DNA from: a virus | Lineage: Duplodnaviria; Heunggongvirae; Uroviricota; Caudoviricetes | DNA length: 26,524 bases | IMG/VR virus record: IMGVR_UViG_2541047721_000003 | Reading direction: 5' to 3' (one strand) | In this document: positions 1-26,524 of the stretch, piece after piece | Numbering within the stretch: the stretch's first letter is position 1 | How the letters are laid out: every line of letters begins with the position of its first letter | The notes under the pieces: generated by a model | Databases searched by the model: none | Seen by the model: the letters and a program-made list of their open reading frames with translations, nothing else | What the model was told of the DNA's origin: nothing | Translations under genes and position numbers: made by a program

Positions 1-531
1 TTGAACAAAGCCTTTTGCGGTCAGCGAGGCGTCCGGGTGACGTCGTGACTGCTCGTGCTCTGATATTTTATCATCCACATATTTGCGGGTTGCCAGAACC
101 ACAGACGGGTCGATTTTCAGCGTGATGGCTTCGGTGTTCGTGACAACCAGAATCATGCGGATAGTCTGGGTGCGTCCACTGCCTTCCTGCAACTGCGGTT
201 TGTACGTTTCCGGGCAGTTTGCCACCGCAATGAGTACACCTTTATCATCATAAAGACCAATCTCACGGATCCAGAATCCTCCCTCGCTTTCAGGGATGAT
301 TTGCTCCGCAATAATCTGGCTCTGATTGTTAGGGTCAACACTCAGAAGATTCAGCGGTGCAATGCGTTTCTGGTTAATCAGTTTTGTTTGTGCAGGGTCT
401 GGTGTTGGTAACACACCATTTGCATCACCAACGGCCATTCGCGTCAGATTCAGCTTACTGCCGAGCATCGTCGCGTTAGCCAGTCGTGCCGCGCCCTGAT
501 TAGTCAGAATGGCGTAGTATTTCACTGTCAT
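1..531 (-). CDS. H: Tail fibre protein gpH, N-terminal part (gene continues beyond window start)
   Basis: ATG at 531..529 overlaps the stop of I (TGA 530..528). Translation begins MTVKYYAILTNQGAARLANATMLGSKL, resembling the conserved N-terminal region of P2 gpH. Sits after I in the conserved V-W-J-I-H order. No stop before position 1. Confidence 0.78.
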   Translation of the reverse strand, partial: MTVKYYAILTNQGAARLANATMLGSKLNLTRMAVGDANGVLPTPDPAQTKLINQKRIAPLNLLSVDPNNQSQIIAEQIIPESEGGFWIREIGLYDDKGVLIAVANCPETYKPQLQEGSGRTQTIRMILVVTNTEAITLKIDPSVVLATRKYVDDKISEHEQSRRHPDASLTAKGFVQ

Positions 532-1136
532 GCGTTTACTCTCAGATTATCAATTAAATGAATGGCCGGGGCAGGGAAATAATCCCCTTCGACAATAATG
601 GACTCCGGGGTGTAGGGATAAACCGTCAGGGCGTCGCCGTAATAGCATCCCGTACCAACGAAAATCTTTCCGTTCACACTCAGGCTGATCGCCAGCCCCG
701 TCAGATGGCGACTTACTGGTTTTGCATCCGCAATAAGGCGCTCAAGTTCCTGATACATTTCATCGGTGATGCCCTGATCAAGTACTCCGACAACAATGCG
801 AAATGTCCCAGGCTCCTCATTGAGTTGCCACCACTCCTTTACTTCAATCAGGTAGCCGAGAGGCTCCACGGCTCTTCGCAGTGCGCTGATGGTCCCTTTG
901 TGTCGGTGTATCAGCCATGCATCACGAATTACCTGTCGCTTTGTCTCTTCCGGCCAGTTGCGATCCCAGCGGTCAACGGAAAACGCCCAGGCGAGATAAG
1001 GCAGCAGATGCACCGGGCAGGTGTCCGGCGACCACAACGTGTTGAGGTCTACCGGAATGTCTGTAATGCGTGTTCCGACGGCTTCGGCACAACGCATGAA
1101 ATTGCTGGCTGATGGTGGTAACAACGAATTACTCAT
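528..1136 (-). CDS. I: Tail protein gpI (baseplate / tail fibre attachment)
   Basis: ORF-track frame 528..1169 begins with GTG; first ATG at 1136 (MSNSLLPP...) overlaps the J stop by 8 nt. Position between J and H matches P2 synteny. Confidence 0.72.
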   Translation of the reverse strand: MSNSLLPPSASNFMRCAEAVGTRITDIPVDLNTLWSPDTCPVHLLPYLAWAFSVDRWDRNWPEETKRQVIRDAWLIHRHKGTISALRRAVEPLGYLIEVKEWWQLNEEPGTFRIVVGVLDQGITDEMYQELERLIADAKPVSRHLTGLAISLSVNGKIFVGTGCYYGDALTVYPYTPESIIVEGDYFPAPAIHLIDNLRVNA

Positions 1137-2025
1137 TGCGTCCACCTTCGCTGATGGTGAATGACTCACAGCGCGCCGCCTGTATGTCGCTGATGGCCAT
1201 ATTCTGTGTGGGTTCGATTATCTCCACGCGTTGCACACCGTGCACATGCAGTGCGGCAGCAATGGCGGACAACGCCACGTCCTGACCGATAAGCCCCTGC
1301 TCAGCCAGCCACTTCCTGAACGACGATTCAGCCGCCGCCAGAATAGGTTCGGATTCCGGGCCGGGGTAAAAGTACAGTTTTGCATTCAGCCGCCATGTCA
1401 CGATTCTGGCGCTCTGTACAGTAAGGCGGTCGGCCACCGGGCGGGTATCCTCTGCATTCAGAACGGCGCGAACGGTATTAAGCAACGCCTCCGTTGCTGT
1501 GCCGTCGCCTTCAGTGGACAGGATGGAAACCGTCACATTTGCCGGAGACGGACTGATAGCCCGCGCATCACGCACCAGACCGCTGGCGCTGCGGGCAAAA
1601 TACTCGTATGCACCTGACGGGCCAGCAACACTCAGGCCATCGTACGCCCGCTGCGCCCGCAGTCTCAGCGAGGTGTCACTTTCCATCACTGCGTCGGTGG
1701 TATCTGTTGCCGGAGTGATGGTCAGGCGCTTTGTGTTCATATTGCCCGCGAGGTTGTCCAGGTCTGTCCCGGCGCTGTGGCTTAACATGCAGGCGCGTGC
1801 CCCCTCATTGACCCGCTGGCGTAACAGCATTTCACGAAAAGACATGGTTTGAGCGATAACGTTCAGGGGTTCCGATTCCAGCTCCAGCGCGGCGGAGACG
1901 GCTTCACGCTGTTCGGCAGGATAGGACGCAATCATCATGGCCTTTGTGTCAGCCAGAATTGCCTCAAAATCAGGCTTCGCGATGATGGCGGGTTCCGGTA
2001 ACTGGGAAAGGTCAACAGCAGGCAT
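1129..2025 (-). CDS. J: Baseplate assembly protein gpJ
   Basis: 298 aa, ATG at 2025 placed 3 nt after the W stop. Size and position match P2 gpJ (about 300 aa). Confidence 0.82.
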   Translation of the reverse strand: MPAVDLSQLPEPAIIAKPDFEAILADTKAMMIASYPAEQREAVSAALELESEPLNVIAQTMSFREMLLRQRVNEGARACMLSHSAGTDLDNLAGNMNTKRLTITPATDTTDAVMESDTSLRLRAQRAYDGLSVAGPSGAYEYFARSASGLVRDARAISPSPANVTVSILSTEGDGTATEALLNTVRAVLNAEDTRPVADRLTVQSARIVTWRLNAKLYFYPGPESEPILAAAESSFRKWLAEQGLIGQDVALSAIAAALHVHGVQRVEIIEPTQNMAISDIQAARCESFTISEGGRNE

Positions 2026-2028
2026 GAT

Positions 2029-2379
2029 TTACTCCCTCAGCGTGATGGTTAACTCAACATTCTGCATGGTCTGCATGACAGTGCCCGACAGCGTCACCCC
2101 GGCGCGGCCTCCTGCCTTCCAGACAACGTCGATGGCGTCCAGGGCAATGCGGGGTTCCCATCGTGTCAGCGCAATCACGGCAGCACTCATGCATTGCAGA
2201 CGCGTGGTGTTATTCATGGGTTCGTCAATCAAATCAGGTACAAGGCTGCCATATTCCCGTCGCATAACCCGGCTGGCCAGCGGGGTGGTCAGGATGTCCC
2301 TGACTGACTGTTTCAGGTGCTCCGTATCGTTCAGGTTTCCCGTCCCGTCCGGATTCATTCCTGTGTAGCAGGTTGTCAC
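2029..2379 (-). CDS. W: Baseplate protein gpW (GPW/gp25 family)
   Basis: 116 aa. N-terminus MTTCYTGMNPDG resembles P2 gpW N-terminus as recalled. GTG start overlaps the V stop (GTGA); an alternative ATG lies at 2358. Confidence 0.82.
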   Translation of the reverse strand: MTTCYTGMNPDGTGNLNDTEHLKQSVRDILTTPLASRVMRREYGSLVPDLIDEPMNNTTRLQCMSAAVIALTRWEPRIALDAIDVVWKAGGRAGVTLSGTVMQTMQNVELTITLRE

Positions 2380-2957
2380 TGCGGGCCTCCTGTCGAATCG
2401 CTGCCACCTTTAACGCCACCGTGTTTATGCGTATGCACTGTGATACCGTTTGAGGTGAAATTGCCGCCGCTGTGCGTGATATTGCCGCTCATCTTTCCCC
2501 CTTTTGTGACGTCAAGCGTCTCCGTTCTCAGAAGGTTTGTGCATTCCACGACGGGCGTGTCCAGTTTCACGCTGACGGATGCCTGTAAAGTGGCCGTTTT
2601 CATGCCGCTGGCGCTCAGTGCGCCTGCGTCCGCGTCGTAGCGGAACACCGCGCCGTCCGGCGCGCTGATCACGATTTCTTTCAGGCTTTTGCCGGGGGCC
2701 GGACTGGCATCACTCCACAGGCTGCCAATTATCATGGCGGTTTCCGGGTTGCCGCCAATGCAGGCAATTACTACCTGTTCGCCTAGTGATGGCGGCAGCC
2801 ACACATTGAAGGCTCCCGCGCGCGTGGTGTTCCAGCGCAGCCAGCCTGTTTCCAGTTCGCCGCTGCGAACGCGCACGCGCCAGGACTTCTCATCAACTTC
2901 AGAGATGATCCCGGTGCGGATGATATTGCTCAGCAGTCGCATGAGTTCTGCGCTCAC
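2376..2957 (-). CDS. V: Baseplate spike / assembly protein gpV
   Basis: 193 aa. Conserved-looking segments (IRTGII near the N-terminus, HTHKH..GG near the C-terminus) as in P2 gpV. GTG start at 2957 overlaps the S stop; an alternative ATG lies at 2942. Confidence 0.82.
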   Translation of the reverse strand: MSAELMRLLSNIIRTGIISEVDEKSWRVRVRSGELETGWLRWNTTRAGAFNVWLPPSLGEQVVIACIGGNPETAMIIGSLWSDASPAPGKSLKEIVISAPDGAVFRYDADAGALSASGMKTATLQASVSVKLDTPVVECTNLLRTETLDVTKGGKMSGNITHSGGNFTSNGITVHTHKHGGVKGGSDSTGGPQ

Positions 2958-3589
2958 CGTACAGCCTCCGCAATCCGGCCCAGCACCGTGTTATAAATCA
3001 GGCGCTCATCTGCCTGGCTGATACCCAACAGCTCACGTACCGGGTAATCGGTGAAAATGCCCGGCGCAACCTGATCGCGCTCACCGAACTGATGAACGCG
3101 TGCAATACGTGCGGCCACGCCGCTGTAACCTACCGTCACACCGGAGGCATCTGCACGGGCTTTCAGGTAGCGGGCGGTGCGCAGTTTTACGAACATGGGG
3201 ACGCGCTTTGTGCTGTCCTGGTTGATGCGCCGGGTGCGTATTTCCAGAAAACGGTCGATGTCATCCCGGTAAAACGTGCGGATATTGTTTTTATCCTCAT
3301 CCCACCCGGTGATGGTTCGCCCGTATTTCCCCGTGTCGTGATGCCAGTTTTTCAGCGTGCGTGCTTCGTTATTCCAGATAAAGCGAATGCGTTCCTGTAT
3401 CCGGGTTACGCGGCGTCTGCGTGGTGTCCACGCGGTCCCGTCCGGCGCTTTCTGTGACCGGATACGCGCCTGCTGGGCGCGGCGTAAATCCTGTGCCAGC
3501 TTTCTGGCGATGTTATTGATGGCCTGCTGATTCAGGCTGTCGCGGATGGCCTCAAAGGTTTCATCCACGCGGGTGAATGCCTTATCCAT
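2954..3589 (-). CDS. S: Tail completion / virion morphogenesis protein gpS-like
   Basis: Follows R and overlaps its 3' end, as R/S do in P2. Contains an HQFG..PG.F..YP segment typical of the gpS family. Start ambiguous: ATG 3589 or GTG 3598. Longer than P2 gpS (about 150 aa). Confidence 0.65.
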   Translation of the reverse strand: MDKAFTRVDETFEAIRDSLNQQAINNIARKLAQDLRRAQQARIRSQKAPDGTAWTPRRRRVTRIQERIRFIWNNEARTLKNWHHDTGKYGRTITGWDEDKNNIRTFYRDDIDRFLEIRTRRINQDSTKRVPMFVKLRTARYLKARADASGVTVGYSGVAARIARVHQFGERDQVAPGIFTDYPVRELLGISQADERLIYNTVLGRIAEAVR

Positions 3590-4049
3590 CGCTTTCACCC
3601 CACGTCACATCCTGGAATACATGCGACCAGTCGCCTTCGGAAGATGGCAGGCGGGGTTTTGGCTCCGGCAGGTGTTCTGCCTGCGGTGTGCCCTGACTGT
3701 TGCGCGTGATGCGAACGCGTTCCCGCAGGGGGAGCGTAAACAGGAGATCGGCGCTGTCATCGTCATTGATAACGGCGGAGAATTTGATGTCCTGATTACG
3801 CTCAGGGTTGAGCAACAACTGTGGCTGATTTTCGGATAACCACGCCAGCAGCGGCAGCGTGAGGTCGTCCAGCTCTCCGGCGTAATCCATGACAAACATC
3901 ACCATCTGATAGCGGTAAACAAACGAGGGCGTTTCCCCGGTCGTTTCAATGTTGCCGCTCTCCACGAAAATGGTGAATTTCTCGGGATTAGCCTGGCACC
4001 ACCGACACCCATGAAGCATGGACTCTCGCAGACTGTTTGTCTTAAACAT
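3582..4049 (-). CDS. R: Tail completion protein gpR
   Basis: 155 aa, the same length as P2 gpR. LLAWLSENQP-type motif region resembles gpR. ATG at 4049. Confidence 0.8.
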   Translation of the reverse strand: MFKTNSLRESMLHGCRWCQANPEKFTIFVESGNIETTGETPSFVYRYQMVMFVMDYAGELDDLTLPLLAWLSENQPQLLLNPERNQDIKFSAVINDDDSADLLFTLPLRERVRITRNSQGTPQAEHLPEPKPRLPSSEGDWSHVFQDVTWGESDG

Positions 4050-4072
4050 CTGTTTTGCTCTCCTGCTCTTCC

Positions 4073-5950
4073 TTATGCTGCGGGATTATTGATTTCCAGC
4101 ACCAGGCTGCCGATATCGACGCCATACGTTGCATTTTTGGTAATATCCGTCAGCGTCAGTGCATTCAGCCCCAGTGTCAGACTGTCTTTTATGACCTGGA
4201 ATGCCGGGCCAACCAGTCCATTCAGTTTCGGAGTAACCGTGGCACTGCCGGCGGTGAACACCAGCTCCAGCGTCTGCCAGTCGTTACTGTAATTCCCGAA
4301 CTCGCCCAACTTTGTGTTTCCGGCTTTCTTGTGATGCATCAGATTCAGTTTGCCGTCTGTGGTCTGGGTGAAGAACGACATCAGGAACGGGTTACCAGTC
4401 CCGGTCATCGCCACGACGTCAGGTAACGCTACATCGGTATACAGATAAATTCCCAGACCGAACTGGTTGTTGGTCAGTGCGCCTGACAGTCGAAACTTAC
4501 AGCTCAGTCTGCCACCCCGTGTCAGCAGGGAGACTGCGTCATCCACCGGGCGCGTCAGGGACCAGGCTTTATTGCTCTGCTTGGCGATCTTAAATACACC
4601 ATCTGACAACTGAATTCCGCCATTCTTAATGCTCCAGCCCTGCGCAGCAGCATCTCCGGCTGTCGGCAACAGGGAGATTGTGCGTACGGATGCATCTTCA
4701 GACGGCCCCGATGGCGTGTCGCCGCCGGGCGAGGGTTTGATTTCCGGTGCCTTACCACTGATGAAGGCTGAGGTGCGCCCGGCTGCGTTCAGAATAGCGG
4801 TTGCCATACGATCCGGAATAATGCTCCTGCGCGCCCATGAACTGAAATGTGTCGGGCGGTTTGATGATACCCAATTACCATTACTACGGGATTGCGCGCC
4901 GTAATAACCTGCATCAGCAATATCCGGGTCTTCTGCCGGTAAGTTGGTGGGCGTGTTGTTGCCGTTACCGTCGGTCATGAACGGCACAAAGAAAACGTTG
5001 TCGCTCTCCCTGTTTTTGTACGCGCCGTAGACGGAGTCATACTGTGTGCCGTATGTGTTTTTCCAGTAATACGTCGTGTCGCCACAAATCCACGGTACAA
5101 CTGCAGCACTGCCGCCATGGCACTGCGCGTTAAATCCGGAAAGGTCAGTACGGAACTGCTTCAGCATGGCCGTGAACAGGTCCGGTTGCTGTGCGTAGGT
5201 GGCAGCGCTCATGTCAAATTCGCCCTGCATCCAGCACACCGCCAGCAACACATTTTTCGGGTTCTTCTGTAATGCCGCTTTGGTGCGTGCGATCAGGTCC
5301 TGATATAACGGTTTACCCACACCCCAGCGTGCCGAATCCTGGCTGGCCCCCGTGTCCGCACTGAATGTCCCCTCCGCGCCCTGGGTGAATGCCGAACCAC
5401 CACGACAGCATGGTACCAGCAGGATCCCCGCGTTATTCGGGATATACGGAAGCAGTTTTTTGGCAATATGTAAGCCCTGGCCGACACAGCCGTACTGCCC
5501 TTTGCTCAGGTCTGCCTTCGGATGATTCAGTGCGCTCATATCCTGAACATCATGCAGGCAGTGGTCTGCCGGAATGATGTCGTTAAATGCGCATGCTTTA
5601 CCACCGGGAGTCACTGTGTTGCGACGGGCCAGTTGCTTAATGCGTGGGTGGGGCGCATCGTAAGAATCCGGCAGCGGCATTCCCTCACCATATGACATGG
5701 CATTGGATTGACCAGCAAGTACCACCACGTAATACCACTCCGGCACGCTGCCGTGCTGGGGGGAATCAGGTGAGATGTCTGTAGTGCCATCGGCCACCAT
5801 TGCCTGCATTAGATACCACGGGGTGCCGGGTTCGTAGGCAACCCGCGTCTCCCCCTGAAGATGCCACCCTTTCGCAAGATGTTCATTCACCTTTTGAGTC
5901 AGTTCAGCCTGTGTCATGGCTGTAATCAGTGCAAAGTTCTTACTGGTCAT
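4073..5950 (-). CDS. Cargo esterase: N-terminal DUF1737-like domain + SASA/SGNH-type carbohydrate O-acetylesterase domain + C-terminal putative carbohydrate-binding domain (NanS-p-like)
   Basis: 625 aa. ATG at 5950 overlaps the stop of the o-spanin gene (ATGA). GQSN motif (VVVLAGQSNAMSYGEG) characteristic of the SASA esterase family. About 60-aa N-terminal module like the DUF1737 of prophage NanS-p proteins. Placed between lysC and R, where P2 has no gene. Confidence 0.7.
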   Translation of the reverse strand: MTSKNFALITAMTQAELTQKVNEHLAKGWHLQGETRVAYEPGTPWYLMQAMVADGTTDISPDSPQHGSVPEWYYVVVLAGQSNAMSYGEGMPLPDSYDAPHPRIKQLARRNTVTPGGKACAFNDIIPADHCLHDVQDMSALNHPKADLSKGQYGCVGQGLHIAKKLLPYIPNNAGILLVPCCRGGSAFTQGAEGTFSADTGASQDSARWGVGKPLYQDLIARTKAALQKNPKNVLLAVCWMQGEFDMSAATYAQQPDLFTAMLKQFRTDLSGFNAQCHGGSAAVVPWICGDTTYYWKNTYGTQYDSVYGAYKNRESDNVFFVPFMTDGNGNNTPTNLPAEDPDIADAGYYGAQSRSNGNWVSSNRPTHFSSWARRSIIPDRMATAILNAAGRTSAFISGKAPEIKPSPGGDTPSGPSEDASVRTISLLPTAGDAAAQGWSIKNGGIQLSDGVFKIAKQSNKAWSLTRPVDDAVSLLTRGGRLSCKFRLSGALTNNQFGLGIYLYTDVALPDVVAMTGTGNPFLMSFFTQTTDGKLNLMHHKKAGNTKLGEFGNYSNDWQTLELVFTAGSATVTPKLNGLVGPAFQVIKDSLTLGLNALTLTDITKNATYGVDIGSLVLEINNPAA

Positions 5951-6228
5951 TGTGTTACTCCCGTCTGGTGTGTCAGTTCGGCTATTCTCTTATCCAGTTC
6001 AGCAATGGCCCGTTTATCCGCGTTACAGGTTTCCAGTGCATCCAGAAGGCGGTCGCCCCATATTCCGAGGTTTCCCCATGTGGGTGGGTCAGGGAAGGGG
6101 GGAGGCGTTACCGGCATGGTCAGCGTCTGCGGTATAAGCCGGACTGACGGCGCTGGCCCTGGCGCGTTCTGCGTGCCTGCGCAACCTGTCAGTAAAACGA
6201 GCGTCAGGCAAAGCGTGGGCGCATTCAT
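5947..6228 (-). CDS. lysC: o-spanin (Rz1/LysC-like outer-membrane lipoprotein)
   Basis: Starts in the +1 frame inside the Rz-like gene and extends past its stop (overlapped architecture, as in P2 lysB/lysC). Product MNAPTLCLTLVLLTGCAG... has a lipobox (LLTGC) and is proline-rich. ATG at 6228; the longer frame from 6258 is GTG-initiated. Confidence 0.65.
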   Translation of the reverse strand: MNAPTLCLTLVLLTGCAGTQNAPGPAPSVRLIPQTLTMPVTPPPFPDPPTWGNLGIWGDRLLDALETCNADKRAIAELDKRIAELTHQTGVTQ

Positions 6229-6484
6229 CTTTTGCAATATCGTTGCGTAGCTGTTCACGTCTTACCTCTCCGTCCTGATTGCGTTGCTGATTTTCCGCGC
6301 GGAGCTGAGCCAGCACCTGCTGCATATCCTGTACCCCGGCGCTGATGATATTCAGTGTGTCGACGGTACTTTTCAGGGTGCTGGCCTGCGCTTCGTTTCT
6401 GGCGTTCTCCCGGCCCAGCGACCACGACAGACGCATGGATGTAATCAGAAGGAAAGCGACGCCAAGCGTGGGCCAGAGCTTCAT
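6089..6484 (-). CDS. lysB: i-spanin (Rz/LysB-like)
   Basis: ATG at 6484 overlaps the endolysin stop (ATGA). N-terminal TM segment (MKLWPTLGVAFLLITSM) followed by a charged, Q/R/E-rich helical region. Contains the embedded o-spanin gene. Confidence 0.65.
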   Translation of the reverse strand: MKLWPTLGVAFLLITSMRLSWSLGRENARNEAQASTLKSTVDTLNIISAGVQDMQQVLAQLRAENQQRNQDGEVRREQLRNDIAKDECAHALPDARFTDRLRRHAERARASAVSPAYTADADHAGNASPLP

Positions 6485-6873
6485 GCCGGATAGGCTCCGT
6501 GTGGTAACTGAAAATGCGGTCCGTCTTTCAGGGTCTTCCAGTCGCCGCCCCATTCCACCGGAATATTCAGTTCCTGGCTGGCCTGTCTGAATGCTGCTGC
6601 GATTTTTTCGTACAGCGGCCATTCCCATGACACCTGGTTGCCGACATAAGCCACAACATCCACGGCATGCCCTGTGAGATGGCGACTGTTCATGGTCTGG
6701 CTCTTGCCTGTGGTCACGAGCTGCTTCTGACGATAACGACTGCGCAATCCTTCGGTGATACCAAAATCCACTTCCGAGATTTCCAGCGCCCGTCGGGTCA
6801 CTTTCACCAGATCAGGATTTACACCCTGCAAATTCTTTTCGCTCCGGCTGCTGAATTTAAATGTGTTGCTCAT
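6481..6873 (-). CDS. Endolysin, peptidase M15 family (L-alanyl-D-glutamate endopeptidase type)
   Basis: 130 aa. Zinc-ligand style motifs SRHLTGHAVDV and DGPHFQL typical of M15 endolysins. AAGGAGAGG RBS; ATG overlaps the holin stop. Not the P2 K lysozyme type. Confidence 0.8.
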   Translation of the reverse strand: MSNTFKFSSRSEKNLQGVNPDLVKVTRRALEISEVDFGITEGLRSRYRQKQLVTTGKSQTMNSRHLTGHAVDVVAYVGNQVSWEWPLYEKIAAAFRQASQELNIPVEWGGDWKTLKDGPHFQLPHGAYPA

Positions 6874-7193
6874 TCGTTCCTCTCCTTCACCCTGCGATCA
6901 AATATTGCAATAACCTTGTCGCGTGCTTTCTCTGCGCCCATAAAACCGATTGAGGCACCAAAAAACGTCACTGCATCCTCAGGGATCCCGAAGAAGCGCA
7001 GCGACCCGGCCACGGCCATGGCAAGAACGCCGCACGCCAGCGATCCCGTTACGGTCTGAACCAGTGTTCGTCCGTCATAAAGACTCATCAGCGCGGAAAT
7101 GCTGACCGCCGCGCCTACTGCATACACCGTTGGCAGGTGGTCAAAGAGCCACGCAATAACCTGCTCTGTGATCCCTGTTTGAATGGTGCTCAC
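6870..7193 (-). CDS. Holin (putative, about 107 aa, 2-3 TM segments)
   Basis: Directly upstream of the endolysin with stop/start overlap. GTG start at 7193 preceded by GGGGGGAG RBS, just after the X stop. Hydrophobic segments VIAWLFDHLPTVYAVGAAVSISALM and GSLACGVLAMAVAGSL. The 180-aa ORF-track frame extends upstream into X and is not credible. Confidence 0.6.
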   Translation of the reverse strand: MSTIQTGITEQVIAWLFDHLPTVYAVGAAVSISALMSLYDGRTLVQTVTGSLACGVLAMAVAGSLRFFGIPEDAVTFFGASIGFMGAEKARDKVIAIFDRRVKERNE

Positions 7194-7195
7194 TG

Positions 7196-7396
7196 CTACT
7201 CCCCCCACAACTGAATCATTTCTCGTTTCTTCTTCTCCGGCTCCGGCATCTCCACTTCCTGCCCGGCGTCCAGAAATACCTGCTGACAGAGTCCGGGGTT
7301 GGCATCCAGCACCTTTTCGGTGACGCCCTGTGTCGTGCCGTAGTACCGGAAACAGAGCGAATCCACGGTGTCGCCTTCCAGTGCCTTCACTTTCAT
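7196..7396 (-). CDS. X: Tail protein gpX
   Basis: 66 aa from ATG 7396 (MKVKALEGDTVDSLCFRYYG...), matching P2 gpX in size and N-terminal pattern. Overlaps the L stop (TGATG). Confidence 0.8.
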   Translation of the reverse strand: MKVKALEGDTVDSLCFRYYGTTQGVTEKVLDANPGLCQQVFLDAGQEVEMPEPEKKKREMIQLWGE

Positions 7397-7890
7397 CAGC
7401 ACAGCTCCGCAAACATTCGCGGTCGTCCCAGAATGTCAGAGATGGCCCAGCTCACATCGCGCCACAAATCCGATGTCTGTATATCCAGTGCGTCCGCCCG
7501 GCGATCGCCCTTGTCCGTTGTGTCCGCATCGCGGTAACGCTCCAGAATCAGGGCACGTGTGGCGGTATAAACAGCATTGCGCCAGTGCCAGAGATTGACG
7601 CTTTCTCCGTTAATTACGGGTGCCGGAACATCGGCCAGCGTCTGATGGCCAGCCGCCTGCTGTTCCTGCTGCCACGCTTCCAGCTCGCGGGTAACGTGTG
7701 CTATGGCCCCGGTGGCGGTATGCAGCAGGCGGGAGGTGGTCACGCGGCCCGGCAGTCGTACCGCCAGACGCAGCTCACGCAGCACAATATCCGGCCAGAA
7801 TGCACCCGCTGAAATACGGGTATCACCATCATCGGTATCGGTGATGTCGTCCTCTGCGGGGCCGGGGTTGGTTCTGGCAACCATACTCAT
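7396..7890 (-). CDS. L: Head completion / stabilisation protein gpL
   Basis: About 164 aa from ATG 7890 (AGGAG RBS 8 nt upstream); the track's 7899 start is GTG. C-terminal DLWRDV..W..I.G.PR region resembles P2 gpL. Confidence 0.8.
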   Translation of the reverse strand: MSMVARTNPGPAEDDITDTDDGDTRISAGAFWPDIVLRELRLAVRLPGRVTTSRLLHTATGAIAHVTRELEAWQQEQQAAGHQTLADVPAPVINGESVNLWHWRNAVYTATRALILERYRDADTTDKGDRRADALDIQTSDLWRDVSWAISDILGRPRMFAELC

Positions 7891-7991
7891 GGGGTTCACT
7901 CCTGAAAAAATCGGGCGGTGGGTGTGCGGTGTAAACGGTCACGGAGTCAAACCGGAACACCGCGCACGCCGCCCGCTGACGGGGTCAGTCG

Positions 7992-8792
7992 TTAACCGCG
8001 CTTTGCCTTCTGCGTCGCGGTGGTTTTTCGTGTTGCAGGCTTCCGCGTTGTCTTTTTACTTTTGCTGCTTTCGTCCTGCGCCTGCGGTGTGCTGGCATCT
8101 TCTGGTGCGGCTCCGGAATCAGCTTTTTTCAGGGCGCGGGAAAGGGTTGCAATCTCGCGTTTCACACCTGCGTTCGGGTTCAGATGCATCGCTTCGCGCA
8201 GCAGCTTCAGTGATGAGGCCATGCTGTCCGCATCGCTCAGGCCACGGCGGGCAAAGGCGCACGCCTTGCATAATTTGGCGCGCACTTCGTCCGGCATATC
8301 CTGGTTGGCGACAATTTCCCAAAGTGTGTCCAGTGGTTCGATAAAGGCGGATAAATCCGCGTCGGCATCCGTCCCGGCCTGCGTCAGTACCGGGTTGCAG
8401 ATTTCTTCGGTCAGTACCGTGGCGGCAGTACGTCCAAAGTTATCCGGCATGATGAGGTTGTGACGGACCACATATGCACCAATACGCAGCGCCAGCGGAA
8501 GATCGCCGCAGTCAATCGCCCACACCATCAGCGTGGCAATCACTTCGTCCTGCTGCCCGCCGTCAGCCTCCAGCGTTCCCTCAATCCAGCCGGAAAAGTC
8601 CGGCAACAACTCTTTTTTGATGGCGGCTTTCGAGCTTCTGGCCTGTACGCCCTTAAGCCGGGCCTGTGCCAGACGCAGACGATACAGCACCTCTTCATGC
8701 GCGGTACGCGCGGCGTGGTCCACACCTTCATTCGCCCGGCCTGCGCGCTGTGCCATCACGTTCTGCCAGTGTTGTTGTGCAGGAGTAATCAT
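7992..8792 (-). CDS. M: Terminase small (endonuclease) subunit gpM
   Basis: 266 aa, ATG with GGAGAG RBS. Position between N and L as in P2. Basic K/R/T-rich C-terminal tail. Confidence 0.78.
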   Translation of the reverse strand: MITPAQQHWQNVMAQRAGRANEGVDHAARTAHEEVLYRLRLAQARLKGVQARSSKAAIKKELLPDFSGWIEGTLEADGGQQDEVIATLMVWAIDCGDLPLALRIGAYVVRHNLIMPDNFGRTAATVLTEEICNPVLTQAGTDADADLSAFIEPLDTLWEIVANQDMPDEVRAKLCKACAFARRGLSDADSMASSLKLLREAMHLNPNAGVKREIATLSRALKKADSGAAPEDASTPQAQDESSKSKKTTRKPATRKTTATQKAKRG

Positions 8793-8837
8793 TTTTTCTC
8801 TCCGTTACAGGCGGGCATGATGCCCGCCGTGAGTTGA

Positions 8838-9890
8838 TTAGCTGTCGGCGAACTTCAGGCCAGTGATCATCGCGCACTTGCCATAGTCTTCAACGACATA
8901 AGCGTCATTGATGGACTGGTAGGTGGCGATGCGGTTGTATTCCGGCTCGTCTTTCATCAGGCGACGCATTGAACCTTTCTGCCAGTAAATCGACAGGTTG
9001 TTGAACGAGGTGATCAGCATCGTTGAATCCGGGAAGAACGGCGCAAGGAATACATCCAGTCCGCCAATGGCGCGCGATGACAGGATGAGCTGTCCGGCAA
9101 GTAATTCCGCATTGGGATTCTGGCCGCTGATGCTGTTCAGCACGGGCAGACGCAGCGAGTTAAACAGGTTGCGCCCCATAATCACCACGAGGTCGTCAGC
9201 TTCCTTGTGCCATTCATCCAGCAGGGATGAGCGCGCATCCTGTACCAGAGCATCGGCATTCGCATACTTACCCGCGTGCGCCACAGTGTTGTCCATGTTG
9301 CGGGAGGTCAGCGTCACGTCATTCATTACGCGCTCGCTGGCATCGGTTCTGATGTGCTCCAGCCAGCCCACGTTTACGTCCTGAAGCAGCTTGTTGGTGT
9401 GAAAATCAGACTCGTAGGCGTGGGATGTGCCGTTAAAGCCAATCATGATGCGATCAAGCGCTACCTGCCGGGCGATCTGTGTACTGATACGGGACTGAAA
9501 ATCGCTGTGGGCCGCCCAGGTATCAAGCTGTGGGTACGAAATAAAGGTATCGTAGTTCACCTGTTCGCACTGGTACTGACGAGACTTCATATCGATCACG
9601 TTATTCGGGTTACGGCGTTTGATGCCGTCATAACTGCTATTCGTGCGCGCAATTGGCCCGGTGGTGTCCAGGAGGATTTTTTCGCCTTTCTGGTCGGTCA
9701 CGCCGATCACGTTAATTCTTTTCGTAAATTCGGTACTTTCCTTTGAGGCGTTTTCAAAACGTTGCTGCACCGCGGGTTCCACGGTAAATCGCGATACCAG
9801 TGCGGAAACCGGGATATTGTTAAGCGACGCCTGCTGCGCCATATAGCAACCCAGCTTGTTGCGGGTAATATCTGACATCACCAGATTCAT
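8838..9890 (-). CDS. N: Major capsid protein gpN
   Basis: 350 aa, ATG at 9890 with AAGGAG RBS. Multiple segments resemble P2 gpN (FNGT, VGWL, DLVVI.GR, NLSIY, YVVEDY). Confidence 0.88.
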   Translation of the reverse strand: MNLVMSDITRNKLGCYMAQQASLNNIPVSALVSRFTVEPAVQQRFENASKESTEFTKRINVIGVTDQKGEKILLDTTGPIARTNSSYDGIKRRNPNNVIDMKSRQYQCEQVNYDTFISYPQLDTWAAHSDFQSRISTQIARQVALDRIMIGFNGTSHAYESDFHTNKLLQDVNVGWLEHIRTDASERVMNDVTLTSRNMDNTVAHAGKYANADALVQDARSSLLDEWHKEADDLVVIMGRNLFNSLRLPVLNSISGQNPNAELLAGQLILSSRAIGGLDVFLAPFFPDSTMLITSFNNLSIYWQKGSMRRLMKDEPEYNRIATYQSINDAYVVEDYGKCAMITGLKFADS

Positions 9891-9913
9891 AAAAAATTTG
9901 CTCCTTTGTCTTA

Positions 9914-10750
9914 TCAGAAGTCAGCCAGTTGATCGGAGGCTGCGCCCGTTGCGGTGAACCGGTTCTGCGGATCGCCGTCCTGCGTGCGCAGTTTTTCCTT
10001 CAGTGCTGTCAGCTCTGTGGTCAGTAAAGTGATTTTCTGGCTGTCCTGCTGATGGCGGGTTTCCAGCGCATTAAAACGGTCGATAATGTCGGCCTGTGAC
10101 GTTGCGACGCCTTCCACCGCTTCCTGAATACGGGAGAAACTGGCGTCATCCGCTTTGCGGCCACGGCCAATAATCCCCATTACGCGGTTAAACCACTGGG
10201 TGCCTTCTTCCTGGCGTTGTTCTGCCATTTCGATGATTTCAGACTCGATGGCTTCGGAGATAAGCGGTGCTTCACCCTGGACACTGTTGAACGTCATCAC
10301 CGCCTGACGTTGCTGTGCCGTGAATTTCAGGCGTTCAGTGCCCAGGCTTGCCGGGGTGTCGGTCATCGCCAGCCCGACCAGATAGGCGCGCCCGTTAACG
10401 GAGAACTGCGGGTGCAGTTCGATACTGGAATAGATTTTCTTGCCGTCAGCGACAAGCTGCTTCATGCGCTCGGTCGGTTCGATTTCTGCATACAGCGCAG
10501 TACGTCCGGCCAGCGGGCCTTCCGTAATATCTTCCGTACTCAGCGCGGTGACATCGCCCATTGCGGAAAATTCGCTTGACGGGCATGGCGAGAGATAGTG
10601 CTCAACGTTCACGCGGGCAGCGTAAACATCCGGGTTGAAGTTCTCGGCGGCTTCACGCAGATGTACCTGGCTGATTTCGCGGCCATCAACAGTTGATCCG
10701 GAGACAGCCACGCGAAACTTTTTGCGGGATGTCTTTTTTTCATTAGCCAT
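9914..10750 (-). CDS. O: Capsid scaffolding protein gpO
   Basis: ATG at 10750 preceded by AGAGGGG RBS gives MANEKKTSRKKFRVAVSG..., like the P2 gpO N-terminus. An upstream in-frame ATG at 10783 lacks an RBS. Confidence 0.82.
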   Translation of the reverse strand: MANEKKTSRKKFRVAVSGSTVDGREISQVHLREAAENFNPDVYAARVNVEHYLSPCPSSEFSAMGDVTALSTEDITEGPLAGRTALYAEIEPTERMKQLVADGKKIYSSIELHPQFSVNGRAYLVGLAMTDTPASLGTERLKFTAQQRQAVMTFNSVQGEAPLISEAIESEIIEMAEQRQEEGTQWFNRVMGIIGRGRKADDASFSRIQEAVEGVATSQADIIDRFNALETRHQQDSQKITLLTTELTALKEKLRTQDGDPQNRFTATGAASDQLADF

Positions 10751-10783
10751 AGTTTTTGCCCCTCTGACTGGTTCTTCAGTCAT

Positions 10784-10904
10784 GATGGCAAAGCGTAACA
10801 GGCTGATACAAAGGGCTTTTGTTGTAAGAAAACGGCCAGAACAGGGGGTTAAGGAGAACGGTTTCGCGCGCGGGTAATCTTCCTGTAATTACTCAGGGGG
10901 AGCA
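10784..10904. promoter_or_regulatory. Divergent late promoter region between O and P
   Basis: Intergenic region between divergent late operons. Contains a TGT...ACA dyad-like element (about 10823..10843) reminiscent of, but not identical in spacing to, Ogr/Delta-dependent P2 late promoters. Confidence 0.4.
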
Positions 10905-12656
10905 ATGATTCAGGACGCTTTTGTGCGCCAGCGTGCGCGGCAACTTTACTGGCAGGGTTATCCGCCCGCAGAAATATCACGTCTGATGGGAATAAACCCG
11001 AACACGATTTATGCGTGGAAAAAACGCGACCAGTGGGATGAAACGCCACCCGTGCAGCGTGTCACGCAGTCCATCGATGCGCGCCTCATCCAGCTTACTG
11101 AAAAACAGAATAAAACAGGCGGTGACTTTAAGGAAATAGACCTGCTGACCCGGCAGCTTAAAAAAATGCATGATGGCCAGCCGGATGCGACGGCCACAGG
11201 AAAGAAAGGCCGGGCGAAAAAACTCAAAAATCATTTCACGCCGGAACAGATTGCCGCACTGCGGGAAAAAATCATCAGCAGGCTGGAGTGGCATCAGCGG
11301 GGCTGGTTTGACTCCCTGACCCTTTGCAGGGAAGCCGGGATACGTAACAGGATGATCCTGAAATCCCGACAGATTGGCGCGACCTGGTATTTTGCACAGG
11401 AAGCACTGCTGATGGCGCTGCGTGACGATGTGGCGCAACCTTACCAGCGTAACCAGATTTTTTTGTCTGCGTCGCGTCGTCAGGCGTTCCAGTTTAAAAG
11501 CATTATTCAGAAGGCTGCGGCTGAAGTTGATGTGGAGCTGAAAGGGGGCGATAAAATCATCCTCTCCAACGGCGCAGAGCTGCATTTTCTCGGCACTTCT
11601 GCTGCGTCGGCGCAGTCCTATACGGGCAATTTTTATTTTGATGAATTTTTCTGGGTCAGTCGCTTTGCTGAACTGCGCAAGGTGGCTGGCGCTATGGCAA
11701 CCCTCAGCGGATTGCGGCGCACCTACTTCTCCACGCCATCCACCGAAACGCACGAGGCATACGCCTACTGGAACGGCGACCGCTGGAACGAGAAAAAGGC
11801 CACGCATAAACGCCAGCGTTTTTCTGTGGACTGGAAAACGCTGCATAACGGGCTTATCTGCCCTGACCGGACGTGGCGGCAAATTGTCACGCTGGAAGAT
11901 GTGGTTAATCACGGCTGGAAACACACCGATATCGACGAAATTCGTGATGAAAACACCGAAGACGAGTTCCTCAATCTCTATATGTGTGAGTTTGTCCGCG
12001 AAGGGGAATCGGCATTTAACCTGAATATCCTGATTGGCTGCGGTGTTGACGGATACGACGACTGGAAAGACTGGAAACCTTTTGCTCCCCGCCCGATAGG
12101 GAATCGTCCGGTATGGATTGGGTATGACGCAAACGGCAGCAGTGGAAACGGCGACAGCGGCGCTGTGTCCGTGGTGGTTCCTCCGGCTGTTCCTGGCGGC
12201 CGTTTTCGAACGGTGGAGACGCGACGCGTTCAGGGGCTGGAGTTTGAAGAACAGGCCAGAGTCATTGAAGAGTTCACGTGTCGCTACAACGTGGAACACA
12301 TCGGCATTGATGTGACAGGCGGGAACGGGGAGGCTGTTTATCAGATAGTGAAGCGGTTTTTCCCTGCTGCTATTCCGTACACCTTCACGCTGTCATCAAA
12401 ACGGTCGCTGGTACTGAAAATGCTGCAAATAATGCGTGCCGGGCGGTGGGAATACGATCGCGCCGAACGCGAGTTGGTCGCAGCCTTTAACGCCGTGCGT
12501 AAGGTGAAAACACCGGGCGGCTTTATCACTTACGAAACGGACCGCGCGAGGGGGATCAGCCACGGCGACCTTGCGTGGGCAACCATGCTTGCTGTCATTA
12601 ACGAACCAATTGGCGGCGAAGGAGAAAACGAGCGTTTCACGGTTATGGAGTTCTGA
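10905..12656 (+). CDS. P: Terminase large (ATPase) subunit gpP
   Basis: 583 aa, ATG with GGGGGAG RBS. N-terminal LYWQGYPPAEISRLMG...YAWKKRDQWDE resembles P2 gpP. Divergent from O as in P2. Confidence 0.88.
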   Translation: MIQDAFVRQRARQLYWQGYPPAEISRLMGINPNTIYAWKKRDQWDETPPVQRVTQSIDARLIQLTEKQNKTGGDFKEIDLLTRQLKKMHDGQPDATATGKKGRAKKLKNHFTPEQIAALREKIISRLEWHQRGWFDSLTLCREAGIRNRMILKSRQIGATWYFAQEALLMALRDDVAQPYQRNQIFLSASRRQAFQFKSIIQKAAAEVDVELKGGDKIILSNGAELHFLGTSAASAQSYTGNFYFDEFFWVSRFAELRKVAGAMATLSGLRRTYFSTPSTETHEAYAYWNGDRWNEKKATHKRQRFSVDWKTLHNGLICPDRTWRQIVTLEDVVNHGWKHTDIDEIRDENTEDEFLNLYMCEFVREGESAFNLNILIGCGVDGYDDWKDWKPFAPRPIGNRPVWIGYDANGSSGNGDSGAVSVVVPPAVPGGRFRTVETRRVQGLEFEEQARVIEEFTCRYNVEHIGIDVTGGNGEAVYQIVKRFFPAAIPYTFTLSSKRSLVLKMLQIMRAGRWEYDRAERELVAAFNAVRKVKTPGGFITYETDRARGISHGDLAWATMLAVINEPIGGEGENERFTVMEF

Positions 12657-13702
12657 TGAGCAGAAAAAATAAAAAAGTGCGCATGAGTTCACGCATTGAT
12701 CTCGCTGATGCGCTCAGGAAAGAATCATCGCTCAGTGCATTCACATTTGATGGTCCTTATCGCCTGACCGGGCATGACCTGCTGGACAATATGTACTGTG
12801 CTGATAACGGGCGGTGGTATGAAACCCCGGTGGACTGGTACGGTCTGGCAAGAGCAGCCCGGCAAACGTCCTGGCATCAGTCTGCGCTTTACTTTAAGCG
12901 CAATGTATTACTCGGTTGCTACATCCCGCACCCGCTGCTTTCCCGGCAGGATTTCTCGGCGCTGGCGCTGGACTGGTTTGTGTTCGGTAACGCATTCCTT
13001 GAGCTTCGAAGCAATATGCTCGGCGAACCGCTTAAATTACGGCACGCCCTGGCGAAATATATGCGACGCGGAAGCGATCTTGAATCATGGTGGTATGTGC
13101 AGGATGGCAAGGACGCGTTTCAGTTTCGTCCTGGCAAAGTGTGCCACCTGATGAATCCGGATATTAACCAGGAAATCTACGGCATGCCGGAATATCTTGG
13201 CGCATTACTCTCGGCCAGCCTTTCTCATTCGGCGGACATGTTCAGAAAACTGTACTACGACAACGGATCCCACGCCGGGTGCATCATCTACATCGGTGCA
13301 GCGCAGGTAAACCGCGAAAGCATGGACTCCCTGAAAGAAACGCTACAGGGGGCACGTGGTGGTGGTGCGTTTAAAAACGTGCTCATTCATGCGCCCAACG
13401 GGGGCAAAGAGGGGGTGCAAATTTTGCCGTTCCAGCAGATCACCGCAAAAGATGAATTCATGAATGTTAAGGCGGCATCCCGTGATGATGTGCTGGCTGC
13501 GCACCGCGTTCCGCCGCAACTGATGGGGGCGATGCCGGGCGAAAAAAGTGCGTTTGGCGATGTGGAGAAGGCAGCGCGGGTTTACGCAATTAACGAGCTG
13601 ATGCCCGTCATGGAGGCTATGAAGCACATCAATGACTGGCTTGGCGAAGAGGTGATCCGTTTTAACTCTTATGCTCTTCTTGATGAAAAAACAGCCCCGT
13701 GA
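12656..13702 (+). CDS. Q: Portal protein gpQ
   Basis: 348 aa (P2 gpQ about 344 aa). ATG overlaps the P stop (ATGA). Followed by a bidirectional terminator. Confidence 0.85.
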   Translation: MSRKNKKVRMSSRIDLADALRKESSLSAFTFDGPYRLTGHDLLDNMYCADNGRWYETPVDWYGLARAARQTSWHQSALYFKRNVLLGCYIPHPLLSRQDFSALALDWFVFGNAFLELRSNMLGEPLKLRHALAKYMRRGSDLESWWYVQDGKDAFQFRPGKVCHLMNPDINQEIYGMPEYLGALLSASLSHSADMFRKLYYDNGSHAGCIIYIGAAQVNRESMDSLKETLQGARGGGAFKNVLIHAPNGGKEGVQILPFQQITAKDEFMNVKAASRDDVLAAHRVPPQLMGAMPGEKSAFGDVEKAARVYAINELMPVMEAMKHINDWLGEEVIRFNSYALLDEKTAP

Positions 13703-13718
13703 TGGGGCTGTCCTTTTT
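13691..13718. terminator. Bidirectional intrinsic terminator between convergent Q and the 174-aa gene
   Basis: 8-bp perfect stem ACAGCCCC/GGGGCTGT (13691..13698 / 13704..13711) with loop GTGAT, flanked by an A-run upstream and a T-run downstream. The Q stop codon lies in the loop. Confidence 0.6.
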
Positions 13719-14241
13719 ACCAGAGTTGAACCATTTTCTGGGTGCCGTCAGGCTTGAGATTATCAATTTCAGAGAGAACGTAATATTGAATGGCTTCACA
13801 AACGGTGGTGTAGGGGGAATTACCTTCTTTAAGTGGCACGATATTATTATTAACGCGAACCTGTATTTCATCGTTATACATTGCGATCGAAACAGGCGTG
13901 TGCACGAACGCGACTTCGCCAGGTGTGTCGTCAACCACCGTTTCAATACTAAAAGTCAGTTTTCGCTCATCATTGCTGCCCCGTGCTTTGGGGGTAGCGG
14001 CAGGGATCTGGGATAAAGGCATTCTGCGAAATCCTTCGGCTGCTTCCAGTCCGCATGAAACGTAATGCTGGCGATTACCGTCGCTATCTGTCCAGGTCTG
14101 TGATGGCAGCTCCAGCGAGATTTCATAAGCATCAACAATGCCCTGGGCAAGGCGTACAAGCGGGGTCAGATCTTCATTGCGGCGAAAGCTCTCCTTTACC
14201 TGCTCCCGTTTTTCTCTTAACTGCTTGTAATTAATGACCAT
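13717..14241 (-). CDS. Hypothetical protein, about 174 aa (cargo gene between portal gene and cos-like region)
   Basis: ATG at 14241 with GGAGG RBS 7 nt upstream; the track's 14280 start is GTG. Lower GC than flanking structural genes by eye. No recognisable motif. Confidence 0.5.
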   Translation of the reverse strand: MVINYKQLREKREQVKESFRRNEDLTPLVRLAQGIVDAYEISLELPSQTWTDSDGNRQHYVSCGLEAAEGFRRMPLSQIPAATPKARGSNDERKLTFSIETVVDDTPGEVAFVHTPVSIAMYNDEIQVRVNNNIVPLKEGNSPYTTVCEAIQYYVLSEIDNLKPDGTQKMVQLW

Positions 14242-14340
14242 AAGACAGCCTCCATTGATTTCTTTGCTCGTATTTTGCACTTATGAAGTATGGTCGGCAA
14301 GGTGCCGTATCGCTGACGCGCTTCGCTTGTCTGCTGCTTC

Positions 14341-14369
14341 GCCGGGGCATAAAAAATTTATGCCCCGGC
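14341..14369. other. Perfect 13-bp-stem palindrome GCCGGGGCATAAA-AAA-TTTATGCCCCGGC
   Basis: Read directly from the sequence; 100 bp upstream of the 174-aa gene start. Possible terminator, operator or RNA structure. Confidence 0.4.
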
Positions 14370-14627
14370 TCTCCAGCTCCTGTATCAATCAGATAATTTC
14401 ACGACGCCTTCCAGTTTATCGCCACCATCGACGGTCAGACTCTTACGCAATTCCACCGCGTTGACTGCATGTTCTCGCTGCCTCAGTGCGATTTTGACGG
14501 CCTTACCTTTCACCCCATCAAATCAAAAGCCCTCACGCCTTTTTCATGCTCAGCGTGAGAAATATGGCCATTCTGTTGTGTCTCTGCGACATCGTTCAGG
14601 GAATGCTATTTACCCCCTGAAACGCGG

Positions 14628-14651
14628 GCTGTTCCCCCGTCACCTGCGCGC
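14628..14651. other. Candidate cos (cohesive end) region
   Basis: GCTGTTCCCCCGTCACCTGCGCGC partly resembles the reverse complement of the P2/186 cos core (GGCG(A/T)GGCGGGGAAAGCA, recalled from memory). Orientation relative to Q is as expected. Unverified. Confidence 0.3.
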
Positions 14652-14740
14652 AGAAAAAACGCGTTTTTTTGTGCACGCACGGATCCCTGACGGATCCAGC
14701 CGCCACGCGGGCCGGAAGGGCAAAAAGTCGTTCAAAAAAA

Positions 14741-14767
14741 TTGTGCAAATTTGTGCACTATTGTGCA
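14741..14767. repeat. Three tandem TTGTGCA iterons with exact 10-bp spacing (a fourth copy at about 14669)
   Basis: TTGTGCAAAT TTGTGCACTA TTGTGCATTG read directly. Adjacent to the AAAAAACGCGTTTTTT palindrome (14653..14669) and the ACGGATCC direct repeat. Confidence 0.5.
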
Positions 14768-14775
14768 TTGAAATA

Positions 14776-14797
14776 AACGCCCTGGAAGAGGGCGTTT
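14776..14797 (-). terminator. Intrinsic terminator of the minus-strand operon ending at 14808
   Basis: Stem AACGCCCT/AGGGCGTT with loop GGAAG, about 10 nt after the stop of the 112-aa gene, followed on the minus strand by a T-rich tract. Confidence 0.55.
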
Positions 14798-14807
14798 TGG
14801 CTCATTT

Positions 14808-15146
14808 CTATAGCTTTGATGCAGGCTGGGCTAGGTCTCCTTTGATGCCAGTGTTTACAACCTGACAAGCCTCTTTGAGTACCCAGTCAACAGCGTCTTT
14901 CCATGCTCCGGTTTCGGCTGGCGGATTCTCACGCTTTACCAGTTCATAGAATCGTACTGCTCTAACCAGTCCATCTGACGGTTTTGCCTGTAGTGCAGCC
15001 TGAGCTATGCGGTATGCCTGGAGCATACGGGCGTCGTTGATATCCATTCCGAACGGAATTTCTGATGATTGTGATTCTGCATCTTCAAGCCTGGCAATTT
15101 CTTTACGTAAAAAGTATTTCAACTCTTGTTTTTGTTTTCTGTTCAT
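14808..15146 (-). CDS. Hypothetical protein, 112 aa (co-operonic with the ClpX-ZBD-like gene)
   Basis: ATG at 15146 overlaps the stop of the upstream gene (ATGA). Predicted largely helical and charged. No recognisable motif. Confidence 0.55.
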
Positions 15147-15475
15147 GCGTTTTTTCCCTTTTTGTCTGTCACTTCTCTCCTGATAATTTCATTGCACAAA
15201 TCCACGCACTCATTGCAGATGCAAACAGACGGTCCGGCAATCACCTTTGTGACTTCGTACTGAGATTTATTGCAGAAGCTGCAATAAATCGTCTCCTCGC
15301 CTGAAGTCCATGTTTTGCTGGTTTCGCCAGACATCAGTTGTTTGAGGTCTTTTTCACGACGAAGAACTATCTGGCCACATTCAGCTATTTTTTGGATGTT
15401 GACATTTTCTTCTTTCGCCAGCGCTTCCATCCGCTCAATCAGTCGCTGCGCTTTTTCTCTGTCAATGTGTTGCAT
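15143..15475 (-). CDS. Small protein with C-terminal ClpX-type C4 zinc-binding domain (zf-C4_ClpX-like), N-terminal coiled-coil-like region
   Basis: 110 aa, ATG at 15475 with AAGGGGGA RBS. Segment [35 protein letters not shown] closely parallels the E. coli ClpX N-terminal zinc-binding domain ([32 protein letters not shown], from memory), including the CxxC...CxxC spacing. Confidence 0.7.
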
Positions 15476-15508
15476 TGTGTCCCCCTTGTTTATGTTCCCG
15501 GATTAAAG

Positions 15509-15532
15509 TCATCAGGGCGGATGCGCCCTGAT
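15509..15532. other. Hairpin CATCAGGGCG-GATG-CGCCCTGATG between parR and the ClpX-ZBD-like gene
   Basis: 10-bp perfect inverted repeat read directly. A third copy of CGCCCTGAT lies at 15553..15561. Confidence 0.4.
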
Positions 15533-15538
15533 GTTGTG

Positions 15539-15850
15539 TTATTCGGGAAATAACGCCCTGATATTTCCGGCCATCCGACTGGTTATCTGTGAGGTTGGTA
15601 CTGGCTGTGACGCGGGGCGTTCTGTCCTGGTTTGTGTCACTGATAACGCCTCATCGTCAGCCCATGCAGCCAGTCGGTAAGCCTCTGCCGGATTCATTTT
15701 CAGAAGTGCCAGCCCGGCCAGAAAAGCCACACGTTGGCCGCTTTTGCGGGCTTCTGGTGTAAGGCTGTCCAGCCAGGTGCATGCTTCGCCTTCGTTCTTG
15801 ACGGCGGCGGGCTTCAGATAGAAACTTATCCGTCTGGTTGGTGTCGTCAT
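15539..15850 (-). CDS. parR: ParR-like centromere-binding adaptor (RHH)
   Basis: 103 aa from ATG 15850 (AAGGAG RBS), 4 nt after the parM stop. RRISFYLKP...AFLAGLAL...ALFPE parallels plasmid R1 ParR (RTIAFKLNP...ALTAGLAL...SLFPKE, from memory). Confidence 0.68.
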   Translation of the reverse strand: MTTPTRRISFYLKPAAVKNEGEACTWLDSLTPEARKSGQRVAFLAGLALLKMNPAEAYRLAAWADDEALSVTQTRTERPASQPVPTSQITSRMAGNIRALFPE

Positions 15851-15854
15851 TGGT

Positions 15855-16814
15855 TTACTCCTTGTCCATTGCGTACAGCCCATTAACCAGAGCAAACTGT
15901 GGCACCCCGTCCGCGATGAAAGTCGCATTAACTCCGCAGGCTTCGCGGATAGCGGGTGCCACAATCTCCGCCCCGCCACCGACAACCATCACCCGCCCGT
16001 AACCCGAAAAACCCGCCAGCGCGCGGATCACTCGTTGTTTCAGTGTTTCTTCCTTTTCACGAATAACCGCCATCAGGCTGTCGTAATGCGCGTCATTGTG
16101 GATGTGCTGGCGCAGCCAGGCTTCATCATGGCGATGTTCGATAATGGTATTGGCGATGTGGTGACTGGTGCGCATACCGTTAGTGGCCATCACCGACAGT
16201 ACGGCATCGGCCATCAGAGAAACGCCTACGTGTGGATCGCAAAACACCTGGCTGATACCTGCCAGTTGCCCCTGAACCTTTGCCACATCCAGCGTGGTTC
16301 CGCCCAAATCCACAATCAGCAGGGATTCAAACGGACTCATGTCAGCCAGTGCCTTAAAGCCAGCCGGAATGGATTCAGGCATAACCCGCACGTTACGGAT
16401 AGTGAATGCTTCGCCGTTCTGGTACTCCACCGGGCGCATAACGTTCGCTTTTTTGCGGTTGATGTTGGCCATGTCCGGCTGTGCGTTTGTGTCGAAATAC
16501 TCGCTCAGTGGCAGGGTGACAACCACATCCACCTCCTGTGGCGTGATGCCTGATTTGACCAGCGCGTGATGAATGGCAATTACATTCACATCGCTGTACT
16601 GGTATTGCGTGTCGGTCGTCTGGACAAATCGAACGCTGACCGGATCAAAACCATAGCGCACGCCATCAAGCATGTAGTTTGCGGGCTGCATGCCACCGAA
16701 CGGCGCAGACCATTCCGATTTGAAGCTGTTCGGGCTGATGGCGTTGCGGCGTTCGCCGTTCTCAGTCCATGCCAGCTTGATGTTGGTGGAGCCGTCGTCG
16801 ATACAAATTTTCAT
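15855..16814 (-). CDS. parM: ParM/StbA-like actin-type segregation ATPase
   Basis: 319 aa. MKICIDDGSTNIKLAW N-terminus and segments ISPNSFK, YSDVNV..HHAL, VMPE.IPAG, LLI.DLGGTTLD, GVSL, V.GGGAE, LVNG closely parallel R1 ParM (about 320 aa, from memory). AAGGA RBS. Confidence 0.85.
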   Translation of the reverse strand: MKICIDDGSTNIKLAWTENGERRNAISPNSFKSEWSAPFGGMQPANYMLDGVRYGFDPVSVRFVQTTDTQYQYSDVNVIAIHHALVKSGITPQEVDVVVTLPLSEYFDTNAQPDMANINRKKANVMRPVEYQNGEAFTIRNVRVMPESIPAGFKALADMSPFESLLIVDLGGTTLDVAKVQGQLAGISQVFCDPHVGVSLMADAVLSVMATNGMRTSHHIANTIIEHRHDEAWLRQHIHNDAHYDSLMAVIREKEETLKQRVIRALAGFSGYGRVMVVGGGAEIVAPAIREACGVNATFIADGVPQFALVNGLYAMDKE

Positions 16815-16845
16815 GTCGATTTTCCTTATGTTGATTAATTAATCG

Positions 16846-16956
16846 TTTACGGGGTTTTTAAATCCCGTTTTTGCCTGTTTTATGCGCGCTTCATATATCG
16901 CGGCGCGTTTTTTGCTCATTTACGGGTTTTGTGAATCCCGTTTCTGTCTGTTTTTT
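16846..16956. repeat. parC-like region: two about 38-bp direct repeats flanking a putative promoter
   Basis: TTTACGGGGTTTTTAAATCCCGTTTTTGCCTGTTTTAT (16846..16883) and TTTACGGGTTTTGTGAATCCCGTTTCTGTCTGTTTTTT (16919..16956), each with an ACGGG...CCCGT inverted sub-element. Lies immediately upstream of parM and overlaps the last codons of A. Confidence 0.5.
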
Positions 16957-19713
16957 GTTTCCACTGGTCAGGCTACCCCGCAGCAGGTCTGCTTTGCGGC
17001 GGGCGCGTTCAGTGGTTTCACTGATTCTCTGTGCGTGCTCTGCGTCACGGATGGCGCGCAGCATGTCAGAAAGCACGGTAACGGGGGTTTTCATGGTGTT
17101 CTGGTCCTGCTGAAGTGTGGATGCCAGGCGTGCGGCGGCTTCGGGGTCTGATGCCCCCAGCTGTTCCAGATAGCCGGCGACCGGGTTATGGCGGATCTCC
17201 GTGCTGCTTACGCCGTGATTACGGCTCAGGCGCTGCCAGAGCTGCGTGATTCGGCTGTCCGGGCGGGTATCCGGTTTGCGTACAATTTCAAATCCCTGCG
17301 GTGCAATGATGCTGCCGTCAACGTACAGGCTGCCGCCCCGTAACAGGTGCTGCATCTGCTGTTCACCGATATGCAGGCCGAGAGATTCGGCAGACTCCCG
17401 CCATTCTTTAGCGAGTAATTCGTGGTTATCAGGCAAAGGCCGCTGCTGTTTGCGGCTCTGTGTCCAGCTCTGCATTTCATCACTGCTGTTTTTTGCCTGT
17501 TTATCATGAAGCGAACGCATCAGCGCCCGGCGTTCGTGCCGTTTCAGTGAGCGCATCCATTCGTTCACTTCAACGCCATCAGGGAGCTGCGGCCACGGTG
17601 CTGGCCGTTCTTCCGGCTGTTCTGCCCCGTTGTTGTTCGTTTCCTGTACACGGGGACAGTTATTGCCACGAGTCCAAGGGGCGGCAGGGCCGCCCTGAAG
17701 GTCAAAACCATTTTCGCGGGCGCTGTCTTCCGTTTCCGGTTTACGTCTTACCAGTTTCCAGTTATCCGGATGCGTGCACACACGGGAGGATTCCCCGATG
17801 AGTGGTGACCAGATCCCGTAAATCTGTACGCTCTGTTCGCCGTAATCATTCAGCTCATCTGCGAGGTCGTAGGCGGTGCGAATCAGGTAGTCTTTGCGTG
17901 GAACAAGTACGCCGCCCTGTTTTTCAATGTAGGTGGCAAAACACCCGGCATCGGCGGCAGCGAGTACCGCATCCATTGCGTCATCTTTCAGTCGTTGCGG
18001 GCCTTCCGGGTTGCGTGCCATCTGGCTGGCAAGGCGGCGCAGTTCACGCCACACCTGACGGGAGGGGATGCCAAAGAACTGGAACTGGCGGACCCGATGA
18101 AGGCGCGCCCAGCCGATGGCGCGCTCCACACTCTCGGCCATTGATTTTCCGGTTTCGTGGTCAACGCGTGGCTTGCCCGTTTTCGGGTCGATGCCATCCA
18201 CGGCGCGGCTGTCCAGGTTCTTTCCGATGTAGGTCGCGATATAGCTGGTTGGTGTGCCTTTTGAGCCGTCGACGTACTCCGCTTTAAAACGCGGAGTTAT
18301 GTCATCGCCCAGCTCGTGGCGGTCTTCCTGAATGGCAATATCGCAGACGTGGGACACGATGGTTTCAATCTCGTCCGGATGTGCAAAGACCATCATATGC
18401 CAGTGCACAGTGCCGTCATGGTGAGGCTCCACCGTGCGGATGCCATACCAGCGAAGACCGTCGCGGTTCAGTTTTTTGCGGACCGCCGCAAAAAAAGTGT
18501 TAACCAGGTAATCGCTGGAGTCGCGCATGGTGGCCCCGTTCCATTTGGGATTCGGATGACCGTTCTCCGTTGTTGCGTGGTATTTTGACGGGCAGGTAAC
18601 GGTCAGAAACACCGCTCTGTCGCTACGGGCTTCGGCCAGAAGTTCCAGTCCCTTCATGGTGGCCATCATTTCTGCCTTACGGTGAACCGGGTTACTTACT
18701 CCCGCGTAATACACTGTCTCGAGATCAATCGTGAACCCGTCTTCATTTTCCAGCATGAAACTTTTCAGGAAATCGCGTGTTTTCTCGCGCTGTGCGCGAA
18801 ACTCGCTTAACGCGTCCTGGCTCAGATAGGGCGATGTTTTTCTGGAAACCAGACAGGCGGCGCGGAGTTGTTCTTCCCGCCACTCGCAACGTAACAGCCA
18901 CAGTTTGCGTTTCCACCATTCCGCACAGGTCAGGCGAAGGATTGCGCCCGGCAGCAGTTCTGTGTCCGGTTCGTTCCTCCGGTCTTTGTCTGTTGTCAGT
19001 GCGTCATAATGCGGAGGCATGGCGTGCAAGTGTAACGCCATGCGGGCTAGCATCTGATACGCCTTCAGCGTTACATCCATGGTCAGCTCGCCATCAGTCG
19101 CGCCAAAACCATCGCAGAGTTTTTCGAAGGTGCTGCTGAACATCGCCGCCGTCATGGTGGCCAGCGTCTGTATCTGGTGTTTGTTGAGTTGCGGCAGGTA
19201 AAGCAAATCGTCCAGGCGTTCGCGTCCGGCAAGGGACCGATAACCCGGTGTCAGCCAACGGCTGTCGGTGCGGTCCAGACGTACGAATATTTTGCGCAGG
19301 GTTCCGCGCGCGTAGCGTTCAGCCTGCCAGCTCTTTTTGCCTTTCTGGCGATCGGCTTCCTGTTTTTTGCGCAGGAAGGAGAGGTGGCGAATAAGCGGAT
19401 CGCGCAGATAGGACGGCAGCAGGCGCAGCGAGGCCATGGCTTCATCCACCGCGCCGCGTGCCTGTTTTCTGGCGTCTCCTGCCAGTGTGATGGTTTTGTC
19501 CTGTTTTTCCTGTGCGTCCAGGTTTTTATTAATCAGGTTGCCCAGCGGCGTTGCGGAGAACGCCGCATCAGCCATTTCCTGGCGGCGCTCGTTCTCTGCC
19601 CGGTAGGCATCCAGCCAGGAGGAAAGCGCGGATTCAGGTGCGGGGATCCCCGTTCCTTCACGCCCCACTGCGTGGCGCGGTTGTTGCCAGTCCCTGATGT
19701 ACTCTGCCGTCAT
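16891..19713 (-). CDS. A: Replication initiation endonuclease gpA (rolling-circle, HUH superfamily)
   Basis: 940 aa. HUH-type motif VHWHMMVF and paired catalytic tyrosines Y-x3-Y (SYIATYIGK, about residues 491/495 by manual count), as in the P2 A protein. Longer than P2 gpA (about 761 aa). Confidence 0.85.
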   Translation of the reverse strand: MTAEYIRDWQQPRHAVGREGTGIPAPESALSSWLDAYRAENERRQEMADAAFSATPLGNLINKNLDAQEKQDKTITLAGDARKQARGAVDEAMASLRLLPSYLRDPLIRHLSFLRKKQEADRQKGKKSWQAERYARGTLRKIFVRLDRTDSRWLTPGYRSLAGRERLDDLLYLPQLNKHQIQTLATMTAAMFSSTFEKLCDGFGATDGELTMDVTLKAYQMLARMALHLHAMPPHYDALTTDKDRRNEPDTELLPGAILRLTCAEWWKRKLWLLRCEWREEQLRAACLVSRKTSPYLSQDALSEFRAQREKTRDFLKSFMLENEDGFTIDLETVYYAGVSNPVHRKAEMMATMKGLELLAEARSDRAVFLTVTCPSKYHATTENGHPNPKWNGATMRDSSDYLVNTFFAAVRKKLNRDGLRWYGIRTVEPHHDGTVHWHMMVFAHPDEIETIVSHVCDIAIQEDRHELGDDITPRFKAEYVDGSKGTPTSYIATYIGKNLDSRAVDGIDPKTGKPRVDHETGKSMAESVERAIGWARLHRVRQFQFFGIPSRQVWRELRRLASQMARNPEGPQRLKDDAMDAVLAAADAGCFATYIEKQGGVLVPRKDYLIRTAYDLADELNDYGEQSVQIYGIWSPLIGESSRVCTHPDNWKLVRRKPETEDSARENGFDLQGGPAAPWTRGNNCPRVQETNNNGAEQPEERPAPWPQLPDGVEVNEWMRSLKRHERRALMRSLHDKQAKNSSDEMQSWTQSRKQQRPLPDNHELLAKEWRESAESLGLHIGEQQMQHLLRGGSLYVDGSIIAPQGFEIVRKPDTRPDSRITQLWQRLSRNHGVSSTEIRHNPVAGYLEQLGASDPEAAARLASTLQQDQNTMKTPVTVLSDMLRAIRDAEHAQRISETTERARRKADLLRGSLTSGNKKQTETGFTKPVNEQKTRRDI

Positions 19714-19719
19714 AGTGAT

Positions 19720-20085
19720 TTACTTCGTCATGCCATTCAGGGTGTCGCGGCAGACTGTAGCCAGCCGCTGAATTTCCAGCACGGTGTCTTCTGTGTCGGC
19801 ATGGCGATGTGTGATGCGGATGCTGTCGGCAATCACATCGACGATTGCAGAGGATGGGCGCTGGTAAATGCCAATAACGGACGGGGTGCCACCTTCAATG
19901 CGGTAAAGCCTGTAATTTCCCTCGTGGCTGTCAATCATGTAGCGACCATCAATAACAATCTTTCCGTCAGCGAGCTGCGGTACAGGCAGGGATTTCAGGT
20001 ACATGTCATAACGATCACGCACGCGAGCGGCAAGATCACGTTCTGTGTTGAGCAGGTATTCAAGAAAGTCGTTGGCGAGAATCAT
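19720..20085 (-). CDS. Hypothetical early protein, 121 aa
   Basis: ATG start; stop 7 nt upstream of the A start. No recognisable motif. Confidence 0.5.
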   Translation of the reverse strand: MILANDFLEYLLNTERDLAARVRDRYDMYLKSLPVPQLADGKIVIDGRYMIDSHEGNYRLYRIEGGTPSVIGIYQRPSSAIVDVIADSIRITHRHADTEDTVLEIQRLATVCRDTLNGMTK

Positions 20086-20157
20086 TGCGGCAATCCTCTT
20101 GTTACAGATGTGCGAAGGCCTCCCGCCGCAAGGTGCAGGAAAGGCCCGGAACAGGAA

Positions 20158-20388
20158 TTAATGGAGTTTGTTTTGCTGCTGGAAGAGTTGTTGCAGCTCG
20201 CGCAGATCATCCGCCAGATAGCTGAAAACAGAGGCGGAATAGATGTTCGATAGCGCGTGGCTGCGCTCATGCAGCATATTGATGTGCATGATTTGCGCGA
20301 CGCGTGATGCGCGGAAAAGTCTACGGTTGATTTCAGTCTGGATGTGACGACGCTCCGCGATAGCGCGGCGCTGTTTGCGGTTTGCCAT
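20158..20388 (-). CDS. Hypothetical early protein, 76 aa (basic N-terminus)
   Basis: ATG at 20388 with AAGGGG RBS. N-terminal MANRKQRRAIAERR suggests nucleic-acid binding. Unverified. Confidence 0.45.
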   Translation of the reverse strand: MANRKQRRAIAERRHIQTEINRRLFRASRVAQIMHINMLHERSHALSNIYSASVFSYLADDLRELQQLFQQQNKLH

Positions 20389-20565
20389 GGTGTGGCCCCT
20401 TGTGTAGTAAGTTGTGAAAACTCACCATCCAGAGCTGCGAAACTGTGGGTGGCGAGACGTACGAGGTTCGCAGTACCGGCTACACAAGAACCCGGCCCGA
20501 CCGAAGTCGGCCCCGTACGCCCCGCCATAATTCTGACGCGAAAAAAACGTGGCAATACAGTACGC

Positions 20566-20588
20566 ACAAAAAAACCGCTGGCGCGGTT
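20566..20588 (-). terminator. Intrinsic terminator (minus strand)
   Basis: Stem AACCGC/GCGGTT with a 4-nt loop, followed on the minus strand by a run of 8 T (A-run 20567..20574 on plus). Confidence 0.55.
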
Positions 20589-20725
20589 GTGCGCTTGTGT
20601 AGTCAGCAGGCTGCGAAACCCGGCACCCGTTTTATGAGGTGCAGCGAGAATGTAACCTGACTGATTGCGGCATGGCAAGCGGTTTTTTTGTGAGAACGGC
20701 ATACTAAAAAAATCCTGATACTGCT

Positions 20726-20750
20726 CCGGCCAGCGATTTTCACTGGCCGG
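20726..20750. terminator. Hairpin immediately after the SPFH gene stop (possible bidirectional terminator)
   Basis: 8-bp stem CCGGCCAG/CTGGCCGG with a 9-nt loop, 6 nt downstream of the TAA at 20757..20759. T-rich on the plus side; the T-run on the minus side is displaced by about 15 nt. Confidence 0.45.
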
Positions 20751-20756
20751 GTTTAA

Positions 20757-21587
20757 TTACTTCACCGGAACAAACGGAACAGCGGTGTTGCTGGTCATGT
20801 ATTGCGGCAGCGTGCCGTTCCATTTGTTGATTGCTTCCAGCTCCATAACGCCGGGATTCTGGCGCAGAGCTTCACCGCGTAAACGAATGGCGTCGGCTTC
20901 AGCCTGGGCTTTTGTGCGAATGGCATCGGCTTGTCCGGCAGCTTCTGCGCGCAGCATGTTGGCTTCAGCTTCGCGTTGCTTGACTTCCTGTTCACGTTGC
21001 AGGGTTTTCTGGTTTGCCGTGACTTTGGCATTAATGCTGTCGATAACGGTTGGTGGGTATTCCGGCTTACCCACATAAGAGAGGCTCATTACCTGAATGC
21101 CGATAGGTGTCATTTCTGCCTGAATGTCTTTAAGTGCTGAATCCAGCAGTTCAGACTTGCCACCGTCGATAAATTTATCGGTGGTCATTTTGCTGGCCAG
21201 TCGGTTGAGTGCGTCGGCGATCTTCTGGCGCAGGTCAGTGTCGGTAATGTCGTCCACGCCTTTGCGGTAGGTCTGAAACACCGTGGTAACTTTGGATGGA
21301 TCAACTTTGTAGGCCACGCCGATGTGATAGCCGATGGTTGTGCCGTCACTCATCTGGAAGTTGAACGGCTCATCGTAAGTCTTCATTTGTTTGAAAGTCG
21401 GGAAGATGTAAACCTCTGTATTCCAGCCTGTCCAGTAGCGGCCAACGCCAACTACTTCGCCGACGCCTTTGTCGTCGCCCAGTTTGTTGACTTTGATTCC
21501 CACATTACCTGGCTCAACGCGATCGCAACCAACCAGCAGGATGGCGGCAAAAAGCGGGAGAATCTGAAAGAGTTTGAATTTCTTCAT
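20757..21587 (-). CDS. SPFH/band-7 (stomatin/prohibitin/HflKC-like) lipoprotein
   Basis: 276 aa. N-terminal signal with lipobox (ILLVGC). Central region consistent with an SPFH domain. C-terminal Ala/Glu/Gln/Arg-rich coiled coil (QREQEVKQREAEANMLRAEAAGQADAIRTKAQAEADAIRLRGEA) typical of HflK/HflC/YqiK-type proteins. ATG overlaps the stop of the upstream small gene. Confidence 0.78.
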   Translation of the reverse strand: MKKFKLFQILPLFAAILLVGCDRVEPGNVGIKVNKLGDDKGVGEVVGVGRYWTGWNTEVYIFPTFKQMKTYDEPFNFQMSDGTTIGYHIGVAYKVDPSKVTTVFQTYRKGVDDITDTDLRQKIADALNRLASKMTTDKFIDGGKSELLDSALKDIQAEMTPIGIQVMSLSYVGKPEYPPTVIDSINAKVTANQKTLQREQEVKQREAEANMLRAEAAGQADAIRTKAQAEADAIRLRGEALRQNPGVMELEAINKWNGTLPQYMTSNTAVPFVPVK

Positions 21588-21787
21588 TGCTTGATTTCCT
21601 TGATGTACTTACTGAAAAGGCGAACAACGCCTGCCGGGTACAGCATGGCAATGAAAATGCCCAGCAATACCAGGAAGGAGCTGTCTGATGAAATCATTCG
21701 GGGGAGTAGTCCTGCATACAGAATGAAAGAGACGAGGACGCATACCAGCGCCCACATGTATGCGCGAAACCAGGTCTTTTTGTTCAT
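21584..21787 (-). CDS. Small membrane protein, 67 aa, two predicted TM helices (possible NfeD-like partner of the SPFH protein)
   Basis: Hydrophobic segments WALVCVLVSFILYAGLL and FLVLLGIFIAMLYPAGVV. ATGA overlap on both sides. Confidence 0.55.
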   Translation of the reverse strand: MNKKTWFRAYMWALVCVLVSFILYAGLLPRMISSDSSFLVLLGIFIAMLYPAGVVRLFSKYIKEIKQ

Positions 21788-22002
21788 GTTGATTGCTCTC
21801 TTTTGTTATTCAGGAAAAAGTCAAAAACGTTATCGATGCGCATCATGAGTTCGCGCTGCATCGCTTCTGGTGTTTCCGGTTCACCAGGCGACCCCAGCGT
21901 TGCGCAGAAATCAGCGATCTCGTGTTGAATGAGTTCTTTCAGCGTCGGTAAGGAATTCATGTGTGTGCGGCGATGCCTGCGTGTGATTCGCCTTCTGCTC
22001 AT
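21784..22002 (-). CDS. Hypothetical protein, 72 aa
   Basis: ATG start with ATGA overlaps on both sides (operon member). Basic N-terminus (MSRRRITRRHRR). Confidence 0.45.
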   Translation of the reverse strand: MSRRRITRRHRRTHMNSLPTLKELIQHEIADFCATLGSPGEPETPEAMQRELMMRIDNVFDFFLNNKREQST

Positions 22003-22202
22003 TTACGCTGCTCCTGTACCTGTCGGATAAGGTTTACCCGCGCCACATTAGTGGCGCAGAAGTAAGTGCCGTCAGTGAGGTAGATGTGGTGTGCATCCTT
22101 TTCCGAACGATGTTTGTCGATAGTGGTAATCAGGCGTTCGTCGACCTCGTATTCGCGCCCTCTGGAGGTAAAGCGAACGACGGGAAAATGCTTAATTGCC
22201 AT
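21999..22202 (-). CDS. Hypothetical protein, 67 aa
   Basis: ATG at 22202 with AAGGGGG RBS. First gene of the overlapping four-gene series ending with the SPFH gene. Confidence 0.45.
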   Translation of the reverse strand: MAIKHFPVVRFTSRGREYEVDERLITTIDKHRSEKDAHHIYLTDGTYFCATNVARVNLIRQVQEQRK

Positions 22203-22225
22203 TGCGCCCCCTTTGCCCAGTAACC

Positions 22226-22636
22226 CTATGCGTTAAATACGGTGCACTGTGCGTCATCAATGAATGCGACTTGAGAGCGCTCTATCAGGCGGAGATTTGT
22301 CAGAATTTCTGATTCCCTTATGGGGTGAGGAGTGATCAGGTATTTATCCTGTAACCCGGCGATAATGGTGTATCGCTGTAGCTCCGAGCCAATTGTGTAA
22401 ATAAGGCGTCCGGTGTTAGACAAATCCAGTCCGGTGACGGGTTGTGTTCTGAGAACCGCCAGTTCAGCATCCTGTTTTGCGATAATTTCGGCTGCTTCTG
22501 CCGTGACTCTTGCGACTATCAGTGTGTGGGTTGCGACGTCCATATGATTATTTGCTATGGCTTTTTTCGCTACTACGTTTTCTGTCTTTGAAATTTCTTT
22601 CAGTGCTCTGATGATACCTTCTTCTTTTGCGTGCAT
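22226..22636 (-). CDS. Hypothetical early protein, 136 aa
   Basis: ATG at 22636 with GGAGAT RBS. No recognisable motif. Confidence 0.5.
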   Translation of the reverse strand: MHAKEEGIIRALKEISKTENVVAKKAIANNHMDVATHTLIVARVTAEAAEIIAKQDAELAVLRTQPVTGLDLSNTGRLIYTIGSELQRYTIIAGLQDKYLITPHPIRESEILTNLRLIERSQVAFIDDAQCTVFNA

Positions 22637-22704
22637 TTTTGTATCTCCGTTATTTGCGTGTGCGAATACCTCCGTTAATACGGATGGTTTTCTCGTTTTC
22701 TTAT

Positions 22705-22842
22705 TTAATTTGATGTTTTATTTGTATCGTTATTCACCAGTGAAAAACGTTCAATCTTTTTTACTGAATGAATAATTCGCATAATTCCAATAGCGCAGGC
22801 CACCGAAATAATCAGAACAAGCCATGAGATAAATATACTCAT
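22705..22842 (-). CDS. Small hydrophobic peptide, 45 aa (single predicted TM helix)
   Basis: Not in the ORF track (too short). ATG at 22842 overlaps the stop of the upstream gene (ATGA). Manual translation MSIFISWLVLIISVACAIGIMRIIHSVKKIERFSLVNNDTNKTSN. AT-rich. Confidence 0.3.
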   Translation of the reverse strand: MSIFISWLVLIISVACAIGIMRIIHSVKKIERFSLVNNDTNKTSN

Positions 22843-23081
22843 GCGATATTCCCCAGCTTATACGGTTCAATATGTTCCCCGCATTCTGCGGCACAGATCA
22901 GCTCGGAAAGTTCGTTAAGTGCATCCAGATCATCAGCGTAAAAAGCCACGTCATACAGACTCCGGATTGCCCTGGTCAATGAGTCACGGGCTGCACGTTC
23001 AGCATGAGCGCCTGATGCACTTAAGCGAAAATAAAAACGCTCAAGTGCTTTGTTAATGAGAGTTTTATATTCTTTGCCCAT
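22839..23081 (-). CDS. Hypothetical early protein, about 80 aa
   Basis: ATG at 23081, 12 nt after the upstream stop; the track's 23132 start is TTG. Confidence 0.45.
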   Translation of the reverse strand: MGKEYKTLINKALERFYFRLSASGAHAERAARDSLTRAIRSLYDVAFYADDLDALNELSELICAAECGEHIEPYKLGNIA

Positions 23082-23092
23082 CGCAACGCCCT

Positions 23093-23371
23093 TTAATCTG
23101 CTTTCTGAATTTCTGCTTCTGAATCCATACAAATAATTTCGATATAGGGTTCATCGCCATTAGTCTTACGTGCTTTTTCCGCTTCGCTAATGATTTCGTG
23201 TACAGTCTGGTACGGAAGTTCTACGGTCAGGCGCGTGCCGTTCAGATAAACGTAAGTAGCTGCATTTTTTTCGGATGGAACGACTCCATCAATAGCTGAT
23301 GCGCGTAATAACAGTTCACCGCGAAAATCAATAAAACGAATAAATACACCTTGTGCATGCTCTTTGGTCAT
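23093..23371 (-). CDS. Hypothetical early protein, about 92 aa
   Basis: ATG at 23371 (MTKEHAQGVFIRF...), 11 nt after the upstream stop; the track's 23431 start is TTG. Confidence 0.45.
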   Translation of the reverse strand: MTKEHAQGVFIRFIDFRGELLLRASAIDGVVPSEKNAATYVYLNGTRLTVELPYQTVHEIISEAEKARKTNGDEPYIEIICMDSEAEIQKAD

Positions 23372-23381
23372 AAAGCACCTG

Positions 23382-23732
23382 TTATAAATCAGCCTGTTTA
23401 ATAAAACTTTGTCCGCGAAGCAGACGATCAACTGTGCGAAGTGCTTCGTACAATGTGAAATCCTGCCCGAACTGATTGTCGCCGTTGCTCAGTGCAAAAA
23501 TGCGGTTTCCGGTAAATGGGTTGCGCTGGCATCTGTGAACCACGATTCCTGCTTTTTCAATCAGCCAAGTGTGTTCACCAATTTGTTTTACTGGGTAGCC
23601 ATCCGGCGTTGCGTGTGTTTCGCTCAGGCTGTAGCGAGAGTTGCTACGTGATGCACTGGTAGCGAAACGGTTAGCATGGCGTTCCGCACCGTTGCGGAAG
23701 CGCTGCTGTGAAGAATTGCGCTGTAGTTTCAT
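23382..23732 (-). CDS. Hypothetical early protein, 116 aa
   Basis: ATG at 23732. First gene after the AT-rich insert, in the position where P2/186-type phages carry small early regulators. Confidence 0.5.
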   Translation of the reverse strand: MKLQRNSSQQRFRNGAERHANRFATSASRSNSRYSLSETHATPDGYPVKQIGEHTWLIEKAGIVVHRCQRNPFTGNRIFALSNGDNQFGQDFTLYEALRTVDRLLRGQSFIKQADL

Positions 23733-23869
23733 ATTAAAACTCTGTACCTTCGGTAAGGTGTACTCGTGTCACCTTGTATTGATTTGTGGTATTTTTTTTG
23801 TGTGTCTAGGACTTGGACTGGCCGGTTCAGGTCCTGGCTTATGTTTAATTAAATTGTTAAGAGGTTTTC

Positions 23870-24061
23870 ATGTCAGAAGATAAAAAAGTTGTTAATTTGT
23901 TGAGTGAACTTAGTGCTGCTCTGGATAACATTAACCCTCCCAGGGTAAAAACGACGGGTGATAAAGACGCATTAAACACAGAGATTCATATATTACTGGC
24001 GTTAGTAACTGACAAAATTCAGCGTAAATACCCACCTGTCACACAACTGGTTGATTTTTAA
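23870..24061 (+). CDS. Hypothetical protein, 63 aa (plus strand, convergent with the 140-aa gene)
   Basis: ATG at 23870 with AAGAGG RBS 5 nt upstream. AT-rich. Own upstream region 23733..23869. Confidence 0.45.
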   Translation: MSEDKKVVNLLSELSAALDNINPPRVKTTGDKDALNTEIHILLALVTDKIQRKYPPVTQLVDF

Positions 24062-24067
24062 TTTGAT

Positions 24068-24490
24068 TTATGCCGGGCTGCTCCCGGCATCTTCTAGCTG
24101 CCATAATGTCTCGTCACCTGATAGAGCAAAACGAAATGAGTGAAGTATATCCCCCCGAGAGAAGCTCACGGCTACAGCTGCGGGAAAGTCAAATATAATC
24201 CCACCTTCATTTTTAAAACGATTACGCAATTGATAGGCTATCGGTTTGATTTGTGCAGGAAGAGTATCTATATCTCTTCCATTGACAACAGAATCTTTGT
24301 TTTCAAGTACTGATTTAGCGATTAGATATAGATGCCAGTAACTGGTTACAATTGTTACTCCTGTGATGTGTCGTAAATTAATTGCAATTCGTCCGTTATT
24401 ATGTTTTTCCGCAAGGTATTTCAGGTTATCAATTAATGCTTGGTCATTTTTTGAAATAGTTATTGTGAAATCTGACGTGTTTGTTTTCAT
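24068..24490 (-). CDS. Hypothetical protein, 140 aa (AT-rich cargo gene)
   Basis: ATG at 24490, 5 nt after the stop of the Cox-position gene. Rough manual count about 36% GC over 24241..24480. The 221-aa version from ATG 24733 overlaps the upstream gene and is low-complexity. Confidence 0.5.
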   Translation of the reverse strand: MKTNTSDFTITISKNDQALIDNLKYLAEKHNNGRIAINLRHITGVTIVTSYWHLYLIAKSVLENKDSVVNGRDIDTLPAQIKPIAYQLRNRFKNEGGIIFDFPAAVAVSFSRGDILHSFRFALSGDETLWQLEDAGSSPA

Positions 24491-24494
24491 ACGA

Positions 24495-25016
24495 TTAGTT
24501 GCCTCTGTTGTTTCTGAGTTGGTCCAGTTTTGAGCTTCTGCCTGTATAAACTCGCTTACCGTTAATGGTCTGGCAGTCTTCTTTATTAGCTGGAGAGAAC
24601 TTCCTTTTCTGGCGGTCATACGTCCAGTAACTTTTCCAGTTGTGCCATTCTGGGGGCTCGTGCTCTGGTAGCTCATCAGCCAACTTGTCCCACTCTTTGG
24701 CGTTAAACCACCATACTCCGTCTGAGTTTTCATCTTCCGGGTTTGTGCGCGTCTTGTGTCCCGGCATTTGACCGCGATGAATGGCTACGCGCAGTGCAGA
24801 TTTTGTTAGCCCAATATATGCCGCGCCTTTTTCCAGAGAGCAAAGCCCGGCGATCGGACCATCCAGCCGCAAAGTCGCTCCTTTTTTGTAGGAACGCTTT
24901 TTCTTGTTTTCTTCGTGCTCGTCGTCGTTGGCGGCATCAATGGATCCGCTGAGTGCGTCACTTTCCTGAAGTGGTTGGTGGTCAGATAACTCTTTATCGG
25001 CAATGAAGTCCCGCAT
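24495..25016 (-). CDS. Early regulator in the Cox/Apl position (putative HTH DNA-binding protein; possible excisionase / switch regulator)
   Basis: 173 aa, ATG at 25016 with AAGAGG RBS. Divergent from the repressor gene across an about 100-bp switch region. HTH-like segment LTKSALRVAIHRGQMPG. Larger than P2 Cox (91 aa), so assignment is by position only. Confidence 0.5.
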   Translation of the reverse strand: MRDFIADKELSDHQPLQESDALSGSIDAANDDEHEENKKKRSYKKGATLRLDGPIAGLCSLEKGAAYIGLTKSALRVAIHRGQMPGHKTRTNPEDENSDGVWWFNAKEWDKLADELPEHEPPEWHNWKSYWTYDRQKRKFSPANKEDCQTINGKRVYTGRSSKLDQLRNNRGN

Positions 25017-25075
25017 TTGTTATCCTCTTGCGTTGGTGCGCTTGTCGCGCCTTGTGATGGTTTGTTTTGGCTTGT

Positions 25076-25131
25076 AAAGATAACCAAAAGGTTATCTTTG
25101 TGCGAGAGGTTAATACTCAAATGGTTATCTT
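25076..25131. promoter_or_regulatory. Immunity-switch operator candidates
   Basis: Perfect palindrome AAAGATAACC-AAAA-GGTTATCTTT (25076..25099) plus a third GGTTATCTT half-site at 25123..25131 overlapping the proposed C start codon. Confidence 0.5.
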
Positions 25132-25462
25132 GTCAATAGACTACGCAAAAAAGTTACGTCAGATACGTAAGGCGGAAGGGTTAACACAAAAGCAGTTTGC
25201 GGATATTACTGGGTTGTCTTTGGCAACCATAAGGAATTACGAATCGGGGCAAAAGAACGCTAGAGCAAAAATCGTTGAGGCGGTTCTGCAAGTCGATCGC
25301 TTTGAAAAATACATGCTGTGGCTAATAAAAGATAAGACGCTACCTGTCGCCGGGCAGATTGCTCCGGCTCTCTCTCTTGATGGATCTATTCAGTCGGAGG
25401 GCGATCAGGTTTCAATCGGTATTACCCAAAAATCACCCCGATCAGGCCGCAATGTTGGCTGA
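25121..25462 (+). CDS. C: Immunity repressor C (HTH, XRE-like)
   Basis: 113 aa from ATG 25121 (GAGAGG RBS); the track's 25067 start is TTG. HTH segment LTQKQFADITGLSLATIRNYESG. Upstream of and co-oriented with int, as in P2. Confidence 0.7.
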   Translation: MVILSIDYAKKLRQIRKAEGLTQKQFADITGLSLATIRNYESGQKNARAKIVEAVLQVDRFEKYMLWLIKDKTLPVAGQIAPALSLDGSIQSEGDQVSIGITQKSPRSGRNVG

Positions 25463-25531
25463 CTCTACACATTGAGCGAATTACATATCGCAAGGAGTGT
25501 TTAGTTAATTTATCCGTTGGAGGGGCTAATC

Positions 25532-26524
25532 ATGTCGATTAAGCAACTCAAAGACGGACGTTATCAGGTCGATGTCAGACCGCAGGGGGCGGAAGGAAAG
25601 CGGATTCGAAAAATCTTTGCCCTGAAATCAAAGGCTCAGGAGTTTGAGAAGTATGTGTTACAGAACTTTCATGACAAGCCATGGCAGGCTAAGCCAGCTG
25701 ATCAGCGGCGATTATCAGAGCTGCTTGATGCGTGGTGGATGCTTGATGGGCGTAATCAGGCTTACGGGGATAGCTACAGGGTTAGGCTAGGGAAGGTTGT
25801 TCGTGAAATGGGAGATCCTCGCGCCAGTCAGATGACGCGAAAATTTATGCTTGAATATCGGTCAGAGAAATTACAGGCCGGATTAATGCCGTCCAGTATT
25901 AATCGTGACTTATGCGTACTGTCTACCATGTTCACGGTGCTGATTGAAGCTGAGGTCTTTCACAACGCGAACCCTGTACGCGGTATACGAAAACTGAAAG
26001 TTCAGAACACAGAGATGGCCTTTCTTTCTGATGATGAGATTGAACGGCTTCTTGAGCGACTGGAGGGTGATGCGCGTCGTGTTGCCATTCTGTGTCTTTC
26101 TACTGGTGCCCGATGGAGTGAAGCATCGGAACTACGTGGAGAGCATATCGTTGGCAACCGGGTGACGTTCTTTAACACCAAAAACGGAAAATCCCGTTCG
26201 GTTCCTGTGGCGGATTCGGTCGTGCCTCTGATTAAAACCCGTCGAACGGGGTTATTGTATCAGGTTGATTATCTGAAGTTCCGGGAGATTCTTCAGGAGG
26301 TGAAACCGGATTTGCCGAAGGGGCAGGCTACGCATGTCATGCGTCATACATTTGCCACACACTTTATGATGAATGGCGGAAATATTGTTACGTTGCAACG
26401 AATCCTGGGGCACGCAACGATTCAGCAAACAATGACGTACGCTCATTTTTCGCCGGACTTTTTACTGGACGCGATCAACTTTAATCCGCTGGCTGAAAGT
26501 GTCCATAAACTGTCCATCGATTAG
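25532..26524 (+). CDS. int: Tyrosine integrase (P2 Int-like)
   Basis: 330 aa from ATG 25532 (GGAGGGG RBS); the track's 25517 start is TTG. C-terminal catalytic region HVMRHTFATHF...LGHATIQQTMTYAHF with the conserved R/H/Y context. Stop codon is the last three bases of the window. Confidence 0.9.
   Translation: MSIKQLKDGRYQVDVRPQGAEGKRIRKIFALKSKAQEFEKYVLQNFHDKPWQAKPADQRRLSELLDAWWMLDGRNQAYGDSYRVRLGKVVREMGDPRASQMTRKFMLEYRSEKLQAGLMPSSINRDLCVLSTMFTVLIEAEVFHNANPVRGIRKLKVQNTEMAFLSDDEIERLLERLEGDARRVAILCLSTGARWSEASELRGEHIVGNRVTFFNTKNGKSRSVPVADSVVPLIKTRRTGLLYQVDYLKFREILQEVKPDLPKGQATHVMRHTFATHFMMNGGNIVTLQRILGHATIQQTMTYAHFSPDFLLDAINFNPLAESVHKLSID

Follow-up and report, generated by a model that had tools for sequence, protein, structure and literature searches.

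Work on sialate O-acetylesterases of the NanS-p family has so far been confined almost wholly to their role as accessories of the Shiga-toxin lambdoid phages of EHEC. In these phages, nanS-p is located between Q/stx and the holin gene S, upstream of the lysis cassette, and is usually followed by a small DUF1378 gene. Every tested nanS-p allele of EDL933 and O104:H4 proved to be an active esterase (reviewed in PMC8065619). The chromosomal enzyme NanS (YjhS), a single-domain protein of ~326 aa encoded in the nanCMS operon, employs the SGNH type II residues Ser19, His301 and Gln18 (oxyanion) without a catalytic Asp (PMC9063846). [quoted passage not shown] According to the same preprint, binding is confined to the flat central hexon of the T=9 facets, where a Tyr "tooth" in the anchor loop of the domain reaches in between helices of the capsid protein at the hexon pore.

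The window, i.e., the whole stretch of 26,524 nucleotides analyzed here (IMG/VR record IMGVR_UViG_2541047721_000003), is 100% identical throughout to a prophage of the urinary E. coli strain U15A and has a P88-like backbone (Xuanwuvirus, P2-like). Its late operon reads O-N-M-L-X-holin-endolysin-lysB/lysC-esterase-R-S (Table 1), which upholds the proposal of an earlier note on this DNA that an esterase gene was inserted into the late lysis/tail operon of a P2-type phage, here between lysC and R. The best explanation for the locus, at a probability of about 0.72, is a sialate 9-O-acetylesterase of the NanS-p family that has three domains and rides as cargo in the P2-type late operon of a P88-like E. 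coli prophage. The enzyme family is known; what is new, judging from the domain-wise comparison, is the modularity, whereby a P2-specific N-terminal domain is joined to a lambdoid-like core and C-domain.

Table 1. Features of the esterase locus (positions are those of the window)
Feature	Positions	Strand	Remarks
Segment of 1,995 bp replacing 93 bp of phage P88	4008..6002	minus	
Esterase ORF, 625 aa, NanS-p family	4073..5950	minus	ATG start; TAA stop 4075-4073
N-terminal module, aa 1-68: P2-type DUF1737 and Pro/Ser-rich linker	5747..5950	minus	Pfam match aa 4-53 = 5792-5941
SGNH type II / SASA catalytic core, aa 69-388	4787..5746	minus	homology to NanS
Pro/Ser/Gly-rich interdomain linker, aa 389-429	4664..4786	minus	pLDDT <50 at aa 399-421
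C-terminal lectin-like jelly-roll domain (DUF6645), aa 430-625	4076..4663	minus	homologous to PDB 6YP6
Coupling junction	5947..5962	minus	GGGAG Shine-Dalgarno 5962-5958 inside lysC 3' end; ATGA overlap 5950-5947
Spacer of 23 nt, esterase stop to R start	4050..4072	minus	AGGAG of R at 4064-4060; no terminator hairpin
gpR tail completion protein (GpR, PF06891)	3582..4049	minus	directly downstream, same operon
gpS tail/virion morphogenesis protein	2954..3598	minus	
lysC, o-spanin (lipobox LTGC, PF23793)	5947..6258	minus	RefSeq start 6207
lysB, i-spanin (DUF2570)	6089..6484	minus	RefSeq coordinates
M15 endolysin	6481..6873	minus	
Holin	6870..7193	minus	RefSeq coordinates

The ORF is a genuine conserved gene and a chance reading frame is ruled out, since 373 complete E. 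coli genomes contain it and its dN/dS ranges from 0.05 to 0.47 across the three domains, being lowest in the N-terminal domain (0.05-0.16), on which purifying selection is strong. The coordinates agree with the 625-aa length, the ATGA overlap with the o-spanin stop and the end 23 nt before R that had been read from the letters, and the GC content (0.550, compared to 0.55-0.56 in the flanking late genes) is like that of the backbone, as had been claimed. The encoded protein has a size of ~67 kDa. RefSeq/PGAP labels the same ORF in the U15A prophage as a "DUF6645 domain-containing protein", and NCBIfam yielded no model for it.

The earlier note had recognized a DUF1737-like N-terminus, a GQSN-motif SASA core and a putative C-terminal carbohydrate-binding region, and had called for profile searches for the first two. 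In Pfam, DUF1737 (aa 4-53, 28.6 bits, cutoff 24), SASA (aa 75-271, 49.5 bits) and DUF6645 (aa 476-586, 69.1 bits) all exceed their gathering cutoffs, and phrog_143 matches the protein over its full length (1083 bits). The core is 57% identical to NanS (PDB 3PT5) over 316 residues (E = 3.6e-122), and the C-domain matches that of a NanS-p protein (PDB 6YP6, E = 1.9e-29). Within the GQSN motif (aa 80-83), Gln81-Ser82 align with Gln18-Ser19 of NanS (Ser codon 5705-5707), and His368 (codon 4847-4849), in the RPTH368FSS block, aligns with His301. The catalytic positions are invariant among 30 aligned homologues; the note had named a missing SASA/SGNH match or missing catalytic residues as grounds for giving up the assignment, and both the match and the residues are in place. 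The "RPTH" variant of the block was previously noted in the allele of phage 86 (PMC10462455). Three of the four proposed sugar-site positions are aromatic in the C-domain (F497, Y502 and F527), Y502 being the only identical residue. The core was judged from its homology to 3PT5, because the full-length AF2 model, built from a 30-sequence alignment, is poor in the first part of the core (pLDDT <35 at aa 56-161).

On the strength of these alignments, the gene is an intact member of a known enzyme family, the NanS-p sialate O-acetylesterases. It has in common with the lambdoid representatives the DUF1737-SASA-DUF6645 architecture, the catalytic residues and block motifs, the full-length phrog_143 match, a late region adjoining lysis genes and the lack of a signal peptide, and the Stx1a/PPyecE allele is 82-83% identical overall. 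The differences lie in the carrier, a P2-like myovirus (Peduoviridae), in a DUF1737 subtype which is only 31-35% identical and has a β-hairpin longer by four residues, and in the missing DUF1378 gene. A lambdoid carrier is a trait of the known examples and stands outside the definition of the family. The claim that the locus mirrors the placement of nanS-p behind the lysis cassette in lambdoid prophages has to be withdrawn, since the lambdoid gene precedes the holin gene while that of the window follows the spanin genes. Identity with chromosomal NanS was considered and rejected: the SGNH type II domain, with its Ser-His dyad and Gln oxyanion residue, is conserved, yet only the core is homologous, whereas the 625-aa protein has an additional DUF1737 and lectin-like C-domain, is encoded by a prophage and is probably expressed late.

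The signals around the gene are those of an operon member. The minus strand reads ACA CAA TGA CC at the junction, with the lysC TGA at 5949-5947 and the esterase ATG at 5950-5948, and the ATG of R follows the spacer at 4049-4047. A crude consensus scan detected no terminator-like hairpin flanking the gene, and for promoters it gave two weak 9-of-12 matches (3.4 expected by chance), one across the esterase start and the other a little inside the 3' end of the gene. Two matches (6.7 expected) to the Ogr-type late-promoter box TGT-N12-ACA were obtained, none of them upstream of a late gene, an outcome that is uninformative. A classical moron, with its own promoter and terminator, is thus not what is seen here, given the overlap with the lysC stop and the 23-nt spacer to R. 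Transcription of the gene would occur solely after induction, together with the other late genes, and translation would be coupled to that of lysC; since the protein has no signal peptide, it would leave the cell only through lysis by holin, endolysin and spanins. Outside the cell, the SGNH core would de-O-acetylate mucin sialic acids of the Neu5,9Ac2 type, while the C-terminal jelly roll would direct the enzyme to glycans. The earlier proposal of late expression and release at lysis is therefore reasonable, given that a signal peptide and a separate promoter and terminator are lacking and that the gene would be coupled to lysC; it may, however, be incomplete, as the phi24B homologue is a structural protein that decorates the capsid (preprint 10.64898/2026.04.10.717836).

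Compared with P88, the breakpoints of the inserted segment lie at the 5' end of R, where the first 14 codons are diverged, and at the 3' end of lysC, where the last ~18 codons differ. The lysC-esterase-R arrangement is found in 373 of 5,426 complete E. coli genomes (about 7%), the empty lysC-R junction in 689, and some genomes carry both versions; the DNA of the N-terminal module is present in 376 genomes, against the 373 with the full arrangement. Many of the carrier strains are human urine or blood isolates. A scan of genome contigs for relatives returned only Escherichia, in addition to distant SASA cores. In the literature on nanS-p or DUF1737 in P2-like phages, ExPEC and ST131, the arrangement was not found described.

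The esterase core is 99% identical to that of a lambdoid IMG/VR locus (L028) and the C-domain is 96% identical to that of another (L049), while the N-terminal domain has no nucleotide homology to the lambdoid alleles. The exchange breakpoint is the point at which nucleotide homology starts, where the core has its first conserved codons. The N-terminal subtype was found solely at the lysC-R slot of P2-like phages, with LysC upstream in 10/10 IMG/VR loci bearing the window-type N-terminus, and it is joined there to several esterase cores that differ greatly from one another. With the 68-aa N-terminus as query, a word-indexed search retrieved only fragments of the same protein, and an exhaustive phmmer search only 11 relatives, weak or short. 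These comparisons indicate a distinct DUF1737 subtype, found only in P2-like phages, and hence a chimeric gene, its core and C-domain being freely exchanged with lambdoid nanS-p alleles. Neither the subtype nor the chimeric nature figured in the earlier note. Homologous recombination through nanS-p is also apparent from the hybrid joints of three loci (L021, L064 and L068), and nanS-p paralogues serve as recombination bridges which link unrelated prophage families within one chromosome.

A second group of P2-like E. coli prophages (L012, L017, L018, L106 and L107; e.g., in strains SW071611 and NCTC9112) shares with the window the lysC-R slot, the domain architecture and the P2-type DUF1737 subtype with its long EPGxPWY hairpin. 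Its N-termini are 55-64% identical to that of the window, and its gpN, gpL and gpR are 62%, 68% and 55% identical, respectively. The cores (63-74% over the group, 67-71% in the five loci named) and C-domains (27-41% and 31-35%, respectively), by contrast, set the two groups apart.

The N-terminal domain may have a role in the virion. AF2 predicts a β-α-β-β domain (E4-11, H14-26, E29-40 and E43-54; mean pLDDT 81), which fits the description of the phi24B N-domain, a helix with a three-stranded antiparallel sheet. The phi24B anchor Tyr aligns with Trp45, next to Tyr46, and the four additional hairpin residues (YEPG) occur in all P2-type N-termini. Fold searches with the N-domain model gave only generic β-α-β-β matches, and the DUF1737 profile gave nothing significant against PDB sequences. 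In one family member (P0105), the place of DUF1737 is taken by the N-terminal domain of a prophage tail fibre, a type of domain whose anchoring role in virions is accepted. The phi24B head is T=9, whereas the P2 capsid is generally described as T=7 and would lack a flat central hexon of the kind found in T=9 facets, which speaks against docking. The Psu protein of P4, which has no sequence similarity to the window protein, reportedly decorates gpN hexamers, a precedent which suggests that the centres of these hexamers can take a decoration protein.

Because DUF1737 of phi24B is capsid-binding, docking of the window esterase is plausible by analogy: the 68-aa module might anchor the enzyme on the capsid of P2 type (gpN, encoded at 8838-9890 of the window) in the manner of phi24B gp84, and the particle would then bear a mucin-modifying enzyme. 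The wider proposal, that the P2-type DUF1737 is a docking domain adapted to the gpN capsid and that about a third of P88-like phages release particles decorated with the esterase in active form, guided by its lectin-like domain, is a tentative one, which we consider rather unlikely. Were it true, the N-terminal module would be an exchangeable adaptor, fitting one esterase cassette to different virion architectures (with lambdoid DUF1737, P2-type DUF1737, the tail-fibre N-domain and a Mu-like-phage N-domain as its variants), the phage would possess an enzymatic form of adherence to mucus and, to our knowledge, a P2-like phage would for the first time be seen to encode a decoration protein of its own. 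The domain-wise comparison lends independent comparative-genomic support to DUF1737 as a virion anchor, and from the anchor claim follows a prediction that applies directly to a second capsid system, that of P2/P4 gpN, which is well understood. A strict one-to-one match between DUF1737 subtypes and capsids was rejected, because no fewer than three head types are found with the lambdoid-type N-terminus (HK97-like protease-capsid fusion, lambda E/D and phi24B T=9, the last according to the preprint); a third subtype accompanies a ClpP-capsid fusion head. History and homology-limited recombination can equally account for the association of N-terminus and backbone, since the breakpoint sits where nucleotide homology begins.

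The latter explanation belongs to a broader alternative, in which DUF1737 has no virion role in P2-like phages and the soluble esterase, released into gut or urinary mucus by the lysing fraction of the lysogens, is pure cargo, a case of lysogenic conversion or a public good that gives siblings the use of O-acetylated sialic acids. Backbone specificity would then reflect common descent, together with recombination with lambdoid alleles that starts only where homology begins. We regard this as a serious possibility, held at somewhat less than even odds. It accords with the classical NanS-p model, which is based on growth experiments (PMC8065619), with the breakpoint and hybrid joints described above, with the range of head types and with the N-terminal divergence, which parallels that of the backbone proteins as co-descent predicts. 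Nevertheless, the N-terminal domain is the most constrained of the three, which is unexpected for a functionless leader, the phi24B homologue is virion-bound through DUF1737, and a family member has a tail-fibre anchor instead. Moreover, it is not evident what the lysogen would gain metabolically, since ~93% of E. coli already have the chromosomal nanCMS (PMC10088187).

The esterase, virion-borne or released, could instead aid infection by removing O-acetyl groups from bacterial K1 polysialic acid or O-antigen, thereby exposing the receptor of this phage or of co-resident phages, a possibility raised for NanS-p in a review (PMC8065619). The phages that carry it reside in ExPEC-type strains isolated from urine and blood, and the gene belongs to an operon of structural and lysis genes and is linked to virion-anchor modules. 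The proposal is nonetheless improbable: the nearly identical core serves lambdoid phages with unrelated tails and receptors, and we know of no NanS-p that acts on a bacterial polysaccharide. Furthermore, among E. coli genomes with a P88-type lysC-R junction, about two thirds hold the esterase-free version, and P88 forms plaques without the gene (PMC5285337), so that the esterase is not required for infection. Very improbable, finally, is a decaying, inactive remnant that hitch-hikes in the prophage. In the U15A prophage, the FI-U tail segment is indeed inverted and gpD is shortened, both outside the window, and for this reason this prophage copy may be unable to make particles. Yet hundreds of genomes carry the ORF intact, no catalytic residue varies across the 30 homologues, each of the three domains has a dN/dS far below 1, and a strong Shine-Dalgarno sequence and the start/stop coupling are kept.

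With the preferred reading, a NanS-p-family esterase carried as cargo in a P2-type late operon, phage-borne de-O-acetylation of mucin sialic acids would not be specific to EHEC, since the same cassette occurs in a P2-like prophage found in ~7% of E. coli genomes. Stand-alone DUF1737 proteins which resemble the P2-type N-terminus also exist (P0015 and P0017), with no IMG/VR loci to give their context. In the second P2-like group, the 5' junction (...GGAGTAACACAATGA) is homologous to the coupling junction of the window, but the LysC stop of L012, L017 and L018 lies 3-6 nt before the ATG where the window has an overlap. Behind the esterase gene, this group has 145-400 nt in place of the 23-nt spacer; in L017 and L018 this stretch carries a GC-rich hairpin and a small ORF, the latter annotated as DUF1378 in L106.

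Judged by its sequence, the window gene belongs genuinely to the NanS-p family and looks functional, while its carrier and operon position are unusual and its N-terminal subtype is backbone-specific. The DUF1737 and SASA domains anticipated in the earlier note were both recovered by Pfam above gathering cutoffs, along with DUF6645, and PHROGs gave a full-length match to phrog_143 (1083 bits). Among PDB sequences, residues 69-388 match NanS/YjhS (3PT5; E = 3.6e-122, 57% identity) and residues 430-622 the crystallised NanS-p C-domain 6YP6 (E = 1.9e-29). Catalysis by NanS relies on Ser19 and His301; Gln18 contributes to the oxyanion hole, and there is no catalytic Asp (PMC9063846). The aligned residues, Gln81-Ser82 and His368, do not vary across a family alignment of 30 sequences, which upholds the proposed SASA esterase core; the last SGNH block reads RPTH, a variant known already from the phage 86 allele (PMC10462455). 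Three of the four sugar-site positions proposed for the phi24B C-domain are aromatic in the window protein (F497, Y502, F527), Y502 alone being identical and the fourth position falling in an alignment gap. Instead of a signal peptide, the N-terminus forms a folded domain, so export would need lysis.

Features of the esterase gene and of the window (identity refers to the nearest lambdoid alleles; Nei-Gojobori dN/dS)
Feature	Position	Strand	Detail	Identity	dN/dS
Esterase ORF	4073..5950	-	625 aa, ATG start		
ATGA overlap with lysC	5950-5947	-			
Esterase stop	4075-4073	-	TAA		
Gene R start	4049	-	ATG		
DUF1737	aa 4-53		Pfam		
SASA	aa 75-271		Pfam		
DUF6645	aa 476-586		Pfam		
N-terminus	aa 1-55			31-35%	
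N-domain					0.05-0.16
Core				90-99%	0.10-0.20
C-domain				86-96%	0.26-0.47
Segment replacing 93 bp of P88	4008-6002		1,995 bp		
Only stretch of nucleotide homology with closest lambdoid allele	5744-4075				
Partition-type, ClpX-type zinc-finger and SPFH-domain genes	15846-17517; 21459-22289	-	RefSeq, identical sequence		
Low-GC stretch	22500-24500		GC 0.38-0.45 vs about 0.55 elsewhere		

The ORF lies exactly as first described: its ATG shares A, T and G with the lysC end ...ACA CAA TGA (minus-strand reading), and 23 nt containing AGGAG separate its stop from R. A Shine-Dalgarno sequence, GGGAG, is situated 7 nt upstream of the start, within lysC. Pfam identifies the neighbours as a LysC/Rz1-like o-spanin and P2 GpR; the remaining operon genes are holin, M15 endolysin, LysB, S, X and L. 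A promoter/terminator scan found no terminator flanking the esterase gene, and two weak promoter-like matches, below the number expected by chance. The GC content of the ORF (0.550) is, as proposed, like that of the flanking late genes (0.55-0.56), and the P2-type backbone is borne out by these neighbours and by flanks that share 95-98% identity with Escherichia phage P88 and related members of Xuanwuvirus (Peduoviridae). The supposed mirroring of a lambdoid post-lysis-cassette placement fails, since in PPyecE_EH1910, phage 1717, PhiR12_2 and one E. coli contig nanS-p sits between Q/stx and the holin; the common feature is limited to a late operon position beside lysis genes.

With sequence and architecture observed here, we infer timing, release, substrate and docking as follows. 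Upon induction, the late operon transcript would take in the esterase, whose translation would start at the strong Shine-Dalgarno sequence inside lysC, probably coupled to lysC termination. The cytoplasmic enzyme would be freed by holin-endolysin-spanin lysis, free or capsid-bound, and could then de-O-acetylate mucin sialic acids, guided by its lectin-like C-domain.

In carriers other than this one, the esterase is followed by a small gene for a membrane peptide (compared loci L106 7046-7213, L104 8235-8707 and L108 12084-12684); its annotation is DUF1378, at times joined by DUF826, at lambdoid and Mu-like loci and at one P2-like locus (L106). In two further P2-like prophages (L017, L018) the esterase stop is succeeded by a GC-rich hairpin resembling a terminator and by a small ORF. 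The window lineage, in contrast, has neither small gene nor hairpin there, just the spacer.

P88 and its relatives lack the esterase gene. The breakpoints of the replaced segment fall within the neighbouring genes, the last ~18 lysC codons and first 14 R codons being diverged alleles, which makes the cassette look like an import from another P2-like lineage, recombined in together with its flanks, and not like a clean insertion. Compared over window 5951-6002, LysC terminates in AIAELDKRIAELTHQTGVTQ in the filled window allele and in AIELLEQRRLQRLNNEDNNHAEN in the empty P88 allele; the former resembles the terminus AIAWLDKQRAERAQDAPHQE of a second P2-like group (L012, L017, L018). Compared with the L017 junction there is one additional G, which puts lysC in a different frame and extends its reading by three codons, into the ATGA overlap. 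A prophage adjoining serS in urinary isolates U12A-U15A matches the window at 100% identity, and among 5,426 complete E. coli genomes the filled lysC-esterase-R arrangement occurs in 373 and the empty P88-type junction in 689. RefSeq annotates the gene as 'DUF6645 domain-containing protein', so databases contain it already; literature searches turned up no account of this gene in a P2-like phage.

On sequence comparison the gene is a chimera, whose N-terminal domain follows the phage backbone. Its core and C-domain are close to lambdoid alleles, whereas its N-terminus is not, and its beta-hairpin is 4 residues longer than the lambdoid one. Lambdoid N-termini are mutually 86-100% identical even where cores share 65-71% and C-domains 29-47%. 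The window-type N-terminus appears in three P88-like records only in the phage collection and in 10 of 80 IMG/VR loci, all ten with LysC directly upstream. Its DNA was found in 376 E. coli genomes (367 at ≥99% identity), close to the number with the full arrangement. The second P2-like group, of E. coli prophages, is clearly more distant (gpN 62%, gpL 68% and gpR 55% identical to the window's), yet carries esterases at the same lysC/R slot with a homologous 5' junction (GGAGTAACACAATGA). Their N-termini are 55-64% identical to the window's and share its EPGxPWY hairpin, while their cores (63-74%) and C-domains (27-55%) are remote from anything else compared. The small N-domain, with the lowest dN/dS, is thus the protein's most constrained part.

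Hybrid joints were seen in IMG/VR loci. L064 and L068 pass from lambdoid upstream genes and a lambdoid N-terminus to P88-like gpR, S, V onwards; reciprocally, L021 (1-13878) joins P88-like head/lysis genes and a P2-type N-terminus to lambdoid holin, endolysin and Rz. In these loci the crossover lies inside the region homologous to window 4075-5744. The nanS-p paralogues are evidently substrates for homologous recombination between P2-like and lambdoid prophages, probably yielding chromosomal inversions or defective hybrids.

The phi24B NanS-p, gp84, is reported to be a virion protein: its DUF1737 hexamers plug the hexon at the centre of every T=9 facet via a Tyr 'tooth', and the rest is proteolytically shed over time (10.64898/2026.04.10.717836, 2026 preprint). 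For the window N-domain, AF2 predicts the same beta-alpha-beta-beta fold (pLDDT 81); in the alignment, Trp45-Tyr46, which form the tip of the longer hairpin, stand at the tooth position. Elsewhere the N-module is swapped. The 917-aa esterase P0105 (L102 1015-3768), encoded after a tail-fibre assembly gene at a prophage end, begins with a prophage tail-fibre N-terminal domain (PF08400), continues with a coiled coil, SASA and DUF6645, and has additional sequence at its C-terminus. In esterases of Mu-like prophages DUF1737 gives way to an unrelated ~110-aa domain; in the 689-aa P0125 (L104 6001-8070), which a Gin-type invertase precedes at the right end of its prophage, this domain is unassigned. 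A further DUF1737 subtype, the third, is marked by another hairpin (SYDDNGMKFIQA; P0087, P0088, P0102, P0107, P0112) and may be what PMC10462455 calls 'D3'; its one examined locus (L108, with P0088) is a lambdoid prophage whose head module combines a terminase and portal of lambda type with a ClpP-protease/capsid fusion. Together with the predicted fold and the docking reported for phi24B, the swapped modules suggest that the N-terminal part of these proteins serves as a virion adaptor that can be exchanged.

The exchange breakpoint, however, coincides with the start of homology, so that history and homology-limited recombination, instead of capsid matching, could give the same association of N-terminus and backbone. 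The lambdoid DUF1737 subtype occurs with three head types, which counts against simple capsid matching, as does the P2 capsid, generally described as T=7, which would be without a flat facet-centre hexon. Fold searches with the N-domain were uninformative. For these reasons, capsid docking of the esterase in P2-like phages is held only tentatively, at a probability of roughly 0.3-0.4. As a gene the esterase is moderately interesting, and would be more so if the adaptor reading were true.

In the U15A prophage (L004 6374-14739, left of window position 1), the FI-FII-E-T-U tail genes are inverted with respect to D and ogr, gpD is cut short at 266 aa, and the inverted segment is flanked by partial tail-protein pseudogenes and an invertase-type recombinase gene; this copy may be unable to build tails. 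The early region of the window encodes a ParM-type segregation ATPase, 'plasmid partitioning/stability', ClpX-type zinc-finger and SPFH-domain proteins; such plasmid-style partition genes are unexpected for an integrated P2-like phage. The low-GC stretch holds several small hypothetical early-region genes and may be recently acquired cargo.

Follow-up and report, generated by a model that had tools for sequence, protein, structure and literature searches.

Two variable slots flank a conserved, predicted cos block between Q and A in a P88-like Escherichia coli prophage

In phage P2, the interval from the replication gene A to the portal gene Q includes cos, and the stretch from A up to cos carries tin and old along with orf91. 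What occupies this interval in a relative with neither tin nor old, and how much of it is cargo? We addressed this question in a 26,524-nucleotide stretch of DNA (the window) from a P88-like (Xuanwuvirus, Peduoviridae), P2-family E. coli prophage. P88 (NC_026014; Xuanwuvirus P88), PhiR44_2, 569R5, and Shae_phiSM are close relatives, with 91 to 94% of window positions 12600 to 19800 aligning at ∼97 to 98% identity. The gpA-gpQ interval beside cos is a diversity hotspot of P2-like phages (Rousset et al. 2022, Cell Host Microbe, PMC9122126; also PMC13586616), and the same hotspot appears in Odegrip et al. 2006, as cited by Rousset et al. The window shares its position and variable content, and the window's five-gene arrangement is one row of the Rousset et al. 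Table S5A, [quoted passage not shown] (WP_001163776, WP_001080490, and WP_000236495). The hotspot and the exact gene arrangement are thus already published and catalogued, and we very probably have here a real but ordinary cos-adjacent accessory region of a P88-like prophage. New here are its two-slot anatomy, the occurrence of the P88-type cos core in a satellite-like element, a candidate parC, and the idea of a zinc-binding domain (ZBD) decoy.

Q and gpA form the exact limits of the interval, and the order from Q to A is orf174, a 455-bp noncoding block, orf112, a gene with only the ClpX zinc finger, parR, and parM. The initial annotation had listed orf174, palindromes, iterons, the ClpX-type ZBD, parMR, and terminators, all of which we found at or near where it had placed them; it was also right that the interval has no homolog of either old or tin. 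The features are as follows, with gene functions predicted from the matches given.

12656–13702, plus strand: Q, portal gene, left anchor (Phage_portal, phrog_68)
13678–14312: variable slot 1 from the block map, 635 bp, GC 47.6%, with the alternative Q 3′ end, a bidirectional terminator, and orf174 with its upstream region
13686–13716: bidirectional terminator hairpin common to the convergent Q and orf174 (terminator-like hairpin at 13691–13711)
13717–14241, minus strand: orf174, moron-type orphan gene (phrog_5091, E = 1.8e-67; protein identical to WP_000236495)
14313–14767: conserved noncoding block, predicted to contain cos, 455 bp, 93 to 99% identical in all relatives
14341–14369: hairpin with 13-bp arms, AAAAAACGCGTTTTTT, the Q terminator in relatives without orf174
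14623–14767: predicted cos core, including GCTGTTCCCCCGTCACCTGCGCGC, TTTTTGTGCA, and the near-invariant 35-nt TCAAAAAAATTGTGCAAATTTGTGCACTATTGTGCA
14768–15535: variable slot 2 from the block map, 768 bp, GC 45.8%, at the place taken by old/tin in P2, on the side of cos that faces A
14775–14797: terminator hairpin from the hairpin search, closing the minus-strand operon ahead of cos
14808–15146, minus strand: orf112 (phrog_26213, phrog_660, phrog_250)
15143–15475, minus strand: ZBD gene, 110 aa, a helical N-terminal half plus a ClpX-type C4 zinc-binding domain (zf-C4_ClpX, E = 2.9e-16)
15510–15533: hairpin with a 10-bp stem at the boundary of slot 2 and backbone, terminator-like on the plus strand only (terminator scan)
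15539–15850, minus strand: parR, StbB-type adaptor, lineage backbone (Plasmid_stab_B, E = 1.1e-23; phrog_2515)
15855–16814, minus strand: parM, actin-like ATPase, lineage backbone (StbA_N, E = 7e-82; ParM C-terminal domain, E = 1e-68)
16843–16957: candidate parC, two 42-nt direct repeats (16843–16884 and 16916–16957), 73 bp apart
16891–19713, minus strand: gpA, replication endonuclease, right anchor, 940 aa (Phage_GPA, E = 2e-128)

We built a block map of the window against 12 relatives, eight phage relatives first and then four more genomes; the slot map draws on a detailed reading of 13 genomes together with aggregate counts. Sharp breakpoints common to the eight phage relatives fall at 13677/13678, 14312/14313, 14767/14768, and 15535/15536. 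Only the slots vary across relatives, and the cos block and parR-parM are kept in every one; in order from A to Q, we read the layout as the A-parM-parR backbone, variable slot 2, the invariant cos block, variable slot 1, and Q, again backbone. Aligning the A-Q interval with relatives had been expected to reveal variable content, and it did so in two slots, but the cos block and parMR were constant. All four combinations of slot states were found, in the window, in P88 and FDAARGOS_1288, in 569R5 and an ST131 prophage, and in Shae_phiSM, Chuche, and 520873. The two cargos appear to be swapped independently of each other, most likely through homologous recombination within the conserved stretches that flank them, at the 3′ end of Q, in the 455-bp cos block, and at the end of parR. 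Among 5,426 complete E. coli genomes, parMR occurs in 1,303, the cos block in 1,142, orf174 in 397, the ZBD gene in 112, and the full ZBD pair in 72. GC content is 55% in parMR and 57% in A, against 53.1% for the window. Whereas Rousset et al. described a single hotspot, we find two slots that assort independently on either side of the cos block, and parMR belongs to the backbone of the P88 lineage.

Slot 1 includes the last 8 codons of Q (from 13678), and the Q C terminus changes with orf174, ending in SYALLDEKTAP in genomes with the gene and in PYALLDTQPTS in genomes without it. In P88, Shae_phiSM, 520873, 503458, Chuche, and FDAARGOS_1288, 21 bp stand in place of slot 1, and a leftover TGA at 14314–14316 in the window aligns with the Q stop codon of relatives without orf174. 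P88 otherwise has the same A-parM-parR-ZBD-orf112-cos-Q order as the window, while PhiR44_2 has orf174 and, in slot 2, two additional genes. The gap between cos and Q that orf174 occupies in the window is empty in P2. The gene probably came in along with the alternative Q 3′ end.

A GGAGG ribosome-binding site lies 7 nt 5′ of the orf174 ATG. No site upstream reached threshold in a promoter scan, and a proposed weak promoter-like site matched 8 of 12 positions. The gene had been called AT-rich; its GC content is indeed lower than that of the window, but only mildly so (47.8%), and the orf112-ZBD pair is lower still (44 to 46%). Similarly, the hairpins at 13691–13711 and 14775–14797 exist, but they bracket only orf174 and the cos block, not the whole interval as proposed. 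With its own strong ribosome-binding site, weak promoter-like site, common bidirectional terminator, and lower GC, orf174 would be a self-contained moron. Its relatives occupy classic moron slots of unrelated prophages (the gap between antiterminator Q and holin, and a tail module) and are found on one side of cos or the other in P2-likes of Salmonella and Trabulsiella. There was no Pfam, NCBIfam, or PADLOC match for orf174, whose predicted product is a small alpha/beta protein devoid of known domains; this protein would be nonenzymatic and most likely bind another protein. A role in phage-phage conflict, with exclusion, anti-defence, or host modulation as options, is quite possible but falls short of probable.

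Slot 2 has at least 8 alternative contents among relatives. It takes the A-side, cos-proximal place of P2 old/tin without homology to them; transcription of old and tin starts at a cos-proximal promoter and runs towards A, whereas the window's ZBD pair is codirectional with A. The slot may represent an extension of the early A-parMR operon; it encodes a 110-aa protein that nearly reproduces the host ClpX N-terminal ZBD in its C-terminal half. The phage domain and the E. coli one (PDB 1OVX, 2DS5-8) have the C4 fold in common, with 30 of 48 residues identical to 1ovx (E = 3.8e-18), and all four Cys ligands are invariant. The window allele reads SVCIC instead of SVYIC, with Cys at a position that is Tyr in ClpX and in all eight family members, a change that could alter binding. 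Unlike ClpX, the phage protein stands alone, has a helical N-terminal extension, and lacks the AAA+ ATPase and therefore cannot unfold substrates. The ClpX N-domain dimerizes alone and recognizes MuA, FtsZ, and adaptors (PMC5415555), and SspB is also among the partners bound by the E. coli domain. Our leading, if tentative, suggestion is that the phage protein, as a dimer, serves as a decoy or competes for the substrates and adaptors that depend on the ClpX N-domain. Its neighbor orf112 has a predicted coiled-coil N terminus, an Ea22/ead-like C-terminal segment, and a mosaic segment (14836–14975) with 88 to 93% nucleotide identity to unrelated phages, and it had no Pfam or PDB match. The two genes had been treated as one paired module, but they are not an obligate pair: strain 1190 carries the ZBD gene beside Phd/Doc and without orf112.

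Are orf174, the ZBD pair, or both genuine anti-phage defence or superinfection-exclusion genes, functional analogues of old/tin? Their location invites the idea, as over one-third of those systems that were cloned from this hotspot proved active (Rousset et al. 2022, PMC9122126) and alternative cargos nearby include Phd/Doc, HicAB, and an S8 peptidase with an AAA ATPase. The presence/absence polymorphism and low GC of the slot genes point the same way, as does the need of Mu transposase remodelling for ClpX via its N-domain. PADLOC, Pfam-defence, and NCBIfam models gave no match for any slot gene, so a conflict role finds no support in homology, and no gene of the interval is among the three active systems of Rousset et al. 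or known defence families. We consider this reading rather unlikely.

In parMR, matches over the full length of ParM (StbA_N and the C-terminal domain) and of ParR (Plasmid_stab_B), the parM-parR order, and repeated dyad sites just upstream of parM all resemble ParMRC/StbAB of plasmid R1. Each repeat of the candidate parC, the second of which lies inside the 3′ end of gene A, has the dyad ACGGG-N10-CCCGT, or ACGGGATT-N4-AATCCCGT in most relatives, and the only two exact ACGGG-N10-CCCGT dyads in the window are these. R1 parC has ten iterons, against two candidate ParR sites in the phage, which, unlike R1, is integrating. Purifying selection acts on both genes, strongly on parM (dN/dS of 0.06 to 0.11, and 0.2 to 0.33 for parR). 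No terminator with a T-run was found on the minus strand between A and parM, and no site upstream of parM reached threshold in the promoter scan; parMR appears to be cotranscribed with replication gene A, rather than from an autoregulated parC promoter as in R1. Together with the two-dyad candidate parC, parMR would form a functional type II DNA-segregation machine fixed in the lineage.

Rousset et al. suggested that, with parMR, P88-like phages can exist as plasmid prophages. Both the ParM and the ParR domains are genuine, parM has ∼66% nucleotide identity to conjugative-plasmid parM, and one complete assembly (NZ_CP148288.1) presents a whole P88-like genome as a closed 34.5-kb circle. That circle could, however, be excised, replicating phage DNA, and both it and the window (25517 to the end) carry an integrase. 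Moreover, of the 1,451 places where complete E. coli genomes carry parMR, 1,449 are on the chromosome, and apparent cotranscription with a lytic/early gene, with no promoter of its own in the scan, also argues against plasmid life, which we regard as doubtful. A case that may be comparable is AlpAC-alpS of Corynebacterium prophage CGP3, in which an integrated prophage likewise encodes an actin-like protein and a DNA-binding adaptor, and which acts on excised phage DNA in replication rather than in the inheritance of a plasmid (Donovan et al. 2015, PMC4446434); it differs in actin-like family and host. The most likely task of parMR, to which we give about even weight, would be to position or segregate the circular phage genome after infection or induction, or in occasional episomal carriage, stable plasmid-prophage upkeep not being likely.

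The initial annotation had further proposed that the whole A-Q interval is one cargo locus, with four independently acquired modules in place of old/tin. Its orf174 and orf112/ZBD modules are variable, but the cos block and parMR are invariant in all 12 relatives. The absence of parMR from P2, phiT5282H, and Salmonella and Trabulsiella prophages would fit the proposal, as would its inclusion among hotspot contents by Rousset et al. (PMC9122126), who noted that about one in four P2-like phages has a partition system. Within the P88 lineage, however, parMR always follows A by 76 bp, with backbone GC and purifying selection, and none of the 12 relatives is a P88-like genome (same A, same cos) without parMR or with substitute genes. 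parMR is a fixed backbone of this lineage and counts as accessory only when the P2 family is taken as a whole. Since the cos block also appears to be a cis-acting backbone element, a single cargo locus is very unlikely.

We predict that the 455-bp block contains cos and its cut sites. The heptamer TTGTGCA occurs at 14669, 14741, 14751, and 14761 (4 of the 10 window copies within 100 bp), and the near-invariant 35-nt segment holds three copies in exact 10-bp phase. A further palindrome, GGATCC-N5-GGATCC, lies in the noncoding stretch at ∼14290–14800. That the block is instead a regulatory or RNA element is highly improbable: it has no detectable similarity to P2 cos, and shuffled controls fold somewhat less well than the region does (z = −2.0), but Rfam returned no family even at E = 1, the block lies where P2 has cos, and the termini of one linear phage record (P884B11) map inside its core, at 14722/14723. 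It is also kept between Q and cargo in distant P2-like lineages. The predicted cos core is retained across four such lineages and is 75 to 81% identical in Enterobacter phiT5282H, in P2-like prophages of Salmonella and Trabulsiella, and in a satellite-like element that encodes an integrase, a primase, Ogr/Delta, and a P2-type capsid gene and otherwise has no DNA in common with the phage.

Based on ORF and domain scans, the window is a P2-family prophage, encoding capsid N, scaffold O, terminase P, portal Q, and an opposite-strand gpA. Megablast assigned the window to the genus Xuanwuvirus (P88 group), with PhiR44_2 and P88 sharing ∼97 to 98% identity across 91 to 94% of window positions 12600-19800. 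The stretch between Q and A is bounded by Phage_portal (12656-13702) and Phage_GPA (16891-19713), the position of the cos-adjacent gpA-gpQ hotspot described in E. coli P2-like phages by Rousset et al. in 2022, who counted 1,650 arrangements in 18,150 loci (PMC9122126). A 2026 study likewise regards GpA-GpQ as the main P2 defence hotspot (PMC13586616). From Q to A, the scans recovered exactly the contents listed in the initial annotation, namely, orf174, a cos-like segment, a ClpX zinc-binding-domain (ZBD) pair, and parMR:

10905-12656, plus strand, terminase P (ORF/domain scan)
12656-13702, plus strand, portal Q (Phage_portal)
13691-13711, terminator-like hairpin
13717-14241, minus strand, orf174 (phrog_5091; GGAGG 7 nt 5′ of the ATG)
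Between orf174 and orf112, non-coding stretch of ∼500 bp
14775-14797, terminator-like hairpin
14808-15146, minus strand, orf112
15143-15475, minus strand, ZBD ORF of 110 aa (ClpX C4 zinc finger)
15539-15850, minus strand, ParR
15855-16814, minus strand, ParM
16891-19713, minus strand, replication endonuclease gpA (Phage_GPA, E=2e-128)

The two hairpins bear out the terminators that had been proposed. The iterons and palindromes read in the cos-like segment are likewise present: 4 of the window's 10 TTGTGCA heptamers fall inside 100 bp of the non-coding stretch (3 of them 10-bp-phased), alongside several palindromes and a hairpin with 13-bp arms (14341-14369). In P2, orf91, tin, and old lie in the A-cos interval, and the cos-Q gap is empty of genes. 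The window interval contains no homologue of orf91, tin, or old, and no such PADLOC, Pfam, or NCBIfam match was found among the interval genes. The description of orf174 as AT-rich holds only mildly (47.8% GC versus 53.1% for the window). The initial observation is confirmed, and its interpretation as four unrelated accessory modules is partly supported.

Alignment of positions 13401-17100 to eight phage relatives (blastn) revealed a clean block structure with breakpoints common to the relatives. Sequence is conserved to 13677, variable at 13678-14312 (slot 1, orf174), conserved at 14313-14767 (the cos block), variable at 14768-15535 (slot 2, orf112 and the ZBD gene), and conserved from 15536. 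The cos block and the region from 15536 onward through parR, parM, and A were conserved in all relatives compared. P884B11, E. coli 1190, PCN033, FDAARGOS_1288, and one circular record fit the same map. Among 13 genomes, slot 1 had two states, a 635-bp cassette or 21 bp, and slot 2 had at least 8. Slot 2 contents included orf112 plus the ZBD gene; the ZBD gene with an XF1762-family gene and others; the ZBD gene with Phd/Doc; a DUF4760 pair; memP; and single ORFs of 270, 408, 591, and 807 nt. The orf112 and ZBD genes are therefore no obligate pair. The states of slot 1 and slot 2 are found in each of the four possible combinations, from which we conclude that the slots assort independently. GC content also separates cargo from backbone, at 47.6% in slot 1 and 45.8% in slot 2 versus 55% in parR plus parM and 57% in A. 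The proposal that the interval would vary among relatives is therefore correct for the two slots but not for the cos block or parMR; of the four supposed accessory modules, orf174 and orf112/ZBD are variable cargo, whereas parMR is lineage backbone and the cos block is invariant.

Of 5,426 complete E. coli genomes, 1,303 had parMR and 1,142 the cos block, versus 397 with orf174, 112 with the ZBD gene, and 72 with the full orf112-ZBD pair; the entire A-Q interval was found at ≥80% coverage in 72. The 13 genomes and these frequencies (397, 112, and 72 versus 1,303) establish that content differs among otherwise near-identical phages, as in a hotspot. P88-like prophages occur in about one-quarter of complete E. 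coli genomes, so any function of the cos-flanking cargo would be widespread.

Much of this locus is already in the literature. Table S5A of PMC9122126 lists the arrangement [quoted passage not shown] with WP_001163776, WP_001080490, and WP_000236495, which are the ZBD, orf112, and orf174 proteins of the window, respectively. The first two are carried by FDAARGOS_1288, which matches the window at 100% identity across slot 2; strain 1190 carries WP_000236495, its orf174 protein having no amino acid difference. In the text-format supplementary files of PMC9122126, “ClpX” appears in the arrangement table only, and we found no sign that these genes were tested. As the hotspot and five-gene arrangement have been reported and the phage type has been sequenced, the locus-level finding adds little. 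Our additions are the division into two slots around an invariant cos block, the assignment of parMR to the backbone, a cos core of P88 type that a satellite-like element also carries, a candidate parC, and a ClpX-decoy hypothesis. Knowing that the slots assort independently and lie to either side of cos should help to set cargo boundaries in automated screens.

The slot 1 cassette has features of a moron, being present (635 bp) or absent (21 bp) in close relatives and deviating in GC content (47.6% versus 53.1% for the window). It supplies its own last eight Q codons (…SYALLDEKTAP versus …PYALLDTQPTS without the cassette). The TGA that it leaves behind at 14314-14316 aligns with the Q stop codon of relatives lacking orf174, and the downstream hairpin at 14341-14369 is the Q terminator of those relatives. 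A terminator lies near orf174 at 13686-13716. No orf174 promoter scored above threshold in the scan, the best manual candidate being TTGCCG-17-CAAAAT (8 of 12 positions), and orf174 had no Pfam, NCBIfam, or PADLOC match.

No match to the P2 cohesive-end pattern was found at ≤3 mismatches, and the cos block had no blastn similarity to the P2 ends, so its assignment rests on conservation, position, a satellite, and the termini of one record. Rfam models run over 13650-15600 gave no match in the interval at the gathering threshold or at E≤1. The right-hand 145 bp of the block (14623-14767, the cos core) is the only part retained, at 75 to 81% identity, in distant P2-like phages, namely, an Enterobacter Novemvirus and Salmonella and Trabulsiella P2-like prophages, each time between Q and cargo. 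The same 145 bp occurs in an integrated E. coli element with a satellite-like make-up (MazEF, a P2-family capsid gene, Ogr/Delta, an integrase, and a Toprim primase), and a 35-nt stretch with the three phased heptamers varies hardly at all among the five. Satellites have only the packaging signal in common with their helpers (PMC9122126), and the presence of the core in this element therefore lends independent support to the cos assignment. In addition, the linear P884B11 record has its termini at the position corresponding to 14722/14723. These lines of evidence point to block 14313-14767 as cos, next to which both slots would lie, with putative cut sites. By sequence comparison, the P88 lineage has its own putative cos core, also carried by the satellite-like element.

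The idea that this core is common in E. coli P4-like satellites was rejected, as there were few divergent copies (32 of 1,149 records below 90% identity); the one of these 32 that we inspected was satellite-like. That small integrated element, in E. coli OkiPb01677 (NZ_AP042483.1, 145478-155622), adjoins hpt/can and encodes a 423-aa P2-family capsid protein, an 889-aa Toprim primase, MazEF, Ogr/Delta, and an integrase. Its cos-core copy, at 5001-5145 of the extracted locus (L025), is 80% identical to the P88 type. Based on gene content, it looks like a P4-like satellite with its own capsid gene.

The parMR genes correspond to the ParM and ParR components of a type II ParMRC system. ParM matches StbA_N (E=7e-82) and the ParM C-terminal domain (E=1.1e-68), both at full length, and ParR, encoded downstream of parM, matches Plasmid_stab_B (E=1.1e-23) and phrog_2515 (E=1.9e-57). 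Compared with relatives, dN/dS is 0.06 to 0.11 for parM and 0.2 to 0.33 for parR. Based on GC content and dN/dS, we conclude that parMR is functional lineage backbone and counts as accessory only when the P2 family as a whole is considered; P2, phiT5282H, and the prophages from Salmonella and Trabulsiella lack it. The start of parM lies 76 bp after A, and neither a minus-strand terminator nor a promoter was detected in this gap. Two 42-nt repeats, 73 bp apart and conserved in relatives, each hold an ACGGG-N10-CCCGT dyad (16849-16868 and 16922-16941), the only such dyads in the window. We regard the repeat pair as a candidate parC, with two sites only.

The favored role of parMR is to position or segregate the circular phage genome, as it would after infection or induction; such a role has been shown for AlpAC of prophage CGP3 (PMC4446434). 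The P88 and phiSM papers are silent on cos or parMR function. We favor this role because the prophages are almost always chromosomal (1,449 of 1,451 parMR places) and the whole P88-like genome occurs as a 34.5-kb circle in one complete assembly only. The same numbers weigh against stable plasmid lysogeny, a live alternative that we rank below positioning or segregation. The circular record (NZ_CP148288.1, 34,461 bp), deposited as plasmid pZ1323PEC0009-2, is a complete P88-like genome with integrase, cox, A, parMR, and structural genes and represents a prophage in episomal form or, alternatively, phage DNA replicating after excision. That parMR is fixed, and under purifying selection, in prophages that are overwhelmingly chromosomal speaks against simple plasmid maintenance and for a part in handling an excised or incoming circle.

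In slot 2, the likeness of orf112 to Ea22/ead is confined to its C-terminal segment, where 50 to 70 aa match phrog_660 and phrog_26213, with no Pfam match. A 140-nt segment in the C-terminal half of the gene (14836-14975) is 88 to 93% identical to E. coli genes annotated as ead/Ea22-like and to genes in unrelated phages, including T7-like vB_EcoP_PAS61 and lambdoid mEp460, suggesting a recent mosaic joint. Searches of orf112 against PDB, NCBIfam, and PADLOC yielded no match. Across all interval genes, PADLOC identified no defence family and hence no recognisable anti-phage system.

The 110-aa ZBD protein carries a ClpX N-terminal C4 domain (zf-C4_ClpX, E=2.9e-16) with all four Cys ligands invariant and shares 30 of 48 residues with the E. 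coli ClpX zinc-binding domain (1ovx, E=3.8e-18). It lacks the AAA+ module; NCBIfam clpX models match only at profile positions 3-52, far below cut-off. The N-domain of ClpX can dimerise by itself, and its recognised partners include MuA, FtsZ, and adaptors, SspB among them (PMC5415555), making a role as ClpX decoy or competitor the most economical hypothesis for what this protein might do. In the specific form that we consider possible but unlikely, a host-derived decoy, dimerising through or presenting its near-native ZBD, would sequester from ClpX those substrates and adaptors that depend on the ZBD (MuA, lambda O, SspB, and FtsZ-type clients) and so either exclude phages in need of ClpX (Mu-like and lambdoid phages, for instance) or stabilise a protein of P88 or of a toxin-antitoxin system. 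In one relative, the ZBD gene lies directly beside Phd/Doc, and the prototype Phd antitoxin, from P1, is a ClpXP substrate. If true, the decoy would be a new route by which a prophage rewires host proteolysis, via a captured substrate-recognition domain alone. Literature searches returned no stand-alone phage ClpX-ZBD proteins, and this one offers a candidate modulator of host proteolysis that can be tested cheaply.

The window allele of the ZBD protein has Cys in place of a conserved Tyr at residue 85 (SVCICNEC, versus SVYIC in ClpX of E. coli and in each of the other eight members of the family), placing an extra Cys beside a zinc ligand. Toxin-antitoxin pairs recur beside cargo: Phd/Doc directly adjoins the ZBD gene in E. 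coli 1190 (locus L021, 2351-3604), and HicAB and Phd/Fic adjoin an orf174 homologue in Trabulsiella (locus L013, 6001-8053).

Elsewhere in the window, gpA is 940 aa long, versus 761 aa implied by the 2,286-nt P2 A gene. Its Phage_GPA domain is limited to residues 179-503; beyond it, the long C-terminal region has matches to phrog_6857 and phrog_14885, which have no assigned function. Rfam detected two neighbouring RNAs at 20445-20642 (minus strand), inside an Ash-family ORF (20082-20702): a C4 antisense RNA (83.2 bits) and an isrK Hfq-binding RNA (65.2 bits). The pair is a predicted module of the P1/P7 type for RNA-based immunity or antirepressor control, here within the early region of a P2-like phage, and some relatives have a “derepression protein” in its place. 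The early operon also encodes a 276-aa SPFH/Band-7 protein (20757-21587, minus strand; E=4e-31) with weak similarity to HflK/HflC, annotated as “lipoprotein/serine protease” in P88. The 2026 survey reported a minor P2 hotspot between integrase and primase (PMC13586616). The lowest GC content in the window (38 to 45%) occurs at 22501-24500, between the early genes and the integrase end, which may be a further accessory region.

Follow-up and report, generated by a model that had tools for sequence, protein, structure and literature searches.

The stretch of DNA analyzed here (26,524 nucleotides, hereafter the window) is a P88-like prophage (Xuanwuvirus, Peduoviridae) of the E. coli type. It carries the large terminase gene (positions 10905 to 12656, plus strand), the portal gene Q (12656 to 13702, plus strand; Pfam Phage_portal, 8.3e-18; annotated as portal in P88), the replication gene A (GPA, 16891 to 19713, minus strand; Pfam, 2e-128), and an integrase gene that starts at 25517. 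A protein of the SPFH/Band 7 family (PF01145, 4.2e-31) is encoded at 20757 to 21587 (minus strand), among the early-region genes. The gene under study is an open reading frame (ORF) at 13717 to 14241 on the minus strand, which in the ORF list encodes 174 amino acids (aa) from an ATG at 14241 and has Q, convergent with it, as its conserved left flank. Besides the ORF list, the coding assignment draws on a match to PHROG 5091, dN/dS values, AlphaFold models, and the RefSeq annotation in E. coli strain M1/5, where WP_000236495.1 is identical or near-identical to the product encoded here.

The expression signals around the ORF were read from the sequence and from scans of it. A ribosome-binding site (RBS), GGAGG (cctcc on the plus strand), lies at 14249 to 14253 on the coding (minus) strand, 7 nt before the ATG, in line with the sequence-only reading, which had described a separate gene with a strong RBS, convergent with Q. 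An alternative start, the GTG at 14280 upstream of the ATG, would give a protein of 187 aa; its use is unlikely because of overlap with the RBS and because a conserved N-terminus, M-x-I-T/N-Y, is the start point in all 52 homologs. The candidate sigma-70 promoter (14272 to 14300, minus strand) consists of TTGCCG at 14300 to 14295, a 17-nt spacer, and CAAAAT at 14277 to 14272. This promoter would be a weak one, as it matches the consensus at 8 of 12 positions and falls under the threshold of 9 of 12 that was set for the scan. The P2-type late-promoter box (TGT-N12-ACA) was absent from the 179 nt upstream of the ORF, and an Rfam scan of positions 13400 to 15200 gave no match.

At the other end of the gene, a terminator scan and the sequence itself identified a hairpin at 13691 to 13711 with a 9-bp stem containing 6 GC pairs. 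On the plus strand, a T-run follows this hairpin and an A-run precedes it, so that it should be able to terminate both Q and the ORF. The loop of the hairpin contains the Q stop codon (13700 to 13702), whereas the stop codon of the ORF (13717 to 13719) is 5 nt from the hairpin. This arrangement bears out the bidirectional terminator common to the two genes that had been proposed from the sequence, and the lower GC content noted there by eye was confirmed by counting. The ORF has a GC content of 0.478 (GC3, 0.486) compared to 0.529 (GC3, 0.593) for Q and a mean GC of 0.531 for the window; the Q, P, GpA, and capsid genes range from 0.529 to 0.574 (GC3, 0.593 to 0.681), all above the ORF values.

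We then asked whether the ORF is a functional gene. It is optional and has no annotated function anywhere, as might be expected of a chance or decaying reading frame without function. Against this stands the dN/dS of 0.08 relative to the E. coli variant of strain RM9131 and of 0.17 relative to a more distant E. coli-type lineage; a chance reading frame would therefore not account for it. In addition, the ORF was full-length in 397 of 397 E. coli genomes that carry the gene, HMMER, run exhaustively against 1.8 billion representative proteins, recovered 89 relatives aligned over their full length down to ∼25% identity, and the protein has a fold predicted with high confidence. The ORF is thus a real gene under purifying selection, and the spurious-ORF reading is effectively excluded.

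The gene lies within a unit that is present or absent as a whole. Comparison by BLAST with P88 and P88_4B11, together with inspection of the junction sequences, delimited a 635-bp cassette at 13678 to 14312 that contains alternative last five codons of Q, the terminator, the ORF, its RBS, and the promoter region. In its place P88 has 21 bp, which include the last five codons of its Q, and the junctions are clean. A perfect 13-bp hairpin, recognized as an inverted repeat and from the P88 junction, lies at 14341 to 14369; in relatives without the gene, including P88, it directly follows the 3′ end of Q, whereas in the window it lies upstream of the candidate ORF promoter. This hairpin is likely the original Q terminator.

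Among 17 phage records matching the region, 4 carry the gene, intact in each, and those four were deposited as isolates. The Q-cos region was present in 1,146 of 5,426 complete E. coli genomes, and 397 of these 1,146 have the gene, always on the chromosome. All gene-less E. coli matches listed in an evenly spaced sample showed an empty form of ∼807 bp. The junction at Q is therefore two-state, with or without the gene, and not hypervariable in the way of a classic defense hotspot. Since the gene is missing from the viable P88 and carried by 397 of 1,146 E. coli regions, it is dispensable for the phage. The sequence-only reading had regarded absence or disruption of the ORF in near-identical relatives, without consequence, as speaking against its proposal. 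Absence was found, in P88 and in ∼65% of the E. coli Q-cos regions, and was counted as accessory behavior and not as a refutation, because dispensability is what is expected of an accessory gene.

The same reading had described a single-gene insertion. That the cassette holds a single, separately terminated gene with a presence/absence distribution was upheld, but the direction implied by "inserted" is doubtful. The Q-plus-ORF order is colinear in two lineages whose DNA is only 69% (a Salmonella lineage) and 78% identical, and P88 may therefore have lost the gene, rather than the window having gained it. Comparison of the window with the 78% lineage gave a dS of 0.45 for the ORF, while the neighboring portal gene was saturated, which indicates that the gene has been exchanged as a module. 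Partner cargo on the A side differs as well: M1/5 has an S8 peptidase and an AAA ATPase where the window has ParM/ParR and a ClpX-zinc-finger protein. Taken together, these data make it very probable that the element is an autonomous, exchangeable accessory ("moron") cassette.

The position of the gene relative to cos was deduced from conservation between lineages and from the end of the P88_4B11 record, not from P2 cos, which had no significant similarity to the window when the two were aligned. A 145-bp core at 14623 to 14767 is conserved, at 73 to 98% identity, in Salmonella and Trabulsiella prophages and in divergent ones of the E. coli type, all with different flanks, and the linear P88_4B11 record ends at window position 14722, beside a GC-rich stretch. 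This stretch (14700 to 14722) is likely the cohesive-end site. By the conserved core and the record end, the ORF is on the Q side of cos, ∼460 bp away, in agreement with the earlier placement of the gene between the portal gene and a cos-like region. The P2 spacing quoted with that placement, about 130 bp from portal gene to cos, needs correction: cosL of P2 occupies bases 1 to 19 and its Q gene reaches its end at base 187, a spacing of ∼167 bp.

Several features of the Q-cos interval were recorded in passing. The motif TTGTGCA occurs four times within 100 bp (at 14669, 14741, 14751, and 14761), directly beside the putative cos cut (window positions 14669 to 14767), and three of the copies are spaced exactly 10 bp apart. 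Over the whole window its count is not significant (10 versus 6.3 expected); the clustering and helical phasing beside the putative cut are striking and make these copies candidate binding sites for the terminase small subunit. The Q-cos spacer also holds, at 14574 to 14591, a TGT-N12-ACA palindrome, which has the form of the P2 Ogr/late-activator box and occurs only twice in the window; the spacer copy is ∼55 bp upstream of the would-be start of a leftward transcript for a 42-aa ORF (14385 to 14513; P88 gp22). In a related prophage (L016), a second Q-side cargo gene (7354 to 7857, plus strand; 167 aa; no Pfam match) has the old Q-terminator hairpin on one side and the cos core on the other, and the Q-cos interval thus has at least two insertion points.

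To place the gene in a wider setting, we compared the genome contexts of its relatives. The close relatives (60 to 97% identity), in records labeled E. coli, Salmonella, and Yersinia, adjoin a P2-like portal gene wherever the context was examined, and an alignment search for close relatives among species-representative genomes matched only two genomes. Eight contexts of distant relatives were examined. Three of these, in metagenomic and genomic lambdoid prophages (L017, L025, and L026), place the homolog directly after the late antiterminator Q and before the holin, the same interval in which the stx genes of Stx phages sit; this position implies late lytic expression and not expression in the lysogen. 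Single homologs were found between lysis genes and terminase, inside a myophage baseplate module, and at an ordinary chromosomal locus, and the remaining two contexts were too short to judge. As no neighbor gene is conserved, the gene appears to be a single-gene unit that has repeatedly landed in moron sites. In Trabulsiella guamensis (L004, 8001 to 10053), the homolog directly follows gpA, on the other side of cos. It is followed there by HicB-containing and Phd/Fic toxin-antitoxin pairs and then by cos, forming a stacked accessory island on the A side.

These contexts bear on a role in packaging or head assembly, in which the protein would act as an auxiliary factor with the portal or at cos. 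The ORF adjoins Q and lies ∼460 bp from the cos core in both E. coli and Salmonella P2-like prophages, and one homolog sits between lysis and terminase genes, as such a role would have it. Yet the ORF is transcribed against the late operon, the Trabulsiella homolog stands beside gpA and not Q, and other homologs are far from packaging genes. The dispensability of the gene, which P88 and most other phage records of the group lack, as do ∼65% of the E. coli prophages that share this Q-cos region, already largely refutes this role, and we consider it very improbable.

We next turned to the protein. The earlier description of the gene as an orphan does not hold, as its product belongs to PHROG 5091 (E = 1.4e-67; protein residues 1 to 168 against profile positions 1 to 164 of 164). 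All 52 aligned relatives likewise match PHROG 5091, and most of the HMMER relatives are 155 to 175 aa long and align end to end at 22 to 33% identity. An AlphaFold2 model from 11 sequences had a pLDDT of 80; with 52 sequences the pLDDT was 90.5 and the pTM 0.81, and the secondary structure was identical to that of the 11-sequence model. The predicted fold has two helices at the N terminus and one at the C terminus, together with an antiparallel sheet in which a long hairpin predominates. The protein is acidic (pI 5.0; family median, 5.1), and no signal peptide, membrane or hydrophobic segment, or enzymatic motif was found in it. Near-invariant positions of the family are mostly hydrophobic or aromatic, and the sole conserved charged residue, K152, is Q in the clade of the window. 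From these features we infer that the product is a soluble cytoplasmic binding protein, and not an enzyme or a membrane or exported protein.

Searches for a domain or a known relative were negative, and the remark made from sequence that no motif could be recognized has held up against profile searches. Pfam and NCBIfam gave no usable match for the protein or its 52 relatives, and PADLOC-DB v2.0.0 contained no family matching the window protein at E values up to 1; among the 52 relatives, PADLOC gave only two isolated marginal matches. A profile search of solved-structure sequences found nothing, and a BFVD search gave no match. A single-sequence match to designed helical repeat proteins (E = 2.7e-7) was rejected as an artefact, as it summed three sub-threshold matches to repeat units. 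Comparisons with solved structures returned sub-threshold noise, namely, Med17, the FP domains of PI31 and Fbxo7, CapZ, P1 DarA, the TnsE C-terminal domain, Imm52, TriTu, type III secretion chaperones, and AcrIIA11, with similarity scores too low for assignment to a superfamily.

The ORF lies between GPA and Q, and its location in a known hotspot is thereby confirmed: the cos-proximal gpA-gpQ interval of P2-like phages is a hotspot for antiphage and other accessory genes, including old and tin (Rousset et al. 2022, PMC9122126). The gene itself is not newly noticed. Table S5A of that study, the locus table, lists WP_000236495 as "hypothetical" no fewer than 167 times, and the accession is not in its table of tested systems (PMC9122126). 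It is thus already catalogued as hotspot cargo of uncharacterized function. Literature searches by the accession WP_000236495 and by PHROG 5091 found no paper, and the supplements of Vassallo 2022 held no match to the protein. A 2026 survey reported that many hypothetical genes at P2 and P4 defense loci are predicted or shown to be antiviral (PMC13586616). The gene is one among many hypotheticals in a described hotspot, and its position alone will not surprise a specialist. It is nevertheless present in ∼7% of complete E. coli genomes (397 of 5,426), ST131-labeled strains included, and PHROG 5091 extends across temperate phages of Proteobacteria, with no characterized member, Pfam family, or solved-structure relative.

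Other cargo was seen on the A side of cos. In the window, ParM (15855 to 16814) and ParR/Plasmid_stab_B (15539 to 15850) form a plasmid-type partition system within the gpA-gpQ hotspot (15539 to 16814, minus strand); such partition systems have been noted in roughly one in four P2-like phages (PMC9122126). Also on the A side, a 110-aa protein (15143 to 15475, minus strand) lacks an ATPase domain and is essentially a C4 zinc finger of the ClpX type (PF06689, 2.9e-16), possibly a mimic or competitor of the ClpX N-domain. E. coli M1/5 (L012, 8160 to 11530) has the same ORF and cos core, and the S8 family peptidase and AAA ATPase on its A side look like a candidate two-gene system.

What might the protein do? 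The sequence-only reading had guessed at a defense or lysogenic-conversion gene from its position only. In the model that we propose, the element would be a self-contained moron cassette with an RBS and probably also a weak sigma-70 promoter of its own, as well as a terminator common with Q, and would supply the lysogen with a soluble, acidic, 174-aa alpha+beta protein of PHROG 5091. The predicted fold is most like non-enzymatic protein-binding scaffolds. With a scaffold-like fold and no catalytic signature, the protein most likely binds and blocks or sequesters another protein and does not carry out catalysis. Made by the prophage, it may act as P2 Tin does and interfere with a competing phage. 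On our analysis, such an antiphage (exclusion) role is the single likeliest one for the protein, with a probability of roughly 0.35.

In favor of exclusion, the gpA-gpQ interval is a documented reservoir of antiphage systems (PMC9122126), and many hypotheticals at such loci score as defensive (PMC13586616). The gene is a real, selected one in a dispensable cassette, with modular exchange and a GC content lower than that of core genes, and the mostly hydrophobic or aromatic conserved positions, the pI of 5.0, and the lack of a hydrophobic segment fit a non-enzymatic binder. The homolog at an ordinary chromosomal locus also fits a benefit to the host better than a phage-only role. On the other hand, PADLOC, Pfam, and NCBIfam provide no homology link to any defense system, and there is no similarity to Tin. 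An effector domain or a membrane segment is found in most validated defense proteins but not in this one. The candidate promoter is weak and below the scan threshold, the junction is two-state instead of hypervariable, and the antiterminator-holin site of three of the eight distant homologs, which implies late lytic expression, sits uneasily with a protein made in the lysogen.

Small, acidic, domain-less proteins are more typical of counter-defense factors, and this profile, together with the late-operon positions of homologs, points to a second reading, a close rival of exclusion, that we hold tentatively. The phage would make an inhibitor that neutralizes a host immune protein by binding it, for example, a sensor of late phage proteins, and would thereby possibly be protected in lytic growth or after induction. 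Counter-defense or immunity suits a small acidic binding protein about as well as defense does. Also a close rival, though slightly less probable, is a benefit to the lysogen that is independent of phages, through another form of lysogenic conversion. Here the product would either modulate a host pathway or, as an orphan immunity protein, counter a bacterial toxin (of the T6SS, Rhs, CDI, or colicin type). The chromosomal homolog and the hotspot context agree with a host-beneficial role, but no cognate toxin was found nearby in any context examined, no Pfam immunity family matched, and the similarity scores were too low for a superfamily.

A more specific proposal, which we consider improbable, is that PHROG 5091 represents a previously unrecognized family of single-protein conflict factors with a fold that has no relative among solved structures, stoichiometric decoys or inhibitors encoded beside late or packaging genes (portal, cos, or late-operon leader) that would block a late protein of a competing phage or an immune sensor with which the host detects portal- or terminase-type proteins. 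Were the exclusion role, or counter-defense, to prove correct, the gene would add a non-enzymatic, single-protein mechanism to the repertoire of the P2 hotspot and would reveal that cargo is also found on the Q side of cos.

Finally, we compared the gene and its product with known systems. The product is a member of PHROG 5091 and does not differ from it; since this group has no characterized member, membership gives no function. The predicted fold appears to share its general architecture, helices on one face of an antiparallel sheet, with the inhibitors P1 DarA and AcrIIA11 and the immunity proteins Imm52 and TriTu, and like these the ORF product is small, acidic, and non-enzymatic. Classic temperate-phage morons include lambda bor and lom and stx, the last between Q and S. 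Like them, the cassette is an autonomous unit that ends in a terminator of its own, is atypical in composition, and has a presence/absence distribution, and its distant homologs occupy the moron sites from Q antiterminator to holin and from lysis genes to terminase. It differs in that the bor, lom, and stx products are exported or membrane proteins, whereas the ORF product is soluble and acidic, and in that its promoter is only a candidate.

With other cargo of the gpA-gpQ hotspot, the gene shares its location between gpA and gpQ by cos, its on/off occurrence among near-identical phages, a GC content below that of the core, and module exchange between lineages. Unlike old, tin, and most cargo, which lie on the A side, it is on the Q side, directly against Q, its junction is two-state, and its product has no defense-associated domain. 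P2 Tin poisons a T-even phage protein and is not an enzyme. An hhalign comparison of the 52-sequence profile with P2 Tin gave a probability of 0.35%, tin lies across cos from the ORF, and the ORF product has 174 aa compared to 253 aa for Tin. Both are nonetheless single cytoplasmic proteins encoded in the same P2-family hotspot and carry no recognizable enzymatic domain, and Tin provides the precedent for exclusion by binding.

Follow-up and report, generated by a model that had tools for sequence, protein, structure and literature searches.

Genes and features around the non-coding stretch

The stretch of DNA analysed (26,524 nucleotides, hereafter the window) matches PhiR44_2 at 98.5% identity and P88 at 96.6% identity, and by sequence comparison it is a P88-like prophage (Xuanwuvirus, Peduoviridae) that is reversed relative to the P2 map. 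The portal gene and the genes for gpP, gpO, gpN and gpM are found on one side of the predicted packaging core, while ParM, a ParR-like protein and gpA are encoded on the other. The genes referred to below are:

7992..8792, minus strand: gpM, P2-type small terminase subunit (PF05944, E = 1e-36; phrog_74), candidate binder of the repeats
10905..12656, plus strand: gpP, large terminase subunit (ATPase), presumed cutter of the core; annotated from the 98.5% identical PhiR44_2 and 44% identical to P2 gpP
12656-13702, plus strand: portal gene Q, beside gpP; the core reads toward Q
15539-15850: Plasmid_stab_B (ParR-like) protein
15855-16814: ParM

The largest non-coding stretch of the window, described as such in an earlier note on this DNA, extends from 14281 to 14807 (527 bp). 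Two plus-strand ORFs from the mechanical ORF list span the cos site and a terminator and were treated as spurious. A minus-strand ORF of 42 amino acids (14385-14513) is annotated as a hypothetical protein in some phage records. It gave no family match, and the variable sites among its 45 unique homologues were distributed 22/18/15 by codon position, which is no coding signature; with neither kind of signal it was rejected as a gene. For the small flanking genes PADLOC gave no match to a defence function.

All motifs listed in the earlier note are present in this stretch, which contains the following features:

14341..14369, no strand assigned: hairpin with a perfect 13-bp stem, outside the packaging cassette, conserved in P88_4B11
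14595..14625, minus strand: portal-side (left) flank of the predicted cut, with a 7-bp inverted repeat (TTCAGGG 14595-14601, CCCTGAA 14615-14621)
14626..14644, minus strand: predicted cohesive-end core (cosN), 5'-GGTGACGGGGGAACAGCCC
14645..14652, no strand assigned: 8-bp palindrome TGCGCGCA that abuts the core, conservation 0.94; SEN4 carries TGCGTGCG at the equivalent place
14654..14669, no strand assigned: palindrome AAAAAACGCGTTTTTT (A6CGCGT6) between the fourth repeat and the core; right half conserved at 0.71, consensus of the relatives ACGCGCTTTTT
14669..14675, minus strand: fourth TGCACAA repeat, with its start at -31 from the core and an A tract after it; conservation 0.95
14676..14708, minus strand: spacer of conserved length and variable sequence, conservation 0.78, holding both copies of ACGGATCC
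14709..14726, minus strand: conserved block TTTTTGCCCTTCCGGCCC between repeats and spacer, mean conservation 0.83
14731..14740, minus strand: T7 tract, TTTTTTTGAA on this strand, directly after the third repeat; AATTTTTTTGA is at least 90% conserved in sequences not selected for it
14741..14767, minus strand: three TGCACAA repeats (TTGTGCA on the plus strand) with starts at -123, -113 and -103 relative to the core; they mark the outer limit of the conserved cassette, conservation 0.95
14775..14797, no strand assigned: hairpin AAACGCCCT-N5-AGGGCGTTT with T-rich tails on both strands (-14.8 and -15.6 kcal/mol)

The two hairpins are probably terminators that bracket the cos site. The first, whose 13-bp stem was noticed earlier, has perfect arms at 14341-14353 and 14357-14369 with a loop of 3 nt. 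Its predicted RNA fold has an energy of -27.2 kcal/mol (z = -5.9) for the minus strand and -24.9 kcal/mol (z = -5.3) for the plus strand. It is a probable bidirectional terminator between the left arm of cos and the portal side, and a counterpart of the annotated terminators tQ of P2 and tW of 186. The hairpin of P88_4B11 is about 25 nt from the portal gene; in the window an accessory gene of 174 amino acids has been inserted between the two. The second hairpin, just beyond the cos cassette, is a probable terminator of the minus-strand accessory genes. Phage 186 likewise has a terminator (t95b) just beyond its repeats, in the equivalent place, and other relatives have different hairpins there.

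The predicted cohesive end

The cos sites of P2, 186 and P4 have 19-nt 5' cohesive ends and a conserved core of 55 bp (Ziermann and Calendar 1990, as cited in PMC5694545 and PMC3931495). A segment at 14628..14651 had been described in the earlier note as cos-like, resembling P2 and 186 in the expected orientation, and the comparison agrees with this. The core GGTGACGGGGGAACAGCCC (14644-14626, minus strand) is identical to the P2 end GGCGAGGCGGGGAAAGCAC at 13/19 positions, and it points to the portal gene as in P2. It differs from the P2 end at six positions. The head and packaging proteins are just 37-47% identical to those of P2. Identity to 186 and to RSA1 is 11/19 in both cases, and the cores of SEN4 and of a satellite-like E. 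coli element (L015) are intermediates that bridge the P2 form and the window form. The 17-mer core is present in at least 120 viral contigs.

By homology with P2, 5' cohesive ends of roughly 19 nt, GGTGACGGGGGAACAGCCC at 14644-14626, are expected. The top-strand nick is predicted at 14644/14645 or at most 2 nt further toward 14647, so that the predicted cut position has a range of ±2 nt. By sequence similarity the end would rather begin with GGTGAC; the spacing to the repeats favours a nick 2 nt upstream. Conservation of the left flank is 0.80, dropping to 0.70, and the flank is partly common to a second satellite-like element (L014).

A different register was tried, in which TGCGCGC-AGG-TGACGG of the window was anchored on TGCGCGC-TGACGG just after the P2 cohesive end, making the A6CGCGT6 palindrome the cohesive end. 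It was rejected for three reasons. All four repeat-position matches with the relatives are destroyed, the resulting end is A/T-rich in a way seen in no member of the family, and ...TTTCTGCGTGCG|GGCGAGG of SEN4 aligns with ...TTTTCTGCGCGCA|GGTGACG.

The only phage record with its ends in the cos region is that of P88_4B11 (LR595891). This linear record ends at a position corresponding to 14721/14722 of the window, within the conserved TTTTTGCCC block, and looked like a measured terminus. According to its paper base 1 was set relative to reference genomes after trimming of contig repeats, and the ends were therefore rejected as evidence. In two scans of IMG/VR no contig had either of its ends at the core; most of the matches were prophages excised from isolate genomes. 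Among 30 whole contigs from metagenomes, three end within 33 nt of the core (0.25 expected), and one MAG contig ends within the core itself; in both cases an assembly break at the edge of a shared repeat is an equally possible cause. No experimental mapping of the cohesive ends of the P88-type lineage was found in the literature.

Repeats, spacer and their conservation

The three TTGTGCA copies at exact 10-bp spacing that the earlier note reported begin at 14741, 14751 and 14761. A fourth copy (14669-14675), missing from that note, is found 72 bp from the third. The 10-bp phase together with the 72-bp gap thus places all four sites roughly on one face of the helix. The word as such is not enriched in the window, with 10 matches against 6.3 expected. 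Four of these fall within 100 bp here, and the others are scattered singles, none of them arrayed. The phased triple GTGCA-N5-GTGCA-N5-GTGCA, with two mismatches at most, gave three matches; the average for a shuffle was 0.11, and a count of three was never reached in 100 shuffles.

An alignment with the cos regions of P2, 186 and their relatives had been suggested in the earlier note. The repeats and the core keep the geometry of P2, 186 and P4, and the repeats are found at the same distances from the cut in these and other relatives. Positions of TGCA[T/C] counted from the cohesive end, with the ends of P2, 186 and P4 as annotated in their records, are:

Window (minus strand), TGCAC: -123, -113, -103, -31, counted from the predicted core
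P2, TGCAT: -123, -111, -101, -29
186 and P4, TGCAT: -124, -111, -101, -29
RSA1, TGCA[T/C]: -129, -110, -100, -35, -29
SEN4, TGCA[T/C]: -134, -121, -111, -101, -37, -29
phiCTX, [TC]GCAG: -110, -100, -84, -38, -29

The fourth repeat of the window corresponds to TGCATTAAAA at -29, the element with which the stretch that is identical between P2 and P4 begins. The element is at -31 in the window, where it reads TGCACAAAAAAA, and at -29 in P2, 186, P4, RSA1, SEN4 and phiCTX.

The window thus shares with P2, 186 and P4 the placement between the portal gene Q and the replication, accessory-gene and hotspot side, in the same orientation, and a G-rich core. A TGCAY element followed by an A-rich run is found about 29-31 nt before the core, with a dyad between element and core, and a gpM with the PF05944 domain and gpP are encoded in the same element. 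Phased TGCAY repeats precede the core by about 101-124 nt, and the gap between them and the proximal repeat is 72 bp in the window as in the others; the use of such repeats about 100-125 nt before the cut as a mark of P2-family cos sites was derived in the present analysis and is unpublished. The differences concern the repeat word, TGCAC(AA) in the window but TGCAT in the three others, the spacing of the distal repeats (10/10 bp against 12-13/10), the proximal repeat, which is 2 nt further from the core, and the dyad before the core, which is A/T-rich in the window and GC-rich in P2, 186 and P4. In the Pseudomonas phage phiCTX (AB008550, 21-nt cohesive ends) repeats also flank the cohesive end, with [TC]GCAG at -110, -100 and -29, but the repeat word is GCAG, genus and host are different and no DNA homology is detectable beyond the core.

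The same pattern is seen in larger sets of loci. A set of 114 P88-type loci was picked by the 17-mer core alone and is therefore free of selection for the repeats. A perfect phased triple was found 122-124 nt upstream of the core in 93 of these loci, and a fourth site at 30-32 nt in 109. For the P2-type, 105 unique loci were picked by the 19-nt end alone. Their DNA between -140 and -30 is hypervariable and forms 65 clusters below 80% identity. Nevertheless TGCA[TC] is found at -101 (±1) in 93/105, at -111 (±1) in 83/105, at -121 to -125 in 64/105 and at -29 in 100/105. Conservation detectable with BLAST among E. coli P2-type cos sites starts only at -29, and the distal repeats are short islands. 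The conservation profile has a value of 0.42 upstream of the repeats, 0.95 in the repeats, 0.78 in the spacer and 0.95 in the fourth site, making the repeats the best conserved elements other than the core. Judged from these alignments, the repeats are very probably part of the packaging signal.

The sequences between these sites evolve differently. The direct repeat mentioned in the earlier note is found in the spacer as ACGGATCC at 14679-14686 and 14690-14697, the two copies carrying two GATC sites. The spacer is swapped for a different sequence in relatives from Enterobacter, Pantoea and Erwinia and in the satellites. The AAAAAACGCGTTTTTT palindrome is also present as claimed (14654-14669) and is imperfect or absent in most relatives. 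On the sequence comparison, both the ACGGATCC repeat and the A6CGCGT6 palindrome are poorly conserved, lineage-specific spacer sequence and not conserved sites. The T7 tract is possibly a bend or part of a protein site. The block at 14709..14726 is found also in both satellite-like elements and in phiT5282H.

Conservation among the relatives ends exactly at the outer repeat (14767). This is one of two mosaic junctions, one at each edge of the cassette; the other is just beyond the core in a prophage (L013) in which homology is lost at that point. The two small satellite-like E. coli elements L014 and L015 have only the cos cassette in common with the phage. They carry Icd, a primase, an integrase, Ogr/Delta and a P2-family capsid gene, and no terminase, portal or tail gene is annotated within the 12 kb examined. 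An element of the L014 type is found near hpt in E. coli OkiPb01677. That elements sharing nothing else have kept the cassette supports a packaging role of the repeats, and a cos site common to phage and satellites is known also for P2, 186 and P4.

Cooperative repressors, too, typically have three sites in 10-bp phase, and the repeats could be operator or promoter elements for a transcription regulator (repressor C/CI, an Ogr-type activator or a regulator of the accessory genes) that are near cos by accident. The equivalent TGCAT triple of P2 precedes the annotated starts of the old-tin mRNA (33424 and 33426) by about 25-55 bp and could overlap the promoter. A regulator is nevertheless a very improbable explanation, because the distance between repeats and core is fixed whatever adjoins them: these are converging genes behind a terminator in the window, the immediate neighbour in phiT5282H is the replication gene, and the satellites have unrelated DNA there. 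No sigma-70-like promoter was found at the repeats or reading out of them. The site of the Ogr/Delta late activators is a TGT-N12-ACA dyad about 55 bp upstream of a late promoter; the repeats do not fit this dyad and none overlaps them, the only nearby match (14574-14591) being in the left arm. The other TTGTGCA copies of the window, as singles outside any array, also speak against a regulator.

In known ParMRC systems the centromere is an array of short phased repeats, classically placed upstream of parM. Since ParM and a Plasmid_stab_B protein are encoded by the phage, the repeats might be the centromere (parC) of this partition module. The module is however about 770 bp away, with the repeats on its downstream side past two unrelated genes and a terminator, and the region upstream of parM (16815-16890) has only a single 15-nt repeat in two copies. 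Repeats are found without any annotated ParM or ParR in the stretches examined of phiT5282H and both satellites, and equivalent repeats are found in P2, 186 and P4. A centromere is thus scarcely credible. The earlier suggestion of a small terminase subunit or a regulator as binder of the repeats therefore stands in so far as conserved geometry and retention by the satellites point to packaging; the part naming ParR and repressor C is contradicted by the comparison.

Proposed recognition of the cos site

The region 14600-14767 (minus strand) is best read as cos, the packaging site of a P2-family prophage of the P88-like type. For the full explanation, which includes the mechanism proposed here from sequence comparison, the probability is estimated at about three in four. 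An oligomer of gpM would bind the phased TGCACAA sites of the recognition arm, on the side away from the portal gene. The 72 bp between the sites, with the T tract, the conserved CCCTTCCGGCCC block and the drifting spacer of fixed length, would be bent or wrapped, which would bring the complex onto the core. Staggered nicks would then be made by gpP in the G-rich core and packaging would start.

The most likely binder of the repeats is gpM. It is 37% identical to gpM of P2, which has TGCAT sites, and 59% identical to gpM of phiT5282H, which has TGCAC sites. No solved structure was found for the gpM family, and no footprint is known for the P2-type terminase family.

The cos site of lambda consists of cosQ, cosN and cosB, with R sites for gpNu1 and a bend made by IHF. 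By analogy, the window has a predicted nicking site and a separate arm with short repeated candidate sites for the small terminase subunit, a putative bend or A/T tract between the repeats and an arm of roughly 120 bp that would be needed besides the nick site. The layout is different. The R sites of lambda are on the side of cosN that adjoins the small-terminase gene and is packaged first, whereas the repeats of the window are on the other side, remote from the head genes and from gpM, which is encoded about 6 kb off across the cut. The terminase proteins are unrelated at the sequence level, that of the window belonging to PF05944. The description of the repeats in the earlier note as cosB-like can thus be kept for a role in recognition but not for the lambda layout, as the repeats are on the replication-gene and hotspot side of the cut.

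This placement bears on a further reading, in which the repeats are a part of the packaging signal with a function in termination or end processing, like cosQ of lambda, or are sites for a host bending protein, and do not serve the small terminase subunit as its primary binding site. Seen from the cut, the repeats are in the right arm, across from the portal and terminase genes. If packaging of P2-like phages starts at the left end, this DNA would enter the head last, which is the position of cosQ and not of cosB. The conserved T7 tract and the A tract that flank the sites would suit a bending protein, and in the record of phiCTX its cos is annotated with an IHF site and the repeats R3-R6 around it. 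Against this, P4 keeps the right-arm repeats, yet to the left of the cohesive end it shares just 7 bp with P2. Since a known hotspot for insertions separates cos from the portal gene, an extended recognition site cannot be accommodated in the left arm. Which base occupies the fifth position of the repeat depends on the lineage (T in P2, 186 and P4, C in the P88-type and G in phiCTX), and this fits a protein encoded by the phage better than one of the host. A cosQ-like or bending function is thus unlikely, though less so than a regulator or a centromere, and recognition by gpM is preferred.

As biology, a cos site at this place is expected and not surprising; it is ordinary but well resolved. 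The cassette was found in 1149/5426 complete genomes, and the packaging site is now placed for a very common group of E. coli prophages. This placement gives P88-type genomes a natural zero point and the hotspot of accessory genes next to cos a fixed edge. The comparison also provides a testable map of the P2-family recognition arm, with four short sites at fixed distances in otherwise freely varying DNA, and indicates which satellites copy which version of cos.

More tentatively, and at somewhat less than even odds, the four TGCAY sites (at about -121, -111, -101 and -29, with the constant 72-bp gap) may be an unmapped recognition code of the P2-family small terminase subunit across phages of Escherichia, Salmonella, Ralstonia and Pseudomonas. 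The lineage-specific fifth base would then set the pairing of helper and satellite, and the P88-type phages would have a satellite guild of their own. Such a guild would consist of small elements that copy the code and carry a P2-family capsid gene instead of sid and psu of P4.

Prophage context and the predicted cohesive-end core

The ORF map, family scans and DNA matches identify the window as a prophage of the P2 family and, within it, of the P88 group (genus Xuanwuvirus, Peduoviridae). Its DNA identity over positions 13600-15300 is 98.5% with phage PhiR44_2 and 96.6% with P88. The prophage lies in the reverse of the usual P2 map. Because cos in the genome records of P2 and 186 is found just past the end of the portal gene, it was expected here at 14281-14807.

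Genes around the predicted cos region, with strand
7992-8792 (-), gpM, small terminase subunit (family scan, PF05944)
8838-9890 (-), gpN
9914-10783 (-), gpO
10905-12656 (+), gpP, large terminase subunit
12656-13702 (+), portal gpQ
13717-14280 (-), 174-187-aa gene, function unassigned
between the 13717-14280 gene and the 14808-15475 genes, cos region
14808-15475 (-), two small genes
15539-16814 (-), ParR-like gene and ParM
16891-19713 (-), gpA-type replication protein

Of the 940 aa of the replication protein, residues 179-503 are the only ones matched by the gpA family (PF05840); the long N- and C-terminal extensions are without assignment. The ParM actin-like segregation protein and the Plasmid_stab_B (ParR-like) protein are situated within this P2-family prophage between gpA and an accessory-gene hotspot.

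As far as can be told, 14281-14807 is non-coding. A 42-aa ORF at 14385-14513, annotated in some phage records, had no match in the family scans, and its variable sites (22, 18 and 15 by codon position, 45 unique homologues) gave no sign of selection on a protein. A sequence check found all the motifs that the earlier note had listed for this stretch, each at the coordinates given there. Its interpretation as cos is supported and sharpened by the core, the repeat geometry and the retention in satellites, which make the region the packaging site (cos) of a P2-family prophage of P88 type.

The minus strand across the core reads ...TGCACAAAAAAACGCGTTTTTTCTGCGCGCA/GGTGACGGGGGAACAGCCC/GCGTTTCAGGGGG..., the first slash being the predicted cut. 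The 19-mer that follows this slash (14644-14626) shares 13 of its 19 positions with GGCGAGGCGGGGAAAGCAC, the left cohesive end of P2, and is directed toward the portal gene, in keeping with the P2-like core and orientation proposed before. Two intermediates between the window and P2 forms were found, in Salmonella phage SEN4 (...AAAAAAGCGGGGTTTCTGCGTGCG/GGCGAGGCGGGGGAACGAGC) and in a satellite-like E. coli element, L015 (GGCGACGAGGGGAGGGCGC, 14/19 to P2). For the start of the overhang, similarity favours GGTGAC as the first bases and spacing to the repeats favours a start 2 nt earlier. An alternative register on the shared TGCGCGC...TGACGG words, with the A/T palindrome as the cohesive end, was rejected because it breaks every other correspondence. 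The ends of the P88_4B11 record (window 14721/14722) were rejected as termini, base 1 having been set by its authors relative to a reference.

Of 30 whole metagenome contigs, three have an end no more than 33 nt from the core, with 0.25 expected (Poisson P ~0.002). Because assemblies also stop where a cassette common to several elements ends, contig ends near the core give the predicted cut weak support. A 12,723-bp contig labelled as a Bacillota MAG (QAKE01000006.1, loci L033/L040) carries an enterobacterial cos cassette at both ends, with a terminal redundancy of ~516 bp and one end inside the core (…GGTGACGGGGGGACAG) beside an adapter-like 9-mer, TACACATCT. It is probably a satellite or small phage of roughly 12.2 kb binned into the wrong genome.

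Repeat geometry and conservation

TTGTGCA starts at 14741, 14751 and 14761, and an additional copy, absent from the earlier note, at 14669. The window shows no excess of the word itself (10 matches, 6.3 expected). With up to two mismatches allowed, the phased triple was matched 3 times against 0.11 per shuffle, and none of 100 shuffles reached 3. Positions of TGCA[T/C] were counted from the first base of the cohesive end, which is annotated in the records of P2, 186 and phiCTX and was determined experimentally for RSA1 (PMC5694545).

Repeat positions upstream of the cohesive end
P2: -123, -111, -101, -29
186: -124, -111, -101, -29
P4: -124, -111, -101, -29
RSA1: -129, -110, -100, -35, -29
SEN4: -134, -121, -111, -101, -37, -29
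phiCTX (counted as [TC]GCAG): -110, -100, -84, -38, -29
window (predicted cohesive end): -123, -113, -103, -31

The third distal repeat lies 72 bp from the proximal repeat in the window, P2, 186 and P4 alike. P2 and P4 are identical for 55 bp, from the TGCAT at -29 to 7 bp past the cohesive end, which agrees with the '55-bp core' of Ziermann and Calendar 1990 as cited in PMC5694545 and PMC3931495.

Three sets of loci, chosen so as to avoid selection bias, were used to follow this pattern. Among 114 P88-type IMG/VR loci with enough upstream DNA, picked by the core 17-mer alone, 93 have a perfect phased triple 122-124 nt upstream of the core; most of the others have one-mismatch versions in the same phase. 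The fourth repeat is found 30-32 nt from the core in 109/114. A scan for the P88-type repeat pattern only, with one genome per bacterial species, gave ~26 Enterobacterales loci (Escherichia, Salmonella, Citrobacter, Enterobacter, Klebsiella, Kluyvera, Pantoea, Erwinia, Mixta, Trabulsiella, Kosakonia and others), and the core is at the same distance in every one whose stored DNA extends that far. The third set comprised 105 unique P2-type loci picked by the 19-nt end alone; from -140 to -30 their DNA makes up 65 clusters with less than 80% identity. TGCA[TC] is present at -29 in 100 of these loci, at -101 (±1) in 93, at -111 (±1) in 83 and at -121 to -125 in 64. Between -99 and -37 every other position-specific word stays below 45%. 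Because BLAST-level conservation of the P2-type right arm among E. coli genomes begins only at -29, the distal repeats are conserved islands in free-running sequence. The repeats are very probably a family-wide part of cos, and their fixed four-site geometry across the P2 family is a useful, testable by-product of the comparison.

Mean conservation in 104 unique P88-type sequences picked by core
upstream of repeats: 0.42
repeats plus T tract: 0.95
CCCTTCCGGCCC block: 0.83
spacer: 0.78
fourth repeat plus A tract: 0.95
right half of A6CGCGT6 palindrome: 0.71
TGCGCGCA: 0.94
left arm: 0.80, dropping to 0.70

The A6CGCGT6 palindrome and the ACGGATCC pair of the earlier note are both present, but by this profile they are not conserved sites. 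The palindrome reads ACGCGCTTTTT, an imperfect palindrome, in most relatives, with unrelated sequence there in other genera; the pair sits in the spacer, of fixed length and variable sequence.

Two Dam sites (GATC, inside GGATCC) are found in the spacer at 14682-14685 and 14693-14696. A GGATC or GGCGCGG(A/T)C word is kept at ~-45 to -57 in many P88- and P2-type relatives and may be a fifth, weakly conserved cos element. Outside Enterobacterales, a Thiolinea disciformis locus (L044, NZ_AQVE01000025.1) has the same layout as the window, with three phased TGCAC repeats followed by TGCACAAAAAA and a G-rich block (CGCGAGGGGGTGGGGAGCGCG) at a similar distance.

Candidate binder of the repeats

The head module is 37-47% identical to that of P2, with gpM at 37%. 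Because gpM is closer (59%) to that of phiT5282H, which has TGCAC repeats, the repeat word changes with the terminase lineage; on these comparisons gpM is a candidate binder. No solved structure was found for its family (PF05944). Binding by ParR, also suggested earlier, is excluded by the position of the repeats, downstream of the par module past two genes and a probable terminator, and by their presence in phiT5282H and the satellites, whose examined stretches carry no annotated par genes. The par centromere was not located, since the 75 bp upstream of parM hold only a weak two-copy repeat. A repressor or activator, the regulator of the earlier proposal, is an unlikely binder: the repeats have other neighbours in each lineage but a constant spacing to the core, no promoter-like sites were found at the repeats, and the repeats do not match the Ogr dyad.

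In contrast to lambda cosB, the repeats and the head genes lie on opposite sides of the cut. On the head-gene side P4 and P2 share only 7 bp past the cohesive end, and the cos-to-Q interval is a known insertion hotspot (ctx in phiCTX, retrons in 186 relatives); recognition must therefore rest mainly on the repeat arm. The 13717-14280 gene occupies this hotspot. It belongs to phrog_5091, has no Pfam or PADLOC match, and is present in PhiR44_2 and absent from P88 and P88_4B11. In the left arm, TGTTGTGTCTCTGCGACA (14574-14591) fits the P2 late-activator dyad TGT-N12-ACA, of which the window has only two exact copies. P88 and 500465-2 have kept this site, which on the minus strand is ~60 bp upstream of the doubtful 42-aa ORF. 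It might belong to a late promoter directed at the 174-aa gene.

Satellites and the edges of the cassette

Two E. coli chromosomal elements bear a P88-type cos cassette, L014 beside hpt (1-9400; NZ_AP042483.1, ~144.5-153.9 kb) and L015 beside dapE/ypfN (1-9300; NZ_CP027323.1). They encode Icd-like proteins, a large primase (Toprim or DUF927), an integrase, an Ogr/Delta zinc finger, a 236-aa unknown protein and a P2-family major capsid protein (PF05125, 423 aa); the 12 kb examined has no annotated gene for terminase, portal or tail. What they have in common with the window is limited to the cassette, which starts at the first repeat and runs ~20-45 bp beyond the core (166 bp in L014, 80.7% identical; less in L015). 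The elements look like satellites of P88-type helpers, with their own capsid protein in place of the sid and psu of P4. Since helper-dependent elements keep what the packaging machinery of the helper reads, retention of the cassette points to a packaging role, and is the best non-experimental functional evidence available for one.

Across P88-like phages and in 1149 of 5426 E. coli genomes, homology ends at 14767, the edge of the outer repeat, where the cos-adjacent accessory-gene hotspot described in PMC9122126 starts. In the prophage L013 homology to the window is lost just past the core, and it is an example of recombination at cos. L013 (NZ_AP043614.1, E. coli AST205) is decayed, with truncated gpA and terminase genes and one IS421 copy. 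The right cos arm of L013 belongs to the window type and is followed beyond the core by a different left arm and portal gene.

Just outside the cassette, a hairpin at 14775-14797 probably closes the minus-strand accessory genes, in the place equivalent to terminator t95b of 186. The 13-bp hairpin at 14341-14369 has a very stable RNA fold (-27.2 kcal/mol, z = -5.9) and, as a probable terminator, corresponds to P2 tQ and 186 tW. Its counterpart in P88_4B11 lies ~25 nt from the portal gene; in the window the 174-aa gene is inserted between the two, and the portal gene has its own hairpin at 13691-13711. The small accessory genes of the cos-adjacent hotspot, at 14808-15475 (-), encode proteins of 112 and 110 aa without match to a known defence family. 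In the gene for the 112-aa protein, 14836-14975 matches DNA from unrelated lambdoid phages and podophages at 88-93% identity; the 110-aa protein has a ClpX-type C4 zinc finger (PF06689).

Follow-up and report, generated by a model that had tools for sequence, protein, structure and literature searches.

Among the closest described counterparts of the cassette studied here is parMRC of plasmids R1/NR1 (stbAB; ParM structures 1mwk and 4a62), which shares its gene order, parC-parM-parR, and has a centromere of 2 x 5 direct 11-bp iterons about 94 nt apart. The ParR of plasmid pB171 (StbB, 2jd3) is a ribbon-helix-helix centromere-binding protein. The ParM-type srpMRC system belongs to the normally integrated SXT/R391 ICEs and is strictly conserved in this family. 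It is co-expressed with mobilisation functions, stabilises the excised replicating form as well as a single-copy test plasmid, and has an adaptor that binds DNA 5' of the motor gene; SrpM and SrpR are described as only distant relatives of R1 ParMRC, with no homology of SrpR to known ParRs (PMC4489591). AlpAC/alpS of the Corynebacterium glutamicum prophage CGP3 combines an actin-like filament former with a DNA-binding adaptor. Its genes are among the early induced ones and are needed for normal phage DNA copy number, and its authors propose transport of circular phage DNA, not segregation into daughter cells (PMC4446434, PMC5539076).

The cassette itself is not new: it is very common, annotated and present in the literature. 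In RefSeq the two genes carry the annotations ParM and partition protein, Rousset et al. 2022 (PMC9122126) report a 'putative plasmid partitioning system' in about 1/4 of P2-like phages, and the cassette figures in the cargo list of Citrobacter phage phiSM (PMC6456863). The novelty seen in the preliminary description is thus lost, all the more since experiments have characterised actin-type systems of integrative elements (PMC4489591, PMC4446434), and our interest is therefore confined to function. The earlier notices (P88/RefSeq, PMC9122126, PMC6456863) come without centromere anatomy, selection analysis or experiment.

The window, which is the whole stretch of 26,524 nucleotides analysed, belongs to an integrative P2-like prophage, as first proposed, which is from E. 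coli and of the P88-like group (Xuanwuvirus). It encodes an integrase, Cox, a C-type repressor and a replication protein of gpA type, together with P2-type terminase, portal and capsid proteins, and its cassette region (positions 15400-17100) has 98.1% nucleotide identity to phage P88. The gene of the gpA-type rolling-circle replication endonuclease (16891..19713, minus strand, 940 aa; 2e-128 to Pfam Phage_GPA) adjoins parM upstream on the same strand. parM (15855..16814, minus strand) codes for a 319-aa actin-fold partition ATPase, and its TAA stop (15855-15857) is separated by a 4-nt gap from the ATG (15848-15850) of parR (15539..15850, minus strand), which codes for a candidate centromere-binding adaptor of 103 aa. 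An AAGGAG ribosome-binding site lies 7 nt 5' of this ATG. The tight linkage of the two genes is confirmed and all coordinates hold on the minus strand. A longer parR ORF with a TTG start (to 15985) was rejected as overlapping parM and unneeded.

Profile searches assign both proteins to the families expected of a ParM/ParR pair of R1/StbAB type with an upstream repeat region, in agreement with the preliminary description. ParM matches Pfam StbA_N (7e-82) and ParM_C, the ParM C-terminal family (1.1e-68), PHROG 691 'partition protein' (4e-90) and the R1 ParM structure 1mwk (1.7e-92). It is 47% identical to R1-type ParM and keeps DDGSTNIK, PESIPAG, DLGGTTLD and GGGAE, so that the ATPase and nucleotide-binding motifs are all intact in this alignment. 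ParR matches Pfam PF10784 (4.4e-24), the family of R1/NR1 ParR, to which it is homologous in the N-terminal domain, and of pB171 ParR; it also matches PHROG 2515 (6e-58). The best PDB match of a profile built from 29 homologues is pB171 ParR/StbB 2jd3 (E=0.0057, residues 8-73), with weak sequence similarity and a monomer model of pLDDT 56 that leaves the fold unconfirmed. The R1-type ParR used for comparison has 116 aa, and a middle segment of roughly 25-30 residues of the longer ParRs is absent here. In the alignments residues 1-63 form a conserved N-terminal domain that includes the invariant strand RRISFYLKP; they are followed by a linker at residues about 64-95 that is hypervariable and, by domain-wise dN/dS also, drifts freely, and by a conserved tail NI(R/Q)ALFPE. 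We count these conserved ends, a candidate DNA-binding N-terminus and a putative ParM-binding tail, in favour of a functional module. Both genes are intact and under purifying selection, which is strong on parM: its dN/dS of 0.04-0.15 is tighter than that of gpA (0.11-0.32), and comparison with the Hafnia copy gives dN 0.027 and dS 0.61. Divergent parR alleles occur on a near-identical background, with dS >1 in parR and about 0.05 in parM. Judged from its sequence, the cassette is a real and intact DNA-segregation module of the actin type (ParM/ParR/centromere).

Two direct repeats do precede parM, as described at first, but they measure 42 nt and are 83% identical, instead of about 38 bp, and they are not both intergenic. 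Candidate parC block A (16916..16957, minus strand; direct repeat D1, palindrome ACGGGATTCACAAAACCCGT) lies upstream, within the final 22 codons of the gpA-like gene, the same position as in all relatives. Block B (16843..16884, minus strand; palindrome ACGGGATTTAAAAACCCCGT) lies downstream, 73 nt from A start to start. The 31-nt core between them (16885..16915, minus strand) holds the gpA stop codon (16891-16893) and, as read from the sequence, a weak -10-like GATATAT; the intergenic stretch is only 76 nt long. Next comes the parM leader (16815..16842, minus strand), in which AAGGAAA is the ribosome-binding site and a stretch of ATTAATCAACATAAGG is conserved. Each block holds a CGGGATT..AA.CCC palindrome, and the blocks are conserved from E. 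coli to Hafnia; that of block B is perfect in most relatives (ACGGGATTT-AA-AAATCCCGT). The 73-nt spacing is the same in the E. coli, E. albertii, Salmonella, Cronobacter and Hafnia copies, which argues that the repeat pair is no chance match. Between E. coli and Hafnia, block A is 79% and block B 86% identical, against only 45% for the core. In Hafnia the gpA stop lies inside block A, which is therefore partly non-coding and conserved for reasons other than coding constraint. A P2-like prophage of Plesiomonas, with a 63% identical ParM, has analogous GCGGGACAAC..AACCC repeats 72 nt apart that overlap the gpA 3' end; its parM leader resembles that of the cassette.

Two repeat blocks upstream of parM are shared with R1/NR1, and two-block layouts are found upstream of plasmid parM genes too. 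We assume from position only that the blocks are ParR sites, and they stand as candidates for ParR binding. In R1/NR1 the carrier is a plasmid and here an integrating phage; the cassette differs further in a core without recognisable promoter, in an upstream block that overlaps coding sequence, and in a candidate centromere made of two 42-nt blocks with one 16-20-bp palindrome each, 73 nt apart. Only two obvious sites, both palindromes, are seen in this region, where R1 has ten direct iterons. Co-variation of ParR alleles with block sequences is not seen within the P88 group.

The promoter initially placed between the repeats finds no support: a sigma-70 scan of 15300-17200 gives no consensus promoter, and nothing usable by sigma-70 is present upstream of parM in four related lineages. 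The terminator scan likewise gives no sense (minus)-strand terminator between gpA and parM. Since neither a terminator between them nor a recognisable promoter of its own is present, parMR is likely co-transcribed with gpA in the early replication operon. A weak promoter missed by the consensus scan, allowing expression in lysogens, is possible. At the other end, the terminator scan and RNA folding give a strong GC-rich hairpin just 3' of parR (15510..15533), with folding energies of -18.4 kcal/mol for the minus strand (z = -4.0) and -21.5 kcal/mol for the plus strand (z = -5.2); 0/200 shuffles were as stable. This hairpin probably terminates transcription in both directions and would set parMR apart from the convergent late genes and the variable cargo region.

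parM is present in each of the 14 phage records whose gpA is of P88 type. The C-terminal part of this gpA, which begins at about residue 800, is peculiar to the P88 lineage; other phages align to about residue 796 with <=42% identity. The nearest non-P88 ParM homologues examined (n=4, 54-63% identity) all lie between gpA and portal in P2-like prophages whose gpA, portal and capsid are only 28-55% identical. PMC9122126 groups the cassette with the content of the gpA-gpQ hotspot, whereas here it behaves as a fixed component of the lineage beside the variable region. It occurs in 1303 of 5426 complete E. coli genomes, as 1451 copies in 1304 records (up to 3 per genome), 1449 of them chromosomal. 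In the decayed prophage of strain 15A parMR is intact although the early promoter region is lost, and the O157 copy lies in a disrupted prophage; such retention might point to a role at the level of the host or of the lysogen.

P88-like phages might be facultative plasmid prophages that persist for many generations as low-copy episomes, a possibility raised in PMC9122126. Such a life would agree with the completeness of the partition module, whose family is known elsewhere from low-copy plasmids. In one complete assembly the whole 34,461-bp phage genome is reported as a separate circular 'plasmid', pZ1323PEC0009-2, but this phage is integrated beside flk in a sister isolate and the circular contig may also come from spontaneously induced cells. 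Escherichia phage D6 (91 kb), the only other phage with a ParM homologue among 50,697 records (48% identity), has an annotated StbA-type plasmid stability protein; we take D6 to be a P1-like phage-plasmid, whose prophage is normally extrachromosomal and depends on partition. The chromosomal location of nearly all E. coli copies disfavours the stable episomal form suggested earlier, as do the integrase, Cox and C-type repressor, and no plasmid-type replication initiator adjoins the cassette. P2 replication depends on gpA, a product of the early operon, and the immunity repressor silences this operon; it is therefore not obvious what regulation would support a plasmid state that is quiescent and yet replicates. 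We regard the plasmid prophage as unlikely.

Incompatibility or exclusion, in which prophage ParR/parC destabilises or silences incoming plasmids or related phages with a cross-reacting centromere, would suit a cassette at the edge of the gpA-portal hotspot, the home of anti-phage cargo in P2-like phages (PMC9122126), and the divergence of the parR alleles. These alleles share, however, the same base-contacting N-terminal strand and the same blocks, and therefore do not define specificities. The R1/IncFII incompatibility first envisaged meets further obstacles: the repeat region is in no real plasmid among the 72,556 of PLSDB (all six full matches carry adjoining phage sequence, with an annotated phage replication endonuclease in five), ParR is 34% identical to R1-type ParR over 56 residues, and the 11-bp iterons of R1-type parC are unrelated. 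Related copies coexist in one E. coli genome, no PADLOC model matches, and this role would not account for how strongly the ParM motor is constrained; we give it hardly any credence. The genes could also be real and the repeats not a centromere, being a leftover of a gene A 3' duplication or antisense terminators, with the ParR site elsewhere or the system decaying. The translation of block B, KQAKTGFKNPVND followed by a stop, echoes the gpA C-terminus KKQTETGFTKPVNEQ as a duplication would leave it, a T-run follows each palindrome on the plus strand and is picked up by the terminator scan, and two sites are few against the ten R1 iterons. Yet the palindromes form only weak hairpins (z = -0.5 to -2.0), equalled in stability by 8-52 of 200 shuffles, and the Plesiomonas repeats keep the CGGGA..CCC half-sites and lose the T-run. 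The blocks, at fixed spacing, are far better conserved than the spacer, even where partly non-coding in Hafnia, and the selected, intact genes speak against decay. We find this reading very improbable.

We give an even chance to the cassette being a functional type II (ParMRC-type) DNA-moving module, core to the P88/Xuanwuvirus branch and acting on replicating circles. ParR dimers would bind the two 42-nt blocks, each with its palindrome, on either side of the end of gene A; being 73 nt or about seven helical turns apart, the blocks should lie on the same side of the helix. The conserved ParR C-terminal tail would capture the ends of ParM filaments, and ATP-driven insertional polymerisation of ParM would push paired phage circles apart. 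Integrated elements offer experimental precedents for such a system. In SXT/R391, srpMRC stabilises a transient excised form (PMC4489591), although its carrier is an ICE instead of a phage and relies on a relaxase and oriT for replication. In the integrated prophage CGP3, AlpAC is induced early, its adaptor binds repeats 5' of its own operon and it is needed for efficient phage DNA replication (PMC4446434); it is likened here by description only, and differs in its Gram-positive host, the reversed order (alpA then alpC) and 24 alpS repeats. The lytic cycle takes <1 h, and segregation across division has no obvious need in it, which counts against the proposed role.

Moving or segregating replicating, non-integrated circles is nonetheless most likely, judged from the sequence evidence, ahead of stable plasmid maintenance or anti-plasmid incompatibility. 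What the analysis establishes is the identity of the parts, the selection on them, the conservation of the repeats and the chromosomal residence of the copies; ParR binding to the blocks, co-transcription with gene A and the biological pay-off we infer. ParM and ParR would be made whenever the early operon supplies the replication protein, and this operon would be active while the genome is circular, extrachromosomal and replicating, after infection or induction. The job of the cassette in P88-like phages would then be not the upkeep of a stable plasmid prophage, but to separate and position replicating circles, so that copies may reach both daughter cells if division precedes integration or lysis.

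The minus strand holds every gene between 13717 and 21587, including parM (16814 to 15855; 319 aa) and parR (ATG at 15850 to 15539; 103 aa), which the preliminary description assigned, with repeats upstream, to a plasmid-type ParM/ParR/parC partition cassette at 15539-16960. Judged from its sequence, this cassette is a member of the R1/StbAB-type ParMRC family. The assignment is real, correct and biologically sensible, and it also concerns a common and already annotated element. The parM stop codon (15855-15857) and the parR ATG (15848-15850) leave a gap of 4 nt, and AAGGAG precedes the parR start by 7 nt, so that the tight linkage and strong ribosome binding site proposed for the pair are borne out. 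A longer TTG-initiated parR ORF, listed to 15985, is a mere overlap with parM. Directly 3' of parR, a GC-rich strong hairpin is found at 15510-15533 (-18 to -21 kcal/mol, z about -4 to -5).

Profile searches, suggested earlier as a check, support both families. ParM matches StbA_N (7e-82) and the ParM C-terminal domain (1.1e-68) of Pfam, both far above gathering scores, as well as PHROG 691 "partition protein". In phmmer it aligns end to end, across residues 2-316, with the solved R1 ParM 1mwk (1.7e-92), and it is 47% identical to one R1-type plasmid ParM. Its motifs for nucleotide binding and hydrolysis, those of the actin/Hsp70 fold, are intact: IDDGSTNIKL, MPESIPAG, DLGGTTLD and GGGAE (phosphate-binding and adenosine motifs) show identical or conservative alignment to R1-type ParM. 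ParR matches PF10784 (Plasmid_stab_B; 4.4e-24) and PHROG 2515 and is 34% identical to R1-type ParR across its first 56 residues; a profile of 29 ParR homologues has pB171 ParR/StbB (2jd3) as its best solved-structure match (E=0.0057). In alignments ParR shows the three expected parts: an N-terminal domain that is conserved and includes the invariant strand RRISFYLKP, a linker that is hypervariable, and a C-terminal tail, N-I-(R/Q)-x-L-F-P, that is invariant or almost invariant among alleles only about 50% identical overall. This tail, common also to other phage ParRs and to IncI/K plasmid ParR, is the putative ParM-binding element. The AlphaFold2 monomer of ParR is a low-confidence model (pLDDT 56) with its N-terminal strand unmodelled, and Foldseek returned noise only for it, with no match below E=2; the poor prediction is attributed to an obligate RHH dimer being modelled badly as a monomer. 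All testable defining features of ParMRC systems are present except an internal promoter, of which none was found, and the ParR fold, which the model did not confirm. The cassette differs from R1 in its centromere, made of palindromes and not of ten iterons, in its shortened ParR, and in being carried by an integrating phage.

That carrier is, as first described, an integrative P2-like prophage. The window encodes P2-type proteins (Phage_GPA 2e-128, Phage_cap_P2 7e-117, GPO scaffold, portal and terminase) and a tyrosine integrase (Int_N and Phage_integrase). Its segment 15400-17100 is 98.1% identical at the nucleotide level to Escherichia phage P88 (Xuanwuvirus, Peduoviridae), and its gene order is that of P88 (NC_026014), where Cox-type and C-type regulators are also annotated. 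The cassette occurs in 1303 of 5426 complete E. coli genomes, O157:H7, O104:H4 2011C-3493 and ST131 EC958 among them, with up to three copies per genome and 1449 of the 1451 copies on chromosomes. P88-like phages are of the myovirus type. Phage phiSM is described as a siphovirus with a long non-contractile tail (PMC6456863); its deposited genome, OR565851.1, matches the window cassette at 97% of nucleotides, encodes a ParM 98.7% identical to that of the window and points to a P88-like phage, a discrepancy that is unexplained.

The homologues indicate an old association with phages. parM is present in all 14 phage records whose gpA (the rolling-circle replication endonuclease) is of P88 type, at 80% identity or more. 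Plasmid ParMs reach about 52% identity at most, and closer homologues are found in Plesiomonas (63%), a second Hafnia type (62%), Serratia (59%) and Enterobacter (54%). This diversity was sampled with a homologous-protein search and contig look-ups, a single-protein contig scan having given only three near-identical loci. For each of the four closer homologues examined, parM-parR lies between the gpA and portal genes of a P2-like prophage, and the gpA, portal and capsid proteins of these prophages are only 28-55% identical to the window versions. Because of these positions and identities, the ParM clade is regarded as phage-associated, old and better conserved than the structural proteins, and the cassette as not recently acquired from a known plasmid. 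A ParM 97% identical in protein to that of the window is encoded on a 226-kb contig labelled Vagococcus sp. WN89Y (NZ_JBQPOM010000071.1); this Gram-positive label is most likely due to contamination or a mislabelled assembly.

Selection on parM is strong, with dN/dS of 0.04-0.15 (dN 0.027 and dS 0.61 against Hafnia), compared with 0.11-0.32 for gpA (dN 0.31 against Hafnia). In ParR, the N-terminal domain is constrained (0.14-0.33), the linker is drifting, with dN/dS near 1 where measurable, and in the tail the ratio is not measurable, non-synonymous changes being few (0-3.5 per comparison). Decay of the cassette is excluded by these values. The parR alleles are mosaic: against the EC958, O157 and O104 copies dS is about 0.05 in parM and above 1 in parR, and megablast identity breaks at two points in parR, query positions 167 and 258. 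Recombination of the variable gpA-portal cargo region seems to have a boundary in the parR linker, parR alleles then travelling together with the cargo. Intact parM and parR are also kept in decayed prophages, those of E. coli O111:H21 strain 15A (NZ_CP077477.1) and of O157:H7. In strain 15A gpA is truncated, host pgsA and tRNA genes stand in place of the early region, and the cassette is 99.9% identical to that of the window; the O157 copy has an IS3 fragment just past parR.

The candidate parC lies directly upstream of parM. A repeat search of 15400-17100 gave a single outstanding direct repeat, composed of block A (16916-16957) and block B (16843-16884), which are 83% identical and 73 nt apart from start to start. 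Two direct repeats had been announced before parM; they are present, their length is 42 nt rather than about 38 bp, and block A lies inside gpA (16891..19713, minus strand), within its last 22 codons, leaving just 76 nt of intergenic sequence. In gene sense each copy has an A-rich stretch (CAAAAAACAGACAGAA or CATAAAACAGGCAAAA), then a palindrome (ACGGGATTCACAAAACCCGT or ACGGGATTTAAAAACCCCGT), then TAAAYGA, and no further copies of the palindrome were found across the window. The 151 nt 5' of parM align without indel among E. coli, E. albertii, Salmonella, Cronobacter and the "Vagococcus"-labelled copies, and the Hafnia region has a one-nucleotide difference in the leader. Comparison of E. coli with Hafnia gives 79% identity for block A, 86% for block B and 45% for the 31-nt spacer separating them, so both 42-nt blocks are conserved above spacer level in relatives including Hafnia. 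The consensus of eight blocks reads CA.A.AACA..C..AA.CGGGATT....AA.CCC..AA..GA. Coding constraint does not explain the conservation of block A, since Hafnia gpA stops inside it. An analogous pair, GCGGGACAACAAAAACCCGAAATAGC and GCGGGACAACACTAACCCACAATGGC, is found 72 nt apart in the Plesiomonas prophage, its upstream copy likewise within the 3' end of gpA; in the relatives from Serratia and Enterobacter a large inverted repeat built around GGGAAC..AAATAGAAAAAT is found instead. In plasmids, R1- and IncI/K-type parM are preceded by two repeat blocks, 94 and 61 nt apart, of 10-11-bp iterons. Within the P88 group the RRISFYLKP strand and the CGGGAT/ATCCC half-sites are constant, and no co-variation of ParR alleles with block sequence was found.

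The best reading of the two palindromes is that of putative ParR operators or centromere sites on the same helix face, on the basis of position, conservation and analogy. The repeats could also be a mere duplication of the gpA 3' end, or terminators. Block B in frame does encode KQAKTGFKNPVND*, an echo of the gpA end KKQTETGFTKPVNEQ, and the opposite strand has T-runs after the palindromes; these explanations leave unaccounted for both the higher conservation of the blocks relative to the spacer and the repeat pair of Plesiomonas. An RNA or terminator role is rejected: at the blocks no stable RNA hairpins were found (z = -0.5 to -2.0, no better than shuffles), and Rfam has no match in the cassette. 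Alignment of other P2-like gpA proteins with the window gpA ends at about residue 796, leaving its C-terminal 140 or so residues (from about 800 to 940; 16891-17320), which carry block A, without a counterpart there.

The putative promoter placed between the repeats did not hold up, as 15300-17200 contains no sigma-70 consensus anywhere, weak promoters being possible. No usable promoter was found upstream of parM in the Hafnia, Plesiomonas, Serratia and Enterobacter relatives, the two promoter-scan matches from Serratia and Enterobacter both ending at the start codon of parM. A ParR-autoregulated promoter embedded in parC, as in type II partition systems, was thus not detected as a sigma-70 consensus in the five lineages scanned. 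The stretch from gpA to parM gave no sense-strand terminator, and a strong one stands 3' of parR. The simplest reading is that parMR forms the distal end of the early replication operon. In such a position parMR would be expressed at the stage when the phage genome replicates as a circle, whether upon infection or upon induction.

P2-type replication yields monomeric circles, which are the packaging substrate. We favour the hypothesis that a ParMRC machine pushes replicating P88 circles apart, because the timing proposed for it matches that in two other integrating elements, both studied by experiment. The srpMRC system of SXT/R391 ICEs is co-expressed with int and stabilises the transient excised form as well as a single-copy test plasmid (PMC4489591). 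The actin-like AlpAC system of Corynebacterium glutamicum prophage CGP3 is switched on early, binds to repeats 5' of its own operon and is necessary for normal phage DNA copy number; its authors proposed a role in transport, not in segregation to daughter cells (PMC4446434). For P88 the gain from separating circles would lie either in improved replication and packaging or in improved delivery of copies to the two daughter cells ahead of integration. We advance more tentatively the idea that the ParM clade of P2-like phages is not a leftover of plasmid maintenance; it would be a machine dedicated to positioning viral DNA, fixed in a deep Peduoviridae branch and with stronger conservation than gpA, capsid or portal. 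It would separate the monomeric circles arising from gpA rolling-circle replication and be needed for normal replication, packaging or lysogenisation; if so, it would be an easily studied E. coli counterpart of CGP3 AlpAC. Linked to this idea is the possibility that in some hosts the phage really lives in either of two ways, integrated or as an episome.

Stable maintenance of the P88-like prophage as a plasmid, akin to the stabilisation of an episomal form raised in the preliminary description, is unlikely. One circular record of 34,461 bp does span a whole phage; almost all E. coli copies (1449 of 1451) are chromosomal, integration and immunity genes are present, and the same phage is integrated in a sister isolate. 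A phage-plasmid would be an autonomous replicon free of an integration module, and here an integrase is present. The circular record, NZ_CP148288.1 (pZ1323PEC0009-2), is a complete P88-like genome from a cat isolate deposited as a "plasmid", and may represent either a true episome or an induced form. Its queried 4.7-kb tail region is 100% identical in a human isolate of the same study series, NZ_CP148378.1, in which the P88-like phage is integrated beside flk. Incompatibility against incoming plasmids with a related parC, also put forward, lacks a target: of 72,556 plasmid records, those matching the repeat region in full (six matches) all carry the adjoining phage sequence as well, and R1-type ParR and iterons are too different. 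Neither does any defence-system model match, PADLOC having no hit to ParM, ParR or the three downstream proteins.

Several other genes of the window deserve mention. Directly downstream of parR, a gene at 15143-15475 (minus strand) codes for a 110-aa protein with an N-terminal part without known match and a ClpX-type C4 zinc finger (PF06689, 2.9e-16), lacking an AAA+ domain. It could imitate the ClpX N-domain, by which adaptors and substrates are recognised, or compete with it; its P88 counterpart is mis-annotated "carboxylate-amine ligase", and PADLOC has no match to it. Rfam places a C4 antisense RNA (RF01695, 83 bits) and the Hfq-binding sRNA isrK (RF01394, 65 bits) side by side at 20445-20642 (minus strand), inside or overlapping an ORF at 20082-20702 that weakly matches the Ash family. 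These features suggest an antirepressor module under antisense control, of P1/P7 type, within a P2-like phage. The early region also encodes an SPFH/Band 7 family protein (20757-21587, minus strand; 4e-31), without match in PADLOC, whose P88 counterpart is annotated "lipoprotein" with the note "serine protease". Among lysis and tail genes, a 625-aa protein (4073-5950, minus strand) with DUF1737, a SASA sialate-O-acetylesterase-like domain and DUF6645 resembles NanS-p type esterases of Stx prophages; its gene is probably cargo.

The cassette itself is already public and not new. RefSeq names ParM and ParR proteins in P88 and in more than 1000 E. coli chromosomes, the phiSM paper lists the gene as cargo (PMC6456863), and Rousset et al. 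already remark on the cassette (PMC9122126). The literature searched gave no experimental study of it and nothing specific on expression or function of the O157 copy (CP-933T). New here are the anatomy and conservation of the centromere-like blocks and the overlap of block A with gpA, the finding of no own consensus promoter, the strength of selection on parM, the mosaic parR alleles, and the clade of nearest ParM relatives carried by P2-like prophages. What interest remains lies in function alone and is low to moderate. For annotation, a chromosomal E. coli "plasmid segregation protein ParM" usually marks the P88-like prophage lineage and not an integrated plasmid. The module is prophage-borne in about a quarter of complete E. 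coli genomes, and parM is among the most tightly constrained genes of the P88-like phage. Since phages of the P88 type can be induced and form plaques on laboratory E. coli (PMC5285337, PMC6456863), they would be well suited to studying why partition machines are retained by integrating elements, and they could reveal whether phage DNA replication in Gram-negative bacteria is organised by actin-like filaments, as it is by AlpC in Corynebacterium.

What the first reader, a model, noticed from the sequence alone, without database searches (positions are those of the whole stretch)
20389..20756. Structured 368-bp intergenic region inside the early operon: two terminators and a thrice-repeated 9-mer
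Between the SPFH module and the genes preceding A lie a hairpin right after the SPFH stop (20726..20750), a canonical minus-strand terminator with an 8-T run (20566..20588), and three copies of CTTGTGTAG (20398..20406 and 20594..20602 direct, 20481..20489 inverted). The opposite-frame ORF here is low-complexity and looks non-coding. The arrangement suggests regulated read-through (attenuation or antitermination) into the A gene, or a small RNA.
Basis: partly seen in the sequence, partly recalled or inferred. Interest (0 to 1): 0.45.

Follow-up and report, generated by a model that had tools for sequence, protein, structure and literature searches.

The report
Phage antisense-RNA immunity switch (IsrK/C4)
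The "structured intergenic region" is a known kind of phage RNA switch: a small decoy RNA and an antisense RNA whose loops pair with the ribosome site of an anti-repressor gene. Here it sits unannotated in a P2-like prophage found in about a quarter of complete E. coli genomes.

Summary
The hairpin, the terminator and the three 9-mers are all present; two 9-mer coordinates are off by one, and the T-run is 7 bases, not 8.

The region holds two minus-strand RNA genes that pass Rfam's curated thresholds:
- an IsrK-type sRNA at 20642-20566, with its own promoter and the "canonical terminator";
- a C4-type antisense RNA at 20532-20445.

The 9-mers are the b1 / b' / b2 triad of the P1/P7/P4 immunity system. 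b' lies in the C4 hairpin loop, b1 in IsrK, and b2 abuts the Shine-Dalgarno of the downstream 76-aa gene.

Both triads covary three ways across relatives: 17 P88-like loci carry at least 10 specificities, and about 130 viral contexts carry 77.

The regulated gene is a homologue of the P4 epsilon derepression protein, and the prophage's repressor is P2-C-like.

The most likely mechanism is that C4 blocks translation of this anti-repressor, with polar effects on orf121 and gene A, while IsrK titrates C4.

This is a new member of a known kind. Databases mis-annotate it as an "ash family protein" or "transcriptional regulator".

One unexplained extra: the reading frame from the C4 5' AUG stays open for 148 codons across the epsilon-like gene and ends in an ATGA overlap with the next gene.

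The parts
20726..20750 (-). Stable hairpin 6 nt after the SPFH stop codon. It is the 3' end of the SPFH cargo cassette, not part of the conserved RNA module.
   Evidence: -21.8 kcal/mol, z -4.36. It is conserved only in relatives that carry SPFH. The module's homology boundary is at 20692.
20649..20678 (-). Promoter of the IsrK-like sRNA: -35 TTGCCA (20678-20673), 18-nt spacer, -10 TACATT (20654-20649). The predicted +1 is G at 20642. An A-tract lies just upstream.
   Evidence: The position is conserved while the sequence diverges in lambdoid relatives (TTGATT/TACACT, TTGACT/TATATT). Function is inferred.
20566..20642 (-). IsrK-type sRNA, equivalent to P4 seqA and to the c4-a1b1 element. It has two 5' hairpins, a single-stranded stretch and an intrinsic terminator.
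   Evidence: Rfam RF01394 at 65.2 bits (cut-off 50). Fold. The same element is found in P4 and Gifsy-1.
20611..20617 (-). a1 (UUCGCAG), in the loop of IsrK hairpin 2. It is complementary to a' of C4.
   Evidence: 7 bp, 5 pairs with changes on both sides, 99.2% of cells paired.
20594..20602 (-). b1 (CUACACAAG), in the single-stranded part of IsrK.
   Evidence: 9 bp, 6 pairs with changes on both sides, 100% paired.
20568..20589 (-). Intrinsic terminator of IsrK: stem-loop 20589-20575 followed by U7 at 20574-20568.
   Evidence: The stem is invariant in the 17 P88-like loci.
20445..20532 (-). C4-type antisense RNA, equivalent to P4 CI RNA and Gifsy-1 STnc1160. It has a 17-bp outer stem and two inner hairpins.
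   Evidence: Rfam RF01695 at 83.2 bits (cut-off 45). MFE equals the consensus fold at -47.7 kcal/mol, z -4.46. Stem covariation.
20480..20488 (-). b' (CUUGUGUAG), in the loop of C4 hairpin 2. This is the inverted copy of the 9-mer.
20467..20473 (-). a' (CUGCGAA), in the unpaired segment between hairpin 2 and the 3' strand of the outer stem.
20435..20441 (-). a2 (UUCGCAG), the first target element on the mRNA just 3' of C4.
   Evidence: 7 bp, 5 pairs with changes on both sides, 96.6% paired.
20396..20407 (-). b2 (CUACACAAG, 20407-20399) running into the Shine-Dalgarno AAGGGG (20401-20396). The start codon is at 20388-20386.
   Evidence: 9 bp, 5 pairs with changes on both sides, 96.7% paired. 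In about 80 modules the start codon lies 10-11 nt after b2.
20158..20388 (-). 76-aa gene, a homologue of the satellite phage P4 epsilon (helper derepression protein). It is the presumed anti-repressor and the direct target of C4.
   Evidence: Pfam PF25738 at 31.8 bits (cut-off 27). 29% identity to P4 epsilon, E 8e-9. All 83 fetched relatives have the RNA module directly upstream.
20082..20528 (-). Open frame of 148 codons starting at the invariant AUG in the C4 5' leader (the 'orf45' start of Gifsy-1). It overlaps the epsilon-like gene out of frame and ends in an ATGA overlap with orf121. Upstream the frame stays open to an ATG at 20702.
   Evidence: Translation was not tested.
16891..20085 (-). 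orf121 (20085-19720) and replication gene A (19713-16891). These downstream genes are presumably affected through polarity or translational coupling.
   Evidence: Any regulatory link is inferred by analogy with P4 and P1.

Best explanation
The region is a P1/P7/P4-type antisense-RNA immunity module embedded in the early operon of a P88-like (Xuanwuvirus, P2-family) prophage.

1. A promoter at 20678-20649 drives a 77-nt IsrK-type sRNA that carries elements a1 and b1 and ends at the intrinsic terminator.
2. Transcripts that read through the terminator, or arrive from the early promoter, contain the C4 element. By homology, this element is processed into a stable RNA of about 80 nt.
3. C4 displays b' in a hairpin loop and a' in an unpaired segment. 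These pair with a2 and b2 on any mRNA that extends into the next gene.
4. b2 abuts the Shine-Dalgarno sequence, so pairing blocks translation of the 76-aa P4-epsilon-like protein.
5. That protein is predicted to inactivate the prophage's P2-C-type repressor. C4 would therefore keep the anti-repressor off in a lysogen and give sequence-specific superinfection immunity.
6. The IsrK RNA offers identical target sites (a1, b1) and can titrate C4, switching the anti-repressor on.
7. Untranslated mRNA is expected to be prone to Rho-dependent termination before orf121 and A.

Shown here: family membership, RNA structures, geometry, three-way covariation, homology of the target gene, and strict linkage of the module to that gene.

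Inferred, not tested: processing of C4, trans action, the polar effect on A, and the anti-repressor activity of the 76-aa protein.
For: Family membership:
- Rfam gathering-level hits to C4 (83.2 bits) and isrK (65.2 bits) lie side by side on the minus strand.
- The same tandem pair is found in all 7 fetched phage relatives, in P4 itself upstream of epsilon, and in Gifsy-1 upstream of anrP.

Structure:
- The C4 minimum-energy fold equals the family consensus, with b' in a loop and a' unpaired (z -4.46).

Covariation:
- In 17 P88-like loci, a1:a', b1:b', a':a2 and b':b2 are 96.6-100% paired.
- Each helix has 5-6 pairs changed on both sides.
- Slid controls are about 40% paired, and 0 of 500 shuffles reach the observed values.
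- In 129 viral contexts carrying 77 (a',b') combinations, perfect sites occur at stereotyped positions for 84% (a1), 71% (b1), 89% (a2) and 67% (b2). With a non-cognate a'/b' the figures are 19%, 5%, 8% and 4%.
- Across about 80 modules the start codon lies 10-11 nt after b2.
- Cognate duplexes are about -14 kcal/mol (b) and -9 to -10.5 (a), against -3.4 to -9.6 for non-cognate combinations; one a'-target combination (P88 C4 on the window target) reaches -9.6, overlapping the cognate a range.

Target gene and repressor:
- The target gene is in Pfam PF25738 with P4 epsilon.
- The prophage repressor is 36% identical to P2 C, E 2e-23.
- P2, which lacks the epsilon-like gene, has no such RNAs.
- All 83 epsilon-like loci have the module directly upstream.

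Experimental precedent:
- The G28/C162 and G31/C159 compensatory mutants of Gifsy-1 (PMC4825925) map exactly onto a1:a'.
- IsrK supplied in trans raises anrP translation 139-fold.
- An approximately 80-nt species processed from read-through transcripts is seen in that system.
Against: - There are no expression data for this prophage. The promoter, terminator efficiency, C4 processing and trans action are all inferred.
- The IsrK fold alone is not more stable than shuffles (z -0.5).
- The Rfam c4-a1b1 model scores only 20.4 bits here, below its 46.7 cut-off.
- The Gifsy-1 authors explain their data by a cis structural switch plus translation of an ORF through the C4 element, not by C4 acting in trans. 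Constitutive STnc1160 did not counteract IsrK toxicity there.
- The anti-repressor function of the 76-aa protein rests on 29% identity to P4 epsilon.
- No LexA box or other input signal was found near the module.
Confidence: 0.8

Rival explanations
1. P4-style control. The main output of C4 pairing with a1/b1 and a2/b2 on nascent transcripts is premature, Rho-dependent transcription termination that keeps replication gene A off. The translational block of the epsilon-like gene is only the trigger, or is secondary.
For: P4 has the same isrK-like plus C4-like pair upstream of epsilon and its replication gene. The P4 mechanism is summarised in PMC4825925. The gene order here (RNA module, epsilon-like gene, small ORF, replication gene) parallels P4.
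Against: This does not exclude the best explanation. Here b2 sits directly on the epsilon-like ribosome-binding site, whereas in P4 the b2-controlled ORF is eta. No Rho-dependent site can be identified from sequence.
Confidence: 0.35
2. Gifsy-1-style cis switch only. The C4 element is a cis-inhibitory leader, or a translated ORF, of the read-through mRNA. It is held inactive by pairing with the IsrK part in cis. The only trans-acting RNA is short IsrK, an activator, and the processed C4 species is a by-product.
For: Mutational and native-gel data for Gifsy-1. The a1:a' helix of that work is the element seen here. The C4-AUG frame is kept open.
Against: A cis a1:a' switch does not need a2 and b2 to covary with a' and b', yet they do. 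In P1, C4 acts in trans as an immunity factor. From my own knowledge of Citron & Schuster and Ghisotti/Deho, the same holds for P7 and P4.
Confidence: 0.15
3. The region is simply protein-coding: an 'Ash family' protein or 'transcriptional regulator' of about 206 aa, as several database records annotate it.
For: ORF 20702..20082 matches Pfam PF10554 Phage_ASH (24.9 bits, below the 26 cut-off) and PHROG 'transcriptional regulator' families. PGAP calls it an 'ash family protein' pseudogene. The frame is unusually free of stops.
Against: The matched residues coincide with the two RNA genes. The conservation pattern is base-pair covariation with G-U tolerance, not amino-acid conservation. An internal promoter and an intrinsic terminator sit inside the 'gene'. 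The frame is broken in some lineages (L126, L051, L040). The P4 'cI protein' ORF that seeded these annotations corresponds to the C4 hit in P4; from my own knowledge, its product is an RNA.
Confidence: 0.05
4. One reading: an attenuator or antiterminator in which the 9-mers are recognition sites (for example for a protein) that control read-through of two terminators into gene A.
For: A real terminator lies in the early operon upstream of A, and read-through must occur for A to be expressed from the early promoter.
Against: The inverted copy changes in a compensatory, Watson-Crick or G-U way with the direct copies. That is RNA-RNA pairing, not a protein-binding site. The first hairpin belongs to an unrelated cassette.
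Confidence: 0.03

Closest known systems
Satellite phage P4 immunity region (seqA - CI RNA/seqB - seqC - kil/eta - epsilon - orf151 - alpha)
   Same: - The same two Rfam families occur in the same order and on the same strand: isrK 60.8 bits and C4 74.9 bits.
- The downstream gene is from the same Pfam family as epsilon.
- A small ORF and then the replication gene follow.
- The frame from the C4 AUG ends at the start of the next gene.
   Different: - In P4 the b2/seqC site controls eta (65 aa), with epsilon further downstream. Here b2 sits on the epsilon-like ribosome-binding site itself.
- The replication gene here is P2-type gpA, not the alpha primase.
- The host element is a complete P2-like helper-type phage, not a satellite.
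- The a/b specificity differs.
Gifsy-1 isrK - orf45/STnc1160 - anrP locus (Hershko-Shalev et al. 2016, PMC4825925)
   Same: - IsrK has its own promoter and terminator, followed by a C4-family element (69 bits).
- b2 plus the Shine-Dalgarno sequence lies directly before an anti-repressor gene.
- The a1:a' pairing was validated there by compensatory mutants.
- The AUG in the C4 leader starts an ORF that ends in an ATGA overlap.
   Different: - The target is a different anti-repressor type (AnrP, not epsilon-like).
- orf45 is 45 codons and ends at the target gene's own ATG. Here the frame runs 148 codons, passes over the target gene out of frame, and ends at the following gene.
- The host is a lambdoid phage, and the locus lies next to Q.
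P1/P7 immI operon (a1 b1 - c4 - a2 b2 - icd - ant)
   Same: - This is the founding member of Rfam C4.
- An antisense RNA with a' and b' pairs with a2/b2 at the ribosome-binding site of the first downstream gene and so controls an anti-repressor (PMC8546580; details from my own knowledge of Citron & Schuster 1990/1992 and Heinrich et al. 1994/1995).
- Heteroimmunity is set by the a/b sequences.
   Different: - The downstream genes (icd, ant1/2) are unrelated to the epsilon-like gene.
Lambdoid Stx-phage and related isrK-C4-Rha/Ant modules
   Same: These have identical architecture and geometry and about 70% nucleotide identity. They are found between the cII-like gene and O.
   Different: - The target is a Rha, AntA or Bro-N type protein, in frame with the C4 AUG.
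- An 11-nt spacer segment is absent.
- Some contigs carry 2-3 tandem modules.

Membership tests
Rfam RF01695 C4 antisense RNA | Covariance-model score at or above the curated gathering score | tested here: met
   83.2 bits against 45, full-length match 1-87.
Rfam RF01695 C4 antisense RNA | Long outer stem enclosing two hairpins, supported by covariation | tested here: met
   The MFE equals the consensus. In the 17 P88-like loci all stems are 100% paired, and outer stem and hairpin 1 have compensatory changes. (83-sequence alignment) shows the same stems conserved.
P1/P7/P4-type C4 immunity system | Loop elements a' and b' complementary to a2 and b2 at the ribosome-binding site of the downstream gene | tested here: met
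   7 bp and 9 bp (plus 2 G-U). b2 abuts the AAGGGG Shine-Dalgarno sequence. Covariation.
P1/P7/P4-type C4 immunity system | Second copy of the targets (a1, b1 / seqA) upstream of the antisense RNA | tested here: met
P1/P7/P4-type C4 immunity system | C4 is processed from a longer transcript (RNase P) and acts in trans as an immunity factor | not testable with these tools
   Precedent only: an approximately 80-nt processed species in Gifsy-1, and P1/P4 from the literature.
P1/P7/P4-type C4 immunity system | Regulated operon encodes an anti-repressor | tested here: inconclusive
   Homology to P4 epsilon (PF25738 at 31.8 bits against 27; 29% identity, E 8e-9). The repressor is P2-C-like. Activity was not tested.
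Rfam RF01394 isrK | Covariance-model score at or above the gathering score, with a terminal intrinsic terminator | tested here: met
   65.2 bits against 50. The terminator is called independently.
Rfam RF01394 isrK | Independent promoter giving a primary sRNA transcript | tested here: inconclusive
   A consensus-type promoter lies 6 nt upstream of the model's first base. Its position is conserved in diverged relatives. No 5'-end data are available.
Rfam RF01394 isrK | Hfq binding | not testable with these tools
   -
Rfam RF03163 c4-a1b1 | Covariance-model score at or above the gathering score | tested here: not met
   20.4 bits against 46.7 here. P4 scores 44.1 and Gifsy-1 48.1. The a1/b1 elements are present functionally, but the window sequence is not filed under this model.
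P4 immunity region | Nested kil/eta ORFs between seqC and epsilon; alpha primase downstream | tested here: not met
   b2 is directly at the epsilon-like start. The downstream replication gene is Phage_GPA.
Pfam PF10554 Phage_ASH (protein) | Protein-level match at or above the gathering score | tested here: not met
   24.9 bits against 26 for ORF 20702..20082. The matched stretch coincides with the RNA genes.

The most novel reading that the evidence does not exclude
The RNA module may also be read by ribosomes. The frame that starts at the invariant AUG in the C4 5' leader is the experimentally supported 'orf45' start of Gifsy-1.

In P88-like phages this frame is kept open for about 148 codons. 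It runs out of frame across the whole epsilon-like gene and the spacer, and it stops in an ATGA overlap with orf121, which is itself 6 nt from gene A. This suggests that translation through the switch is coupled to the replication genes, bypassing the C4-controlled epsilon ribosome-binding site.

An in-frame ATG about 60 nt upstream of the IsrK start is present in 10 of 12 lineages. It could let ribosomes on early-promoter transcripts suppress the IsrK terminator and C4 folding.

Transcripts from the early promoter and from the internal promoter would then have opposite fates.
Probability: 0.3. Interest if true: 0.6.

Novelty: new member of a known kind. Interest (0 to 1): 0.35.

Why it matters
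1. Annotation. This module occurs in 1283 of 5426 complete E. coli genomes. There it is annotated as a hypothetical protein, an 'ash family protein' pseudogene or a 'transcriptional regulator', never as RNA. Pfam PF10554 and several PHROGs appear to model translated RNA genes.

2. Biology of P2-like prophages. P2 itself lacks the module. P88-like phages carry a P4-epsilon-type anti-repressor under antisense-RNA control next to a P2-C-type repressor. This offers a concrete, testable route to induction; P88 was recovered after mitomycin C treatment.

3. Evolution. The immunity and derepression cassette of satellite P4 is shared with phages of its helper family. This raises the possibility of RNA-level cross-talk between satellites and helpers.

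4. Specificity. The a/b elements form a hypervariable, recombining set: 77 combinations in about 130 contexts, and at least 11 among near-identical P88-like flanks. This is a natural library of orthogonal antisense/target pairs.

Tried and rejected
- LexA-box scan (CTGT-N8-ACAG, up to 1 mismatch). It gave 10 hits against 8.2 expected, none near the module, so no SOS input is evident.
- Second promoter-like site, 20555..20527. Its -10 is the conserved C4 5' leader (AAUUAU) and a start there would truncate the C4 stem. The -35 is altered in P88, and the spacer segment is missing in lambdoid relatives. I treat it as probably fortuitous.
- orf121 against P4 orf151: no similarity.
- The 206-aa ORF against the P4 'cI ORF' at the protein level: no similarity.
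- Genome-contig scan with the epsilon alignment. It returned only 3 loci, so it added little lineage diversity. The viral-contig scan returned only relatives at 92% identity or more.
- My regex for the C4 core missed 22 of 83 loci. nhmmer showed that all 22 carry the full module.
- Stop-codon depletion inside the variable elements. It looked dramatic against the other two frames but is modest against a random expectation of about 9% per element, especially for a2 and b2. I therefore rest the open-frame claim on the shuffling tests and the ATGA overlaps.
- The primary P4 paper PMC176756 could not be read because it is not held.
- P1 itself was not fetched.
Full report
CONTEXT

The window is a P2-family prophage of the P88 / Xuanwuvirus type.
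- At the right end lie an integrase, an HTH repressor that is 36% identical to P2 C, and Cox.
- The early operon runs on the minus strand through small ORFs and an SPFH/Band-7 gene (20757..21587).
- It continues through the region in question, a 76-aa ORF, a 121-aa ORF and a 940-aa gpA replication gene.
- The closest record is Escherichia phage P88, at 93% identity over 20100-21000.

CHECK OF THE OBSERVATION

All three described features exist.
- The hairpin at 20726-20750 folds at -21.8 kcal/mol, z -4.4.
- The terminator has its stem at 20589-20575, followed by seven T, not eight.
- CTTGTGTAG occurs three times in the window against 0.14 expected. Its positions are 20399-20407 and 20594-20602 on the plus strand and 20480-20488 on the minus strand.

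WHAT IT IS

A scan of the whole window against Rfam at curated thresholds gives exactly two hits. Both lie inside the finding and both are on the minus strand:
- isrK, RF01394, at 20642-20568, 65.2 bits against a cut-off of 50;
- C4 antisense RNA, RF01695, at 20532-20445, 83.2 bits against a cut-off of 45.

The "canonical terminator" is the 3' end of the IsrK-type RNA. A sigma-70-like promoter (TTGCCA-18-TACATT, 20678-20649) ends 6 nt before the first base of the isrK model. Its position is kept in diverged relatives that have different hexamers.

Read on the minus strand, the three 9-mers fall as follows:
- CUACACAAG in the single-stranded part of IsrK (b1);
- CUUGUGUAG in the loop of the second C4 hairpin (b');
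- CUACACAAG directly fused to the Shine-Dalgarno AAGGGG of the 76-aa ORF (b2), with the ATG 10 nt further on.

UUCGCAG sits in the loop of IsrK hairpin 2 (a1) and again just 3' of C4 (a2). CUGCGAA sits in the unpaired segment of C4 (a'). This is the a1 b1 - c4(a' b') - a2 b2 anatomy of the P1/P7 immI region and of seqA-CI-seqC in P4.

EVIDENCE FROM RELATIVES

All seven phage relatives first fetched carry the isrK + C4 tandem at gathering level. These are three P88-like and four lambdoid Stx-type phages. In their alignment both triads change completely from phage to phage, and always in a compensatory way. P88, for example, has a UUUCCAC/GUGGAAA and b CAACUACAG/CUGUAGUUG. This holds even though P88 is about 95% identical to the window in the flanking genes.

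I then scanned viral contigs with a degenerate pattern for the C4 core.
- Among 129 unique contexts with 77 (a',b') combinations, perfect complementary sites (G-U allowed) occur upstream for 84% (a1) and 71% (b1), and downstream for 89% (a2) and 67% (b2).
- When a'/b' are taken from another locus, the figures are 19%, 5%, 8% and 4%.
- The geometry is stereotyped, and the start codon lies 10-11 nt after b2.

In a 17-sequence alignment of the P88-like group, which has at least 10 specificities, I counted the pairs formally.
- a1:a': 7 bp, 5 pairs changed on both sides, 99.2% paired.
- b1:b': 9 bp, 6 pairs changed on both sides, 100% paired.
- a':a2: 96.6% paired.
- b':b2: 96.7% paired.
- The internal stems of both RNAs are 100% paired.
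- Slid controls are about 40% paired, and 0 of 500 shuffles reach the observed values.

G-U substitutions within these helices argue for RNA-RNA pairing rather than a DNA or protein site. Predicted cognate duplexes are about -14 kcal/mol for b and -9 to -10.5 for a. Combinations across the window, P88 and Shae types range from -3.4 to -9.6, and one of them (P88 a' on the window target, -9.6) overlaps the cognate a range, so b discriminates better than a. This predicts heteroimmunity at the RNA level.

THE REGULATED GENE

The 76-aa ORF passes the Pfam threshold for PF25738 "Derepression protein family" (31.8 bits against 27). Its founding member is P4 epsilon, which scores 170 bits. The pairwise alignment gives 29% identity, E 8e-9.

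P4 itself gives an isrK hit (60.8 bits) and a C4 hit (74.9 bits) upstream of epsilon. The cassette is therefore homologous to the P4 immunity and derepression region.

From my own knowledge (Liu, Renberg & Haggard-Ljungquist), P4 epsilon derepresses P2 by binding its C repressor. Here the resident repressor is a P2 C homologue. P2, which has no epsilon-like gene, has no C4 or isrK hit in its early region.

All 83 further epsilon-like loci fetched have the full RNA module directly upstream: 3 from genomes and 80 from viral contigs. Elsewhere the same module precedes Rha-, AntA- and Bro-N-type proteins and the P4 eta ORF.

EXPERIMENTAL ANCHOR

In Gifsy-1, IsrK is followed by a C4-family element (69 bits) and then by the anti-repressor gene anrP.

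The published compensatory pairs G28-C162 and G31-C159 (PMC4825925) fall exactly on a1 (UUGGCGU, nt 26-32) and a' (ACGCCAA, nt 158-164). The a1:a' pairing is thus experimentally validated in a homologue.

That work also shows three further points:
- IsrK supplied in trans raises anrP translation 139-fold.
- The read-through transcript depends on the isrK promoter.
- An approximately 80-nt species (STnc1160) is processed from that transcript.

MECHANISM PROPOSED

1. The internal promoter makes the IsrK-type RNA.
2. Read-through and early-promoter transcripts supply C4.
3. C4 pairs through b' and a' with b2 and a2 and occludes the epsilon-like ribosome-binding site. This keeps the anti-repressor off and gives type-specific immunity.
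4. IsrK, which carries identical target sites, competes for C4 and can flip the switch.
5. Lack of translation is expected to cause polarity on orf121 and A, as in P4 and P1.

Steps 2 to 5 are inferred for this phage.

The small-RNA alternative is right, and terminator read-through is part of the biology. The 9-mers, however, are an antisense/target triad. The direct target is the 76-aa gene rather than A. The SPFH hairpin belongs to a separate cargo cassette: homology of SPFH-less relatives begins at 20692, and SPFH homologues in P1 and Stx phages begin at 20757.

UNEXPLAINED EXTRA

The frame beginning at the invariant AUG of the C4 leader (20528-20526) is the "orf45" start of Gifsy-1. There it ends after 45 codons in an ATGA overlap with anrP.

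In the P88-like group the picture is different.
- The frame is out of register with the epsilon-like gene.
- It is open for about 148 codons in 17 of 17 loci, across the gene and the spacer.
- In 14 of 17 loci it stops in an ATGA overlap with the next gene, even where that gene and the spacer are unrelated in sequence.

Shuffling tests support selection to keep the frame open.
- Synonymous re-coding keeps the frame open in 0.7-41% of trials per lineage.
- Codon-order shuffling keeps it open in 3-10% of trials per lineage, while the other alternative frame has 1-5 stops.

The encoded amino-acid sequence is poorly conserved. This suggests selection for ribosome transit rather than for a protein.

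In 51 of 81 other modules this frame runs in frame into the regulated gene. Upstream the frame usually stays open through IsrK (88% of contexts). An ATG about 60 nt before the IsrK start is present in 10 of 12 lineages but broken in others.

I could not test translation. I record this as the most novel reading that is not excluded.

NOVELTY AND SCORE

Both RNAs belong to curated families, and the architecture is that of P1/P7, P4 and Gifsy-1. The finding is therefore a new member of a known kind. I found no description of it in the papers on P88 or phiSM.

Three things give it value:
- it corrects widespread mis-annotation;
- it links the P4 cassette to P2-family phages;
- it raises the open-frame puzzle.

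Noticed in passing
window 20082-20702 (-); L129 7143-7406; L008 8168-8584: Protein-family resources appear to model the translated RNA genes. Pfam PF10554 Phage_ASH, several PHROG 'transcriptional regulator/repressor' families, the PGAP 'ash family protein' pseudogene and the old P4 'cI protein' CDS all coincide with the isrK + C4 region.
   Followed up: partly
window 20082-20528 (-): The frame from the C4-leader AUG is open for 148 codons across the epsilon-like gene, out of frame, and ends in ATGA with orf121. It is conserved in 17 of 17 P88-like loci and is unlikely under codon shuffling.
   Followed up: partly
L045 9643-11222; also L012, L027, L028, L097, L117, L124: Some viral contigs carry two or three tandem isrK-C4-Rha modules about 656 nt apart. 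Each module has a different a/b specificity.
   Followed up: no
L165 about 250-400: One P88-like locus has a hybrid C4 with two consecutive b' hairpins (CTTTGCTCT then CTTGTGTAG). It is apparently a recombinant between two specificity types.
   Followed up: no
L030 (IMG/VR contig) a1 element: In this P88-type locus a1 (TTCTCAC) no longer matches its own a' (GTGGAAA), while a2 does. Here a1/b1 and a2/b2 have been uncoupled by recombination.
   Followed up: no
window 20757-21787 (-): The SPFH/Band-7 gene plus a small membrane-protein gene form a cargo cassette. The SPFH gene is 88-90% identical over its last 210-244 nt (window 20757-21000, as far as the query reached) to genes in P1-like plasmid phages and Stx-converting phages, where it is often annotated as 'serine protease' or 'lipoprotein'. 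The mosaic junction lies between 20692 and 20757.
   Followed up: partly
window 15855-16814 (-) and neighbours: A ParM/StbA actin-like plasmid segregation gene and a partition-family gene lie downstream of gpA in an integrase-carrying P2-like prophage.
   Followed up: no
window 16891-19713 (-): gpA is 940 aa, against 761 aa in P2. The Phage_GPA domain covers only residues 179-503, and the C-terminal part matches a separate PHROG of unknown function.
   Followed up: no
L132 (NZ_JBQPOM010000071.1): An 89%-identical epsilon-like gene with its module sits on a contig labelled Vagococcus sp. (Firmicutes). This is probably contamination or mislabelling of an enterobacterial sequence.
   Followed up: no
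E. coli genome search with window 20380-20700: The identity distribution of the module in 1283 E. coli genomes is bimodal: 462 at 99% or more and 615 at 80-90%. This is consistent with a few discrete a/b specificity types on otherwise similar prophages.
   Followed up: no

Follow-up and report, generated by a model that had tools for sequence, protein, structure and literature searches.

A mobile cassette of two genes, which encode a small membrane protein with two transmembrane (TM) helices and an SPFH/Band-7 lipoprotein, lies in the early operon of a P2-like prophage of Escherichia coli. On balance, we favor the view that its products work in early lytic growth, when the SPFH protein, anchored by lipid to the periplasmic side of the inner membrane, would form an assembly with the two-TM protein as its partner.

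SPFH proteins are universal membrane organizers whose cage structures have been solved only recently. Phages of many families carry an SPFH gene, and its role is still called unclear in genome papers up to 2026. Three elements are added here: a dedicated two-TM partner, sometimes fused to the SPFH protein; a likely periplasm-facing orientation; and a place in the early lytic program of both phage lifestyles. Together they narrow the hypotheses and remove a lysogeny-specific reading. For the window itself (the whole 26,524-nucleotide stretch of DNA analyzed), the outcome is modest: the cassette is an accessory element already catalogued, its SPFH gene is correctly annotated, and it does not constitute a new class of element.

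The cassette and its genomic setting

The window derives from a P88-like prophage (Xuanwuvirus, P2 family) of E. coli, and the strains that host it are human isolates. It contains no tRNA genes. As originally predicted, the cassette is found inside the early (Pe) operon: cox (24495-25016, minus strand), a C-type HTH repressor gene (25067-25462, plus strand) and int (25517 onward, plus strand) lie upstream of a block of four ORFs, while downstream of the SPFH gene, on the same, minus strand, comes the GPA replication gene (16891-19713). Two RNA genes, isrK and C4, with promoter-like sites of their own, are located between the SPFH gene and the remaining operon.

The four ORFs, all on the minus strand, encode a 67-aa protein (22202..21999; phrog_3459, E=5e-45), a 72-aa protein (22002..21784; phrog_4144, E=1e-28), the 67-aa two-TM protein (21787..21584; phrog_1130 'membrane protein', E=3e-22) and the 276-aa SPFH protein (21587..20757; Pfam PF01145; phrog_200 'lipoprotein', E=7e-112). 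Three ATGA stop/start junctions connect them (22002-21999, 21787-21784 and 21587-21584), each preceded by a purine-rich stretch, so that the two-TM gene overlaps its neighbors on both sides and the start codon of the SPFH gene overlaps the preceding stop. The original prediction viewed these four genes as a single coupled module. Their coupling was confirmed, but the conserved unit comprises the last two genes only, and the 67-aa and 72-aa ORFs upstream fall outside it.

The clearest evidence is provided by phage vB_EcoM-569R5 (ON470599), which aligns with the window by blastn at 97% over 17781-20692 and at 99% over 21996-25749. Between these segments, around 6 bp replace window positions 20693-21793, which contain both genes and a 3' hairpin; the bounds of the cassette (minus strand) are those of this natural indel. 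The cassette-less phage keeps the phrog_3459 ORF (99% identity) and, in a diverged form, the 72-aa ORF. Because the indel removes only the two-TM gene and the SPFH gene together with the hairpin, the functional unit is made of two genes, not four. The cassette is accessory and mobile, and is not a universal replication or regulation gene of the relatives. As originally suggested, P2 lacks a gene of this kind between B and A. Natural phage pairs in which the 1.1-kb cassette is the only difference represent a simple experimental system.

The 72-aa protein is related to the C-terminal part of Ead/Ea22-like proteins (its P88 homologue is annotated as ead/Ea22-like), and its homologues, with 61-100% identity, are found in P2-like loci only.

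Whether the cassette has the attributes of a moron (its own promoter and terminator) was examined by sequence scans. No sigma-70-like match was detected upstream of the two-TM gene or the SPFH gene, and the stretch from the SPFH gene back to the start region of the operon likewise gave no promoter match. The hairpin, an 11-bp, GC-rich structure just 3' of the SPFH stop codon (20726..20750, minus strand), is predicted to be highly stable (-23.4 kcal/mol, z=-3.5, none of 200 shuffles being as stable). It was not called by the terminator scan and is not a canonical terminator, as the T-run occurs only 12 nt further on.

Genes 100% identical to the window's SPFH gene are present in E. coli genomes, labelled 'SPFH domain-containing protein' by PGAP. 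In Escherichia phage P88, gp11/gp12 are the same genes (99% protein identity for the SPFH protein and 97% for its partner), labelled 'membrane protein' and 'lipoprotein', the latter also 'putative SPFH domain protein'. The operon order is likewise the same (cox ... Ea22-like, membrane protein, lipoprotein, derepression protein, A), and the two cassettes show no substantive difference. The L05 gene of phiP27 and the 'serine protease' genes of Stx2a phages are again the same SPFH gene (~92% identity); in these phages, however, the partner is a diverged, unannotated ORF. The name 'serine protease' can be discarded as no protease domain was found; it probably stems from the COG label 'membrane protease subunit'.

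The SPFH protein and its two-TM partner

The features that had been proposed for the 276-aa protein, namely an LLVGC lipobox, an SPFH core and a long coiled-coil helix, were all recovered. The profile search for a band-7/SPFH domain gave a match to PF01145 (Band_7) with E=4.2e-31 and 108.8 bits (cutoff, 23.6), spanning residues 23-209 (20961-21521, minus strand) and profile positions 2-176 of 176. The N-terminus, MKKFKLFQILPLFAAILLVGC followed by DR, has a basic n-region, a hydrophobic core and an LVGC lipobox. When checked as a sequence pattern, MKKFK-LFQILPLFAAIL-LVGC shows the basic n-region, the h-region and the [LVI][ASTVI][GAS]C box expected of a lipoprotein. Signal peptide and lipobox occupy 21525-21587 (minus strand), and lipid modification is predicted at Cys21.

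The AlphaFold2 monomer model (pLDDT 75.7) contains strands at residues 21-95, helices at 97-162, a strand at 164-176 and a continuous 65-residue helix at 179-243 (20859-21053, minus strand), which is followed by a C-terminal tail. This tail has the invariant residues KWNG.LP...PF..K (20760-20840, minus strand); in spite of its conservation, its pLDDT in the monomer is below 50, a value that would be expected if the segment became ordered only in an oligomer. Foldseek returned full-length matches to HflC/HflK, prohibitin, erlin, stomatin, flotillin and QmcA, with E values from 6e-14 to 1e-8 and probability 1.00. Model and matches together give the architecture of solved cage formers: SPFH core, long coiled-coil helix and C-terminal segment. 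Oligomerization of the phage protein is inferred from this homology, the structural model being that of a monomer.

The family comprises roughly 2,900 clusters, and its distant members may be either phage-borne or chromosomal. Among 140 representatives, a lipobox Cys immediately precedes the first conserved strand in 100, and an N-terminal hydrophobic stretch or a fused two-TM segment takes its place in most of the remainder. The lipobox is kept in every phage homologue inspected, despite unrelated signal peptides. The residue at +2 is Asp in the window protein and in 14 of 17 close homologues, while S, T, G, E or Y is found at this position elsewhere in the family (E or Y in members from enterobacterial phages). 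Under Lol-avoidance rules, inner-membrane retention by Asp+2 is possibly weakened by an Arg at +3, which is the residue present in the window protein. For the family, the fused members and those that seem to have a hydrophobic N-terminal anchor support a predicted inner-membrane location.

The 67-aa partner has hydrophobic segments at about residues 9-28 and 38-55, in keeping with the two TM helices of the original prediction. By the positive-inside rule, its K+R counts (about 2 in the N-tail, 0.9 in the loop and 3.4 in the C-tail) indicate an N-in/C-in hairpin. The periplasmic turn, LLPRMISSDSS, holds the family-invariant Pro29 and Ser33, and 56 of 56 partner homologues share the motif P-x-[LMF]-h-S.

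An NfeD-type nature had also been suggested for this protein, but the suggestion is not supported. The partner is a small membrane protein whose gene adjoins an SPFH gene in the same operon with a 4-nt overlap, and its resemblance to NfeD is limited to that. The Pfam scan gave no family above threshold, and neither NfeD nor an OB-fold matched at E<=0.1; a sub-threshold hit to RseC_MucC (E=0.06) was dismissed as noise from TM composition. The partner is not an NfeD protein; two TM helices and short tails fill its 67 residues. Known SPFH-NfeD operons, such as E. coli QmcA-YbbJ and the Pyrococcus stomatin operon PH1511-PH1510, share with the phage pair a co-transcribed gene for a small membrane protein, presumably situated inside or under the SPFH assembly. 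They differ in the NfeD/OB-fold domain, which is missing from the phage partner, and in the phage gene order, with the partner first, and frequent fusions. QmcA, a structural match of the phage protein (8z5g_A, E=1e-8), faces the cytoplasm, whereas a periplasmic orientation is predicted for the phage SPFH protein.

The orientation is suggested by the fusions. Single chains that join partner and SPFH protein were detected in 17 of the 140 representatives (E from 3e-8 to 3e-3; the best match to reversed sequences, used as control, had E=0.18). In such chains the N-in/C-in hairpin is followed by a third hydrophobic segment, which would place the SPFH domain in the periplasm. When the fusion protein P0159 was searched against genome contigs, the matches listed were all distant, uninformative SPFH genes; the fusion protein P0150 gave one partial match against viral contigs.

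Distribution of the pair among phages

The SPFH family was found in 380 phage records, including those of obligately lytic groups. The two genes are paired in P2-like, lambdoid/Stx, SSU5-type, N4-like, Vequintavirinae, Bruynoghevirus, jumbo and alphaproteobacterial phages. Partner calls, which rest on tblastn and HMM matches, show that the partner abuts the SPFH gene in 57 P2-like loci with 70-100% identity. Across a further 22 viral loci, identity is 92% for the SPFH protein but only 44% for its partner. A 4-nt overlap of both genes is present at 9 of 9 lambdoid prophage sites, and the partner ORF was also located, unannotated, in phiP27. Matches to the partner HMM were obtained in S6, PVP-SE1, Ab22, SSU5, SE_PL and pEp_SNUABM_01, and also in Paxi, RpAliso, phage 5400 and two IMG/VR loci (L104 and L105). 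Beside the SPFH gene of the most distant relatives (CcrRogue and the loci L106 and L107), the partner HMM found nothing, and phiE125 has a motif-like sequence only; hence, the partner may not be obligatory. A 103-aa ORF, out of frame and upstream of the SPFH gene in many loci, was considered spurious.

In all contexts examined, the SPFH gene is found among early or replication genes. The pair is near xis/int of the lambdoid genome in phiP27 and Stx phages, and in the leftward early region of lambdoid prophages. Both family and partner are present in strictly lytic N4-like, PVP-SE1-like, Bruynoghevirus and phiCbK-like phages. These strictly lytic carriers and the early/replication neighbors disfavor both a lysogeny-specific role through CII and FtsH and a role in the lysogen. 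Comparative genomics shows the pair to be a predicted early or middle lytic-cycle function, common to temperate and virulent phages.

Possible functions of the cassette

Under the interpretation we favor, the first gene would produce a 67-aa hairpin with two TM helices and both ends in the cytoplasm. The product of the second would be exported, lipidated at Cys21 and tethered to the inner membrane on its periplasmic side, where it may oligomerize through its long helix and C-terminal tail as all solved SPFH assemblies do. By the same analogy, the resulting ring or dome would enclose a patch of inner membrane, and the two-TM protein may reside in that patch, in contact with the SPFH protein through the invariant Pro/Ser turn. 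The role of such a patch is a matter for guesswork. Our first guess is that it shields or sequesters membrane proteins from quality control of the FtsH/HtpX type, and our second is that it keeps secondary DNA from entering during infection. This interpretation leaves room for an effect on FtsH that is independent of lysogeny, and for exclusion during lytic growth.

A doubtful extension is that phages at large, virulent and temperate, would use an as yet undescribed two-component assembly of the inner membrane, oriented to the periplasm, distinct from the NfeD type and in some cases fused, that walls off a patch of inner membrane early in infection. The patch would either protect phage or host membrane proteins from proteases or close the membrane to further DNA. 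If true, this would be a general phage strategy for host membrane remodeling, beyond one prophage.

Mimicry of HflK/HflC was the first role originally proposed: the SPFH protein would engage FtsH from the periplasm, alter the turnover of its substrates and in this manner tune lysogenization and induction. E. coli HflK/HflC-FtsH has the same architecture (SPFH1/2, coiled coil and C-terminal segment) and an SPFH domain that faces the periplasm, as the phage domain would if the lipoprotein reading is right. HflK is also the best sequence match of solved structure (E=7e-4), and a chain of the HflK/C assembly (7vhq_G, E=6e-14) the best fold match. The leftward early region, in which lambdoid prophages carry the pair, is where lambda carries the FtsH inhibitor cIII. 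We consider this role unlikely nonetheless. The matches of the SPFH protein in NCBIfam (HflC, HflK and FloT) are all sub-threshold, and orthology to HflK or HflC was rejected as the equivalog scores are far under the cutoffs (hflC, 24.8 vs 134.4 bits; hflK, 22.7 vs 159.4 bits). Identity to HflK/C is ~17%, which does not exceed the identity to prohibitin or erlin. HflK and HflC form a heteropair anchored by TM helices with a protease as partner, whereas a single lipid-anchored protein and a 67-aa hairpin are found here. Furthermore, both family and partner occur commonly in obligately lytic phages, for which the choice of lysogeny does not arise, and in P2-type phages that choice depends on C versus Cox and not on a CII-like substrate of FtsH. 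CII-type control of lysogeny therefore finds no backing. The idea of an FtsH connection was already raised, and left open, in genome papers (PMC10269572, PMC8540360).

Superinfection exclusion or abortive infection, in which the membrane pair would block DNA entry or kill the cell upon a second attack, was the other role proposed, and we regard it as likewise unlikely. Exclusion of secondary phages by early envelope proteins is well established, T4 Imm/Sp and T5 Llp being examples, and an accessory, mobile cassette would suit such a function. These proteins and lambda CIII, all expressed early, dispensable and active either at the envelope or in the control of host proteolysis, are functional analogies for the two leading roles considered here. 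No sequence or fold kinship connects the pair to them, and none is an SPFH protein. To our knowledge, no exclusion protein has an SPFH fold. When the four proteins of the block and three neighbors were compared with PADLOC-DB v2, nothing usable was obtained: the SPFH protein had no match, and the two-TM protein had one of 14 bits (E=0.007) with no significant stretch. The family also spans phages with very different entry machineries. Protection of the lysogen, in particular, fits poorly because the SPFH gene lacks a promoter match of its own and belongs to a repressed early operon. In Vi01-like phages, the SPFH gene adjoins a gene annotated as superinfection exclusion protein, an arrangement that speaks in favor of exclusion (PMC3220722).

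The partner alone raises another hypothesis, that it is a holin- or pinholin-like effector timed by the SPFH assembly, with consequences for membrane potential or lysis timing. Class II holins are small, with two TM helices, both ends inside and a basic C-terminus, and the partner has this shape by hydropathy and positive-inside counts; furthermore, tight coupling and fusions show that both proteins act together. Yet no holin family matched in Pfam or PHROGs, and the conserved residues of the partner are in the periplasmic turn. Everywhere examined, the pair is placed among early or replication genes, and no lysis gene was found among its annotated neighbors. A regulated pore is hence improbable.

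The odds are slimmer still for a lysogenic-conversion factor, a lipoprotein made by the lysogen to the benefit of the bacterium (envelope fitness, virulence or TLR2 signaling). The precedent would be PM0222 (Pmorf0222; OAZ06802.1) of Pasteurella multocida, an HflK/C-like SPFH protein with a mass of 25-35 kDa from a lambda-like prophage, which is present in lysogen cells and outer membrane vesicles (OMVs) and whose deletion attenuates virulence (PMC9872710). The human origin of the E. coli strains that host the window is compatible with such a role. However, PM0222 is a candidate homologue at most, and the work on it has treated it as a host-directed virulence factor (an OMV-borne TLR1/2 agonist) and has not dealt with the life cycle of the phage. 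The missing promoter match and the translational coupling to early-operon genes also weigh against expression in the lysogen, and the many virulent carriers cannot be explained by a benefit to lysogens. Should PM0222 be homologous, some family members would be made in lysogens and leave the inner membrane. Aside from genome notes, our literature search found PM0222 as the sole phage-borne SPFH protein with experimental work (PMC9872710), and no functional study of such a protein in the phage life cycle.

Finally, a single functional module made of the four overlapping ORFs is very improbable: even though three consecutive junctions indicate translational coupling and some of the P2-like loci retain the complete block of four, ATGA overlaps are common across compact phage operons, the upstream two ORFs are missing from every non-P2 context of the pair and remain where the cassette is missing, and in P88 a wHTH protein gene and a longer Ea22-like gene replace or separate them.

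A mobile two-gene unit in the early operon

The window is an E. coli prophage of the P88-like kind (Xuanwuvirus, Peduoviridae). Human E. coli isolates carry identical DNA, in which PGAP calls the SPFH gene 'SPFH domain-containing protein', and phage P88 has the same gene order, with copies annotated as 'membrane protein' and 'lipoprotein / putative SPFH domain protein'. Four ORFs follow one another on the minus strand: a 67-aa ORF (phrog_3459; 22202..21999), a 72-aa Ea22-like fragment (22002..21784), a 67-aa two-TM ORF (21787..21584) and the 276-aa SPFH lipoprotein ORF (21587..20757). Each junction is an ATGA stop/start overlap, as originally noted, and a purine-rich stretch precedes each start codon. 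The early-operon position was also confirmed: int, a C-type repressor and cox, then DUF4761, DUF4754 and small ORFs, lie upstream, while genes for a 'Derepression' protein, an Orf83-like ORF, the GPA replication endonuclease and ParM come after the SPFH gene. Comparison with P2 corroborated that P2 lacks such genes between B and A.

The four genes had been proposed to form a module. Their overlaps agree with the proposal; however, an indel, synteny and gene fusions restrict the conserved unit to the last two genes. Phage vB_EcoM-569R5 (ON470599) is 97% identical to the window over 17781-20692 and 99% over 21996-25749, and about 6 bp replace window 20693-21793, which is exactly the two-TM gene, the SPFH gene and a 3' hairpin after the SPFH stop codon (-23.4 kcal/mol, z=-3.5). 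The two-TM gene abuts the SPFH gene in 57 P2-like viral contigs (70-100% identity). Another 22 viral contigs, not P2-like, lack the two upstream ORFs (67 aa and 72 aa) and encode an SPFH protein 92-93% identical, with a signal peptide and a 78-aa two-TM neighbour of a different type (44%). The cassette is thus a mosaic (window 20757-21787 compared with loci L060-L082): the 92-93% identity holds for the mature SPFH domain, whereas the signal peptide and the partner (44%) differ in type. Recombination breakpoints therefore seem to fall where the signal peptide meets the mature SPFH protein. In lambdoid prophage places found via partner homologues, partner and Band_7 genes overlap by 4 nt in 9/9 cases, between the CI side and xis/int.

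Fusions were detected with an HMM built from four phage partners: 16 long representatives of the SPFH family (330-390 aa) match it over their N-terminal 50-65 residues, and one more matches at its C-terminus (E 3e-8 to 3e-3 across these; best match on reversed sequences, E 0.18). In this last fusion (P0129, 344 aa), the partner-like two-TM segment comes after the SPFH domain; this order would invert the hairpin topology, and may be a read-through or frameshift artefact of reversed gene order. The pair is mobile as a 1.1-kb unit, and the phrog_3459 ORF and the Ea22-like fragment are ordinary, variable early-operon neighbours.

The SPFH lipoprotein and its two-TM partner

The 276-aa protein genuinely belongs to the SPFH superfamily, as profile search (Pfam Band_7/SPFH, E=4.2e-31, residues 23-209) bore out; it also matches phrog_200 'lipoprotein' (E=7e-112). 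The predicted lipoprotein signal was found as well: the product starts MKKFKLFQILPLFAAILLVGC followed by DR, a classical signal in which the lipobox is LVGC and position +2 is Asp. An AlphaFold2 model (pLDDT 75.7) displays a beta-rich SPFH core, helices and a low-confidence tail, and the long coiled coil anticipated in the original prediction appears as one 65-residue helix (179-243). End-to-end Foldseek matches are HflC/HflK, prohibitin, erlin, stomatin, flotillin and QmcA (E 6e-14 to 1e-8). An HflK or HflC orthologue was ruled out, with scores below cutoff for the NCBIfam hflC and hflK models. Clustered at 50% identity, the family comprises 2,867 clusters at E<1e-3 and 222 at E<1e-30.

A lipobox Cys lies immediately ahead of the first conserved strand in 100 of 140 family representatives; the others mostly have an N-terminal hydrophobic stretch or a fused two-TM segment in its place. 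The fusions place a third hydrophobic segment after an N-in/C-in hairpin, an arrangement that predicts a periplasmic SPFH domain. Asp+2 is found in the copies of enterobacterial temperate phages, E or Y occupies +2 in other members, and the window protein has Arg at +3. Together, the anchor survey, the topology of the fusions and Asp+2 in the enterobacterial copies point to a predicted site in the inner membrane's outer leaflet, the SPFH domain facing the periplasm. HflK/C have this orientation, unlike QmcA.

The 67-aa partner has the two hydrophobic segments expected; its PHROG match is phrog_1130 'membrane protein'. In 56 homologues the turn carries the motif P-x-[LMF]-h-S, and Pro29 and Ser33 of the window partner are invariant in a 15-sequence alignment. 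Positive charges on both tails (about 2 in the N-tail, 3.4 in the C-tail) and a net neutral turn indicate a predicted N-in/C-in topology, with a periplasmic part of only about 9 residues. A Pfam search of the partner detected no family and no NfeD/OB-fold domain; hence, it is not an NfeD protein, contrary to the likeness initially drawn. In phiP27 (NC_003356), an unannotated 62-aa two-TM ORF of the partner family (MRLYFTIVILLAIIACIYGLLVPFLISMKDTIAVISGF...; about 3310-3500, minus strand) lies directly upstream of L05, which is the SPFH lipoprotein gene there, and the partner gene has probably been overlooked also in Stx2a-phage records.

Distribution and possible functions

A tblastn search of 50,697 phage records retrieved full-length SPFH relatives in 380. 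Strictly virulent carriers include N4-like Erwinia and Stenotrophomonas phages, PVP-SE1-like Vequintavirinae, Bruynoghevirus, phiCbK-like Caulobacter phages, Lak megaphages and a crAss-like phage; SSU5-type phage-plasmids and Burkholderia phage phiE125 are also carriers. Partner HMM matches, mostly abutting, occur at most 1 kb upstream of the SPFH gene in two environmental viral contigs as well as in S6, Paxi, PVP-SE1, pEp_SNUABM_01, Ab22, phage 5400, SE_PL, SSU5 and the Ruegeria phage RpAliso. None adjoins the SPFH gene in the most distant relatives (CcrRogue and loci L106 and L107), and phiE125 gp44 is partner-like in its motif only. In every context examined, the pair's neighbours are of the early or replication type (ligase, exonuclease, dUTPase, recombinase, ThyX), with no lysis or structural genes. 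The SPFH fold, the lipobox, the early-gene context and, except in the most distant relatives, the pairing with a two-TM hairpin are firm features.

By analogy with solved assemblies of its structural matches, the SPFH protein may oligomerise through the long helix and the C-terminal tail, which is disordered in the monomer model and has invariant residues (W256, N257, G258, P261, P271, F272 and K276). The oligomer would sit as a dome on the inner membrane's periplasmic side, enclosing a lipid patch that holds the partner.

Since carriers include strictly virulent phages and the context is early or replicative, the function must serve lytic development generally. A lysogeny-specific role in tuning FtsH and CII, as originally proposed, does not fit this distribution. 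Our slightly preferred guess is that the pair modulates quality control at the inner membrane, and such an HflK/C-like effect would not require lysogeny; an HflK/C-FtsH link was already suggested in two genome papers (PMC10269572, PMC8540360). Exclusion of secondary DNA entry during infection is guessed slightly behind. The suggestion of exclusion or abortive infection expressed by the lysogen has lost most of its case, given the virulent carriers, a promoter scan with no match upstream of the pair and a PADLOC scan of the pair that detected nothing. Control of a holin-like partner comes third: the partner is similar in shape to class II holins, yet it matches no holin family and is never found in a lysis cassette. 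Lysogenic conversion is the last of these guesses.

Relation to known systems and neighbouring loci

The closest system in logic is the QmcA-YbbJ operon, an SPFH protein with a small membrane partner, from which the phage pair differs in predicted orientation, anchor and partner. This phage accessory cassette is real, widespread and correctly annotated, a variation on the SPFH-plus-partner theme and not a new kind of element; the original observation stands, its interpretation only in part. The SPFH gene is already annotated in P88, phiP27, Stx2a phages, SSU5, PVP-SE1 and many others, under 'lipoprotein', 'SPFH domain protein' or the misleading 'serine protease'. Genome papers note the gene and call its role unclear (PMC13239085, PMC8540360). 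The sole experimental work found in the searchable literature concerns a Pasteurella prophage protein, described as HflK/C-like and studied as a virulence factor (PMC9872710). Neither the conserved two-TM partner nor the fusions were found described there, a weak sign of novelty. Significance is modest for the window itself, and greater for work on phage SPFH proteins at large, since natural pairs of phages with and without the cassette make the question directly testable.

Other loci deserve mention. Two minus-strand RNA genes (20445-20642) separate the SPFH gene from the gene for the 'Derepression' protein (20158-20388): isrK (20642..20568; Rfam, 65 bits), which has a terminator, and C4 antisense RNA (20532..20445; Rfam, 83 bits), each with a sigma-70-like promoter match just upstream. 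The stretch looks like the P1 immI / Gifsy-1 isrK-type antirepressor control region, here within a P2-family early operon. A mechanical 206-aa ORF (20082..20702) covers it and has an annotated CDS counterpart in ON470599; this annotation is probably spurious.

The GPA replication endonuclease (16891-19713, minus strand) has 940 aa, compared with about 761 aa in P2; its Phage_GPA domain (residues 179-503) is flanked by long regions on the N- and C-terminal sides. Directly after it, a ParM/StbA actin-like ATPase (15855-16814) and a Plasmid_stab_B protein (15539-15985), both on the minus strand, make up a plasmid-type partition pair (15539-16814), also found in P88. Such a pair is unusual in an integrating P2-like phage and hints at an extrachromosomal phase. 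The lower-GC stretch between portal and partition genes includes a 110-aa ORF (15143-15475, minus strand) whose product has a ClpX-type C4 zinc finger (E=3e-16); Pfam detected nothing for the surrounding ORFs (13717-14280, 14461-14865 and 14808-15146), and the whole could be a prophage cargo region. Lastly, a 625-aa protein (4073-5950, minus strand) combines DUF1737, a SASA-type carbohydrate (sialate O-acetyl) esterase domain and DUF6645, and is presumably a tail-fibre-associated, receptor-modifying enzyme.

Follow-up and report, generated by a model that had tools for sequence, protein, structure and literature searches.

Comparison of diverged prophages leads us to conclude that two small convergent genes next to the immunity switch of a P2-family prophage, hereafter ORF140 and ORF63, are both protein-coding and under purifying selection, and that their convergent layout is conserved. 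As far as their sequences tell, the two proteins are orphan families to which no match assigns a function, placed in an unusual and conserved layout coupled to the switch. The best explanation we can offer, and a tentative one, is that they form an antagonistic protein pair whose members would be expressed in opposite states of the immunity switch. The window, i.e., the whole stretch of 26,524 nucleotides that was analysed, belongs to a P2-family prophage (P88 / Xuanwuvirus type; P88-like Peduoviridae) integrated beside dmsA, and the pair lies at its immunity end (Table 1).

Table 1. Features around the ORF140/ORF63 pair, in order of position in the window.
Feature	Position	Strand	Remarks
DUF4761 gene	23382-23732	-	early operon; then a 92-aa gene and DUF4754 on the same strand
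Variable cargo slot	23733-24494		762 bp; from DUF4761 start to cox stop
Putative extended -10 element for ORF63, TGGTATTTT	23787-23795	+	inferred from motif
Stem-loop, probably a 5'-UTR hairpin	23806-23837	+	14 bp; between putative promoter and ORF63 ribosome-binding site
ORF63 Shine-Dalgarno, AGAGG	23860-23864	+	5 nt 5' of ATG
ORF63	23870-24061	+	63 aa, 7.0 kDa, pI 5.6, soluble
ORF140	24068-24490	-	ATG start; 140 aa, 15.6 kDa, pI 6.9, soluble
Hairpin ATGCCGGG-ctgct-CCCGGCAT, likely ORF63 terminator	24070-24077 / 24083-24090		8-bp stem; last ORF140 codons, 8 nt past ORF63 stop
Cox-family gene	24495-25016	-	173 aa, early operon gene 1; Pfam Phage_Cox 1.9e-07; phrog_23196 1.3e-116
ORF140 Shine-Dalgarno, GAGG	24502-24505	-	within final cox codons
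Operator-like GGTTATCT/AGATAACC repeats	25076-25099 and 25123-25130		Pe/Pc region
C-type HTH immunity repressor	25121-25462	+	
Integrase	25517 to window end	+	

The start codon of ORF140 lies 4 nt after the cox stop codon, and ORF63 converges on it from the other strand, the two stop codons being 6 bp apart. The ORF coordinates and ribosome-binding sites confirm in this respect the first-pass annotation, which had described a 140-aa and a 63-aa gene in this arrangement after the gene at the Cox position. The AT-richness that it had noted was also recovered by a GC scan: GC content is 0.381 in the slot, 0.385 in ORF140, and 0.370 in ORF63 (GC3 is around 0.30, i.e., 0.29 and 0.31 for the two ORFs), against 0.50 in cox, 0.49 in the DUF4761 gene, and 0.531 over the window. 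Both proteins are present in RefSeq as 'hypothetical' (WP_000856387.1 for ORF140 and WP_001287828.1 for ORF63). A 22-nt direct repeat around ORF63 (23834-23855 and 24047-24068, 77% identical) is probably a chance likeness between AT-rich sequences.

The position after cox differs between related prophages. The homology of the window to P88 and Chuche ends at the DUF4761 start codon, and in P88 the cox gene is directly followed by DUF4761, so that the slot is empty. In Chuche, Shae_phiSM, P88_4B11, and E. coli F95 the slot holds a gene for a 68-aa protein with two transmembrane segments on the early strand. The slot of KY208 has an unrelated, non-hydrophobic 64-aa ORF, also on the early strand, and in E. 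coli G6/7 it holds another pair, whose genes encode 151 and 87 aa. Since relatives carry there nothing, the 68-aa membrane protein, or other pairs, the sequence comparison identifies this position as a variable cargo slot. This agrees with the earlier suggestion that the pair is accessory cargo beside the immunity switch. The slot falls within the int-to-gpA ('integrase-primase') interval of P2-like phages, which a 2026 survey (PMC13586616) lists as a minor accessory/defence hotspot with 8% of the known P2 defence systems, and outside the classical old/tin, Z/fun, and tail-to-CI repressor hotspots.

The prophage is a common one in the pandemic ST131 lineage of E. coli. The E. coli chromosomes at the top of the list, those of O25b:H4 and further clinical isolates among them, match the slot DNA at 100% identity and have the prophage beside dmsA; the isolated phages vB_EcoM-569R5 and vB_EcoM-705R2 likewise have slot DNA identical to the window. 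The 762-bp slot was found in 272 of 5,426 complete E. coli genomes, only in chromosomes and in one copy per genome. These carriers of the pair (around 5% of the complete genomes of the species) include the ST131 lineage and the model uropathogen UTI89. The exact sequence of ORF63 matches around 18,700 indexed blocks in a collection of public assemblies. Near-identical copies are uninformative on whether the genes are real, and we searched for diverged copies instead.

Exhaustively searched with phmmer, 1.8 billion cluster representatives yielded a single distant relative of ORF140, P0014, a Salmonella protein of 138 aa (34% identity, E = 2.7e-7). A third version, with genes of 131 and 64 aa, was found in E. 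coli JNEC-KY174 among prophages with a diverged cox-C region, and a profile search extended the set by close relatives of the two proteins (P0016-P0019). The ORF140 homologues (P0014, P0016, P0017, P0018) are all encoded at the same position. Further scans of genome contigs, metagenomes, and viral sequences identified no additional types. There are thus three deeply diverged versions: types A (that of the window) and C in E. coli, and type B in Salmonella. Across them the large protein has 131-140 aa and the small one 62-64 aa (62-70 aa when all cases are counted). The large gene is always in the orientation of the early operon and after cox, directly so in all cases save one (L012), where a 58-aa ORF lies between them. 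The small gene is convergent in every version, and the 3' ends of the two genes touch or overlap. Convergence was kept across the diverged versions and in the 88 contigs that we read, and we take it as a conserved feature of design, not an accident.

The sequences of the two proteins have diverged to a similar extent, an argument for co-divergence that is thin because there are only three independent versions. For the large proteins, identity is 36% when type A is compared with type B; for A against C, codons aligned pairwise give 32% and multiple alignments 16-17%. Pairwise BLASTP matches the large proteins of A and C weakly, with E = 7e-5 over 43 residues. The small proteins are 40% identical between A and B and 27-31% between A and C. 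Some positions are shared by all types: L23, L26, E28, I47, T49, and Y51 in the large proteins, and in the aligned small proteins the invariant M1, D4, L11, I21, P23, I39, L42, K49, and K53-Y54-P55. Between types, pN is around 0.42 and pS is saturated at around 0.78, with both genes alike. Closer pairs have dN/dS values of 0.19-0.58, several of these pairs differing by only two or three substitutions. Because layout and sequence are kept across diverged types, with pN well below a saturated pS, we regard both genes as real and under purifying selection.

The presence of three versions with 17-40% amino-acid identity in the same slot of related phages indicates that the cassette is an old resident that has been shuffled between them. 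This speaks against a recent acquisition, which the first-pass annotation had deduced from the base composition: the slot is AT-rich with any cargo (GC of 0.38-0.45). The type of cassette is independent of that of the repressor. The C proteins that accompany type A are 100% and 73% identical, and those that accompany type C 86% and 52-53%; UTI89 and F95 share one C protein but differ in the cargo of the slot.

The control of the two genes seems to be separate. In the 270 nt upstream of ORF140, which lie within cox, we found no promoter-like motif. Given this and the lack of a spacer that could hold a promoter, transcription of ORF140 appears to depend on the early lytic promoter Pe and would thus be repressed by C in the lysogen. 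Upstream of the small ORF, a motif of the form TGnTAnnnT occurs exactly once in the intergenic region of each of types A, B, and C, 34-74 nt 5' of the start codon. The three types have TGGTATTTT, TGCTATGTT or TGCTATCTT, and TGGTATTCT as putative extended -10 elements, and the chance of their joint occurrence in the three types is around 0.005 as estimated by shuffling. A strict scan for -35/-10 pairs did not flag the putative ORF63 promoter. We found no LexA box and no copy of the C operator upstream of ORF63, the operator-like GGTTATCT being confined to the Pe/Pc region, and Rfam gave no RNA family across positions 22500-25600. Strong hairpins occur in type B (L011) and type C (L009) at the position equivalent to the type A stem-loop upstream of ORF63, such that the order in all three types is extended -10 motif, strong hairpin, and ribosome-binding site.

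A further hairpin lies just past the stop codon of the small ORF, within the final codons of the large gene, in all three types. The first-pass annotation had rightly placed one in the 3' end of ORF140; it ends at 24090, and not at around 24092 as stated there. In type A, this hairpin is present in the centroid structure, with -12.7 kcal/mol, and the U-tract is weak. The hairpin of type C, ATGCCGGGttacTCCGGCAT, is nearly the same as that of type A and is followed by TTTTTCTTTT, a canonical U-tract. Type B has an 11-bp hairpin at the same place (z = -3.9). Types A and C keep this hairpin sequence even though the identity of their proteins does not exceed around 30%. It is likely that this hairpin terminates the ORF63 transcript. 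Taken with the motif upstream, ORF63 looks like a self-contained unit from promoter to terminator, of the moron kind.

Natural variants inform on the linkage of the two genes. In the 88 contigs, which cover diverse prophage backgrounds, we saw no small gene that lacked the large one. The converse was found in three complete E. coli genomes (e.g., O22:H8 strain 154, locus L054), where the large gene of type C is kept and the small gene is replaced. In L054, homology to type C is interrupted from just 5' of the small gene's ribosome-binding site up to the terminator hairpin. The replacement is 840 bp long and comprises two unrelated ORFs placed tail to tail, of 107 aa on the plus strand and 172 aa on the early strand. 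This swap suggests a modularity of promoter, cargo, and terminator. It also indicates that the partnership of the large gene with the small one is not obligatory. The tail-to-tail layout recurs in the slot with unrelated sequences, both in L054 (172/107 aa) and in L011 (259/103 aa). One assembly has a 497-bp deletion that fuses the 5' ends of both genes, and the pair is thereby lost together. In another (L052), a 1-nt deletion in an A-run shifts the frame of ORF140 and leaves ORF63 intact, which may be an assembly error in the homopolymer.

Searches of ORF140, ORF63, and their diverged homologues against Pfam, PHROGs, NCBIfam, and PADLOC gave no significant match. Hits to DUF1408 (E = 0.007-0.022, well under the gathering score) and phrog_5450 (0.04) were discarded as sub-threshold noise. 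Profiles of PDB sequences gave nothing under E = 0.1, and the defence families of PADLOC-DB v2 matched neither protein in any of the three types. Comparisons with hhalign to P2 Orf78, B, Orf80, Orf81, Orf83, and Cox, and to 186 CII, Fil, Dhr, Tum, Orf97, and Apl, gave probabilities of at most 2.4%. We also considered and rejected ORF140 as an activator like 186 CII (hhalign probability of 0.1%, no HTH in Pfam). AlphaFold2 models of ORF140 have low confidence (pLDDT of 42 and 55) and suggest a mixed alpha/beta protein; fold searches with them returned no match. No transmembrane segment was found in six proteins of the families, where the maximal 19-residue Kyte-Doolittle hydropathy is 0.3-1.3. 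This argues against membrane exclusion proteins, since both proteins are also soluble and neutral to acidic (the pI is 5.2-6.1 in the small-protein family). No DNA-binding domain (HTH, RHH, AbrB, Phd) was found in the small protein, in six family members, which argues against DNA-binding regulators. The RefSeq accessions of the pair were not found mentioned in the literature, and a proteomics supplement on ST131 has no entry for them.

We propose the following scenario for an antagonistic pair. ORF140 would be transcribed with cox from Pe, probably with translational coupling to cox, and would be silent in the lysogen and among the earliest proteins made upon infection or induction. ORF63 would be transcribed from its own extended -10 promoter up to the terminator in the 3' end of ORF140, and could be expressed in the repressed prophage. 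Transcription from Pe would have to cross ORF63 in antisense to reach DUF4761 and the replication genes. Hence, the switch to the lytic state should turn ORF140 on and ORF63 off, by collision of polymerases together with antisense pairing. The two soluble proteins would then antagonise each other through direct binding. We lean towards ORF63 as the active factor of the lysogen, e.g., an inhibitor for exclusion or host modulation, and ORF140 as an early counter-factor that would free the lytic cycle of the phage itself from ORF63. We favour this direction because ORF63 is moron-like, because ORF140 comes first after cox, and because the large gene is tolerated alone and the small one was never found alone. 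The frameshift of L052, if real, runs against this direction. We counted against antagonism itself the swap in L054, the definition of promoter and terminator at the level of motifs, and the weak U-tract of type A.

We think it unlikely that the pair represents an undescribed 'switch-split' class, in which a partner tied to Pe would face a convergent lysogen gene whose mRNA is erased by early read-through. If true, a switch-split pair would provide a lysogen-specific activity (exclusion or host modulation) together with self-immunity in the phage's own lytic cycle, and the recurrence of the layout in L054 and L011 would make it a general design and not a single family.

Nearly as likely as the antagonistic pair is that two functionally independent genes share a recombination-prone slot. 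ORF63 would then be a moron serving host fitness or lysogenic conversion, and ORF140 an early lytic accessory gene that acts, e.g., in taking over the host or countering its defences, comparable to 186 fil and dhr or lambda kil. The many unrelated cargos accepted by the slot (nothing, the 68-aa two-TM protein, the 151/87-aa and 172/107-aa pairs) are in line with this, as are the exchange of the ORF63 unit alone with retention of ORF140, the lack of a domain or structural link between the two proteins, and the reported status of the int-to-gpA interval as a minor accessory/defence hotspot (PMC13586616). It accounts less well for versions at 17-40% identity that keep both genes, their orientation, their 3' overlap, and a similar divergence, and for a small gene that is never without the large one in the contigs read. 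A further reading is a classical pair akin to toxin-antitoxin systems, in which ORF140 would be a growth-inhibiting effector and ORF63 a constitutive protein antidote that buffers leaky expression from Pe or neutralises the ORF140 of superinfecting relatives. The sizes and charges of the proteins are toxin- and antitoxin-like, the genes are adjacent and co-diverging, the variants include an ORF140 frameshift with intact ORF63 as well as a deletion of both genes, and the early genes fil and dhr found at this position in 186 inhibit the host according to the record annotation. Still, we consider this quite improbable. Neither protein has a toxin or antitoxin domain in Pfam, NCBIfam, PADLOC, or PDB sequences, the genes are convergent and separately controlled, unlike an autoregulated type II operon, and the presumed toxin gene is without its presumed antitoxin in three complete genomes. 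Moreover, the logic of addiction does not apply because ORF140, the presumed toxin, would already be repressed by C in the lysogen. The assignment to toxin-antitoxin systems in the first-pass annotation is thus not upheld, with no such domain, no operon, and no PADLOC match; exclusion or antisense-coupled regulation by the pair, which it had also considered, remains a reasonable but conjectural reading of the sequence.

The function could also reside in convergent transcription itself, with the ORF63 peptide being incidental, which we find very improbable. Transcription from the ORF63 side would damp read-through into the replication genes, or act in antisense to ORF140 and cox to stabilise lysogeny in the manner of pE/pRE. 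The conserved promoter-like motif does face cox, C, and int, the weak U-tract of type A could allow read-through, and in 186 the leftward pE lies directly after apl (record annotation). What weighs against this is the conservation of ORF63 as a protein, in its invariant motif, its length, and a pN below pS, despite DNA that is saturated with changes, as well as the lack in ORF140 of similarity to 186 CII (0.1% by hhalign) and of an HTH. Read-through of the pE kind was rejected as a conserved feature, since the terminator of type C is canonical and includes a U-tract.

Several known systems resemble the pair in part. Morons are genes acquired by phages between genes that are adjacent in relatives (in the sense of Hendrix and Juhala), e.g., bor and lom of lambda or gene 15 of HK97. 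ORF63 is like them in that it lies between genes that are adjacent in P88, has a deviant AT-rich composition, and has an apparent promoter and terminator of its own, in an orientation that would permit expression from the repressed prophage. It differs from them in lying in the early operon by the immunity switch and not in the late region, and in travelling with an operon-oriented partner whose 3' end holds its putative terminator. In the sieB-esc-sas system of P22 and lambda, studied by Ranade and Poteete, an exclusion factor expressed by the prophage is reportedly embedded in the early operon. Early transcription is said to give there an antisense RNA and a protective protein, by which the phage escapes its own exclusion; SieB reportedly resides in the membrane, and Esc is one of its in-frame fragments. 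The likeness concerns only the proposed regulatory logic, i.e., reciprocal expression in the lysogenic and lytic states, whereas our pair consists of two unrelated soluble proteins encoded on opposite strands, without sequence similarity to SieB.

Type II toxin-antitoxin systems likewise have two small, adjacent, co-diverging genes, and here the larger protein is near-neutral and the smaller one acidic. However, our genes are convergent and do not form a co-directional bicistronic operon, one apparently depending on Pe and the other on a putative private promoter, no toxin fold or DNA-binding antitoxin domain was recognised, and the large gene survives alone. Type I systems differ by their small hydrophobic toxin peptide, which neither protein of the pair resembles. 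In 186, the apl-cII-fil-dhr region lies at the genomic position of our pair, just past the Cox/Apl gene; Fil and Dhr are accessory early proteins that act on the host, and a leftward promoter there faces the early operon. Yet, the pair has no homology to CII, Fil, Dhr, or Tum, ORF140 lacks an HTH, and the putative convergent promoter would drive a conserved protein gene that in type C is followed by a good terminator. The comparison set is completed by the hotspots of P2 (old/tin between gpA and the portal gene, Z/fun in the tail genes, and the int-proximal slot). Our slot is similar to them in being variable and AT-rich, with conserved flanks and cargo exchanged independently of the backbone. 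It differs in its location, between cox and the first conserved early gene, and in that no cargo seen in it matches a known defence family.

The pair is widespread, yet both of its proteins are 'hypothetical' and match no family. If the two genes are independent, they would be an ordinary pair of orphan accessory genes. The system is tractable, given the small genes, the isolated inducible phages vB_EcoM-569R5 and vB_EcoM-705R2, and the three natural types. If the two products are antagonists under reciprocal lytic and lysogenic control, the slot directly after cox would join the known hotspots of P2, and the pair would be a new and compact means by which a temperate phage could have an activity specific to the lysogen and leave its lytic growth unharmed.

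The position between cox and the DUF4761 gene, occupied in the window by the convergent genes ORF140 (140 aa, minus strand) and ORF63 (63 aa, plus strand), is a variable cargo slot (see table). The replacement in L054 concerns type C, one of the three types of this large-and-small gene pair. The swap is precise: the small gene is exchanged between its ribosome-binding site and its putative terminator hairpin. The new, unrelated cargo, also present in JNEC-KY172 and OkiPb01677, consists of a 107-aa plus-strand ORF and a 172-aa ORF on the early strand (that of cox), arranged tail-to-tail with a 23 bp overlap. The 107-aa ORF now lies downstream of the putative promoter region of the gene that was lost. 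Searches of Pfam, PADLOC, and phage records gave no match for either ORF.

Features of the cargo slot and the adjacent immunity switch (L-numbers are loci of relatives, with local coordinates)
Feature	Location	Strand	Source
497-bp deletion variant of ORF140/ORF63 cassette	L051:1501-1762		Logan assembly SRR7239523
1-nt deletion variant of ORF140/ORF63 cassette	L052:1501-1635		Logan assembly SRR13843907
Replacement cargo for type-C small gene	L054:1009-1828		E. coli O22:H8 strain 154
Different two-gene cargo after cox	L024:1671-2390		E. coli G6/7
Small hydrophobic two-TM protein gene	L012:5672-5848		Salmonella
Same, 68 aa	L010:2284-2490		F95
Same, 68 aa	L005:2473-2679		Chuche
Second tail-to-tail gene pair	L011:6766-7804		Salmonella GCA_005609425.1 P2-like prophage
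Sigma-70 consensus match TAGATA-18-TACAAT, within ORF140 (antisense strand)	window 24323-24352	+	
Perfect palindrome AAAGATAACCaaaaGGTTATCTTT	window 25076-25099		
Further GGTTATCT/AGATAACT copies	window 25123-25130 and 24984-24991		

The commonest alternative occupants directly after cox are small hydrophobic two-TM proteins of 58-68 aa (phrog_14475); in Salmonella L012 such a gene lies between cox and a type-B pair. L024 carries a 151-aa plus-strand gene convergent with cox (phrog_28512, function unknown), head to head with an 87-aa early-strand gene. In L011 the type-B pair is directly followed by another tail-to-tail pair, in which a 259-aa gene (early strand) and the 103-aa gene converging on it have a 53 bp overlap. 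Its sole family hit was a weak REase_II match in PADLOC (E = 0.016), and phage records gave none.

The cassette itself also varies. The deletion in L051 fuses ORF140 at codon ~32 to ORF63 at codon ~10. In L052 the nucleotide is lost from an A-run, which frameshifts ORF140 and leaves ORF63 intact, and this may be an assembly error. Two E. coli sequences deposited as plasmids, CP054248.1 (542 kb) and NZ_MK439959.1 (228 kb), also carry ORF140 at 100% identity; integration of a P2-like prophage or wrong assignment of the replicon could explain this.

The sigma-70 match within ORF140, directed towards cox and the immunity repressor gene C, is the only one in window positions 23300-25300, where 2.7 are expected, and is within chance expectation. 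The palindrome and repeat copies at 24984-25130 are probably operators of C and/or Cox in a switch where the early lytic promoter Pe and the promoter Pc stand face to face.
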